From: Vermamoeba vermiformis
Taxonomy: Eukaryota
Direction: 5' to 3'
DNA: 64,000 nucleotides
Assembly: GCA_045837725.1 (NCBI GenBank)
Contig: JBEWZL010000184.1
Location: forward strand, 372,001-436,000
The notes under the pieces were generated by a model. The model was given only the letters and a program-made list of their open reading frames with translations, searched no databases and had not been told where the DNA came from. A program made the position numbers and the translations under genes. Positions within the stretch are counted from its first letter, which is position 1. The number at the start of each line of letters is the position of its first letter. Below, in pieces: positions 1 through 64,000 of this stretch.

Positions 1-1416
1 CAAGGTCTGTTCTTTGACGTACCATCGATCGGCACTCATAATCTATTACCATATTTAGCAACGTCTTTAGGAACGTCTGTCAAGCGCAAACTTACGTCAA
101 AACCGGTGAGTCGCTCGGTAACTTCGAGCATTTTGTTAAAGTTCTCTTGCAAGGCCGTTGATTTGTTAATGCTGTCAGCCACGTGCTTGACTTTTTCGAT
201 CGTAGCTTCAATCTCAGGATAATCTGGGTGCGTCTTGGGTGTGTTTCTGAGAATTTCCTAACGGGCAAGTTGCGAGGTCAGTACTGCTAAGAAGAATAAC
301 CATATATGGCTCATATTCTATATATAGTATGTGCCCGACACCTACTTGGAATAGCAGTGGGTATTTGCATAATCGTTGCACAGGCTTGATCAGATAATCT
401 TTCAAAAATAGACCGTTGACTTCAGGCAATGCTGATTGTTTCTAACAATAGTAATAGCGGATTAATACGTTGTACTATTAACATAACCTTATTTGGAATC
501 GATTGTACGTACCTCTAAGAACTGGCCGAATTCACGATATTTCTTTGCGCATCGAATTACTGAGTCGACTGCATTTTTGTGGTTTTGACAGTAAATAGTG
601 TACATCTTTAAGAAATCGGCCTAGTATAAATATTATTAATAAATAACTCGCGGTTTGAGGAAAGATTTTGTTTTGAGGATCTGCTGATCAGGACAGTTTA
701 CCAATCGATAAAAGACTGTGCCGACGCGTGAAGCACCAGCCAACTCTCCTCGTCCTAAGGACTTGCGTAGTGCTATATATAACTTCTCGTTGAATCCAAG
801 AATAGCCTCGACGTTCTAATATTTTGAGGTTAATTTCCGTCAGTTAAGATATTACTAGATTTTTCAAGATTCATCAAATATAGCGGTCTTATTTGCTCGA
901 AATCGTATAAAAATAATAATCATTCGTATTTACCGAGAAAATATTGTTGATTTCATCGGGTGGAATGAGTTGGTCGTTGTCTTCAATGGATTTACGAACT
1001 GGAGTCAAGAAAGTCTAGGAGAAGGGTTAATAAATGCGTGTTATATGTATTTATGATCATATTATGCGATTAAGTGTTGCGAATTGGCCATCAATTTAGA
1101 AGCAATTTAAAAATTGACGCAACAAAATGAATTTCATGAAGTCGCTTAGATCCGCTAAGATACTTACAGCAACGAGTGTTTTCAAGTCATTGACATAGCC
1201 CCACTCGGTAGCTAATAACTCTTGAATAATTTGAAATCGTTTTTCATACATTTTCTGATCCTCGGGAGTGCAGTTTTGCAAAAGTCGTTCAAGCTCTTCT
1301 TGCACGAGTTGAGACTCCGTCTTCGCTCCATCAGGTAGAGGAGCCCCAATAGTAGGTGCTGCGGGAATAGGGGTCGATAATTCTTCCGCTGATAATGATT
1401 TTGGTTCGTCTGCCAT
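1..1416 (-). CDS. RhoGEF (DH, probably DH-PH) protein, multi-exon, 3' end runs off the window
   Basis: DH motifs across GT-AG exons: IIQELLATEWGYVNDL, FLKMYTIYCQNH, LKDYLIKPVQRLCKYPLL. ATG at 1416. Confidence 0.9.
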
Positions 1417-2231
1417 CTCGTTTTGATCGGATCCTGAGTGCTGTTCTGGAAGCAATTTCGAAATTTAATAATTGTAAAATTTATACTATTATCGTATATA
1501 TTTATAATAACGAAGTAACGACTGCTTAATACTGTGCTAAATAAAGTACAGCAATTTGGAATTTAGATCTTGATTGTGTATCAGTCAAGTGCATTTAAAT
1601 TTGTTATATATGATAATACATGTTCATAACATGTATAATTTAAGAATAGCTCTGTCTACTGAATGATTAGGGTCAACATCCAAATATTTAAATTTCTAAT
1701 TTCGTCTGGTAAAATTCCATTTGCACAAAATTAATCAGAAAAAATCCTAAAATCAATACTCTAATATGAATTTACAAGTTATTTCCTTTACGTGTGTACT
1801 TACTGAATGCGGTTAATTAACGGTAGCAAAATCCAAACAATTATTCCTCAGACAACAGAGCCAGTCGACAGTACAATAAACCCGTCTAAAATAATACGGA
1901 GGGTTATGTTCTTCAGGTCCTTCTCGAATGTAATTGACCGAGGGAACGGTGAAATTGTTTTATCTCCCGCGCGAGATTATTCAAGACGAATAAAATTTAA
2001 CTTGTCGTACAGCACCTCATCAATCAAGTGCCTTGACAGGCACAAAAGGCAAGAGTATAAACATATATTGATATGATAGAGTTGGGAGGATTCCGCTCAG
2101 GGCTTGTTACGAAACTAAATTTGATCGGACACGGAGTGCGAAAATTTTTATTACGGCAATATTAGACCACAAATAGTATATTTGCTTATTAGTTGTAGTT
2201 TATATACCTGCATTTGACCGTACGTGCTAAG

Positions 2232-2849
2232 ATGGAAGAATACACAGATCCAAAAGACAAAAAATCAATAGAGAAATATTGGTACGCCTTACGAGCTTAT
2301 ATTAAGGCTAAATAATTGCCTTTATTTCATATTTCGTGTAAATGAGTAAATTTGTTCGATACAAACCGGATCTAAGTCGTGGAAAATTAGGTGCTCGGAA
2401 TGTAAAAACAGCAAAATTGTACCAACAATACCCATGTATGCACCTTATACCATTAAGGTATACCTTAAAATATTACAATTAACCGCAATTTTCTAATTTT
2501 TTTGTTGATATTTTTTAGGGACTTCAACCAGATGTAACGTATTATTATTGCACGTGCGGTCGTAGTAAAGGACAACCGTGGTGCGACCATGCGTGCGATA
2601 GCCATGTTGACGAAGAAGGCATTCCTTACTTCAGGCCTTTGCCCTTCAAACTGAAAAAGGTACGCAGATCCGTCCTTGAGTCTCCGCTCTAATCTCCTGA
2701 TTACATTTCAGCCACAATCCATTCATTTGATTTGCGGGTGTAGATATTCAAGCCACGTACCGTTCTGCGACGGCACGCACGGCATTATGGAACCGAATCC
2801 AACTAAGCCACCGTGTCAATGCGAAAAATCCAAAGACTTAGAGTGGTAA
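2232..2849 (+). CDS. Tandem CDGSH iron-sulfur domain protein (CISD3/MiNT-like), 4 exons
   Basis: Spliced translation gives YYCTCGRSKGQPWCDHAC and ICGCRYSSHVPFCDGTH. Absent from the ORF track because the exons are short. Confidence 0.85.
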
Positions 2850-3027
2850 AATGTATTATATATCGATATCTTCGCTTCTTTTGTAAATACAACGCTGATT
2901 TGATTCGATAAAGTTTTATTTTTGGATTTCGATCGATCTTTGTCGCGTTGAATTCTACAAATACATGATGATTATAATACACTATATAACAAATCTACTC
3001 TAATGTTGTACAATGGAATTTCTAAAA

Positions 3028-4720
3028 TTACATAGTTGAGTGCACGGAGGTTTCGGGGCTTGCAACAGAAGAATTGCTGTGCACGTCGGTACATCCGCCG
3101 CAATACCACTGACCTAATTTCATCGATTAGTCTCATCGTTTGGATATAATGTATGGGTATCGGGTACTAACCTTCAGGAAGTGTTTGCAAAGGATTCTCT
3201 AAACAGAAGCAGTGGAAAGCGCGGTCACATCCGTCGCAGATCAGCGTTTGTTGGTCGTTGTTAGAGCTATTGCAGATTTCACAAAGCTTGCACTCTACGC
3301 ATCGCCATTTGTGAGGATCAATGTTTTTGATGGTCTGAATAATATATTAGTTAGCGGATTATTTCGTGATTTACTACGCTTGGATCCAACTGTTCCAAAA
3401 ATAGCAAAAAGTAGGAAATTAATTACGCAACGTACCTCACACGAGATATTTACACAAGTCGGATGCATAGCGTTGCAGCATTTATTGCAGATAAGCAGCG
3501 GTTCTTCCTGGCGAGCTAAATTGCAACATTGGTTAGTGCGGGCAAAGAATTTACGCGTTTCCCAACAGAAAGGGTGGATCTGTAATCCAGCGGAATGGAC
3601 TATTATAGCAATTATTTAGGCCGCGCAATACTTACTATCCGAGGATCTTCTACTGCGCAGGTTGATCTTTTCTTTTCTTGATTGCGATTGAGAAAGTCCG
3701 TCTTTGTACTTTTCAATGCTCATTCCTTGCTTTTGGCAGTGCAAGCAGACGGTATTGCTGTTCTTTCTGCGCATTTTCTTCAACTGAAAATAGAACTTGG
3801 TTAGTCAAGCTAAACTGGGCAATAAATCGAATATAAAAGAAGCAAATTTATAGATTATCGATGTAACGACGTGTACACGTCGTGGTATCTAATCTACGCA
3901 CAGAAATCTCTTTTGTTAGGAAATTTAGATGTGCACGCCACAATAACAGCAACTTTAATTGTGTATGTGTTGTTTATGTATAAAGATACTTACGAAGTAG
4001 GTGCTTCCAACGTCGTTGTCGTCACATTTTCTTTTCTTTTGTTCAATCATCCGTTTCAGAAGTCGACGACGGGCATTGATAAACCTATTGTGCGTTAATT
4101 AATCTCCGTAAACTAACACGGTAATATAACACGTACCAATTGTTAATCTTGGAGAGGTCTAGACGTGTTTTAATGGCTAATTCTGTCTTCACTTCGTCGG
4201 AGGGGTACGGATTTGTTGCATTTTCATACAACCAAGCCTAAAAGTAGCATTCATGAATAAAAAATATCATATTAATGTTCCGTCGGGTGTTGATTACCTT
4301 TAGAATCATCGTCGACTGCTTTGGCAATGATCTGGTTGGGGTATTGGCGTTTTTGTCCTCGGTTTTAATGTAATCAAACGGATTTGGTTCTTCCTTGATC
4401 GTGGCAACTACCATTGGCTCTTGTTTAACCTCTACATATTGTTGAGGACGAGGCACGGCGACTTCCATGTGGTCTGAGCTTTCCTCATCCAAAACGAGTT
4501 GCAGGTCTAGCGGTGTCGACGGGACTTCTTGGACGGCAGGTGCTGGTTGCGGCATGTGATGGTAGACCGGCTGACCAAATACGTTGTGCATCACGTAGCC
4601 TTGAAACTGCGGCAGGTGAGCGAGATCAACATAGTTGGCCTCGGGGTGGTATACAGCTGCGTGATACTGTTGCATATGCTCGTAGTCGTTGATTATGTAT
4701 GAGGTCTCGTTGTTATACAT
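3028..4720 (-). CDS. TALE-class homeodomain plus double PHD finger (DPF) protein; start may lie further upstream
   Basis: LKAWLYENATNPYPSDEVKTELAIKTRLDLSKINNWFINARRR, then CLHC...EEPLLICNKCCNAMHPTC...WRCVECKLCEIC...LICDGCDRAFHCFCL...GQWYCGGC. Exons join in frame. Confidence 0.85.
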
Positions 4721-5863
4721 AGCTGGCTGGTTGTTCTAATGGAGTCAATTTCAAAAATAAAAATAATTAGTTTCGAGCACGTCATGTCATGTCAAAAAAG
4801 TCCGTGGGAATGGATGTGAATAGAGCTGGAAGGGGACAAGACCAAATATCGGAAACATTAACGAGATTATGATCACAATATTGGCGCGGTCAAATTGGCG
4901 ATAATAGCTGAATTTTTTCGAGTGTTTGTGTTCCACGCGAATCCAGTTCTTCATGCCTTTTATAGACACACAGAACCAGCAAGAATTATTTTTTATCACT
5001 TATTGTACCGTATTTATATGAGAAATGGTTATTATGTATAAATTTCGCCCCTCCAGGTTTTTATAACTTTGTTTTTGCAATGAAAAGTAGATGCCGAGAT
5101 GACACCGTTAAAATTAATCATATAATTACCTTGTTGTCTACAGGCGCCGAATAATTGTTGGTTTCGATGGTTCTGCTGGCTTGTAACATGTAATTGAACG
5201 TTCTTAAGTGCGACATCTCTTGCAACGTTGGTCTTGTTCTACCTCGTTTATATTGATTATCCTTGTTGCGTTCCACGTTTGCAAACAGCTGTGGTATACT
5301 AGCTTTACGGGAGATATTAATTAAAGGAATATTGGTGGGGTATATTTGCTTCGTTGAGATGGAGCTTTTCGTTCTTATCTTCTCTATTGCCTGCCGTCGC
5401 AAATTTGAATCTTGGTGTTGTAGTTTACCTCCTACTAGTCGAGTTTGAATTGACAGTGACGAAATTGAAAAGAAAAAGGCACAAAGAGGGCACAACGTCA
5501 AGATCTGACAAGCGAGCTGAAATCTCGGTGTGGTGCAGGAGTTTGTTTCGGGCGTGGTCCGTTTAATTTAACTAAAATGGCGCGACCTACACAAAGGGTG
5601 AATCACGGCGAAATTAACAGCATGGTGCATATGCTATGATTTTACTGTTTCGAAATTTATCGGCAAAAAGAAGATGCGGATTTCATCGAGCTCGAAGAAC
5701 GATTAGCTTCTATCGAAAAAGGTATTTATTCTTTCCGTTATCGATTTTAGCAAAATTGGTGCCTTATCATGGTTGCAAATCCCTTACGGCTTTGGTAACG
5801 AAAACAAATCCGTTCGGGACATGCGTGACCGTAATTAGGCAATAATAAATAGATATTTTGTAT

Positions 5864-7196
5864 TTACTTGGTCTTCTTCTTAGCAGCAACGCCATTGGCA
5901 GTGATACCATTGTCCTTGCCCTTTTCAGCGACACGGATACCGTTAGCAGATGCGCGCATAGACTGGATGGTCAAAGCCAAAGGAATGAACAACCAAGGCC
6001 AGTTAGAGCCCAAGTAGATCCAGTAGTACAAGAAAGTAGAGCCGTCCAAGTTGGGGCTACCTATAAACGTAAATCGCGTTTAGAGACGGAGTAAGCATTG
6101 CAAAAAAAAAATTCTGATCCCGCGCATCCGCATTGCGGTGTACGCAAGCCAACAGGGAGTATACAGTCGCGCCTTCATGCAAACAAATACATACCATAGA
6201 TCCATTCAGGAGCGAAAGTCATGTACAGACCGTACAATTCACCAACGCAGATCCTGGTTGGGCCAGAGATTAGACGTGACAACGTTAATACGGAGAAGAC
6301 GGCTCAAAACGGCCGGTATAGGACCGTGAGCGATAGTATCGTCGATTGGTACTTACAAGAATTGGATAGGATGTCTCCAAGGAGATTTCTTGAGGATCTG
6401 ATCGGCAACGGAGAACGCGGATTAGATACGTTCCGAAACAGTTACAGAGTTAACAACAAGCACTTACCAAGTACAAAATGAACCAGCAGAGAGGAGCTTC
6501 CATACCGACAGTAGCGCTAATTAAGCGATTGATTAGTATTTTGAAAAATCGTAACGGTCAAATAACTTTCGGGTCATTCATGATCCCACGGTTCGGTGAA
6601 CTTACACTTCCATACTGACAATACCAGGGTCGCTGTACAACCATCTGAAGTCAGACTTGCCATATTCAGTCCCTACGCAAATGATAGAAGGTTACATCTG
6701 GTCAGTAACAACAGTTTTTACGACGGATCTTGCCCGTTAGCAAGCCCGACAATTTTTATCGTGACAATACTCGCTAAAAATAATTACAAAAAATATGGAA
6801 TAATTATAATGATCATTGGTGAGTAATTTCGGATTTGAGATCACGCGATCCGTCAATTAAAAAAATCTTCTAAAAATGTTTGTACTTACAGACGCAAGTC
6901 ATAGCGCGAGGAAGGTCCGAAGTGGCAACACCACCAGTATAACGACCACGAAGAGAGGCAATCACGAAAGGTCCCTCGAAGAAGGTGTGGATACCTGCAT
7001 CGAACGCGAACCACCAGAAAATGAGGCGCTCGAGGAAGCGCAACTTGCGTGCAAATAAGAGAGTAAGGATAGTAGCTAAAAGGGCGACGCCAAAGAACTC
7101 GGCAATAGCGCACTGCATATTGTCAAAGTTCGGCTCGAACTTCTTAGCTGTATAAGTGAAGGGGATTTCGGGCACGGGACCAAAGTTATCCGACAT
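5864..7196 (-). CDS. Emopamil-binding-protein family (EXPERA; sterol isomerase/EBP-like) membrane protein, 6 exons
   Basis: WFAFDAGIHTFFEGPF, WTEYGKSDFRWLYSDP, VGELYGLYMTF, YYWIYLGSNWPWLFIP; C-terminal KKKTK ER-retention-like signal. Confidence 0.9.
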
Positions 7197-7380
7197 GGTT
7201 GATTGATATGTGCTCCTTTTGTTCGGTCAAACAAACAAAATCCCGTTCAATTCCTTTTTTTGTATTTTTCAGATGCGGCAGAATTTTTGGCCGAGATTTT
7301 TTGAACAGGGAAACTGACCCTCGGTACATTTTTATGACAATTTAACATAAATATATAAGCGAGGATATAACGAGAGGCCC

Positions 7381-10265
7381 ATGTCGAGCCTTCCTTCAAA
7401 CAAAAAGAGCTATGTAAGCGGACAGAATATTTTACCCCTGTGGAATTATCGAATTAATTAATACTCGTTTAGTTGCTTAGCTCTGAGGCTTGGGATATGC
7501 CCGACAGAGAGGGATATCTACAAAAGAAAGGTAGGAATGCTCAAATTTCTATTTTGCGCTTGGAATTTACGAACGGCTAAATCCAGATGGACAACGTTTT
7601 AATTGCTTCTCTGCTTTATTTTAGGCCATGTTCGAAGGAATTGGAAGTGGCGATGGTTCAGATTAAAAGGGCAGAACTTATTTTATTTTAGAAATAAGAC
7701 AGTAAGTCCTCGGCGAAATTGAAATCTGGATGTTGGTACAACAAATTTCGTTGCTCCAATTTTAGTTTAAATTAGTACCTCCATTCAAGTGTCCATATCA
7801 TTCGTCGTTATTGCTGCGAAATAATATTTAATATTTTGTAACGGTACATTTTTTTTCGGATTAGGAAAAGCGCCCCATAGCTGTAATCAGGCTCCATAAT
7901 TATACTATTCAGCTCGCAGCGAATACAGATAAACCGCACTCTTTTTCATTGAATACTAAGCCGAGTGTTAAAGAGCCCAAGAATTTCTTGATCTGTACGT
8001 TGGATGAAGAAGATAGAGAGGTAAGAAATAAATAATAGACTCGCGAATTTGTTGCATAACCACGCTATTATAGGAGTGGATGAAAGCTATTTCAGCAGCT
8101 ATTAAGTCAGATTCACGAGGACCTTCTAGCTCGTCGGGGAGTCCCGCGATCTACAATACGTTACGTTCTAAAGTAGGTACGCCACCTACGACTAGCAAAG
8201 CAGGAGGTCTGGCAAATTCAGGAGATTTATCAAACTCGGGAGACATTACTCCGAGTTCAGTCTCGAACGGATCTTCCCCGCTACTTATACGAACGAAAAC
8301 GCAATGGGAGAAGCGAACTCCAACTTCATTAGGCTCATCGCCGGTTATGGACAGCGCGATGAACAGCTTCCAACTTAAGGAGTCACAGGCCTTTATGAAC
8401 TTTGAAGAGAGTGACGATAGTTCCAGCGAAGGCGGGCTCAGTTGGCCCGAGGACAATCCCATAGAAAACAAGTCTTTTAAGCGATACGGATCACTTAGTG
8501 CACCAAACACGCCTACTACCAGTCCTGTTGGGTCGCCGAGGACGAACAATAACAACAATACTATGACGGGTTCGTTCTCTGCTGGTGTGCACCGTACTTT
8601 TAACGAAGAACAGAAGAAGGATCTGGCTAAAGAAGAGGGCACAGAAGAGATTGTAAAGAAGCTAAGAGGTACTTAGATAGCGTTTGAGTATATGAGTGCA
8701 AGATTAACGTATTTGTAGCGTTGTTAATATTGCCTGAAGATCCGCTCAAAATTTTCGATGTACAGTCAAAAGCAATCGGCAAAGGGTACGTTAAGGTGTT
8801 ATATAATGCATAACTAATCAATCAACCGCAGTGCTGTCGGAGAAGTGTTTTTCGCAACAAAAATTGATACTGGTCAACGAGTAGCGATTAAAAAGCTGCA
8901 AATTATGCGCAAAGGCAAGAACAGATTGTTTGTCATTTTGAACGAGGTGAACGTACTGGCACAATCACAGCACCCGAATATTATTCAATACGTTGGTACT
9001 TACGAATGCGGCGAAGAGCTGTGGGTACGTACACGATTTTGTACAAAATTCGGGATCTGGATCCCCACGCTATGAAGAGATACCGATCGTTGGCAAATGC
9101 TAATATTTGTACTATGTAAGGTTGCCATGGAATATATGGCCGGAGGTAGTTTATACGATATTGTCAAAGAATACGAGAAGATCAAGCTGAAAGAGGAGCA
9201 CATTGCTTACGTGCTGAAAGAGGTATTCAAACAACATGCTACTTACCTGACTTATAGTCTAATGCGTCATTGCTAGACTTGCAGTGGCTTGGCCTACATC
9301 CACGCCATGAAACGACTCCACCGCGATCTGAAAGTAGACAACGTGTTGCTGGGAAGACACGGCGAAATCAAATTAGGTAAAAATAGCAATTAAGTAATGG
9401 ATTTAATGATATTACAGGAGAATTACCGATTGTTGCTTTTGCTAATTTTGATTCGATTTCGCATTTGAGATCTCAAATGATTAATTAATCCATATTTAGC
9501 CGATTTCGGGGCTGCCGTTCAATTGACTTTTGACCGAATGAAGCGGAATACTATTGCTGGCACACCTTATTATATGGCTCCTGAGGTTATTCAGTACGTA
9601 GCTAAAAGTATTTCTAGTTTTTAGTACGAAAGTATTGAATTGCTATTTAGGGGTCAAGAATACGATGAACTCATTGATGTATGGTCGCTAGGCATTATGG
9701 GTGTAGAAATGGCTGGTAAGTCCGGATCTTTTGCCTTTTTAGGCAAATTCTAAATTTTTGTTTCTTTACTAAAGACGGCCAACCGCCATACTATGAGCTC
9801 GCACCAGACGAGGTAAGCATTTATATAATCATATTTAGATCGTTCTTAAATGTTTTCCGACTAATAATTCTTTTGAGGCTTTGGATGCGATAGCTAAATT
9901 TGGAGTCCCGGGTTTGACAAGTAATCGTCATTCACCCGAGTTCATAGATTTCATCAATAAGAGGTGCTTGCAATATAATTCAGCTTCTAGATTAACGACA
10001 AGTGAGCTATTAAAGGTACGTAACCCCAAATCCAAAAATCTTTTCGATTTCAACGAACAGAGCACATTTGAAGATTTATATAAGTAGATTTCCGGCGTTA
10101 GTTAAATTATATTCGATTCGGAATGATGTTAATTATGCTTTAACTTTTCAGCATCCGTTCTTGAAGAAGGCATGTACTGCTAAAGAATTCATCCAGTTTT
10201 TGAAAGGAAGCCATAGTCTAGGCAATTTTGATACCGATTCGGAAGGAAGTTGTATTATATTATAA
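7381..10265 (+). CDS. PH-domain STE20/PAK-like Ser/Thr kinase with C-terminal CaaX (CIIL)
   Basis: [22 protein letters not shown]. Kinase: [39 protein letters not shown]. Last exon ends SCIIL-stop. Confidence 0.9.
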
Positions 10266-10373
10266 TTTAATAACGAAATATTTTCTATCCACGTAATACT
10301 AATAAAACTAAAAGAGTCAAAAAAAAAAGCTTACGTATATTTATCAGCGAGGCAAATTGATCAAAATGTTGAT

Positions 10374-11340
10374 TTAAATCTTGGAGATGAGCAGAGGGTC
10401 TTCTCTTGTTTGCTTGAAAAAGTTTTGAACTTCTTTGAAGTGGATGTGCTTCGCGTCTTCTAACAACTCGAAAATAATTGATTCGCTAGTCGAGACAACG
10501 GCGCCTGCTTGTCTCATTCGCTACATATATTCATTAATAATAGCATGAAATGAGCAAATAGTTAATTGTACGTACTTCGAAGGCAGTTGCTCGATCGAAT
10601 TGTCGCTGGCTGCTTACGCCATCGGCAGCAAGATACACATTATAGTCCCGCTCTATGAACGATGTCAGTATGCTGTAGGTGCATAGTACAACATATTATA
10701 ACATACCTCGTAAGCCTAACACCGTTTGTTGTACGCAGACATGAGCCTAAAGTGCGTGGTCAGCCAAGGACAAAAACGTTTTTCTGCGAATTTGTACCTC
10801 AATACCGAACAGCACGACGTTCTTAATGTTATTTCTACGCTTCATCTCGGCATCCAGCTCGTCAGTAAGCATAGAGAACTTCGTCTTTTCAACTTTGAAC
10901 GCGTTTGAGATGTCGATCTCGGGGACTGTCAATGCGATTAATTACGCGTAAAATAAATAATAATTATCATACCTGTCTTGCCAAGTGCTTTTGGATTCTG
11001 TTCAGAGACGAATACAGGAATATTGAGTACCTTGGCGCTACCAACCTTTGTTGTGCATTAGATTGTAATGGATGTATTTATATTATGTTACCATAATTTT
11101 AGCGACTTGAATAACGGATGGCATAGCGGTAATAACGCTTCGGAATCTATTTTCAAATTAAATCAGAAATAATTCAATAAAATATTCTGTAGTATCCTGA
11201 CATTGTATGAATGCGCCCTCAATGCTCCATATACACGAGAAATAATTTTAAAAATGATTAAACACCTACCTCTCTTGGATGTCGCAGAGGAAGAAAACAG
11301 TATTGTCAGCTCTCAACTTGTTAACAACCCTCGATGCCAT
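10374..11340 (-). CDS. Isochorismatase-domain protein (ISOC1/ISOC2-like)
   Basis: FFLCDIQERFR, SEQNPKALGKTVPEI, KTKFSM, VVLFGIEAHVCVQQT, ADGVSSQR, TSESIIFELL. Confidence 0.92.
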
Positions 11341-11564
11341 TTTGACGCGAGAATGGATAATATTTGTCGACAATCTTATGTTAAGCTACAAATCAAGCAA
11401 TAAGATCTAACAAGAAGGAAGGCGTTTTTGGTTTGACCGTCAAAAGAAATTTCAAACGAGTTCGAGAAATAAGCTATTTATAGTCTAATTACAATATAGC
11501 GATACATACAAAAGGTTTGTACACAGAAGCGTGGCGCTTCGAATGAGGACTGGTCGGATCCTAC

Positions 11565-12067
11565 TCACTCTTCGAATTTGATTTTCTTCGCGACGTTTTC
11601 TTCGGCGGCTGAGGCTTCGTCTTGGATTGCGTCGAACTTTCTTTTTTGCTTGATGATCGCAACTTCCTCGAGGGAGGAATCACCCTCGTTCGGCGTTTCC
11701 TCACTAACTAGGTTTATAAAATGGATCAAATCCGAAATTCTAAATTAAGAAATGCCGTACCTTCAGCTGATGGCGCTTGCTTCTCTGAATCGGTCGCGTT
11801 CTCTTCGGCAGGCTGTTGCATCTCTTCCTGCTTGGTCTCGACGGTTGCATCTACTTCGATCGAGGTCGGTTCGTCGCTTGGCTTGGCCTCTTCGGTGACG
11901 GCATCGGCAGCAGGTTCGATGGGAGCATCACAGGCACCGGTAATAGCGGTCTCAACGGCCGAGGAATCAGGCTTGGCTTCGAGGCTTGGATCAGGAGCAG
12001 TGCAGGGCATGACGGCTTCTCCTTCAGCGGCGACTTGTTGCAGATCTTGTTGTTGAATGACTTCCAT
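11565..12067 (-). CDS. Small acidic disordered protein with basic C-terminal NLS-like motifs, 2 exons
   Basis: E/A/D-rich ORF; intron near 11709-11760; ends KQKRKF...AKKIKFEE-stop. Confidence 0.7.
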
Positions 12068-12139
12068 CGTTAATGTAGTATTAGTAGTGTTGTATTGTAG
12101 CAAGTAGCGAGTACAAATGAGTAATTCTGCGTCGTTCTA

Positions 12140-12420
12140 AGCGCTATTTATGTCTTCCAACTCCAGTACGCTATCACGTGCCACGCTTGAATCTGATTGG
12201 TCGAGTAAAGACTGACCAATCCGAGAAGACTACGCCTTACGGCGATTGGCTCGCCAAATTTCTGGTTTCAGAGTTGACCAATCGCAGCAGTTCCCGCGCG
12301 AACTTCAAACTGAGATTGAAGGCGCTGAAATAGCATCGGAACTGCGTTAAGGCCGCATGAGGCGATCAGTCCAATAGCAATCAAGCCTAAACGACTTAAA
12401 ATATGCATAAGATTGGTTGA
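12140..12420 (-). promoter_or_regulatory. Promoter with clustered CCAAT boxes, E2F-like and CHR-like sites and a TATA-like box
   Basis: CCAAT/ATTGG at about 12196, 12216, 12245, 12278, 12371, 12411; TTCCCGCGCGAA at 12291; TTTGAA on minus at about 12304; ATAAATAG on minus at about 12145. Confidence 0.55.
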
Positions 12421-13057
12421 GGACTTGAGCGGCATACTCGCAGCGCGATGAAGATCTGATCGAGGCAATTTCGGTTAATTGAGTCCTAAGCAATTCGATA
12501 TTAGTAAATATGCGATTCTTAGATGGCGTTAAGATTATTTATACCTACATTATAGTCTTTGGTGGCTTCAAAAGTCTTGGGCAAGCGGATGAGGATCCAG
12601 TACGATCAACTTGTCCATTCTTATTTTTCGCAACAAATAGTAATCGAGAATAATAATAGTTTGATGTATTTTTGTTACTATAGAGGCAACTATTTGCTCG
12701 TCAGGCGAGGTTTAAACCAAATTAAATCCGAAAATATTAATTTAAAAATAGATAGAAAATCTGAGGCGGGTTTAGGTTACATAAATATTAAAAAGGTGAA
12801 CATGTTCATATATTATTAGTCCTCTGAAGGAAAAATAAGATTCTCTAATGGAAAACTAACTTCGGATGGGCCACTTAACTTACCACGTTTAGCAAAAGCT
12901 TTGCTTGATCATTACAAATAGACAAATGCGACTGATATTTATGACTGATCGTATATTGTTGCTAAGATGGGGCTAATAGCTAAAATAATTTTTACTGCTC
13001 TTTCGATCCTCCCGCCCAACCAAACACAACAAACAGGCGGTATTATACTCATATAAT

Positions 13058-14734
<1,677 letters not shown>

Positions 14735-14910
14735 ACATATAATTTTGTAAATTTAACCTGATCCGGTTGTACTAACGTTGCACATCCAGTTCCGGCCTAA
14801 AAATCTGCGCCGAATGCTTGATCGCAACTGAAAAATAGAAGTATGTATGAACCGGCACAGTATATGAGTTTATTATATGTATCTAAGTCATCTCTATAAC
14901 TTTAGAGTTC

Positions 14911-16417
14911 TTAGAACAAAGCAAGCAAAGCACTACCAACAGCGACACTGGCGACAGCAACAGCAGATGCGGCGCTAGTTTTCTTGGTCGGAGTGCTGAC
15001 AGGGACTGTTGCTGCGACGGGTGCTTGAGGAATAACAGGAGCAGGACACGTGAGCGTTGCATTGCAGTAGTAAGGTGAGCCAAGGAGCGCTTCAAACTTG
15101 TAGCCAACGGTGAAAGTGTAGTCCTCGAACTTGACTCCTGTCACTGAACTTGACACTGTCGAACTGCACTCGGCGGATGCACCGGTCAAAGTGTACGGAT
15201 TGAGGTTCTCGAGATCTACCTGACAAGTGTCGGATTGGAGGCTAGAGCAAGTAGCTTCAGCTGGGGCAACGAGGCATGAAGGCGCGCTGTAGAATTTGCA
15301 TAAGGAGTCTGAAAGCTCATTACATCCGAGAAAAACTAATTTTTTGGTCGTAGTTTGGACTTGAGTACCAAAATATTGGTTCTCTTTGCTAGTGAACTTA
15401 GCAGTTGCACTCCAAGTGTTGTTTTGTTGTCGTTGGAAAACGTAAACAGATCCAAAAGGTTCAGATGTACCCGGGGAAACACCGCGTTTGAGATTTGTCT
15501 GGCCGTCAATCGATGCTGTTATGAGGACCGTATCGTTGTTGACGAATTTTACCCATCTGAAGTTCGGGAATAGCGTTGCGCCAATGTCGTAGGGATAAAA
15601 TTGTTGAACAATCCACTGCGATCCAACTTTCGTAAAAATTTCAATCAGGCCCATTGTGTTGCCGTTCACAATTTCTGAATGAGGAAGAGCAATTGTATCA
15701 ACACCGTTAAAGTCAAATATGGAGGTGCCATCCTGCGTCGGGGCTGTGAATTCGTCGACCAGATTCCAAGCAGATTGATCTTTTTTGTAGATTTGGAAGA
15801 GCATGGAAGAGTTGAACGAAACCAATGTGTCTAAATTGGCCCAAACACTGATACGATTGGTGCTTCCTACATAGATAGAATTGGGACTTTCAACGAAGGC
15901 TGAAGCTGAGTCGTTCCAATTATAAAATTTAATCGTGTCTCCTATTACCGCAACAATAGTACCGTCCTCTAGCATGTTGAGATAGTACGTAGTGCTATAG
16001 AAGACAACACTAGTCTCGTTATAAATGTTGTTGTCGGCATCCAACTGAAAAAGTTCAGCTCCGTATCCGCCAAGGTATCCATACCACTTGCCGTTTGTCA
16101 TCGTAAAATAGGTAATATAGTCTACCTTTTTAATAGCAACTTCCGAAAAAACGCCATCCGCACCGAGTTTTGAGACCACGAAGTAGTTGCCTGAGGTGTT
16201 TGCGGTAAAATAAACCAAAGAATCTCCATGCGCTGCGATAGGATAATTGGCTTGATCAAATACATATGAAGTGGCACTACTAGCATCGGTGGTGGCTTCT
16301 AAATGCTGTCGCAAAAAAATCTAAATCTCCAGATCAAAAAACCGTTACGGCTGTACTTACGACCAAACCATTCGCTGCCATAAAAGTAGCTACGAAAACA
16401 ATGTAGAAGAGGTTCAT
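14911..16417 (-). CDS. Secreted, probably GPI-anchored surface protein with beta-propeller/FG-GAP-like segments
   Basis: Signal-peptide exon MNLFYIVFVATFMAANGLV; GSVYVF and YFGTQV motifs; Cys-containing C-domain, P/T stalk, hydrophobic tail with no cytosolic part. Confidence 0.7.
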
Positions 16418-16682
16418 TGTGTTCTTCTTCGTCACAGGCAAAAAAAAAAAAATACAATTTGGTAAATCGTAATCACCTTATTTGGTCACTCCTAATAATG
16501 GATATCAGCAAGAATTTGCATGAATCAATAACTGTTCTTAACGGCAATGACTCTTTTCTAGTTGCGGTTAGATCCGTAAGCATATTTGTGTCGAGATCAG
16601 ATCCTGCTTACGAAAGTTAATCTTCTTCGAGGAGAGGATTGCGATTATTAGTGTAATCCAATTATATCTTAAATAAGGTGCT

Positions 16683-17814
16683 TTAATCATTCAAATCGAA
16701 TTCATAATACTCGTTTTTGTCCACAAGTACATCCGCTTGCGGAAACAATTCTTTAAGCTCGGTTTTGACTTTTTCTGTATCCGAATAACTAGTATAATCG
16801 CAAGCTCTAAGGTCAATAACTTGAAGTCGTGCGCATAAGTCGAAAAAAGCTGAGGTTTTGGACAAATTGCTGAATCTGATTTTAACGTGCGAATCTCGGA
16901 TGGCCAAGTAAGCCATACTAGAGCCTAAAGAATGCATTGCCTTGCCGCTGCCAATATTGTAAATAAATTCTCCTCCAATGAAGCTCAAAGCTTTCAAATT
17001 CTTCGCAGTTTTCAAAATCATAACCAGATCGAATTCGCTGACGGCAAATCCTCTGAATGTAATCGCCTTTAAGCTGGAACAAGCGCTGAAGTCGATACCA
17101 TGATATAGAACTAATGGTACAGTATCTCGGATCAAGCGTGGTTCACCGTAGTAATTCGGCCTGATTAGCACATCTGCTTTTTCGCTCTGGATCTCCAAAA
17201 CTTTAAGACTAGTAGTGTACCATAATAGCCTAGCATACAAACTATTAGTATAACGCTCAAAATCCGAGGGCAAAGAAGAAATTATCGAAAATGAACCGCG
17301 GATCCAAGCCCGGTATTTTTTGCCGTTATATTACCTTTGTATGTCTTCTAATCGCAAATTTGATATTTTTAGACTTCTAATTTCATTAAGGAAACCAGGG
17401 TACGTTGTCAGAGCGTCAATGTACTCGTCTTTAATTTCCAGCGAATCCATCGGTCATCTCGATCTCGAAGTGAGGTACTTTTTGAGGGCTTAATTCGACT
17501 TTTTGAAATAGGAAATGAAATAATTTGAATTCTTTCTGCGGTTTAGTATCATCTACTGGTGCTGGAACTGGATCGCTGAACAGATCTGTCATTAACGGAT
17601 CGTAACTGGCTTTGTCGGCAGTTTTTGTGATAATTTCCGAGAATTCATTCGCTCCCAGACTCATTGTAAATGTCCACGCATTGATGTTCCAATAATGACT
17701 TGTTGATGCGAGCCTAAATATTTTAATCTAATTAGATCAGCTAGAAGAAGGTGGCTTGATTTGATTATCGAATAGGTATAGTTACTACGAGTTGTTTGGT
17801 GTATTAAATGTCAT
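16683..17814 (-). CDS. LRR (RNI-like) protein with possible degenerate F-box, paralog A; start uncertain
   Basis: LKVLEI/LKALSF/LQVIDLRAC repeats; ASTSHYWNINAWTFTMSL aligns with paralog B. Confidence 0.6.
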
Positions 17815-18619
17815 TAACGGCCGAAAAGTCTGCACCGTAAAAAAATAAACCGAGAATAAATCAACTAATTAATTTTAAGGTATTTGTAAAACAATTTTAG
17901 CTGTCTTATATAGCATGAGTTAATGTGATATATTAAATAGTTATAATTGGTATTAATTTAATCCGTGAAACTGACTTACATGACCAGATCTTGCAACTTG
18001 ATGCACGAGAAAATTAATACTTGAAGCTCGAATGGTATCTGCGACAATAAATCTTCATAGAGATATTCAGATTTGTCGTCCATAATGCTAAATAATTAAA
18101 ATCTTCTTGTGTAATCGCTGTGTAAAGCAGATCTTCGAACGAGGTCAGTTCAGCGGAAAAACTGCGTGCTAATAGTTGGAAGATAAATGCTGGTGTGTTG
18201 TGCTTGTAATTAAGCAACAGAAATTATGCTAATTTTGGTTTCAAAACCGGATATTTGTGAATTGTTTTTCGTGGATCTTTCTGTTATTGCAAGTACCAAA
18301 TATAGGACTCTTAAAACCTCTAAATTCCAAGAACGTTAACCAGTACCACATGCGGTCTTTAGTTGCTAGAAACGTAGTATTAATTTAAAGTACCAGCGGT
18401 AAACCCGAGATCAACGTTCAATTTCATGTTCCGAAGTACTGTGTATTCAGAAGTTATAATTTTTATTAATAAAATGGTTCATAGAGTTGACGAGGCAGCT
18501 CTTCTTCTTCTTCTGACTCGCTGTCGTTTGGATTTGGTAAACACCATAGTTTCAAGCCTGGAAGTCCGTGTTCTCGCGCCATCATCCCACGACTTCGAAA
18601 GAGGATCTTTCGGAGATAT

Positions 18620-19640
18620 TTAGGCAATTTTTCTACCGAAAATTCTGAAGTTTTTCCGGGATCCGGTGCCAGTCACATCCAGTACTTTTAGATTCGGCCA
18701 ATTGTCCTTCAAATAAGTCGGAATAGCGTTGAATCTTGATAGTAATTGTATATTGACAAAGCCTAAGTACGTTAGATGCGGAAAACATGATCTAGGGTTA
18801 ATGTAGCGCATAGCTGCAGATTCGAATTTTAAGGCGCGTAAAGTCTTTGGAAATCTGTGGTCGATGAGTATTTCTGGTTCAAAATTGCAGTTAGCCATTG
18901 TCAGTGATGTTAAATTGTCGAATTTGTTTTCGATAGCGTTCACAACGAGCTGGTAATTCGAATCCGGAATGGCTCTCAAATCCAAAACTTCCAAAGATCT
19001 CGCCAATTTGAGCACCCTTAAATAATAATAAGAAAATATGCATCTATGTAATCAATAGTATAATGTTGGCTATTCAAATGCGTTACCTAGCTAGATCCAT
19101 GTTGCTTAAATGAATTAATTTTAATTGCTTGAGTTGTTTCATGAATCCAGGGTACTTTTCAAGCGCGCCAAGTAGATCGAGTTTAATATCACTCCATCCA
19201 TCTAATGATCCATCAAGAGTAAAGTAATCTACTTGTAAAATACTTCGCTCGATCCGCTCGAATAAAAAATCAAAAACTTGGAATTGATTAACTTGTATAT
19301 CTTGCGTTGAAGGAGCTACTGCATCGCTAAATAAGTCTAATGCCATATTTGGATCGAAACTAGCGTGATTAGCGACTTTTTTGACAAGTTGTTGAAATTC
19401 TGCTGGATCCAGCGTCACGATGAAAGCCCATGCATTTAATCTCCAATATTGACACGTTGATGAAAATCTGCAAGATGTTATTATAACGTTCAATTAGCCT
19501 CCAAAAAAGTTAATTTTCAAATTAAATCAAGTAATCAGTTAAAATGTTGCAACGTGATTAACTTTCTTACGTAAGTTATGCCATAAGAAAAATATTTAAG
19601 AAATAATTTTCGAATGCTTACAATACGAGGTCTGTCACCG
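18620..19640 (-). CDS. LRR (RNI-like) protein with possible degenerate F-box, paralog B; start uncertain
   Basis: LEVLDLR/LTSLTMANC/LKVLDVTG repeats; FSSTCQYWRLNAWAFIVTL and SFDPNMALDLFSD match paralog A. Confidence 0.6.
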
Positions 19641-19886
19641 ATGAAAAACAAAAAATGTTGATCTGCAGTTCTAACGGCAAGAAGATAAATAATCCTGCAT
19701 TTTCTTCACTATTTTGCTCCATATTATCTTATTAATAAGGAAGGTATGCGTTTGTTTTTGTGCAATGTAGAAAATTACAACAAAAATTTGATCCAAAAAC
19801 GTCTTGTAACGACTGACTCGCGCAAAATTTATATTAATAAATAATACTTTATTTGTACAGAATTATATTGAGAGTACTGTGATATT

Positions 19887-22800
19887 TTACCACGCGAAAG
19901 CTCTGCTGAATTTGCTCTGCGGGTACTTTCTCGTGATAGCTTTACGGATTTCAGCCCAAGGCCAAATAATCACGACCATGCCCAAGTTAACCAACCAATA
20001 GTAACCGTCCACATTGGCAGAACCGAACGGGAAGTGCAAGAACGGCACGTAGACGACGATGACCAACAAACAAACTTCGATGATGACACCCATGTTCATG
20101 GTCCAGTTGCGCATGTTGTGCTTGAACAAGGAAATGACACGTGTCTTGCACATCCAGACGTGCCAGAACTGACACATGACCAGTGTGATCCAATAGCCCG
20201 ATTGGACTTCAGCGAGAATGTTGGCTTGGTCTTCAGCTGTGAATGTCAAGTCTCCAACGGTGAAGTTTTGAGCACCAGAGTTGATCCAATGGGTATCAGA
20301 GCTGAAGGGCAGAGAGGAAGCGGGAATACCGTACTTCATGAAGATCAAGAAGTAGGTCAAGAACGACAAGCCAGTAATGACAAGACCAGCTTGGAGGTAT
20401 GAGTAGAGCAACAACTGCAAGTTGACCAAGTGATCGCGCTTGACATCACGAGGCTTACGCTTCATGATATCACCTTCGGGAGTCTCGTAGGCGAATGAAA
20501 TAGCAGGAGCCAATTCAGTACCGCAATCGATGAGAAGAATCAAAATGGAGTTCATGGCGATGGGAATGCCAAAGGCCAAAGTACAGAGCACAGGCACGAT
20601 TTCAGGGGCCAAGTGAGCCAAAGTGTAAGCAATGGTCTTCTTCAAGTTGTCGTAAATGACACGACCTTCGCGGATACCGACGATGATTGAAGGGAAGTTG
20701 TCGTCCAGCAAGACGACTTCAGCGGCTTCACGAGCGACGTCAGAGCCAGAGATACCCATAGCAACACCAAGATCAGCTTGCTTAAGAGCAGGTGAGTCGT
20801 TGACACCGTCACCAGTGACAGCGACGACATTGCCACGGCGTTGGTTGTTCTTGACGATTTCGAGCTTTTGTTGAGGAGAAGTACGAGCAAAGACAATCTC
20901 GGGCTTGCTCAAGATGTGGTCCCAATCGTCTTCAGTCAAGTTATCAATCTCAGAACCAGGGACGACAACTGCACCAAACTCGTCGTGAGTGACTTCTTTG
21001 GGATCAACACCACGCATCTTGGCAACTTCTTCACGGGTACGCTCGACACCAATGATGCCGACTTTACGAGCGATAGCTTCAGCAGTGAAGGGGTGATCAC
21101 CAGTGACCATGATAACCTTGATGCCGGCTTCGTGGCAAGTTTGAATGGCCTCGGGGACACCTTCACGAGGAGGATCTTCGAGGGAGATCAAGCCAACAAA
21201 AGTGTAGCCTTCAGTAGGGAAGTTGGGGTGGAGTTCGTCGTACTTGACGTGAGGCTCAGGCAAGAACTTCTTTTGAGCGAAACCGAGCACACGCTCACCA
21301 GCACCACCAAAGGTCTTATAGGCACGATCGTATTGCTCTCTGAAGGCATCGTCGATAACAATCTTGCGACCGTTGATGAGAGCCTTCTTGCACTTGAGGA
21401 GAATACGCTCAGGAGCACCCTTGATGACCAACAAGTGCTTCTTCTTGGCGTTGCGGGTGTCGTGAATGGAGAGTTGCCACTTGTTAGTGGAGTTGAAGGG
21501 AATCTCGAAGACTTTAGGGAAGCGAGCGCGAATGGTGTCGACATCGGCAAAAGTGCTGGTGTAGCGGAACAAAGCAGTTTCAGAGGCATCACCGACGATA
21601 ATTTTGCCAGCAGTCTCAATGCGGGCCTCGTTCTCGAAGTTGATCAATTCCAAACTCTGCTTGCCACGGTCGCCACCCTCCATGCTAGGGCGGCCTTCAA
21701 CTCTGCCTCCTTCAAGGCTAGGACGACCTTCAGCGCGGCCACCCTCCATGCTCGGTCTGTAAGTAGGACCAGCACGGTTGTTTCCACGTTGAAGACGGAC
21801 TTCGAACTTGTTGTCTTCAGTCAATTCAATGCTAGGGCGAGGACCAGTCCGGTTGCGTTCAAAAGAAGGACGAACGTCAGTGAAACCTTCACGCTCCAAG
21901 CTGCGGCGACGATCTTCCAGACCTTCTTCGTGCTCAGGATCAGCGGGCTTGTCGAAGTAAGCTCTGTTGCAGAGGGCTGCAATACGGAACAAAGTCAAGT
22001 AGGTCTTGGAGTGAATGAACTGGTTGCCAAGGTCCATAGTGCTCTTCGCAGGCAAGAAGCTTTGATCGAACCACATGTTCATGACAGTCATTTGATTCAT
22101 TGTCAAAGTACCAGTCTTGTCTGAGCAAATCACGTTGGCGGCACCAAGAGTCTCGACGGTGTTCATACGCTTGACGAGCACGTTCTTCTTTGCCAAACGG
22201 TTGCTAGCAATAGACAAGCAAGACGTGACAGTTGCGGGCAAACCCTAGGAGAGGAAAAATTAATTAAAATGAATTGTTAGTTGAAGAGTCGAGTTTACGT
22301 ACTTGAGGAATGTTGGCAATGAGCACGACGATGAAACCGTTAATGAAGGCGAACAAAGGAGGCACACCAGTGGCAATACCAATGACGAAGAAGACGATAG
22401 CCATGATAATTGCCATACAAGAGATGATGAAGACGAAACGCTTGACTTCAACGACGAGTGTAGGCTCACCGGGGTTACCCAACAAACCGCACAACTTGCC
22501 CTTCTTGTGGACATTGGTCTTCTTGGAGGCAAGACCGGCAATTTTACCGATCAAAGTTCCATCTCCAGTCTAAAGAACGACAAAATTAATCACGTGCATT
22601 CATAGAAATCAGCACCATTGCTCTACTTACACGAACGACAATGCCGTAAGCTTCTCCGTTGATCATCAAAGAGCCGCTGAAAGCCAAGTTCTTAGTCTCG
22701 ACGATACGTTCGCTAGTGCACTCCACGATCATGGGCTCAGGCTCGGCTTCACCAGTCATGGAAGAGCGCTCGACTTTGGCATTGGAGGCCCAAATGACAC

Positions 22801-24050
22801 GAAGGTCAGCAGGTACTTTGTCACCAATGGCAATGTGCACAATGTCTCCCCTGACAAGATTGGCTGCGTTGAGGGTTTGTTCTCGTCCGTCTCGAATGAC
22901 TTTACAGTTGGTAGGCAACAAGGATCTATATTTAAAGGTTAATTAAGTGCTTAAAAGTGGTGATTCAGTTTGTGATCTGGCGCGCGAGTGATCCATTCCA
23001 ATTTCAATTATCAAAAATTTAGAAATTACCTGAAAACCTTCATCACACGGTCGGCTTTACGTCCTTGCATAAACTCTACGAATACTGTAATAATGACGAT
23101 ACCAAACAAAATGCAACCAAGCACCAAGTTGATAGTGACTGTTTGATCCAAAGCCCAGGCAATAATTGACAAAGCACCAGCGACCATCAATAAAATCATG
23201 AAGACATTGGTAAAGCCTTCCAAAAATTTTACGATAGCGGGCACCTGCTTGGGAGGAGTCAAAGCGTTTGGTCCATCTCGAGCCAAACGTTCAGCAGCCT
23301 CGACTGTAGTCAAGCCAGGGCCGTCAGCTGGCTTCTCGAGGTTGACTTCAACGTGGTGAAGCTCTGCAACCTCTTTCGGGCTCATTTTGTGCTCTGTAAT
23401 GTCGCTACCCTTGCCTCCCTCTTCGCCCGCTACTGCCACTTTGACATCTGCTCCTTCTTTTTTGTCAGCCTTCTCATCTTTGTCCGTCTTTGCGCTGCCA
23501 TTAATTGGTTCTTTGACGGGCGTAGGAGCTTCAGCAACTGGTTGCTTTTGTTCGGCTGATCGGGCTTTGTCGTTATTCGTGGATTCTTCTGAAGAGCTGG
23601 AGCTTGAGCTAGAAGAGCTGGAGCTAGATGACGATGAACTAGCTTGTTTCTCAACTTTAATTCCGACCTTAGGCTGCTTTTCAGGTGACGAAGAAGATTT
23701 TCGAGATGAAGATTTGGAACTCGAAACGGGAGGCTCATCTGCCCACAAAAATTAAATTAAATTTAAGATCGCTCAAATACGTTCACTAAGGACTTACCTG
23801 CTACGTTCTGCTTGCCTTGCGATGAGGAAGCAGTTGATCGTTTGTCGGATGAAGAGCTGGATGATGCTTCCAAGTGTTGCTGAGGCGCAGGAACTTGTAC
23901 ATCTTGCTTCTCTTGCGATTTGCTAGTGGACTTAGACTTTTGCGACTTGCTAGAAGAAGCAGAGGGCGAGGACACAGCTGAAACAGATTTGCTGCTCTTG
24001 CTGGAAGAGCTTTCCGACGACGAAGACGAATCAGATGACGACGAACTCAT
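19887..24050 (-). CDS. P-type ATPase IIC (Na+/K+-ATPase alpha-like), 5 exons, Ser-rich N-terminus
   Basis: GPNALTPPK, CSDKTGTLT, GDASETAL, EIPFNSTNKWQLSIH, KGAPERIL, GERVLGF, FARTSPQQK, TGDGVNDSPALK, DNLKKTIAYTL. Confidence 0.95.
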
Positions 24051-24379
24051 CGCGGGAAGATGTTCCAGAAAGCTAACTGCTATAGAGTTGTGGCTCTCGG
24101 TTGAAACGATGTAAAAAAAAGATGGATCGCGTAAAACCGTTTTTTTTATCTTTCAGCAAAATTTTGAATTCCTCCTTTTTCTTCGCAAGCACATGATTTC
24201 GGATTCGCACATTCGAGATAATTCGTATATTTAGACCTTTGTATGGTCATACAAAGGCTAAGATTACGCCTTTTTAATTAATGAATAAACTGGCGGCAAA
24301 ATAAACCCTATTTAATTTACAATCGTACACGTAAAGCTTTAAAACAAATAAATAATAGATTTAGGCACGCACAATCATA

Positions 24380-27300
24380 TTATTTAGCTGCCGAAGGAGT
24401 GCTTTCAAACTTTTGAAGCAGCGCTTGAACTCCGGATTCGGTTCGCCCTTGTGTCACGCTAACTGATTCTCTTGTCTGTAATATGCGCATTTGTGGTCTT
24501 TGGGGATTGGAGACCGATTTAGCGGCAAATCGTTGCGGGATGTTGTTTGGATTGGGTCGGACCATCTTTCTCTTCAGCGCTTCGAGTTTTCGAGCAACTT
24601 CTTGGAATGTCGGGCGCTTAGTAGGATCATTATCCCAACACGCTTGTAGCAGCTCGACGTACTCCACAGAAACGTTGTTAGGATCGTTTTCTAAAAATGG
24701 AACGATTAATGATCCGGCCGGGAATTAAATTTTAGTCTTTCAAACGTACCTTGGAGCTTCGGAATTGCAGGTCTCTTTCCTGAGACTACTGCTGCCTCAA
24801 TATCGCTCATGAAATTCATCTAGAATGCAATTGGTGTGAGTGGAAGATCCGAATCGGAATACCAGCATCCACTAATTACCTCGCCGAAATAGTCTTCTCT
24901 GCTCATCATTTCCCATAATATGACACCGAAACTATAGATATCTATTGTTTACCGTGATTAGCAAATTTAACCAAGCTATTTCAGACCGGATTCACATACC
25001 AACTGCTTCATTGTAGTCTTTACGCAACATAATCTCGGGAGCGAGCCAAACAGGGTTCTGGCCAACAAGTTTTTTGCTGTCTAGCTCGCCAGTGAATGTC
25101 AGGGAGCGAGACAAGCCGAAATCTGCTACCTTGCCCTTCACAACTCTGCCATCAATTACAAAGCCTTCCTCATTAGGGTCAGGGAACTATGGATGCATTA
25201 TTAGTTATAGGCTTAAAGGGTCGCTGCCCTAATAATCGTAATTACGGACACAGAATTTCGTTCGAAACACGCAAAAACGAAAGATCACGTCCCAAAAACG
25301 TACCTCGGGGCAAGTTAGCAAAATGTTAGGACTCTTTAAGTCTCGGTGCACGATTGGCGGTACTGTTTGATGTAAGAACTGCATAGCTCTTGCAATATCG
25401 CTCGCGATGTAGATGCGGAATTTCCAGTCGACCACACGCTTGGGATCGTGCAAGTAGTCATATAAACTGCCCTGTAAGATAAAGAACGGCGATTTAGCAC
25501 TTTTAATAGCAAGAAGAGTTCACTTTGACTTACGTGGTTCATAAACTCGAGCACGAGACAGAACGGCTCCATGCAGATGCCTTTCAACACGACCAAGTTC
25601 TCGTTTTGCAAAGAGCTGAATCAAGTTAGTACCCAAAAATATAATTAAATAGAGCTATGCTTACCTCATGAGCCAAGCTTCTCTTCTAAACTCCGAAAAC
25701 ACATTCGCGCCAGAAGATCCGTCCATCGCATCCATTTTAATCTTTTTAATGGCCACTTTTTCTCCTCTCCATACTCCTTCATACACAGTCGCGTAAGCGC
25801 CTTCACCGAGAGTTCGTCCAAGCTCAAGCTCCTTATATACAATTCGTTCTTTGTTGAAGGCACTCATCGTAATGTCGGGCACGAGTGACGCGATGGGAAT
25901 TTGTTTCTCGCCTGAGGGACAAGTAGCGACCTGTGATTGATTCTGTACAAGCTCTTCCAACTCGGCTACATCAAAAGTGCGTTATTAGCATCAAGCATAA
26001 TACAATAATATCGATGTAACTTACAAAATTCAAATAAGTGAGCGGACTTCTCGTCGCCATGTTGCAAGCAATGTGAGCAAGGCACTTTGACCTTGACTTT
26101 CACCATGAGCCAGTCATTGACAAGCGTGTTGATGGCCTCGTCGAGTTCGATCAATTTGACGACTTGTTGAGGTCCTCTGATGAACAGTTTGAGGCGTGAA
26201 GAGTCCGAGTCTACAGTCAAGAAGACACGCACTCCAGGGGACTTGAAAACAATGCCTGATCGCCAGTAGCATTGGGGCTAGCGGTGTTACGTTAGATAAT
26301 GCAATCACAAGGTTAAAGGTCCTTACCTCAAACTGTGACGAGTTCAACAATCGCACCATCAACTTGCTGAACAGACCAACTGGCAAGAATTCGAATTGGT
26401 AATATCTATTTGCACGAGTTAGATATGAATAGTACTGCTGCATTTTCAGGCTAACGCTTACCTTGCAAGTTGAGTTTCAATGCCAACATCATTCCAGTAC
26501 GTGCTGAAGTCGTCTGGTTGCTTGTCGGGAAGCATCCAAGGAATGAGTAATGTACCAGCGGAGCTACAGGTAAAAGTTATGAGTAAGAGATGGCTTACAG
26601 ATATGATGCAGATGAACTTACTCTAATTTGTAGCTAATTTCGAATTTTTCCAAAATCTTCAATAACATCGGGTGCAAGGACTCAGGATACTTAGGAGGTT
26701 TCCACACGTGCACGAAAGCACTAGGTTTCATCTTTCCGTCTTTGGCGTATTGATTTTTCATAGAGACAATCGTCGAGAACACTTGCGTTAGCCACTGACT
26801 GTCGAGAATAACCATTTGATCGAGTCCTGATTTTTGGTCGTTGAAATAGACCTGTAATAAAATATATTAGACTGTTTATAGCGATAAAAAAAAGACTTAC
26901 TATAACACCCATTGAATATAAGAACTGCGTGGCTTGATTGATGTCGTCTTCAGTGGTCAGCTTGCACGCTTCGAGGATCTTCAAGTATGCTTCTCTATTG
27001 ATAATAGGCGGCATTGGGTTGGTGTTTTTCAAAGCGATAATCTTTTCTTCGAGCGTTCCGAAATTAGCGGGAATAGCTTCTTCGGTCATGTGAGGCTGTT
27101 GCATAGTAATTTCGATCAACTTCTTGCGTAGCTTTGAAATGTTAGTGCCGGTAGTGGTGCTGACGTCAATATGATAGACTAAATTCTGGAATCGTTTCTT
27201 GTAGCGGATGCGCTTCAAGATGCTATTGAAGGTATTCTCAACCTCTCTGTATAAGAGTCGTTAATACTAGTACTATAATAGTGTATATTTACGTACTCTT

Positions 27301-29402
27301 TGGTGCATTCGTCGGTTCTGGTACCAACGAGGACGATTGGTGAGTCTCCAGTACGCGCCTTCAAACCTTGAAGCCAGTACTCGATTAAACAGTTCTCTTC
27401 TTCTGGTCTCTTCAAGTTAAACACGATGACGTAAAGAGAACGACGAGATAAGAAGAATTGATGCGTAGCATAATAAACTTCCTGAAAACAATGAACTTGT
27501 TAGTTGGATCGAGAAAAAAGTTTTAGGCAGGATAAAGCATAATGCGAGTATATATTATTAGCTTATAATAATGAAAATTTCTTTTACCTGGCCTGCAAAG
27601 TCCCAAGCTGAAAAATGTAATCGCTCGTTGTTTGGAATAATTTCTTTGTCTTTAACAGACCACTCTGAGATATCGATACCATCTTAATAATATATATTAG
27701 TTATAGAAATATAGTAAAAGTTAACAAGTAGTAATACCAGTTGCTTGAGGCTTGCCGCTCATCATTTCGGGAGTAGATCCGGAGTTAGCCATAGAGGACG
27801 AAGAAGAAGATTGATTGCTCACAACACTATAGGACATTATTAATGTATGTCATAATATGCGGTTCATTAATCGTTTTAACGTACCCAATAGCGCCTTCCA
27901 AGAACGATCTGGCCGCGTTCTTTTTCTTTTGTTTCAAGGCGCGTAACAGCGATGTTTTACCGACGTCTCCATTGCCAACGAACATCAGCTTCATTCTGTA
28001 TCGTTTCTTAGCTTCACCAGAAAGTTGCAAGTTGCGGAAGTAAGGTAGCGGATCTGACTGAACTTCTTTAGGTAATCTGACCAAGAAGGGATTATCGGAG
28101 ACATCCAACTTCGTCAACTTGACGAGGGAGCCGAGCTTGACAGGGGACTCGGCAATCTTGTTACTTGATACATATAGCTCCTCGAGACCAAGGCACAAAG
28201 AGAGGGATCCAGGCAAAGATTTGATTTCGTTATTTCGGACGCTAAGAACTCTAAGCTTCGCTAGAGTACCTATAGTGCAAATAAGGACCATATTAGCGCA
28301 AAATATAATGTTAATTGTAGCGTTTTAAAGCTTAAAATTAAAAATTAAGAATCAATCGTGGTTATAAAACTCACCAATCTCGTCAGGAAGGGCTTGCAAA
28401 TTGTTATTATCCGCTATTAATGCGCACAGGTTCTCTAATTTCTTGATTTCTGCGGGAAGCGTCGTCAGCTTATTGTTTGAAACATCTATTTTTGTCAGAT
28501 GAGGGAAAAGCAGATGTGGCTTTAGTTCTGAAATTTCGCGATTTTGCAATAGCAACTCGGTAAGCTTTCCTGTTTTGCACTATAATAGATATCGAGTTAA
28601 TACACGTGCAATGTGCTTAAAAAGAAATAAGATTTCATTTTGGTCGTTGCATAAAAATTGCAAATAAATGATCTTTTGCGCTCGAAAAAATGAGTCTTTA
28701 AGTAATTACATCGTCATAGTAATTATTAAGCTAAGAAAAATATCTTTGATAGCCCTGTCAAACTATTATTGGCGCAGATTTTATCTCGCTATTTAATTTT
28801 ATATGAAAAGCTATATAGAGCGTAATTGGAGTATTACTCACGTAATTAAATATTACAGAAGCATAATTTGATTAAAAAAATAAATAAATCAATTTTAGAT
28901 AATTTCAGCTTACCTCCAAGACACGAGAATTTGCTGCCACTAAGTCCATAATAATTTCGAAATTTTCTGCAAGAGATTCATCGGTGAATGCGTCCCATTG
29001 AAGCTCATCCTCTTCCGCATTCTGTTTCAAGTATACGAAGAACGGAGCCTTTTGGTTTTTACCAAAGTTCTCGTATATTTTGAAATCTGTAATGCTGTAA
29101 TTATTTCTTAATGCATCAACTAATTGCTTGATATCCGCGTGGGCGAGCAGATTGCATCGGAGATCCAACGATTTCAAATTCACTGAGCCATCTTCCATTA
29201 ACTCTTTAAGTATGTCCACGCCATCTGAATTGAGATAATTATTTCTAATATTGATTTCTTTGATGCTCTGCTTTGCTTTAGTTGCAACTACTTCCAAAAT
29301 CTCTTTGACCGTTGATCCGCATAAGAAGTTGCCTTCGAGATTAAGAGAGGAATATGAACCATCGATTGCCCCTTTGAGGCTAGCAATGGCTTGGTCGTCC
29401 AT
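24380..29402 (-). CDS. Roco protein kinase (LRR-ROC-COR-TKL kinase), Pats1/QkgA-like
   Basis: Two LRR blocks; KLMFVGNGDVGKTSLL, WDFAGQEVYYATHQFF, LVGTRTD; COR ILDSQWL and FLPVGLFSKLMVR; kinase GEGAYATV, HRDLKSPNIL, DFGLSR. Confidence 0.95.
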
Positions 29403-29723
29403 TGCGTCGATCCGTTGAGTTCAATTGAAAGTTGACAAAAAAAATAAAATTTCCAACGCAGGTTAAACACTTAAGGAAGATTGAGTATAATATGATTTAT
29501 CAGAATATTATGTTATTAAATTATGATAGGTGCTGGTCTGAATCGTTGTTTGGTTGATTTGGACGATAAACTCCAACAATAACCCCCCACTTCGGATCTG
29601 TACAGCCCAAAGGCTGCTTTTGCATGAACATGTATATTTGAATTAAATGTGGCGGTTCGATGGTGGTCAATGATTTTGCTTCATTGTTGTTTTACCAGGA
29701 CATTAGTTTTTTTGCTTAAATAG

Positions 29724-31012
29724 ATGGCGCACTTCAGGCCAATTTTTCGCGGTTTATTCGCGGTAAATAAGCCTGTCGGGCCTTCAAGTAATCAAGTAGT
29801 GCAGGTATGAGGATTGTTATTGCTGGATCTGTCGATTAAAATATGACCGTTAGAAACTCCGTCGTATTCTTGGCCCTGGAACTCAATGGAAAAAAATGAA
29901 AATTGGCCACGCTGGTACCTTAGGTAGATGCCATTATATTAATAGCATTGGTATAATTTTAAATAATATACTAATTATTTTATATATTTTAATTTTAGAT
30001 CCGCTTGCCTCAGGGGTTCTAGGTAATATTTATGGCTTAAATATAATATCCGTTCATCTAAATACAATATTCAAGCGCGGAACGTTGATTACAGCCAAAA
30101 GATTGTCCCAACACCACTCATAAATTTTATTACAGTCATCGGAGTTGGCCCTTCGTGTAAAGATTTGCACTTTTTACACACAAATGATAAAGCATACATC
30201 GCACGGGGGAAATTTGGATTTGAAACAGACACCCTAGACATGGACAAAGACGCGAAGATTGTCAAAAAAAGCGAGAACAAACCGACGAGTCGGAATCAGA
30301 TCGAAGCTGTTCTGCCTCAATTTTGCGGAAAAATTAAACAAATTCCGCCAGTGTACGTGCACACTACTTTTAAAACTAACGATCCGTCAAATTAGATCTT
30401 AATGGCAGATCCAATTTTGACACGTTTTCTTAGTATTCAAATACTGACCTTTACTTTAAGTTATTCCGCTGTTTGGTCAGAAGGTAAGAGATTGTACCAG
30501 CGAGCACGTAGCGGCGAAGAAGTGAAACCTGAACCACGTGACGTTGAAATTCATAAATTAGAACTGTTGGAGTTTAATCCCGACGAAGGCACTTTCCAAA
30601 TATGTAAGTGAGGATATTCGGCACTCAACATACAATATTTTGCGACAAATTTAATAAGTTTGTCGGCTCCAGAGCCAAACAATTTTAATACGGTTCGGAT
30701 CTGGTTTGTATGAGCATCTTACACCATCTTATTATACAAGATATGCTACCCCATCATATGTTAATGCGGCCATTAATTATAGATGTGCTAAGTGCTAAAG
30801 GAATGTACGTGCGGTCGTTGATTTCCGATATCGCTCGTTCACTGAATTCATGCGCGACAACAATCGAGCTAAAACGAGTACAACAAGGTGATTTTAAGAT
30901 TGACCAGTGTTTGAATGAGTCAGAATGGAATATTGAAAACATTAGGCGAACGATTGAAGAGCAACAAAAGAGTAATCCAAGCGTTATGAAATTAGAGAGC
31001 AACAATACATAG
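29724..31012 (+). CDS. TruB-family tRNA pseudouridine-55 synthase (TRUB1/Pus4-like)
   Basis: FAVNKPVGPSS, KIGHAGTLDPLASGVL, FETDTLD, QIPPVYSA, GKRLYQRAR, KGMYVRSL. Confidence 0.93.
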
Positions 31013-31241
31013 CCATAAATACAACTATTCAAGAACAATAGAGTACAAAGCGGATTATATCCTTTTTAAACCGAAAGCCTTTTCTTTAAGGTCAGGTAGC
31101 GGATAGATCTAGATCCGGTTACGAAACTTGAGTAGTGCAGAATAATCAACTTCCAATGGACTAATAGGTACGTTTATTTATACTACAAAATTGCTAGGTC
31201 ATCTTAGAATACAAAAAAGACTGCAGTCTAAAACTTTGGAT

Positions 31242-32406
31242 CTAATCATCAAACTGCGGTTCAATACCGGCAGGAATCCTATTAAATATATTTAAGATAT
31301 GCTAAAATAATCGCAAGTCGAATATATTTACCAACTAAGATCTTTCTTCCAATCTCGTTTACCGCCGTAATGATGCAGCAATGCTTCAGATCCGAGCAGC
31401 TCTTCAAGTTCTTCAGGTTTCTTAAATTCAATCTATAATGATAGACATGTTAGTATATATTGAAAAATATGCAATATTAACCTTACTCGTTTAATAATCT
31501 TTGACTTGAAAAGCACTTTAGCGAATTGCATAACCATTTTGACTACCCAACCACTATTAATGATGTAAATGTTCGTGATGCGGGTTGGAAACGTATCAGT
31601 AAGCGACGATCTATATTTAAAAATATTAGACTCTTGTTGTACTAAGAGATGAATTGCCGGATGTAACTTACGTCCATTCTCGCATTTTTGAACTCGTGTC
31701 AAAATTGCTGAGACCTGCGCCCTTCCAATCTTGAACGACTGTAATGCCTCTTCGGAATAAAGCAATTCTAAAATAGAAAAAAATAAGAAATTAAATCGGA
31801 CCCAGATCTAATCGTATCGTTAATTACTTCAAATTCAGAAATTTAATCTAATTTTTCGAAAATTAAGCTACTACTTACGGTTCATTTTCCATCATATTAT
31901 CAAATAGATGGTACATGTAAGCCGTCATTTGTTCTTTCGAGTACTTTTTCGGGTACCAAAATGCAACTTGAATGTAGAGCACTAATTGACCGTTCTTATC
32001 TGTATATCGAGGGAAGCAAATATGGCTACCTCCGCCAGCCATTTGTGGGTGCAGATCCGCCGCTGTTGCCGCTCTGCCTTCCAATCCGATCTCTTTGCGT
32101 AATTTCTGAGTTTGAACTTTGTTAGTAAACTACAGCATATAGTGTATTATCCATTTTACGTACTATGAAGCTTTGAATAGTTTGAACAGTGCGATCGACG
32201 TTGTGTTTGCGGCAGATCAAAAAAATTAAGCGTACTCGCTCGGATAACTCGAGTGCCTCAGGGACCTTGTTAATTTCTTCGAGCATCTAATATAAAATGT
32301 TAGGTAATTATTTCAATTAATGTCAAGTTTAACGTACTTGACGCTCCTCGTCAAAGATGTGGTTTGGATCGTGCATTGGAGTCAAAACAAATCGTTCGTC
32401 AGCCAT
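31242..32406 (-). CDS. CRAL-TRIO (Sec14-like) lipid-binding protein
   Basis: IFLICRKHNVDRT, DKNGQLVLYI, TFPTRITNIYIINSGWVV, LLHHYGG. Confidence 0.85.
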
Positions 32407-33435
32407 TCTTTTGCCGAAGTAAGTATGTATTGTATATTACTATCGTCAATGAGTAATTAATATACAGCAGAATCTTTTTGAAAAAGCACGATGAGACCCT
32501 TGGCTGAAATCTCGCCAACTGGCCGGTGACTTCTGTCCCTTCAGATATTATCTCTTCCAACAGCTTATCCGTGTTGCGAGGTATAATAGGCCTAAATCCA
32601 TACTGAACGGTTATAAATCATTTAAAATGAAACAGCCAAGCCAAAACAGAATCTGATGCGATCTTGGTCTTGGTACCCATTGATATGCTTTCCCACGAGC
32701 CATTGATCATTATTTTTTGTCAAATAGGTCATGGAATTACAGTGCTTCGGGACGAGAGCCGCTGCACCAGATCCGTAGATCGAGAATCTCTTTCTGAAGG
32801 TCCGGCGTGTAGCTTTCTCGATACTTAGAGTGACTATCGCATTAATACCGGTAATTATGCTATAGACTGCAATATTGCCTTTCTTATTGTTCAAGAAGCC
32901 ACAAAAAAAAGAATTCGAACGTTTGCTTGTCACCATTTTCATAGGTGATTTTAACGGAGCCAACGTATATTTGAGGCTACGATTATTGATATTATAATTA
33001 TAGGTGCCTTCTTCTGATCAATAGCACCGTCGATCAATAAGTAGTATGATGGCGTTGTGCGGTGGAAGACTCAAGATCTGCAAGTTTTGACGCGAATCAA
33101 AAAAAGTGTAATCCGAACTGGTGCTGAGCTAGAACCAAAAGAGCTAAGAGCTGATAAGCAAAGGTATGTTTAATCCATGAGACTATTAATAGCCCGAAAT
33201 TAATCTGGATTAAATCACGTTCGATTAGTAATACCGGAAACTTCCTTCAAATATTTTTTGGTAAACTTTATAAGCTAAATGAACGATTGCTAATGTAGTA
33301 GTGATCATTTTTTTAGTGATTCCGCAATTTTTAATTCCGAATTTTACACGTTGACGCTCCGACAGAGATATTTTTAGCAATTTCATGAAAAGTTTATTTA
33401 TTTAGCCGTGTTCCAATGTCAATACCACAACCACA

Positions 33436-36400
33436 ATGCGAAGTATTGTCTATTTGGTGTTATTGATATTTATTATTTCTGAGGCTAAAGGATCCACCGG
33501 TATATTTTGCTGCATCCTATTTATTGCTTGATTTTGATTCTAACCTAATTTTTTAGGATTTATCGATGGCGTTTATCCAGATTTGATGGGTGATAATTCT
33601 CCGTTTCGAGGGCGAAACAGTTCATTCACTTTCGCCGATCCGGTTAATGTCCCGGATAATGTGTATAACCTCTATTCGACTGCTGCTCATAGTGATATGG
33701 TTATTCAACAACTTGCAAAAGGTCTTGATGGCATGCCTTCAAATCCAAATATAACTTTATTAGCGAACAGTGGAATCAACAAGCCGACGGATGGTAAACA
33801 AAATTAAATCCAAAAGCTGCAATTCTAATTTAATATTTTAAAGCTAATTTATACACTTCCATCGGAATATCCATGCCCAATAACAACGCCTACATAATTT
33901 CCAGTATTGATACTGGGATAGCGATCTACTTTTGTGGACCTTCAGCTGATCCAAACACGACGCCAATGATTTTACATGACTGGGACTATATTTATTGGAA
34001 CGATACCGTATTAAATACATACGGCACATTTCCAAACGACACAATCAACAACCAGATCGTTTCCCTGGCGAGATCGACCAGCGCAACAGGCAGTGAGGTT
34101 ATTATAGGAGTGCTCTATAATACCGAGAAGTTTATCTTCAGAGCTCTGCTAATGCATGGTAAGTATTCGTAAATTGATTAAACGCATCTAACATTGTTTC
34201 ATCAATTTTCAGTGGATTTCGGTGTCGGCTACACTGGTATGGCAAATGTGTTATTCCCTGCGCCAAATATGGTTATTGCAAGACCTGCATTAGTAGCCTA
34301 TCCAGAAAGAGGAGTTAATACGTACATCTTTGCTTACGCGTATCAAACTGGCGCAGTTAGTTGGAGTTTATTGATCCAGACCATCAACGATACCCTTCAG
34401 CTTACCAACATCACTGAATATGCTTTACCTGCGACAAATAGACCTGTTGATATCGATATGGCATACATTGGTAAAAATAGAACCGATTTATTGCAACTTT
34501 TGATCCAAAAATTGAATTAGAACAAGCTTTTCATTTTTGATCTTCTTTAAAAAAATATTGCAATATTTAATTCATAACTTTGCAAAACTGAATCGTTTCA
34601 TTACTTAAGATTTCGGAACGAATTTTTGATTTATTTTTCCTTTTTAGGAAGTGATACTGCTGCAATCACGTACCAGATCATTAACGCGACTCATGCATCT
34701 GTCCGACAATTGATAATTAATGCTTATGGCCAACAAATTCTATCAGACGACGAACTTGCGGAAGTTGCCGACACATCTGTAACTTATGTTTTCGCCGCCA
34801 ATGTCATACCTGATGGCAAATTAATAACCCTATGGTCGAAAAGCTCGGATACAACAATATTCAATGGCCGTATGGTCGATTTCAATGGTAACACCAATTT
34901 ACCAACGATCGATTTTGTGGTGCCAGCAGCGGATCCAACTCAAGCCATAGCGCGACTGATTGTAGCTCCATTTTCATCGGATTCATTTGCAGTCACTCAA
35001 GCATACGTTAATGCCAACTACGCATCGTTCACGAATTACTACACGATGTCCTTCTGTGCCGACGAATCCGGGAACAAGACTTTGACCGATTGTATCACCA
35101 GCCACTATGGTTGTAGATGCCTATGCAACACAAATAAGGGTTGGCATGATGCTGGCGATGGCACTTGCAAAACAGGTAATGAAAAGAAAACTAAATCTAC
35201 ATCCGGATCTTTTCAAAGGTTTCTTCGCGTCTTTTTCATATGACTAATCAAATTTTATATATAAATAGTCTGCGGCGATAACATAGTAGCCGGCAATGAG
35301 ACGTGTGATAACACTGCCGACCCCAATTGCATCTCATGTACTTGCGCACAAGATCTGGTTTGGAGCACGACACGTAAGTCAAATTGTTATTATACAAACA
35401 TAGTCGTGATATTTTTACCAAAAATTAGCAAGTTTATTCGAAAATTTATGTCACTATGATGATTATATTTCATCGCGGTTAAGTGTCGGATCTCGACCAT
35501 TGCTGCTGTATATCGCGGCCACCTAAAACACTCTATACACGTATTTATACAGATGGCCACACCAGCATTGTATTTTACTATATGCAGCCTTTATTGTGTG
35601 CTTTATTAGGGCGCGAGATTGATCGAGATTCGGCACTTTAGCGTGATTCAAAAGTTGCGAAAAAATGATTGATTATTAAATCACCTTGCTTTATAGAGTT
35701 ACTTTGTGTGTCTCCAAGTGCAGTCACTCCAAGCGCGGATAATCCCACACCTTCTGGAGCACCTTCCGGAGCAGCTACTGGTGCACCCTCCGCAGTACCC
35801 TCTGGAGGATCTGGCTGGAGCTACGACTACATTGCCGCAATTGTCTTATGTCCAGTCGCTGCTGGTGCCGCGATATTTTTGGGCGTTTATTTTGGCAAGA
35901 AACGAAAATCCGGTCAAAAGAAGTCAAAGGACAAGTCAGATGGCGATCAGCAACCGCAAGAACTTTTGAGCGATAAAGAACCCGGCAGCACCACTATTGG
36001 TGATTCTGCATATGGACAGATCGGAATACCTGCCGGTAGTTACGGAGCTATTCCGAAAGTGGAAGAAATTGAAATGCAAAGCGAAGTCGGTGCAAAAAAT
36101 AGCAGCAACAAATCTCAAGCTGATAAATTGAACGTGCCTTATGCCGAGCTGAAATTCATCACTGAGATTGGTGCTGGAGCTTACGGCAAAGTCTTCATTG
36201 GAGGTACGTACTTTTGGCTTGACTTTCCATATTTGGTAATGGCTTTCTGACCAATCATTTGCAGAGTGGCAACGTGTCAAAGTGGCGCTGAAGATTAATA
36301 CTTCCGCGACTGGAGCTGACTTTGAACGAGAGGCCAAGTTGATGGTGTAAGTACTGTTGTTGCACGGGGAATTTTTTTTACTGCGAGAGTGTCAATCTCG

Positions 36401-37616
36401 ACCAATGCCCTGCCATATGCAAGAGTAATCCATACCCCTAATTGCCATTATTATGGCCCCTTGGGTCCAGCTATATGATTACCGTATATGGAAGGTCCAC
36501 GTGACCATAGTGTGGAGCAACAATGGTCGAGATCCATCACTCCGCAGCAAAGCGGATCCATTTTTACCATCTTGCTATAATACAATATTATGGCCATTCT
36601 ACTTCATGATTACAATATAGTATATGTTTTTGCCTCTCCGATAACGCTAACGTTTGTTGGTGTAGTGAACTTCGACCACATCCGAACGTTGTTCAAATGC
36701 TCGGAGTGTCCTCCGACGGGCCCTATCCAGTCATGATCCTCGAGTACTGTGACGGTGGTAGTTTAGACTCAAAGCTGTTTGATATGAGCAAAGTATGGAC
36801 TGTTGCGGATCAACTCCGAACTGTCACTGGCATCGCTAAGGGCTTGTACCATTTGCACAAGAACCAAATTATTCATCGAGATATTTCAGCGCGGAATATT
36901 TTGATGAATTTCAATCAGCCCAAGATCTCCGATTTTGGCATGTCGAGGTTCGTTGCCGATACCAAAAAAGGAAGTACGACCAAATCGAACATTGGTCCTA
37001 TTCGATGGATGGCCCCAGAATCACTCAAAAATCAATCTTATAGCACAAAGTAAGTTATTATATACGAGAATAATAGTTGCCAATTTTTTTTCTCGAGATC
37101 CGGTTGAAGTGTGCACGGACCACTTTCGGTCATTTTTTCTCGCTGCCCAAACATTTTATATTTACAACTTTATTATAAATCTACTGTCGTTGGGTAGCTC
37201 TAAAGTATATCCAAACGAAACATGAATACACCACTATGACGTGGACTACTAATCGTCGAGATTGGGGTGCAAAAACGGATCTGTTTTTAAACTACTCGAT
37301 ACAGATCCGTTTAGAAACGATATTAGTTTTTCGCTTCATTAGGTTATTAATGTTTATATGCAGGTCTGATGTTTGGACGTTTGGCTTGGTCATTTACGAA
37401 ATTGTTGCAAGAAAAGAACCGCACGAGGAGGCAGATCAAATCGCGATTGGTGTTCAAATCAGAGATCGAGGAGCCACGCCTGAGATACCTGAAGGATGCG
37501 ACCCGTGCTTGAAAGAGATTATGCAAAAGTGCTGGCAGATGGATCCAGAGAAAAGACCTACAATGGAAGATATTTGCGACATTTTGGATAATTATTTGGA
37601 GGCTAACAAATTGTAA
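33436..37616 (+). CDS. Single-pass receptor tyrosine kinase with Cys-rich ectodomain
   Basis: Signal peptide MRSIVYLVLLIFII; Cys-rich repeat VCGDNIVAGNETCD; TM IAAIVLCPVAAGAAIFLGVYF then KKRK; GAGAYGKV, HRDISARN, GPIRWMAPE, SDVWTFG. Confidence 0.9.
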
Positions 37617-38540
37617 AATAAAATCAACGATTAACATTTCAATACAAAAGCGCGTATTATACTGCGTAAATGACAATTTGCAGTTTTATCGCAACCTCAA
37701 CAACTTTTCTAAGCGAATCCGGTACTTTATTGTTAGTCAATCCTTGTTACATCCAAGCTATTAAATGATGCGAAAGTTATCAATGACTAAGTGGTCCATC
37801 TCTTTTGTAGTCATCGCAGGAATACCATAGAAGTCAAAGGGATTGAAGAAGTCTATCGAATGCAATCTTCTGCGAACTTTGGCGTAGCGTTCGTTACACG
37901 TTGTTTTTTTAATGCCTGTGGTCATTTGCTCTCTTGATCCAACGATTTGTATGACTAATTTAACTAACTTTCCGGCCGGAAAAAAACACCAGCACATTTT
38001 TGCAGATCCAGAGAAAAGACCTACAATGCGACATTTTGCTCAGCTATTTGGAGACTAACAAATTGTAAATAGAATCAACAATTAACATTCAAGACAATAG
38101 GTCATTTAAGCGTATTACAGTGTTATCGCAACCTTAACAACATTTCTCCGAGAATCCTGTACGAGCAATCCTGGTTACATCCAAGCTATTGTAATTAAAT
38201 AATGCTAAAGTTATCAATGACTAAGCGGTTGAATTTACTTCTCCTTCTACATCCACACCAATCTAGATTCTTCTGAATGTAGCAGTGCCATCTTCGATTC
38301 TTTTGTACATTCGGCAAAGTTGTTTGTCCATCTCTTTTCTGGTCATCGCAGGAATACCATAGAAGCCAAAATTGGGATTGAAAAAGTCTACCGAATGCAA
38401 TCTTCTGCGAACTTTGGCGTAGCGTGCGTCACCTGTTTTTTTAACACCTGTGGTCATTTCTCGCTTGATCCAACGATTTGTATGACTAATTTAACTAACT
38501 TTCTGGCCAGGAAAAAAACAACCAAGCGCATTTTTGCAGA
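37535..38540. repeat. Imperfect tandem duplication (about 465 and 540 bp units)
   Basis: GATCCAGAGAAAAGACCTACAATG at 37542 and about 38005; GGTCATT...GATCCAACGATTTGTATGACTAATTTAACTAACTT in both units. Confidence 0.92.
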
Positions 38541-38575
38541 GGAGCGCGAGACTTATTTGTGGATGCAGATTGCAT
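38263..38575 (-). CDS. Hypothetical small basic protein (intact copy of the duplicated segment)
   Basis: ORF ...MTTGVKKTGDARYAKVRRRLHSVDFF...FRRI; a deleted copy lies at 37761-37997. No recognised domain. Confidence 0.35.
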
Positions 38576-38753
38576 TCTTGTTTTGTCTGTAGAGGTTCAA
38601 ATTGTTTTAAAATACCAATTGTTTTACTATTTACATCGACTTATCGTTCAATATTACAAATCTTCTCTATACAGAATTCACAGTTAGTTCTTTTTTTGCA
38701 CATCCGAAAAGCGGACTTTTGCCGCTTAATTTTTTCCTTTTGTTGATATTATT

Positions 38754-41700
38754 TTATACTAAGGCAGCGATAATATTCTCGTTTCTACCTAGTATTGGTC
38801 TTCTAGCTATTTTTTTCGGTCGTTCGTCTTCACTCATTCCTTCTTCATATTCGCTGTCCTCCCTGGATCTCTTGCGGCCGAGGATGCCAATAGCTTCATG
38901 TTCATCGCTCACAGAGGCACTCATTTCATCGTCCTCGTCGGCCTCGTCATCGTCGCTCATTAAATGTTGATTTTTGTTGTGATCCAAGTGATGGCTGTCG
39001 CCGCTCCAGTCACTGTTGACAGCGTCACTTTCTTCTTTGATTGCGTGATCAGAATCAATGAACGAGCTGTTCAAACTGCGTCCTTCTTCTTTTTCTAGCA
39101 GGTGATAAAACTCGAGCTATAATAAAAAAGATCGTATCTTAGTACAAGATTTGTTTTTGGTGATCGGATTTAGTTCATGAAATTTAGGAAAATCTCGACG
39201 ACGAGATAGTATAGTCACACGAATATATGTAGAATACTTACTCCTCGTGATGATAAGCTCCAAATTCCCTTCACTCCCGGCAGCTCCTTGGATTCTTTTT
39301 GGAAGATCGGCTGCGAGGCGGAATTGTTTGATAAACTTGCTTGAATAGCTCGCTTAATGTTAGCTGCATAAGGAGAGCCATCTCGACGACGGAGTTGATC
39401 CCAGCGCTGCAAAAAAATATCAGGGTTAGTTCATGAAAAAGGATCTGGATCCGGATCGCTTTTCCGAATCTTGATTCGATTTGTTAATTATTGCGCGGAC
39501 TTACTTGAGATACATATTCATTGACCAGTTCAAAATCGCAGCGGTGGCCTTGGCTTACTCCGATAGCTCTAATGATAAGTTTTTGAAGATCCGTCAGAGT
39601 TCCGAGATCTAATCCGTTTTTGTGGTCGGGTTGGGGAATCTACAATATAAACGACATTAATTAAGATATTTTGGTCGTATCATAAATCGGAGAAATCACT
39701 CTTTCATTAACGGGATCGACGAAATTACCTCCGGCAAACTCGTGTAATTCTTTAATGGATTATACGCGGCCATTTTCCAGTGTCCTTCGTTCTTAGAGTC
39801 CCTCTAGTATAATATAATATTATTAGTCATCGTTTTGAAATGTTGCAAGCGAGATCTTCTCTGAATCGACGTACCATGAACAGCGGATGTGAGTAAAGAT
39901 TTTTAGATAAGGAAGCTAATATAGCTCGTCGACAGTCATTAGTCTTAGGCTGGCCGTCTTTGCCTCTAATTTTAGTCCAGTTCTGAATCAAAGATATTAA
40001 TTAGAACTCCGAAAATATTGTTGAAACATGCGGGGTGGCGCGTACCTTGAGAACGTATTCATGAATAGAATTGAAGTGGCTGCTGCCGCCATCGACTATA
40101 ATCACCTCAGATATGAGTCCTAGTGTCAATGAATATAAAAGTTAATAAAAATCTGGTGCGCAATCGCGTGACAGGTGTCATAATATGTCAGCAACAAATA
40201 AGTGGCTGCAGACACGTGCTAGAAATTTACATACTTTGCAGATCTGTAAGCGAGTTAATATCGTCTTCTACGACGTCCTGCGTGTGGCCAATCAAAACGT
40301 CAGATCCTCGAAGATCAGCATCGCCGTCCAAAGGATCTGACGAATTCGATTCATGCGAGTTCTCTGCATGGGCTCGTGCGCTTTGGGAAATCTACCAATT
40401 AAGGTTTAGTTAGAATTCCACGGTAATAACTAAACGCGGGTTTGATTCTCCGACAGGCTGTAAAATTGATTTTACGCCCATCAGGAGCCTCGTAATAGCA
40501 CATACTATGGCTAAATATGGAATGTATGTGTTAATACTTACGCGTTCAACATCTTCTGCAGTACACAGGGACCACAACCTTTGATTGTTTGCATCCGCCT
40601 GGTTGATCGTTTAGAAAAAGTTGTGATTCACCAGGGTGATATTGCAACTTTACATTACCTTAAACAAGGGCAAGTCATTTACTCTGGACCTAAGTGATAG
40701 TTGGACAGCTTTTTTCATATCATTACTTGGAAGACTGTCTCGGCTTCGGATCGAGAGCCAGATCTAAGACAGAATTGTTAGTATTGGAGCAAACTCGCCA
40801 TCATGTTATTGTGAGGGTGCATAATCGTTAATCTTTGAGTGCTAAATGCTCATTGCCCGACGTAATTCAGAAATAAAAATTGGAGATCTACACCAGGCAC
40901 ATAAGTAACGATAAATCTGACAGAAATGGGGTGCGGAATGCTTGGAGTAGCTTATATACGATATAGTGAAGCAAATGGTAAGATGGTACCTCAATCACTT
41001 GCTCACAAAGTCATAATAAGCAAGTCCGTTATTTCCGCACCCCGAAACATCAGATCGGCAATGGATAATGTCAAATATATAAAAATAGTCAAGGACTTAG
41101 CATGAAGCAGCAAAGTGCTGTTTTTTCAATAAAATCGATTCCCGAATAACGGATTCTGGAAGGTCGGCAAAAAGCGGATGCTTGAAAACTCGAGCTCACG
41201 CGATTTCACCGTCATCTTTCCTTGTTAATAGCAGAATATATGTCATCAATATGAAGATTTCCTTGCTTTGAAATGCCAATCGCCTCGGTTAGTGCTCCTG
41301 GGAATAGATGGGTTAACAAAAAAGGCTAGAAAGATGTCTCGCGACAGGTATTGAAGAAGGTGCGCATCATTTATCATATAATGGGTAATGTAAGGTAATT
41401 TGATCGTTGAGGGGATGCACGTCTTGAAGCTTCTAACACCTTCTTTCCGTAAAAGGAAAGGACCGCAGATCCCAAGCCAATATTCAAATTCCACTCGTTA
41501 TTTTGCTCGAATTCAATTGTAACAGAGCTAAAATATGCTATTGATAGGTACATACCTTGAAGTAATGTCAAACTATTTTTTTCTAAGCGACCGGCTGCTT
41601 CAAGAGGATGGATGTAGGTCGAATTACTCGTCTAATTCAATAAATGCTCGGTTTAGTATTGATTATTCGATTGAGCAGCATATGATCGCCATAGAATGCT

Positions 41701-41884
41701 GAACGGAGTTCGTAACAGAGTTTCTCCTTCGTAACATCTACTCGGTCTCCTGAAGACTTACCAATACAATGCTGTTTTTACGCTCAACAACGGGCGGAAT
41801 GACATAGATTGAGTATTTGGGTGCTCCGTTGGCTGATACTGTTTGAGGTAAGCTCTTTACTGGCTTAGCTTTAATACGAACCAT
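38754..41884 (-). CDS. Nuclear protein with three tandem winged-helix-like (forkhead/H15/HARE-HTH-like) repeats and an acidic tail
   Basis: Three alignable units starting SLTLLQGALTEAI, SLTDLQRLISEVI, TLTDLQKLIIRAI, each with W..IR.+D...++A+..SL...P+F...W and a shared intron position. NLS-like RKR and RPKK. Confidence 0.75.
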
Positions 41885-42287
41885 TTTGCTGATTCACGAT
41901 CCAATTTATTGGTGGTGGGAAAAAGGCGAGTTGTTGCCTCCTGTTCGTGTACAAATAAATTAATTGTTGTTCACGTTTTGTGCAACCACCTTCTTCACGG
42001 CGAAATGAAGTAAAGTTGATAAAATTTTTCCTAATAAGTAGATTCGCGAACGTGACAGGGTCAGGCAGTTATACCTTCTCGTAGCTTGGTGAGTAAGAAT
42101 ATTTTTACGCTTACAGTACCTTAAATGTTACTCGTCGTGCTAGAATTTCGGTGACATCTGCTCGCCTTGTAGCGATAACTTTTGCTGGCCTCGTAGTTGA
42201 TTCAAACAGCAAACTAAACCAAAATCTTGCATGTTAAAGCGAAATGTTAGTTTATGTACATTAGGACGTGAGCTTTAGACGGTGTTT

Positions 42288-45200
42288 TCACTGTGGATTT
42301 GCTGTCTCGCTCTTTTCCTTCTCTTTGTCTTTTTTCTTCTTATCTTTCGACGTGAGCTTAGCAATAGCATTACTTAGTGCATTATGTCGGTCCCAGAACT
42401 TTTTCTTCTTATCTTTACTCTTCTCTTTCGGTTCTTTTGGCTCTTTGACCTTCTTCTCTTTCTTTTTGGCCTCATCCGCTTTTTTGTCCTTCTTATCTTT
42501 CTTTGTCTTATCATCGGATGTGCTAGACGCGAGTGCATTAGCATTGGTCGTGCTCTTGCTTAGGTTATCGTTCGATTTGGGGTCTGCACTAGCCCGCGGC
42601 GAATCCGGATCTGACTTCCGTGGCGGAGCACCGGGTTTCGGCAATGGCTTGGGCCTAATGCGGTTATTGGCATCATCGGTGCTTCTAGTAACAAAGCGCG
42701 GCCTATTGCGTATATAACGTTAATCATTAAGTCCGCTATCAGATCCCAGACCAAAAAGCAGATTTCGGTCCCGAATGTAAATTCTTTGCAAAGAAGCAAC
42801 TCGCAAATAGCACTATATTGTGAGATCTATATAACAGGACTTACGATGGGTTAGCAACAACAGTGCCTGATTGCAGTTGTTTTCTCCTGTTCGCGAAGTA
42901 ATCGCCGGATCGGAGTTGCGCAGTCATGTTAGAAATATCATAGCCTTCAGGATGCTCTTCAGTAGCTCCTCCTTGCCCCTAAAGTTATGAAAAACCGATT
43001 GTGAGCATGACAGCGTTTAAAAGGTGATTTGACAAAACAAATCTGGAAAGTCCAGATCGAGATTTCACTGTAACCGCTCGCCAAGATTTGTTCCTTCGAG
43101 CGAACATTGCAACATGTAATTACCTTATTCTTCTTCATCTCTTCTAGCGCTTTAGCTCGCTTCTCCTCGTTCTTTTGTCGCAATCTTTCTCGCTCTTTTT
43201 CAACGCGTTCGCGCTCGAGATCTTTAACGGCATTCTATGGAATAAGCTTAGCGTTAGTACCCGGTCGCAATCATACCACCATATTGAATATATAAGCTTG
43301 GCAGACGGTGAAGGTCAAGGGAATTCACAATCTAGCCTGAAATTTCTTCGCGTAATGGCAGCAAAATTGCAACAAAGAAAATTTGAATTAAATAGTGAAT
43401 TAAGTAAGGTGATTCCTAATCTATAGCTATTTTTTGCAAAGGTAGTTAAGTAATTCTTTAAAAGGGTGTCACTTTCGTAAATCCAAGAGTTTGATCCGGT
43501 AAATAAATATTTGGAGTCTTACCTTGCAAGCCTCACTAAAATTGTAAATTGTACCGAACATATCTTCGGTCGAACAGCTCTTAGGGTCCTCAGCGAAGAA
43601 TGTAACGAGCTCTTTGAACTGCTTCTCCATTGTACCGAAGTCCTTGCTTATCAGATCCAGAGTATCCTTAGCAGTCGATGAAAAGCGCTATGTAAGGTAG
43701 CATTAGCATGGATAATTGATTGGAGCTCCACCAATAAATATTAATTAAAACTCCGTTACAAATTGACGTGCGCTATTAGCGGATGCCGCCATTTTTAAAA
43801 CTTAATCGCTATTATTAGTATAAATATCTGAATTACCTTTAAGATCTGAGCGAAAGGATCGGTGGCACTAATTACTTCTAGAGTTCCAGTTACGATTTCA
43901 AAGCCTTGTTTCAGCTTTGCCACGCCTGCCGTAGTCTCGGCGAGGGACACTTAGATGCAAAAATATTAGCATAAGTATGTATAATAATAACGCTATATGC
44001 AACGTCTTTAGATTAAATAATTATTAACTAATGGGTTTTCATTGAATTTAAATTTTTGTTGTCGAGGATTAATTAAATTTTAAATCTTACCTCGAGATGC
44101 GTGCTTCATTTGAGGAAGGTCGTCGTACCAATCCATAACATCAGGATGATCCTTTTGCAAGTACATGATGATGTAGTGGATCAGCGTTTTCTTGTTGTCA
44201 ACCGATTTGGTGTCTTTTAGCTTATTTAAGGTATCCATAGTAAAGCCAAAAGCACCTCCTCTAAAACCACCTCCGTTCAGGTAATTTCCAATCGCTAAGA
44301 TGATCTCCAATATCTTCTTGAATTTGTTGCTGGATCTGACCTGCTTTGAAGCGAACAAGACTGCTTGAATATCAGGCTGTAGATACTGCACTTGTTCATC
44401 GAAAGTAAGCTTATATTGAATGCTTCGTAGTCTTTCTTCGTAGTTCGGTACTTTGAGCATTTCCAGTAAAAATCGCTCGGCAGTTCCAAGTTCTTCAGCT
44501 GGGCCCTTATATTCGTTCAATAATGTAATTTCTTCTTTTGTCGGGATGTACTCCAATAAAGCAGTAGCGTTCTCGGCATTAATGACGTTCTCGTCGAATT
44601 TCATGATGGACTCGCGGATCTTCGGGTACGTAACGTCTTTGAAGCGAGATAACGTAATGGCCAAGTTATTGGCTCGCTTGGCATCAATGAGGGTCTGCTT
44701 AGTCTTCTTAGCTAAAATGGGAGTTTCTTTCTTTTCAATTTCTTTCGCGGCAAACATTTCTTCGAGCAAGTCGAGATCCAGCCGGATCAACTCATCGTTC
44801 AACTTCTCCCAATACGTATCTGGAATCTTATTGTTGCCGATCTTAGTCCAGTTCATCTGCTTCATCTTAATGCGAGGCTTAGGGTTCTTCTTTTGTTTAA
44901 CTGTAGCAATAAAATTAGTACCAAACATGCTGGTGGACACGTGTCACAAAGTACCATTAGAAGCCAAGCCAGGGCCAGGTGGCGGTGGAGGACCGCCCAT
45001 ACCAGGTGGAGGTGGTGGGCCTGGGGGAGGAGGAGGTGGTGGGCCACCGTCGCCGCCCATGCCAGGAGGAGGTGGTGGAGGTGGAGGAGCGAGTTCACCA
45101 CCGGGTGGGCCAGGAGGAGGTGGCGGTGGAGGAGCTCCTACGGTCGCATCGGGAACTTGCGGTGTTGCCTTCTCATCGGCTGCAAAAAGGCGTTAAGTAC

Positions 45201-48200
45201 TTGGTCAACAAAAAGTCAACGAGTTAAGTTTTCCTAAAGTACGTACTAGGAATACCAAGCTTCTTCTTCAACTCTTCGTTTTCAGATTGGAGCTCATTGT
45301 TCTGCTTGCTCATAGTCGTGATCAAGTTGCGCAAGTTTTGGATCTCCTCCAAGACACTTTCGGGGCTGCTTGGCGACCGGGATCCAGCCGCTGGTTTGGA
45401 ACCAGTAAGTGCAGGAGACTTGCTGAACCATCCTCGCTTCTTTTCGCTCGGCAAGATGACGTTCAACGAGTACATTTGCTCTTCGTTGAATTCATCGCCT
45501 TGTCGCTCTTTGATCATCGTGACTTGACGCGACAAATTGTCGAAAATGTTCCACACATCACGACCTACTTTGACATCGGCAGTCATGTCGAGCATGAACG
45601 ACAGAACATTCAAAAAGCCGCTGTAGAACGGTGTGTTCTTCACTGATTTGTACAAGGCTTCGTAAATATCGTTCGGGTTTCTAATTCAAGGTGATTAATA
45701 AGCTTGCCTAGTATAGTCATAATAGCTTATACTTACGCTCGATTGACGTTTCTGACTTCAGCGACTTGGTTGTCAGTCTCCAGCCAGTCAGCGTACATTT
45801 CTTCTTCAAACACATCCAACTGCGTCTCCAAACTTTCATTGTTGAACGTAGATCGGAAAGACTATTTAATATATTAGAAATATATTATTTGCAATAGTAA
45901 GTTTTCGTGTGCTTACCGTAATCAGATCTACAATGCCCAACTGAATGAAGAAATGTCGCATTTTAAGTCTTGTCTCGAGGTCTTCAGGCATATTAACGAT
46001 ACTGTTAATCAGTGCCATGCAAGAGATTAAATATTCGACTGAATATTGTTGCGCTAAGCTTTTCATTAATGACTCGAAGCGGATCTCCTCATTTTTCTTC
46101 TTTTGTAAGCGCTTATACGCATCATGAACAACCCTAAATAGTATATTAGTAATATTCTCAGTAATATTACGCTATTCTTCGAATAACTTACGCATGACCA
46201 TTCGGAGGTAACAAACAGGCCGCAGCTAACAAATCCAAGATCATGATTTTAACTTGCATGTTCTTAGTCATCAATTCTATTTTAACAATTTCGTACATTG
46301 CGCCATCATAATCTAAGATAGCTTGCAAGCCGATCTGTAAAAGGCAGCATTGAATTAGCAAGAAGAATAACTTTTCCTATTCTGTTATTTACGTACCTTA
46401 GAATTCATAATAGCGACTAAACATCGTACTATTTCGACAGCTAATTGAGGCGCATCGGTGGTTTTTCTGAAACGAGATTTTCGTTCCGCTTCGACCAGAT
46501 TTCGGAGCAAAAGTCCTAATCCGTCTTGCTCGAAGAAACTCTTAAGCCAAGTTACTGTACATGATCCCAATAGTACTCTCAAATGCATCATATCATCTAA
46601 TGAAGCCTACAATTGAACAAAAATGTTATTAGTTTGCCGTGAATTTGCCAGTTTGAAAATTGCCGCGGGTTATCATCGAAAATACCCAAAATTGGTAATT
46701 CTATCATGCCGAATCGAAACATGTATATTTGAATAAATTAGGTCAAATTTGATTCCGTCGGCCGTAACCAAAAATGACAAAAAAAATTAAATTCTAAAAA
46801 AATTATTTCAACGTACCTTATACTTAGTCAGCTTGGTGATATAATACTCGACGTTAGAGCTCGAGTTATTTGTTTTAGTCTTATTTCTATCGCCACCGCT
46901 ATTATTCAGAGTACTTTGAGGCTGCGCCGCTTTCATTTGTTGGATCAAGGTCAACTTGTTTTCATCAGATAAGGACATGACGTAGTCTCGTTGTTCTTCG
47001 GGAATGCCCAATTCATCCAGCATCGCTGCGAAGGCCAAGTAGCGCTCTTTCTCATCGGGAGCCATAGTGTTCAGATCTGCTCGCTTTGGCGTTTCCAATT
47101 TGGGACGTGCTGTGTGAGGAATTTTATCGGCAGCTATAATTAAGGTAAGTTTAAAATGTTAGTATCGAGGACTTACCTCCGCCTGGTGCGGGGACTTTTC
47201 TCATAGTTGGAATTTGAGGCACTCCTAAATTTGTTTGTGATCGAGTTCGCTTGCGGAATCTCATCGTATCTAAATATTGATATTAATATGAATGTTACTA
47301 ATATATAGTAGCTGCCGGGTAGTATCGATAAATGATGTATTGAATCGTACCGTGAGGTGGGGCATTGGGATCTCGGCTTGCCAAGTCACGTGTTCCAACG
47401 ACTGTTGATCGCTCGTACACGCTCGGTCGCGATTTTTTCTTCTTTTTGTCACCGTCTTCATCTTTGCCTTTAAAAACACGCTTAAGAATCCTCAAGGTAC
47501 CCTTCTCTTCGCCCTGTGATCGTCTCTTAGTCTTCTTATCTTCTTCTTTTGGCGCCGCGTCTGGTGATAAGCCTTGTTGCGGAGCATTTTTGTTGTCTCC
47601 GCGCGGTGATGATTTAGGTATTGCTTCAGGTGATGTGCTTGGCGTGTCAACCGGTTTGTGTTCAACTTGTTTTTCTTCAGACGGCTTGTTCACGACAATA
47701 CGAGGGGACACTGAATCTGTAATAAACAAAGAGGGTTAGGGTTTGACGATACGATTTTTCATCACAATGACTAACGTACCTTTAGATGCTGCATCCTCAG
47801 TGCTCGTGCTCGTGTTATTGCTGCCGACTCTAGTATGACCTTTGACAGGCTTATCCATGTCCAAGAGATCCTGCGACAAAGGAGCTCCGTCTTCATCGAC
47901 CGTTTCGCGTCGTGACAAGTTACTAGTGCCAGCACTAGTGGTTGTTTCTTGTGACGATTTTTCTTCATCGAGTGAATTCTCTTCAGAAGGCACGATATCG
48001 CCTAATTTAGGAAATTGTGTTGGATCGATAACGGGGTCTTCTGGTTCTCGTGCACTTTCTTCTTGCCACGATGACGCTTCGGACATGGAACTTTCGCCCT
48101 CGCGTTCCTACTTGGTATTAATATGACGTCGCTGATATTTACTACTATCTTATAGCTCGGTACCTTCAATTGATAGAACACATCGTCGCTGTCAATAAAC

Positions 48201-49139
48201 TCGGTCTGTCCTTCCGTGATCGGTGTGAACCCGACAGGACTCGCCATGACTTTTTTCGCAAATTCGATTGCCGCGTGGCGATCTTGATTGACCGAAACTG
48301 TTTTAAGAATCCAATCTACGAGTTGTGCGCCTAAATTCTCCAAATTAGTCCGTTGAAAAGATTTCAATATTTTCGGCAAGTTTGGTTCGAAAAGATCTTT
48401 TTGAATTTGCAAATTGAATTGCACATTTTTGATGCTATGAAATGAGAAGAGATTTTGGTTATAACAAATAGTGTGAATTAATTTACAATTTTTCGATACG
48501 AGTTAAATCACAAAAAATCTTATTACTTGCCGAAATTTGGAGCGGATCCATGGAATAATCTTCCATTTACCCACTATAGTAAATAATTATGCTTACCACT
48601 AAAATTAAGAAGTTCGGCACCATGTGAACCGCTATGTCTGTTTGCGAGGCCAAATTCCTCATCCTCGAGCAGATTTGTGGCGTCCTCGATAACACCAAAT
48701 GGGTCTAATAATATTTGTTAAAATCAATAACGCTATTATTTTCCAAATTAAATCTTTTTAGCGGATTTGACGATATCAAAAAAAGAAAATTACCGTGAGC
48801 CTTCGGACTGTCCAAAAACACAGCAATTTCTTGACGCAGCTCTGCTGTAATGTCTTCTTGAGCCTTAATACAGCTTTCTAATAATTGAGAATCTGCAGAA
48901 TCTTTCTCCAATTCAGCAACAATCTCCGCGTTTGTCAGATTTGTAATTATTTGGTGAGTTGCATGAGGCTCTAAGAACTTCGTTTTGATTTCCTTTAATA
49001 TATGGGATCGTTTTGCTTCATCTTTTTCATGCTTCGCGTGCTCAGTTGCGATCCAGAAAAACAAAAGCTTCGCTTTCTGCTTCACATCCAAGAACTGAAG
49101 GAAATTGAGCGTGGTATTAATATTATTTAGCTGCTCCAT
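42288..49139 (-). CDS. Diaphanous-related formin with N-terminal RGS and DEP domains
   Basis: RGS-like FLQFL...LLFFWIATE...IKTKFL; DEP NFSGAQLVDWI...EFIDSDDVFYQL; GBD/FH3; poly-Pro FH1; FH2 MKQMNWTKI, ILAIGNYLNGG, LNKLKDTKS; DAD-like MTAQLRSGDYF. Confidence 0.9.
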
Positions 49140-49403
49140 GTAATATTAATATTGGTATATAATATATTATAAATTTTAATTTTTGATATCGGAACTATTT
49201 CATTCTTCGGTAGCCGCGCAGATGAGGCTCTTTCCTCCAAATAACAATAATATGGCCTGTTAGCCGCGACCACGTTTATTAAGATACAAATAAGTTGTTA
49301 GTGGTCGCGTCTTTTTGAAGTTTTTGAAACTGACCGTTTTTTGTTTCAACAAATTTGAATGTTGTGGGCAGCAATCGACCACAAAAATATTTATATTTAG
49401 CAA

Positions 49404-51246
49404 ATGCTACGTTTTATTCCAATTATAGTATCAGCACGGTGTTTGGCAAAAGCGCGGCTTTTTCGATCGAGATCGATTTTAATCCGACATCTCCACTCAG
49501 AAGGAAAAAATCCTTTGTTCGTAGAAACATATGACAAACTGAAAGTAATATCTATGCATGAGTTTGGTAATATTGGGCTATTACAAGGATTTTGGTACCC
49601 AGAGACAGATCCAACGAAGACGGTAGGCCACAACAAACCCCAATAAATATATCATAATTTAGTACCGTCATAAATCGTTGAAGAGAACGAAAGACAGTCA
49701 CAATCATCCACTTACACAATTTTTTTGAGTCAGGGAGCCATCAGATTGCGATCTAACAATCTTACTGACACTCTAGCGCAACTGAAGGATCGATTTCTCA
49801 TTATCGATAAAAGTACCTATGAAGATGTAGATGCCTCAACCAAGTAGGCGCTTAAAACAGCGAGATGATGAATCTGCGATCTGAACTCATTGATTTTAGA
49901 CAACTCCGCTTACTCATCAAGAAGGATATTCCCCATAGTCCTCAAGTATGATATTTTAATATTATAGGCGATTGCCTGGGAGCTAAATCAAAGGGAGACC
50001 TAACCTTACTACAATTCAGAAAAAGAACGAGCTTAAAAAAGTTGAGAACGACGTGCTGAATCGGCTGTTAGTTAGATACGATGTGGATGGCAAAAATTTA
50101 TCATTCAAAGCTCTAGGCAATGCTGACTTAACGGGCACGATCGATCCGTTCATTCGAAGCACGGTAGAGTTCGCTAAAACCAATCAAATTGCCATTCAAT
50201 CAGTCGCTATTGGATATTTACACTTTATAGGACTTCAAAATGCACGAAAGATTCAAAAAGAAGGTTAGTAACCATGCGCTACGCGAGAAAAGATCCGCTA
50301 TTAACGCACCTTTGTTCGTAGGAGTCTTTATTAAGGTCCTAAACAGTCGTATATATCCCCTGTATAGTGTCTTTAGACCCCCAACGTACCAAGAGTATTT
50401 GGAATTCTTTTCGCGCATGTTCAACAAACATCAGCTGTACAATACTACCGGCCCCGTTCTCGAAATTGGTAAGCTCATTACGATTATAGACATTATGCAC
50501 CGTACTAAAATAATCATGTTCTACATTAATCGGCCTATTAGGAAGTGGCACGGGAGTTTTATCGTTAATCATGGCGCAACAAGTTATCAACAAACGTAAG
50601 GATTTTATTCCACGCAATGATAAACGTTACTTAGCAAATGAGCTATAGTAGTATTTACTCGCAATTTTTCAGGGCCTGAATTGGCGAGTCAATGGAAAGT
50701 CGTTTGTACTGACATCAATCCACAAGCGGTCATTTGCACGGAGATGAATGCGAATGCAGTTTTAGGAGCAAATAAGCATATGATTGAGCCAATTCATGCC
50801 GATTTATTCCCTCCGAGCAACGATAAGTATGAATTAATTGTCAGTAATCCGCCGTTCAAACCAGTTGAAAATATTCGCACTCCGTTCGAGTTATGTAAGT
50901 GCCTTCGTTACCAAATATAGTTTAGCTACGCTTAAATACTATAATGAACCTAACCGCTATTGTTGTAGCTGTTTATGACAAGAATGAAAGGTTTTTGAAA
51001 ACGCTATTACAAACCGTAGCGGATCGACTGACAGAGAATGGAAAGCTCTTATTGTTGTACTCAAATATCGATAGACCAGCCGATTATATCGACAATCTAT
51101 GCAAGCAATATCAGTTGGCTGTGGAGGCCAAAGAAGAGCTGGATGTACACGCGATGAAAGCTTCTGACCCATTTGCCCCTACTAAGGTGCAAGGAACTAA
51201 GGAACGCTTACAGATATTTATTATTACTCCATCCGCTCCCAAATAA
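49404..51246 (+). CDS. Class I SAM-dependent methyltransferase (MTS/HemK-like), possibly mitochondrial
   Basis: VLEIGSGTG, CTDINPQAV, ADLFP, IVSNPPF, LTENGKLLL; Arg-rich acid-free N-terminus. Confidence 0.85.
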
Positions 51247-51622
51247 AGCTTATTTTAAACGCTTTGTACCGGACTAAGATCTGTCTTTCAGTACGTACAA
51301 TTCTTTCATTATTTTACTATTAGTTGGTCTATATGTACCAATATTATATGTTGCTGTATTCTTGACGATCGAGGGAGCGACTAAGTGAGTGCAAGCAGTC
51401 GTAGCTGATCAGGTTGTTTTGTTATGTCCTCGTTTGTACTGAGAGGCTTTTGTTGCGTTTTGAAGTCTTTATTATTTTCATTTGTATATTAGAATATTAT
51501 TCGACTTTTTGTTAACAAAAACAAAACCGAACAGATCGTTCGTGTGGATTCGCAAACGTAAAATTGAGGGAAGGAGGGTTGAGCGGTTATTTGAATATTA
51601 TTATTAAATACTCCTTATTCGC

Positions 51623-52852
51623 TTATTTCTTGGCCTTAGCCAACAGTTTGGCCTTTTCTTCTTCGAGAGCCTTCAACTGTTGGGCCTTTTCCTTCTCCAA
51701 CTTGGTAATTTCAGTTTCGACGGTGACAAGGGTGGACTTGATAGTCTTCAACTCTTGCTCGAGTTCGCCTTGACGCTTCTTCAAAAGAGCGCGTTCGTCG
51801 GCCAACTTGGTCAAGTTGATCTGCAACTCGCCGTTCTTGACGGATTCGAGCTTGTTCTTCAACTGGGCCCATTCTTCAAGGTTGTTCTCGATATCGCGGA
51901 TCAAGTCTTGTTCCTTGACAACGGGGTCGACCTTCTCAACTACGAAATTTGGATTCGTTAGTAAATTTGTTATTGTGAACGATCTATGACGTAATATTCA
52001 ACCAAAAAATCTCCTAATTTTTCTAGTGGTGTAGTAAAGACTTATAATATTAGTCCTTGATTAGGGACTTACCTTGGTGGCCATTGGTTTGGTTGTCGGC
52101 CTTCTTCTTTTGATTGGGTCGGGATTGGGGCTTCTCCTTAGGAGCAGCGGGTTGTTGTTGAACAACAGGTTGGGATTGAGGCAAACCTTTGCGAACCATA
52201 GCGCTCCAGTTGCTACCCTTCTTTTCTATAAAGCATCAAAATTAATTAAAGTCCGGGATCGGCGTTTTTTTATTTTATCGAGAGAAAATTTAAAGAAAGG
52301 AGAAAAAAATTGTGGATAGTAAGAAATAATACTAGTTAATATACAGCACGATAAAATGAATTTTTGAAAAATAAAAGCTTTAAAGAAGCACTTACGGTTC
52401 AAGACCTCGATGGTGTTTTTAACGTTGTGAGCGTTCTCTTGAAGAGTGGCCCAAGCCTCGTGCTCAGAGAAGTAACCACCAGTTCCTTGAACAACTTCAA
52501 GGACGAGCTCGTAGTGCTCGTTGGAGATCTTGCCCTTCAAGGTGGGAGTTGATGGGGCTTGTTGTGGGTTGCCTTGTTGCTGCTTGGGCTTGTTGTTGTT
52601 GTTATTGTTGGCACCCTCCTTTCGGCGTCGTTGTTGGCCGTTGTTATTGTTATTATTGGCCTGCTTGGGCTTGTTATTGTTGGGCTTAGGAGATCCGTTA
52701 GCGCCATTTTGTTGTTGGTTTCTGGGCTTGCCTACGGACTTGAAACCGTCATTGCTAGTGTTAGCATTGTTATTTTTGTTATTTTGAGGTTTAGGCTTTG
52801 GTGAGGCGCCGTTTGCCTGCTTTTGGACGGCTTGCTTTTGAGTGTCGCTCAT
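51623..52852 (-). CDS. N/Q-rich protein with UBA/CUE-like domain and C-terminal coiled coil, 3 exons
   Basis: LVLEVVQGTGGYFSEHEAWATLQENAHNVKNTIEVLN resembles a UBA/CUE fold; heptad-rich last exon; strong codon bias. Confidence 0.7.
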
Positions 52853-53309
52853 CTTCGAATCGAATCAACAAAAAATAAATAATAATCTAATTAATACAAT
52901 TGCATAAATAAAGCGGCAACAGGGACCTTAGGTGCGATGAGTGGTCGCTTATTTCTCGTTGTCAACAAAAATACAAGCGAGAACGTGGTCTGATTCTTTT
53001 TCTCCTTTTGGGCAAAATTCCTTCGGAAAATGATATATTTTCCAACTCCACAAAATATTGGTCTTATTTGCACGCTCGTACACTTCAGCACACCAGTACG
53101 ATATTTGAGGAATTTTTTTCGGCTCGTTGCTCGATCGGACTGAGCCAGATGCAGGCGGAGACATGTTTTTCCACACGCTCGCATTTGTGATTGTAGTGGG
53201 GAGTATATTTATCATCCATAAAGTCCGTAAAGCAACGTTTGCCAAGCAGAAAGTATATACAACCGTAACTACCGTGACAAAGAAGAACAATCCACATCCA
53301 GTCTTTCTA

Positions 53310-54762
53310 CACTGTGGTATAAACACAATGTTTTTCGCCGTTTCCTGTTGTGGAGCGAACAAAAACAACGTTTATTTAAAAAAACAAAGATACCTTAAAA
53401 GTCGTTACAGACCCAATAATCTTATTGCGGAGCACTGCAGCTATCGCGAAACTGAAATAGACGAACTTGCTAGGCTAAGTTTGGCCAAAGAGTGCTCACG
53501 CGTTGTTGCAAGTTAGGTTATTTCCGCATCGAAAGTATTTAGCCAAAATTTAAAGAAGCCTATGTTCGATTTTAAGTATTTGGATTATAACTAGGACGAT
53601 CGTTTTTGGAATTGGAGAATGCACGCGAGGTGTCAAAACCGCGGAAAATTCGTGTGCTTGTCAGCGATTAGTAATAATGTCAGCGCACAATTTTATTTTG
53701 CACATAACTTTTTGCTGCATACCTCAACTGAGCAAGATCCTCATTGCCGTTTTGGTGATAAAGTAAGTATTAATACGACCAAAAATATTGCCTGTGGCCA
53801 CAATTTTAGCTTTCTTAGGTTACTGTTTGCTAAATGTATGATACATTTAGGTGAGCAACGATATTGATCTCAATAATATTGGATGTGAAAGAACGAAGTC
53901 GCCACATTGCGGTATCAAAAATTACTAAAATTCCGCAATATTCTTGCTGTGAAATATCGCTCGTTTTCAATCGTGTTCTGACTTATTGTAAGTCGCCGGT
54001 AAAATATTATCATTAAAACAGTGAGTTTAACTGAGAAGTACTTTTCGAGCTTGGCTATGGTGCTTTACCAACAAAAGAACTGCGTAAGTTTATCGTAGCG
54101 TACCTTGTTATAATTTCTGATTAGTCGTTGCTACAATAGAAGGCAGTACTACAAGGCACTGGCACTCATTCCACCGCTATCGCAAGGCCCTCAAAGTCTG
54201 CTCCAAGTATGCCACTTGACTCATTGGTCATGCACACTGACAAGCTAATTTTAGACTCGCCATGCACGAGTACGTAGCTCCAACCAATCCGGATTCAGCA
54301 CCACAGCCCTGCATGGCGTTCATGAAGCGAATGAACTGGTGTCAACGGTGAGTGCCGTGGAGTGGGTCAGAAACTCTCGACCATCATATCTCGCACCGCG
54401 CAGCTGAGTCGCGATCTCGAAAGACGTCTCAAGTACAACTCAAACGACATCTCGCAAACCCTCATTGCCAAAGTGCTGAGAAGCTCATAGTACGGCACCA
54501 GACAGAGCGGTGCAACGAAATCAACTTGAATTCTGCTCCCGCATCAAATCGCTCACTTCGCTCTATCGCACTTCAGCAGAGTACGGCATTCACTTGTTTG
54601 TGGCTATTCGAATTGATACAAATAAAGTTGTTTGTTAAACTGGAACCTTTTACGAAACCCTACTACTTGAATAACACTGTTTTGCGTAAAACAATGTTTT
54701 GTTGGCACACGAAACAGCGGCAGGAAACGTGTTTCGAAAAACATTGTTTCTATACCACAGTG
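53310..54762. mobile_element. Non-autonomous TIR DNA transposon, CACTG termini, TA target duplication
   Basis: TA|CACTGTGGTATAAACACAATGTTTTTCG ... CGAAAAACATTGTTTCTATACCACAGTG|TA. Excision restores the host frame and splice donor. Confidence 0.92.
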
Positions 54763-54938
54763 TACCCGTAAGAATAATTCCTATTTTACCAAATAATTAT
54801 CTATACGGTATATTTTATAATTATCAGCCAATGAGTCGCTAGATTAATTCTAAATTTTATTTTTTGAAATTGAACAGGAGATTGTTGGCGAGGTTCAGTC
54901 TTATCTAGATGTTGTCTCGCTTGGAAAATGTCGATTGA

Positions 54939-56049
54939 ATCGGAGGGTATTGTAAAAATGCATTTGGGTATATTTCATTTTTTTATTCAGAAAACCCATA
55001 GTACATGGAAGTGCAAGTTGAACAAAAAAAACGGCACATCAAAATATGCCGTAGAGCTGAAGTTACAGCCTGTTTTCTTGAAAATCAACTGGGAAACCCC
55101 CATTTTACTCTAAGGCGCCCATATTAGGAAGTGTTTCACTGGTTTGTAATCATGATTTGATGCTTTGAAGGTTGCCAGATCATGGTACACAAAAGAATTG
55201 GAGTCTGATGCTTACTTGAGTGTTCCTAGGGCAAATACAGTGCAAAAAGCAAGTATATAGCATGGAATAGCCTAAAAAGGAAATTTGTGGTGCATATCAG
55301 TGGTCCATGAGGTAGACATTTGCAAAACACTCCTCTTGGCACTTGTGTGCATATGATCTGGCAATTACTAACAGTTTCCCTCCATCATTTATATGCCTTG
55401 CACTTCCCAGCTGAAAACTGAGTTTTCTACTTGCCTAATATAGAAATATAGTAAAGTGATCAGCAAATCGTTAGTAATTGATAAAAACTGTTGGGACAAG
55501 TTTCAACTTTAGTAACCATGGTGCAACAAATGCCAACTGCCCCATCATTTCCTAATTTGGTAATTACTGTCAAATCCCGAAATTTCAGTTAAAAAACAGA
55601 ATTTACAAGGATTACGAGCAACAAGGAAGTCGTTAGTAATTGCCGGAATTTGGTGCGGCAAGTTCAAATCATTGTTTTTTGTAAAGGTCCACTTATGATG
55701 TCCATAACCTCTTGCCATATATGGTTATATTTGCTAGTTACACTAACTGCCTGTTACCACCTTGGAGCATTCTGGCAAACAGTTAGTAATTGACAGAATT
55801 TGACGGGACAAGTTGGAATGGTATGTACATGCTGTAAAGCATTGTTTATGCTGGCAACCTTCCTAATTTGGAAATTGCTAATGATTTCCGAATGGGGCAG
55901 CAATGATTGAAAATTTGCAGATTTTTGCAAGTGATTTCAAGGGCCAACATCAAATTTTATTAAAATCTTACAAAACATCGATTTTCCAACAATAATCCTC
56001 CCAATGCCCCCCAAATATACCCAAATGCATTTTTACAATACCTTTCGAT
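54939..56049. mobile_element. Non-autonomous TIR DNA transposon (MITE-like), probable TTGA target duplication
   Basis: TIR core GGTATTGTAAAAATGCATTTGGGTATATTT perfectly inverted at both ends; TTGA|ATCGGAGG...CCTTTCGAT|TTGA; internal GTTAGTAATTG repeats. Confidence 0.9.
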
Positions 56050-57651
56050 TTGATCAATTCAGAATGGTCGAATATTGCTGCAGCGAAGCTTAAAAAGCGA
56101 ATTCATGAATTTGAAGAGTACGTGCGTAACGGCTAACGGCTACAAACCAAAACTATTTTCAATTTCAGAACATTAAATGATTATATGTTAATAATTATGA
56201 TATTAATATACTTTTAGTAATCATCCCTGTTATCGACCGACTGAAGAAGAGATCATACAACATCTGCATGACCCGCAGTTAGAGCTGTTCCAGAAAGCTA
56301 CGAACAAATTTTTAAGTTATCAGGTAGCTATTAATATATACAAGGCGGCACTATGTATGTATTTATGGTAATAATTGAATCGCAGGATGATTACAAGTTG
56401 CGGTACCATATTGAAGATCTGATGCTCTCGAAATCTAAAAACAAGAAAATTTTCGATATTAATCCAGACTTATGCAACCTATTCGAGCCAAATTTCCTTC
56501 GCTCGGAGGAGTGTCCGTAAGTTCTTGGAAAGACTATCTTTATACGTGCCACTAACATAGTCCACAAAGGTTCTTGTTCAAGTTGCGCTTCCGTGTCAAA
56601 AACGATCGTTATCAAAAGCAGATGATTTTTTTCGGATTTGTTTTTCATGAAGGACTGCCGTGTCCAATTGGCTTAAAAGATGTGCCTGATGTATTCCCTG
56701 GACACATTTTTGAAGCAGTTGTTGATCTGCACGAATGTCGTGCTTATAACATTCGAATATATAGCGTTCCGGAGACTATAATGGGTACGTCATTATAATA
56801 TATGATTGGTATTATTGCGGCTCATCGTAATATAGGAATTTTTCCGACTGGAGAGAATGCGCGGATCCTCTCGAGTGCTTTGGCGATACCGATGCTCCTC
56901 GGAGATCTTTGGCAGATGTATTATATTCACAAAGCACTACAAACGGTACTGGTTACAATAGTCTCGTATTACTTCATGATCGTTGTTGCGGCCAATCCGC
57001 CACTCAAACTTGGATTCGCTGGCGGTTACATTGTTGGCTTGGTGTGGTACCGCGGCATCGTTATAGAGATATTGAAGCTAGTGGCGTATACTGCAGTAGG
57101 ATATATGGCACAAAGATTAGTTTGGGAGTTGTACCGAGGTACTGCGGTTTCGAAAAGAGGATCGAACGTTATCGCTGGAATTTTTTTCTTCGAATTGATT
57201 ATTATTAATAATTTACGAGGATTATGGCAATCGATAATCACCGGAGATATATTTTTGGCATTTTTGGAAAATAATTTAATTTATGGCTTGGTCTTCTTTC
57301 AGTACTGCTTATGGGCGCTGGTTCAAAAAGAATTTCCTAAACAAGCCTATGATCCGATAATATTAATGCGATTTTATAGTACAGTGATATTGTACACGTT
57401 CTATAATCCAACTCCTTGGTTGTTATTTGATTCGAGCTAATGCCGAAATAAACGAATCAAACAGCCTACATATTAAAACACCAGATGACCTACTCGTATG
57501 GACATCAACGGACCAATTAGGCAATGCTATCATAGACGTAGCCAATAATACCTCATTTTGGATCCACGTTGTAAAAGTCAACCGTGTTGAAAGAGCGATT
57601 GATCGCTGGTCAATTGTAACCAACCCTAAGGTTGCATAATTACTAGTAAAT

Positions 57652-58770
57652 ATGAACTTTAAAAAACCATTGTTTATTTGTGGAATCGTTGGCTCGAGAG
57701 GCACGAAAACCTGTTTTTGGTGTAAAAAATGCGCCGAAGAACCAATTTTATTTCATTTTCCAGCCTTAAGTGCAGCAGATAAGGTACCTTATTCGCCAAC
57801 GATATGTTTCAAGAACAGTTAGAGCCAGATCAGGACGTATTTAAGAGCATCGTAACTTCGAATTCGGGACTATTCCAGCAATTATATGGCGTACAATCAA
57901 TAAGTTAGGAGGAAAATATATAAATTTTGAGCAAGAGCAACGTGCACCTCCAAATCTAAGACCTACTTCAGACTTCAACAATCGAAATCCGGTTGTAAGT
58001 AATTTTTATAAATTATAATTTGCTTCATCCAACAATCTATTATGATTTGTTAATATTTTAAACCGATTTTTAGAATTTAATAAAAATCCAGGTCTTTAAC
58101 GAATTTTATTTTTATCAGGATCCGTCTGCTGGCGCTTTCAGTACGTTAGAAGATTTAATTATATTATTATAAAATATTAATTGGTCTTTTAGAATTATTA
58201 CCGACTGGTGGAAAGTTCTTACCAATGTTATTCGGTTTGTCCGCTGTCGTAGCCGATATTTGGACGCTTTACCCAATCGTTTGGAATTGGATTCTCGTTT
58301 TAATTAGTGGACCTCTTCTCGTGGCTTTAATTCACAAACAATTTCCTAAAATGGCAGCAGTGGCGGCGGTGCAGATCTTGGTCGTACTATTTATCAGTCC
58401 TGCAGCACTATTCGATATTTTAAGGCTTTTGATAGTATTGGTAGTTGGCTATTCTTACCAGTCACTATTGAGTAGAGCGTGGGAAGTACACCCGATTTCC
58501 AAATTAGGAAAAATATTGCTTGGTTCGTTGCTGGCTGCGGATCTGATCTACATGAACGTCAATTTGCGGCTATTTATAACATCGATAATGAGCGGAAGCA
58601 TATTACCAACATTACTGTATTATACAGCGTTATATGGCTTGGGACTCATCAACATGGTCATAAGTTTCTGGATGTACCCGCAGAAAGCGAGTTGGGACAA
58701 AGTAGGAGCGATTGCACTGCTGAGATTAGCATCGTTAATGTTGATATATGTGTTTTACAACCCATTATGA
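57652..58770 (+). CDS. Membrane family copy 2 (multi-TM domain, no recognisable F-box; 5' exons uncertain)
   Basis: LIYMNVNLRLFITSIMSG and YVFYNP closely match copy 3. Confidence 0.65.
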
Positions 58771-59149
58771 GCCACGAGTCTGTATCGACATTGCTCCTCC
58801 CAGTATACTGATCCAGATTTCATTTCACTGGCAGACTTAGCCAGGATCACAGTCAATGTTAGCTAGTTCAGAGTTGTAATGGTAGATTTCATCATGATCT
58901 GCAAATATTGGCAATAGCATACACGGCGTTTTGTTGGCGAGCCAATTTTGGTTCTGTGCTAGTAAAACAAAATAAATAAGGCCATCGATTAATGTAACTG
59001 TCCATAAGCGTTAAGGCGTCAATAGCAACATGTCAATTCGGTTCATGAACGACGCCACGTGTCTAGCAACGTCGACATTTTTTTCTTCAATCTTTTTTTT
59101 TCTTTTTTTAACTCGTAGGAAGGCAAGCAAATGCATCAACGATAGTACG

Positions 59150-61000
59150 ATGTGGTGGCGAACGCAGTTGGAGCCAGATCCAGAATTTTGGCAAAACCTA
59201 ATCTACTGTCACACCGTGAAATTCATCGTCGCCGTACTAATCATAGCTGCCTTGCATAAAAAATTGGATGCCAAAAATGATAAAAGGCGAATACAGCGGC
59301 GTCCACGAGAATTAAGTCCGGTCACACCGAAAAACAATCCACATCCGCTTATATTACCAGTAAGTAATTTTTAAAAATTAAATTCTTCCATTAAATTTCC
59401 TTACTGTGCTATTTGAACAGTTTTTAATTTGTTTGACGATAATTTAAAATGTTCGCAAGTCTAATTTTTCTTTCAGGATGTGTTGGTGGAAATTTTATCG
59501 CATGTGGATATTTTAACGCTGTATAAATGCCGACAAGTAAATTCAGAATGGGCTAATATAGGTGCTCGAGATATTAAAAGGAGATTACCGAAGCTCGAAT
59601 CAGACGTTAAGACTTGGGAGTAAGACATCCGATCTTAAAATTGAATTATTTGAAATTAATTTTAAATTTATTGCAGAGATATTCAATATCGACCTAGCAA
59701 TGAAGAGATTTTAGCGAACGTTATTGACGAACACGCTGCGCACGAATTCAGAACTTTTTTTGGCAGAATTGGGCTGTTCAAAGCCTATACGGTAAGCTTC
59801 TGTTTATTTAAATATGAAATTTATCGCTATTTTATATTAATTGGCATATAGGTTGATTATCCGGCAGTCTACCACATCCAAGATCTGATCGTCTCGCAAG
59901 ATCTCGGCAAGAAAATTATTGACCCTAAATCGCCCTCCAAATTGACGACGTTCTTTACGGCTAACCATATAACGTCGCCTCAGTTTCCGTAAGTTACCAG
60001 ACTACTATTTCAATTTAATTGATCGATCAAAACGTACTGGATAAATTCATAAGATTTAATTCGTTAATTTCTTCGAAATAGATTCTTATTGAAGCTAGAA
60101 TTCAAGTATGAGAATTATCAGTTGATTTTCAAAGAGACGCAGCGATTGGGCTTGACGTTCAAATTGACCCCGAAAACTATGCCGAAAAGTCTACCGCAGA
60201 TGAATGGTTGTGAATATGAAGCATTATTTGATATGGCTAGTGGAAAGGCTTATAATATTAGACTATTGAAAGAACCTAAATTGGTACTCGGTAAGCCTAC
60301 AAATGAATTTTTTCCGCACCTTAAAATTCTAACCGATATTTGTGCGCCAAAATCTTCTTAAATACTTAAACGCTACTAACCTTAATCTAATTAAATAATA
60401 ATTTCCAAATTAGGAATAATACCGATCGATGACAACGGAAAAAATTTCTTGCCGTTATTGTTTGGCATGCCAGCGTTCATTGCAGACAATTGGACGTTCT
60501 TCCCGCACGCATTTGACCTATTTTTAGTATTGTTCAGCGGATGTGCGCTTAGTGTCATTCTCCAACGCGAATATTCGAAGATTTCAGCCTTCGTAGTATT
60601 GGAGATCCTGATCTTACTTTTTTTCAACTTTTCAATGCTGTTCGATACATTAAGGCTATTGGTTATAGTATGCTTTGGGTATAATATCATATCGTTCTTA
60701 ATTCGAGCACGAGAAGTCCTGCCAACGACAGAATTAGGCAAAGCATTGGTTGGAACAGCACTAGCGTTGGATCTGATCTACATGAACGTCAATTTGAAGC
60801 TATTTATCACTGCTATTATGAACGGCAATATATTATGGACACTACTATACTACTCGATAGTATTTGGCGTAGGCGCGTTGCATGTTTTGGCTTGTAAACG
60901 ATTGTACCCGCAAGGCAATATTCAACGACAAGTCACAAAAGGCTTCTGGATACGCATAATCATATCAATATTAATATACGTGTTCTATAATCCGGAATGA
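59150..61000 (+). CDS. Membrane F-box family copy 3 (intact): TM - F-box - unknown domain - multi-TM domain
   Basis: FIVAVLIIAAL; ILP|DVLVEILSHVDILTLYKCRQVNSEW (F-box); six exons in frame; hydrophobic last exon ending YVFYNPE. Confidence 0.82.
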
Positions 61001-61225
61001 ACTCTGACGGACCGGATCAAGATGTGGATCGGATTTGTTCTTGCTACAAAACTCCGTCTCTTTACAAAATAGGCAATACTGGCATATTAAACTAAGGAAC
61101 TAAATGTAAAAATATTGCAATGATTAGTAAAGAGCGACGACATGTTAATAAAGGGACAACTGTCAATCATTTTAACATTCTGCTATTTTTCTGTAAACAC
61201 GGAATCAACAATAAAAAGATCTTTT

Positions 61226-64000
61226 ATGGCGGCGACGAGTAAGCATCCAACAGAATTGATCTTAGATACTTGGCTAGGAGCGCGCATCCAAAACGCCGGA
61301 GAAGTTGAATTTGGCCAGAGGGACGAATTAAAATATTACAACTATGGATTCTAGTGAATTATTGGAGCTATTAAATTGTGCTAGGCTGCGCAGGTTAGCT
61401 AATTTTATGGGGGACCAGAAAAAGAGGCAGATTGGCATTCCAGTTACTCCCAATGATGATTTAAACAAAATTGGTGCGTAAAAAAAAATAGTTATATTAT
61501 TAATAATTATTTCGAGTTATTGTTAAGGAAGGTAAAACCTGATCCGATTTATTTTTTAGGCGCGAATCTTGTGCTTGGTGTCTTGCAAAAAGAAATCCCT
61601 CGGAAAAAAATGCGCAGTTATTTAATGAAATTAATATCATTTGACCAAATCGCTAAGATTTTGCGTGGCTGCTTCAATGACAATTGGCAAAGTGTAATGC
61701 ACTTGGCTGCTGCCCAATACGACTTGGATTTCATAAAGTATGTTCAATAGCATCAAATAATGTCATATTAATACGATTAGGTTGTTGGCAGAAAAGTGTG
61801 GAGAAGATCTTTTCACTATTCGAAGCAGGATCCCCAACGATCTGCCTATTTGCCATTTATTAAAGAACAATATGTTCGTGCAATATAATCAACTTAAACG
61901 GGCGCTAGATTATCATATTTCAAAGGTTCCTAACGGAGTGTCATGGATCAGATCCTCGATCTTTAATTCAATATCGGAAACCAAGCCGACTGTTACAGAA
62001 TTGATGAAAGATATATTTGAACGACCTATTGTAGCATCGGAAATTACTATGGCTGAAAAAGAAGCTGTTACTCGGTTTTTTAGAACTTCCACGTACCAGC
62101 GCAGTTGTTTTAAAGATCTGCAGAAGAAATTTATAACAATTTTCGTGCTTAGCGAGCCATCTTAGTAAGTAATAGTACATATCATAATACGGAACTAAAT
62201 CTGCCTCAGTTTTCAATGCCAACAATCCGACATATTTCCAAAAGGTGGATCTTCGTTGCTCCACGGAAAAATCCACGGAGCGTTAGATTTATTCGAGGAA
62301 ATTATTCAAATGAAGAAACTTACAATAGAAGATCGAGGTTATCTGCTGAGCATGGCGAATATGGCCTACGATTATATCAATGGATATTTTCCGGATTTAA
62401 CTAAGTGGACTAAGAACAAGTACGCGTTATTATTGATTATTGCCTTATTAGTTAACTTCAATTTTTTTTATTAATTTTATTTTTTGCTTCATGAACCAGA
62501 CTTGACAAACATTTGCACCCGTATATTCGATTGCTATGGTACTTAAATGATGTTGGTGCACTTCCAAGTACCCAGGAAGATGTTCTAAATATCAAAAATG
62601 ACGAATGCGAGAAATTTTTATCCTTTCTGGCAAAACAAGCTACATCCGGAGTACTCATGTTGGAAAAATATAATTTTCGGTCATGCAACTTGCCACTAAT
62701 CTACAAGCATTTCATAAACAAGTATCTAGAGAGTAAGTCAAGCTTATTCTATGAAGGTAGCTAATTTAATCGTTTAGATTGGTTTACCGGTCCTTCGTTC
62801 GAATCCGTGGAAGATCTGCCCTTCAAGTTTCCATTTATGGACCTGCCTATCGATATGACGATCGCCATATGCTCTTATCTACCCTATATAACGCTTAAAG
62901 CATTATTATTGACTTGCAAGCGACTTCGAGCCCTCCAACACTCTTCCTCGATCTGGCGCACAAAATTCGAGCAATATTTTCCGTACGATGCCTCGAATAA
63001 GGACTACTCGGATACTTCGTTTAACATCCGATACAAGTAAGCATAATATAACGATATTAATTAACAATAAAAGGCCCGTATTAATAATTATTGTTTGTAG
63101 GAACAAATTTATGGCAAGAGAGATTTATGGCAGCAAGTCCTATATGTATAGTATAGGAGCTCCTAGTGTATCATATTATTGCGATATGTATTCAGTAGAG
63201 CTTATCGGCGATGAAGTGATATACACTAGCAAGCACCACAATCGGTTAACATTGACCAATCTCGATACAAATGATCACGTGTCAGTAACTGGCATTCATG
63301 AACCTGCCGCTGCACGAATTTACAATGACAAAGTATTTGTAATGAAACACAATCAAGTTGAAGTACGAGACAAGACTACTTTGGTAAGCATTAGGCAACT
63401 TAAATTAATTGTAATTTGATTAACTAACTGACTGAATTTGCCCAAATTAGGGAATAATAAGTCAGTTCTCGCAGTTCAAGCCACGTACAACTTTGCCGCA
63501 CTTCGAGCTTTCAGATAATTGGCTCGTTTCCTCAGGTTCGACAATAGTAATATATAGATATGGGTATATTATATCTAACAAACGTTTAGATGCTTTGTAC
63601 GACTGGGGTACCGGACAGATGTTGGATTCGTGGGATCAAGATCTAACCGCTGTCACCGTACGAGATCGAATATGCTATGGCATCAATAGCGATGACATAG
63701 TTATTCGAGATTTACGCCAATCAGATCGTTCTGTGCAACGCTTGTCAATGACAGGTGTCAACAAATTCTCGTCAGTGAACGTGTATGACGGAATAATTTA
63801 CACAGCAGGCACGAGCATTAACATATTTGACATGCGGTATTTGCAGCAGCCGTCGGGCACAATAGCTTCACGCAGTATTGGACCTTGTGACCCAGCTGAT
63901 TACTACGCTATCGACCTCGTAAACATGAATGTCTGGGGATCCCAAGTTTCATGGGATCTGATCGATAACAAGTGGGAGAGAGCGGATATATGTGATTATT
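61226..64000 (+). CDS. F-box/WD40-like protein with long N-terminal extension (one ankyrin-like motif); 3' end off the window
   Basis: SVMHLAAAQYDLDFIK; FMDLPIDMTIAICSYLPYITLKALLLTCKRL...IWRTKF; beta-strand repeats VEVRDK, IVIRDLR, INIFDMR. Confidence 0.7.

What the first reader, a model, noticed from the sequence alone, without database searches (positions are those of the whole stretch)
42288..49139. RGS-DEP-formin fusion: possible direct link from heterotrimeric G-protein signalling to actin nucleation
Seen: the exons join in frame through canonical GT-AG introns from an RGS-like exon (48794-49139), through a split DEP domain (LLNFSG|AQLVDWI...FYQLK) and a disordered linker, into GBD/FH3, FH1, FH2 and a DAD-like motif. 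Known: RGS domains bind and act as GAPs for G-alpha; DEP domains target GPCRs and membranes; GBD-DAD formins are Rho-regulated. Inference: one polypeptide could couple receptor/G-alpha state to filament assembly. I know of no characterised formin with this architecture.
Basis: partly seen in the sequence, partly recalled or inferred. Interest (0 to 1): 0.8.

Follow-up and report, generated by a model that had tools for sequence, protein, structure and literature searches.

The report
Formin gene with RGS-DEP head
This is one real, spliced gene for an actin-filament-building formin that carries an unusual RGS-like and DEP signalling module at its front end, an arrangement not found described elsewhere, though the RGS part lacks two of the three residues it would normally use to act on G-proteins.

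Summary
On the minus strand, 19 exons (49139..42288) join through 18 GT-AG introns into a 1608-aa open frame. Pfam on single exons finds RGS (exon 1, 31.5 bits, cut-off 23.9), the last two thirds of DEP (exon 3), Drf_GBD, Drf_FH3 and FH2. Contigs of two public runs carry the spliced form: 14 of the 18 introns are removed exactly as predicted, including all six between the RGS exon and the first GBD exon. So RGS-DEP and formin are one message, not two neighbouring genes. A relative on a metagenome contig keeps the RGS, DEP and linker exons with the same intron positions.

The functional reading is only partly supported. The RGS domain is divergent. Positions matching two of the three critical G-alpha contacts of RGS4 (Asn88, Asn128) are Leu and Ile, so GAP activity is doubtful.

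The most likely reading is a Diaphanous-type, Rho-regulated formin whose N-terminal RGS-homology/DEP module targets or gates it at membranes or receptors. None of 10 nearest formins rescanned with Pfam has the module, and four literature searches found no RGS-formin. This is a new variant of a known kind, of moderate interest.

The parts
49140..49307 (-). 5' UTR, at least 168 nt, unspliced. It holds only a trivial 2-codon upstream ORF. An in-frame stop lies 2 codons upstream of the ATG.
   Evidence: X1 contig record 5 lies colinear on 48794-49307. Sequence read.
48794..49139 (-). Exon 1, residues 1-115: divergent RGS (RGS-homology) domain starting at Met1.
   Evidence: Pfam RGS 31.5 bits against a cut-off of 23.9. 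The top 7 PDB profile hits are all RGS proteins. Top Foldseek hits are all RGS domains, though the model is weak. Intron 1 is removed in X1 and X2.
48597..48704 (-). Exon 2, residues 116-151: short spacer plus the first third of the DEP domain (ends ...LLNFSG).
   Evidence: Frame and GT-AG borders. Joints 48704/48794 and 48329/48596. 81% identical over 37 aa in L001. No Pfam hit on its own.
48164..48330 (-). Exon 3, residues 152-207: the rest of the DEP domain (AQLVDWI...FYQLK).
   Evidence: Pfam DEP E 4.1e-6, profile positions 22-72 of 72. Joints on both sides.
47177..48107 (-). Exons 4-6 (48107-47780, 47716-47351, 47269-47177), residues 208-470: low-complexity linker. The first half is acidic and Ser-rich (pI 4.3), the second half basic (pI 10.2). 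Met441 in exon 6 lies where ordinary DRF formins begin.
   Evidence: Composition. Introns 3-6 removed in X1 and X2 contigs. In exon 5, 4 of 6 listed differences are synonymous. The start of the linker is conserved in L001. Other formins' N-termini align to residues 466-495.
46192..47133 (-). Exons 7-9 (47133-46817, 46606-46397, 46334-46192): Diaphanous GTPase-binding domain.
   Evidence: Pfam Drf_GBD 34.4 bits (profile 4-78) and 39.3 bits (profile 86-148). Intron 6 and intron 9 joints. Homology runs across junctions 8 and 9.
45247..46133 (-). Exons 10-12 (46133-45917, 45861-45737, 45680-45247): FH3/DID, dimerisation region and coiled coil.
   Evidence: Pfam Drf_FH3 56.4 bits. Weak coiled-coil-type hits at the end of exon 12. 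The intron 12 joint 45179/45247 fixes the donor.
44955..45179 (-). Exon 13: FH1, with five polyproline runs of 5-8 prolines.
   Evidence: Joints on both sides.
43523..44900 (-). Exons 14-16 (44900-44091, 43949-43837, 43687-43523): FH2 domain.
   Evidence: Pfam FH2 274.1 bits (profile 2-275) and 28.7 bits (profile 319-370). Introns 13-16 removed. 13 of 13 listed differences in exon 14 are synonymous.
42845..43234 (-). Exons 17-18 (43234-43124, 42978-42845): charged helix after FH2, then a DAD-like stretch (GYDISNMTAQLRSGDYF followed by RRK).
   Evidence: The motif was read in the translation. No Pfam family matched at E <= 1. Joints.
42288..42702 (-). Exon 19: Lys-rich basic tail (25% Lys, pI 10.0) and the stop codon.
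   Evidence: Intron 18 joint in X2. The relatives' contigs differ here (joint 42348/42479 and loose ends at 42328).

Best explanation
Shown: a single 19-exon gene makes one mRNA for a 1608-aa Diaphanous-related formin. An RGS-homology domain (residues 1-115) and a DEP domain (about 135-207) sit in front of the core, joined to it by a roughly 260-residue disordered linker that is acidic first and then basic.

Inferred:
- The formin core works as in other DRFs. The FH2 dimer nucleates and elongates actin filaments, FH1 feeds in profilin-actin, and the GBD/FH3 folds back on a C-terminal DAD-like segment until a Rho-family GTPase opens it.
- The added RGS-homology/DEP head is a localisation or gating module rather than a classical GAP. 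DEP would bring the protein to acidic membrane or receptor tails. The RGS-homology domain would supply a second protein contact, possibly an activated G-alpha bound in a non-catalytic way.
- Filament assembly would then be placed where receptor signalling and Rho/Rac activity coincide.
- The gene probably arose when an RGS-DEP gene fused upstream of an ordinary formin. Met441, two codons into exon 6, lies where related formins start.
For: One message:
- All 18 introns are GT-AG and in frame.
- 14 of 18 introns are removed exactly as predicted in contigs of two runs.
- X1 record 5 (896 nt) runs from the 5' UTR through exon 1, and the three joints at that record's depth (introns 1-3) carry it into exon 4. 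X2 record 9 (527 nt) runs from exon 4 through exons 5 and 6 into exon 7 by its record coordinates and joint sides.
- 36 of the 40 listed differences between the window and those contigs are synonymous in my frame, including 4 of 6 in linker exon 5. The tool left 78 more differences unlisted.
- The relative L001 keeps exons 1-4 with the same lengths and intron phases.

Domains:
- Pfam calls as listed in the observation check.
- The RGS call is repeated independently in relatives P0023 (35.1 bits) and P0024 (24.8 bits).
- The top 7 PDB profile hits are all RGS proteins. The listed Foldseek hits are all RGS, GRK or rgRGS structures, best 1agr_H with E 2.5e-3 and TM 0.58.

Not a classical GAP:
- Leu25, invariant in 3 of 3 sequences, faces the Asn of 'SEEN'. 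Ile/Val65 faces the loop Asn.
- A passage in PMC8252600 names Asn128, Asn88 and Asp163 of RGS4 as the three critical contacts.

Precedent for N-terminal targeting add-ons in amoebozoan formins: ForA has C2, ForE has C1 and ForJ has FHA (PMC555941, passages).

Fusion origin: the N-termini of P0001, P0003 and P0008 (their residues 30, 4 and 3) align to model residues 466-481. Met441 is shown.
Against: - No single contig spans the whole message. Four introns (7, 8, 10, 11) were not among the joints printed.
- X1 and X2 are only guessed to be RNA runs. The two runs on record as RNA (X19, X21) laid only 22 and 31 reads, with one read across one intron.
- The structure models of the RGS exon are poor (pLDDT 50.8 and 56.9), so the fold match is weak support.
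- The DEP call is below Pfam's cut-off, because the spliced domain could not be scanned as one piece.
- The DAD is not statistically supported.
- Nothing tested here shows binding to membrane, receptor, G-alpha or Rho.
- An invariant Asn70, five residues after Ile65, could take the role of the loop Asn if the loop is longer than in solved RGS domains, so GAP activity is not excluded.
Confidence: 0.6

Rival explanations
1. The RGS domain binds activated G-alpha as a GAP and effector, and this binding, helped by DEP docking on the receptor, directly releases or recruits the formin. Receptor state would then be wired to actin nucleation in one polypeptide without a RhoGEF step.
For: - A real RGS-family domain sits at the N-terminus of a real formin on one message.
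- The acidic residue aligned to the Asp of 'MEQD' in RGS18, which I equate with RGS4 Asp163, is kept as E/D104 in 3 of 3 sequences. An invariant Asn70 lies near the loop.
- RGS-RhoGEFs show that an RGS domain can serve as a G-alpha effector input to the actin pathway, in mammals and in Entamoeba (PMC3641396, passages).
Against: - The Asn88 equivalent is Leu in all three homologues. The Asn128 equivalent is Ile/Val by two independent HMMER alignments.
- About 260 disordered residues separate the module from the GBD, which fits tethering better than allosteric opening.
- The intact GBD/FH3 suggests that Rho-type control is retained.
Confidence: 0.2
2. Two products from one locus. An RGS-DEP protein and an ordinary formin would mostly be made separately, from an internal promoter before Met441 or by early polyadenylation, with the fused message a minor read-through form.
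For: - Met441 lies two codons after the intron 5 acceptor, at the place where related formins start.
- No single contig spans the whole gene.
Against: - Introns 3, 4, 5 and 6 are all spliced in both X1 and X2 contigs, and X2 record 9 runs from exon 4 to exon 7.
- There is no stop codon anywhere in exons 1-6.
- Linker exons carry mostly synonymous differences.
- The table of places where many molecules begin or end listed none.
Confidence: 0.12
3. Artefact: a chance open frame, a pseudogene or an assembly chimera.
For: None found. The only oddity is a divergent 3' end in the relatives' contigs.
Against: - Spliced contigs from two runs filed under different study codes.
- Purifying selection, with 36 of 40 listed differences synonymous.
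- The same exon structure on an independent metagenome contig.
- Upstream synteny in L001.
Confidence: 0.02

Closest known systems
Diaphanous-related formins (mDia1; Dictyostelium ForA/ForE/ForH-type 'amoeba Drfs'; Entamoeba EhFormin1)
   Same: The GBD, FH3, coiled coil, FH1, FH2 and basic C-terminus come in the same order. The best FH2 relatives (33-41% identity) are all of the GBD/FH3-FH1-FH2 type. Some Dictyostelium formins also carry an extra N-terminal targeting domain: C2, C1 or FHA (PMC555941, passages).
   Different: The extra module here is RGS plus DEP on a long linker. None of the 10 nearest formins rescanned (of 22 found) has it, and it is not in the precomputed Pfam lists of any of the 22. 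The DAD is not detected by Pfam.
RGS-RhoGEFs (p115RhoGEF, LARG and PDZ-RhoGEF in mammals; EhRGS-RhoGEF in Entamoeba)
   Same: An RGS-type domain is fused to a regulator of the actin pathway, so that G-alpha state can feed into Rho and formin signalling (PMC3641396, passages).
   Different: In those proteins the output domain is a DH/PH exchange factor acting upstream of Rho. Here it is the formin itself, one step further down. No DH/PH is present. The RGS here lacks two canonical contact residues.
DEP-plus-RGS proteins (yeast Sst2, Magnaporthe Rgs1, animal R7 family RGS6/7/9/11, EGL-10)
   Same: They combine DEP and RGS in one protein. In them DEP targets the protein to receptors or membranes (PMC3426613 abstract).
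   Different: The order is reversed: those are DEP then RGS, this is RGS then DEP. There is one DEP rather than two, no GGL or DHEX region, and a formin is attached. RGS6 and RGS7 appear among the PDB hits, but only weakly (E 0.0065 and 0.066-0.069).
Dishevelled-DAAM1 pair
   Same: A DEP-bearing protein works with a formin downstream of a seven-pass receptor. That DAAM1 binds Dishevelled is from the PMC2947498 abstract. The role of DEP in that contact is recalled, not checked.
   Different: Those are two separate proteins in animals, and no RGS is involved. Here DEP is in cis.
Other formin fusions (PTEN-formins, moss Sec10-formin For1F, PH-, PDZ- and RhoGAP-formins; a DEP-bearing formin listed for one species by Grunt et al. 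2008)
   Same: They show that FH2 proteins repeatedly gained N-terminal membrane or signalling modules (PMC2386819 section 7; PMC5839782 abstract). DEP is named among the single-species extras.
   Different: RGS is not named in that paper's text or in its supplement legends (0 occurrences). The species and architecture of its DEP-formin are in Additional file 4, which I could not open, so overlap with this gene family cannot be excluded.

Membership tests
Formin (FH2 protein) | FH2 domain | tested here: met
   Pfam FH2 274.1 bits (profile 2-275) in exon 14 and 28.7 bits (profile 319-370) in exon 16.
Formin (FH2 protein) | Proline-rich FH1 directly before FH2 | tested here: met
   Five runs of 5-8 prolines in residues 968-1019. 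Exon 13 is 49% Pro.
Diaphanous-related formin | N-terminal GTPase-binding domain and FH3/DID | tested here: met
   Drf_GBD 34.4 and 39.3 bits (cut-off 30.1). Drf_FH3 56.4 bits (cut-off 27).
Diaphanous-related formin | C-terminal DAD that binds the DID | tested here: inconclusive
   No Pfam family matched exon 18 at E <= 1. A DAD-like stretch followed by RRK is seen by eye. Grunt et al. note that Pfam Drf_DAD misses all yeast and Dictyostelium formins (PMC2386819 section 7).
Diaphanous-related formin | Activation by a Rho-family GTPase | not testable with these tools
   Needs binding and actin-assembly assays.
RGS domain family | RGS-box sequence and fold | tested here: met
   Pfam RGS 31.5 bits against a cut-off of 23.9. 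Relatives score 35.1 and 24.8 bits. The top 7 PDB profile hits are all RGS, best E 1.8e-4. Top Foldseek hits are all RGS, with TM 0.57-0.59, from a low-confidence model of pLDDT 56.9.
RGS domain family (canonical GAPs) | The three critical G-alpha contacts: RGS4 Asn88, Asn128 and Asp163 (PMC8252600 passage) | tested here: not met
   The Asn of 'SEEN' faces invariant Leu25. The loop Asn faces Ile/Val65. Only the acidic residue is kept, as E/D104. Equating the RGS10 and RGS18 residues with RGS4 numbering rests on recall.
RGS domain family (canonical GAPs) | Acceleration of GTP hydrolysis on G-alpha | not testable with these tools
   Needs a single-turnover GTPase assay.
DEP domain | Full-length match to the DEP profile | tested here: inconclusive
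   Exon 3 alone matches profile positions 22-72 of 72, with E 4.1e-6 and 27.1 bits (cut-off 32.7). The first third lies in exon 2, and the spliced domain could not be given to the tools. phmmer of exon 3 against PDB found no DEP chain.
R7/Sst2-type DEP-RGS proteins | DEP N-terminal to RGS, with DHEX/GGL or tandem DEP | tested here: not met
   The order here is RGS then DEP. There is a single DEP, and no other Pfam family in exons 1-6.
RGS-RhoGEF | DH-PH exchange-factor module after the RGS domain | tested here: not met
   No RhoGEF or PH family in any exon.

The most novel reading that the evidence does not exclude
The RGS-homology/DEP head is a working G-alpha and receptor sensor. Activated G-alpha, with DEP docked on the receptor or membrane, would recruit and help open the formin directly. 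This organism would then have a one-protein shortcut from seven-pass receptors to actin nucleation, skipping the RhoGEF-Rho relay used in animals and Entamoeba.
Probability: 0.2. Interest if true: 0.8.

Novelty: new variant of a known kind. Interest (0 to 1): 0.55.

Why it matters
Known routes from heterotrimeric G-proteins to actin pass through intermediaries, such as RGS-RhoGEF to Rho to formin, or Dishevelled to DAAM1. A natural protein that puts an RGS-type domain and a DEP domain on the formin itself is a ready-made test of whether that relay can be shortened. It also adds to the list of N-terminal targeting modules that protist formins have acquired.

Because the fusion is backed by spliced transcripts, it escapes the usual worry that exotic formin architectures are gene-prediction artefacts, a caution raised in PMC2386819 section 7.

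Its reach is limited. The module has relatives in only two small sequence clusters among 1.84 billion representatives. The host organism is not a model. The RGS domain may not touch G-alpha at all.

Tried and rejected
- Earlier findings and the whole genome were not available, so paralogues and the organism's G-alpha genes could not be examined.
- Word-based homologue search with the RGS exon among longer proteins: none of 132 candidates scored.
- Full HMMER scan with the RGS exon: only 2 clusters (P0023, 77% identity; P0024, 41%), both short ORF fragments of 144 and 121 aa. No full-length orthologue was recovered.
- P0024's contig was not found in the metagenome scan. Of 374 pattern matches, 1 was confirmed, giving L001.
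- FH2-exon search: 22 formins, best 41% identity, none with RGS or DEP in the precomputed Pfam lists. I rescanned 10 of the 22 and found none. The long N-terminus of P0002 shows no similarity to this head.
- RNA evidence: no RNA holder listed. The raw RNA runs X19 and X21 laid only 22 and 31 reads.
- Structure prediction of exon 1 gave poor models (pLDDT 50.8 and 56.9). I use the Foldseek result only as weak support.
- ESM Atlas: best score 0.88, an RGS cluster, below the 0.9 level. This is a lead only.
- phmmer of DEP exon 3 against PDB: only two chance-level lipocalin hits.
- The spliced protein could not be sent to Pfam, the fold tools or the complex tool. The DEP domain as a whole and the full-length architecture were therefore scored only exon by exon.
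- Literature: searches found no RGS-bearing formin. 'RGS' has 0 occurrences in PMC5628938, PMC2386819 and PMC555941. PMC3396428, a survey of G-protein signalling architectures, is not held.
- Taxon: the neighbouring P-type ATPase has its best named relatives in dictyostelids and Physarum, at 50-53% identity. Animal and oomycete hits are nearly as close, mostly 46-49%. 'Amoebozoan-like' is only a lean.
Full report
**What is there**

Reading the minus strand from 49139 to 42288, I built a 19-exon model. Every intron begins GT and ends AG, and every junction keeps the frame. The result is 4827 nt, 1608 codons and one terminal stop. The exons are:
- 49139-48794, 48704-48597, 48330-48164, 48107-47780, 47716-47351
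- 47269-47177, 47133-46817, 46606-46397, 46334-46192, 46133-45917
- 45861-45737, 45680-45247, 45179-44955, 44900-44091, 43949-43837
- 43687-43523, 43234-43124, 42978-42845, 42702-42288

An in-frame stop lies two codons upstream of the ATG.

**Domains**

The spliced protein could not be handed to the family, fold or complex tools, so I scanned each exon's own translation against Pfam.

| Exon | Pfam family | Bits (cut-off) | Profile positions |
|---|---|---|---|
| 1 | RGS | 31.5 (23.9), E 2.5e-7 | 11-103 of 117 |
| 3 | DEP | 27.1 (32.7), E 4.1e-6 | 22-72 of 72 |
| 7 | Drf_GBD | 34.4 (30.1) | 4-78 |
| 8 | Drf_GBD | 39.3 (30.1) | 86-148 |
| 10 | Drf_FH3 | 56.4 (27) | 6-78 |
| 14 | FH2 | 274.1 (34.8) | 2-275 |
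| 16 | FH2 | 28.7 | 319-370 |

- The DEP score is under the cut-off because the first third of the domain lies in exon 2.
- Exon 13 is 49% proline, with five runs of 5-8 prolines.
- Exon 18 holds a stretch that looks like a DAD core followed by RRK, but no family matched it at E <= 1. PMC2386819 (section 7) notes that the Pfam DAD model misses all yeast and Dictyostelium formins.
- Residues 208-470 are a low-complexity linker: 16% hydrophobic, an acidic first half (pI 4.3) and a basic second half (pI 10.2).
- The last 138 residues are 25% lysine.

**One message or two**

No run on record as RNA held the stretch. The contigs of two small runs (X1 and X2, different study codes, 95-99% alike to the window) carry spliced forms.

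- One search lists joints at 14 of my 18 introns (numbers 1-6, 9 and 12-18). Each sits exactly at the predicted borders, with CT..AC ends on the + strand.
- X1 record 5 (896 nt) lies colinear on 49307-48794. The three joints at the same depth (introns 1, 2 and 3) take it into linker exon 4.
- X2 record 9 (527 nt) covers exon 5. By its record coordinates and joint sides it reaches 44 nt into exon 4, through exon 6, and 24 nt into exon 7, the first GBD exon.
- So every junction between the RGS exon and the formin core is spliced in RNA-derived sequence, and no stop codon lies between them.
- Four further joints were not printed. Introns 7, 8, 10 and 11 therefore rest on GT-AG borders, frame, and gap-free homology to other formins across junctions 8, 9 and 11.
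- The two raw RNA runs laid only 22 and 31 reads, with one read across intron 9.
- No single contig spans the whole gene, so a minor internal start cannot be excluded.

**Selection and conservation**

- Of the 40 differences listed between the window and the X1/X2 contigs, 36 are synonymous in my frame. This includes 13 of 13 in FH2 exon 14 and 4 of 6 in linker exon 5. The tool left 78 more differences unlisted.
- A metagenome contig of 2443 nt (L001) encodes a relative whose RGS exon is 77% identical.
- L001 has exon 1 (346 nt) and exon 2 (108 nt) of the same lengths, the same intron phases and GT-AG borders. It continues through DEP into a well-conserved start of the linker before the contig ends.
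- The region upstream of the gene is also alignable between L001 and the window.

**How far the RGS call can be trusted**

- A full HMMER scan of 1.84 billion representatives with exon 1 found only two clusters, P0023 (77%) and P0024 (41%). Both are short ORF fragments that start at the same Met. Both pass Pfam RGS on their own, at 35.1 and 24.8 bits.
- A profile of the three sequences hits PDB chains of RGS10, RGS18, RGS6 and RGS5 as its top seven, with E 1.8e-4 to 6.9e-3.
- AlphaFold models of exon 1 are poor, with pLDDT 50.8 alone and 56.9 with the three-sequence alignment.
- Even so, the listed Foldseek matches of the second model are all RGS, GRK or rgRGS structures. The best is RGS4 in 1agr, with E 2.5e-3 and TM 0.58.
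- I take the fold as RGS, with the structural support weak.

**Is it a GAP**

A passage in PMC8252600 names three critical contacts of RGS4 with G-alpha: Asn128, Asn88 and Asp163.

- In the HMMER alignments to RGS10 and RGS18, the Asn of the 'SEEN' motif, three residues before the conserved FW, faces Leu25. Leu25 is invariant in all three homologues.
- The Asn of the 'EVNLD' / 'QVNVE' loop faces Ile65 (Val in P0024).
- The Asp of 'MEQD' faces position 104, which is Glu or Asp in all three.
- That these RGS10 and RGS18 residues are the equivalents of RGS4 Asn88, Asn128 and Asp163 is from my recall of the family alignment.
- An invariant Asn70 lies five residues after Ile65 and could substitute if the loop is longer.

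On balance two of the three canonical contacts are missing. That is the pattern of RGS-homology domains that bind partners without acting as GAPs.

**Comparison with other formins**

- The FH2 exon finds 22 formins among longer proteins, best identity 41%.
- None has RGS or DEP in its precomputed Pfam list. A fresh scan of 10 of the 22 found none either.
- Local BLAST shows that the N-termini of P0001, P0003 and P0008 (their residues 30, 4 and 3) align to model residues 466-481.
- Met441, two codons into exon 6, lies about where an ordinary DRF would begin.
- This fits an origin by fusion of an RGS-DEP gene onto the 5' end of a standard formin gene.

**Most likely mechanism (inferred)**

The core is an autoinhibited, Rho-family-regulated formin. 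The RGS-homology/DEP head, on a flexible tether, adds a second address. DEP would bind membrane or receptor tails, and the RGS-homology domain would bind a protein partner that may be an activated G-alpha. Actin assembly would then be placed where both inputs meet.

Dictyostelium formins give a precedent for N-terminal targeting add-ons: C2 on ForA, C1 on ForE and FHA on ForJ (PMC555941 passages). RGS-RhoGEFs of mammals and Entamoeba give the precedent for an RGS domain serving as a G-alpha input to the actin pathway (PMC3641396 passages).

**Novelty**

- Four full-text searches found no formin with an RGS domain.
- 'RGS' does not occur in three formin-diversity papers.
- Grunt et al. 2008 list DEP among domains found in a formin of a single species. 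The species is in a supplementary file I could not open.
- A survey paper on G-protein signalling architectures is not held.
- I rate this a new variant of a known kind. The fusion is real, transcript-backed and lineage-restricted, and its signalling meaning is open.

**Context**

- Upstream, on the other strand, lies a small methyltransferase gene.
- A Roco-type gene and a P-type ATPase gene lie further along the window.
- The ATPase's best named relatives are dictyostelid and Physarum proteins at 50-53% identity, only slightly above animal and oomycete hits.
- The organism may be amoebozoan, but this is not settled.

Noticed in passing
window 42288-42480 (last exon, Lys-rich tail): Contigs of X1 and X2 show a 130-nt skip (42348 to 42479, ends GA..CG, not an intron) and 255-nt loose ends at 42328. 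One X1 contig has a CGC insertion at 42307. The C-terminal tail therefore differs in length or sequence among close relatives.
   Followed up: no
window 47261-47263 (Met441, exon 6): An in-frame ATG lies two codons after the intron 5 acceptor, where related formins begin. It may be the ancestral start codon and a possible site for a formin-only isoform.
   Followed up: partly
window 26721-29420, minus strand: A Roco-type gene: leucine-rich repeats, the start of a Roc GTPase domain and a COR-A match in separate exons.
   Followed up: partly
window 19887-23751, minus strand: A Na/K-type P-type ATPase gene. In the search listing, several named relatives cover only 72-77% of the large-exon query. 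This may reflect a repeat-like stretch (...RPSMEGG...RPSLEGG...) seen in its translation, which I did not check. The best hits are unnamed, at 99% and 89% identity.
   Followed up: partly
window 56799-57440, 58159-58770, 60395-61000, plus strand: Three tandem ORFs of about 200 aa that look like paralogous multi-pass membrane proteins by eye (shared ...YMNVNL.LFIT.IM.G.IL.TLLYY...). None has a Pfam match.
   Followed up: no
window 50642-51246, plus strand: A small methyltransferase gene (Pfam MTS, 29.2 bits, with an NPPF motif), divergently oriented from the formin gene. The roughly 600-nt spacer between 49307 and about 49900 would hold both promoters.
   Followed up: partly
introns of the formin gene, e.g. 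43253-43259, 47159-47165: Several introns carry a yeast-like TACTAAC branch-site motif. Donors are mostly GTAAGT or GTACGT, and intron lengths are 43-288 nt.
   Followed up: no
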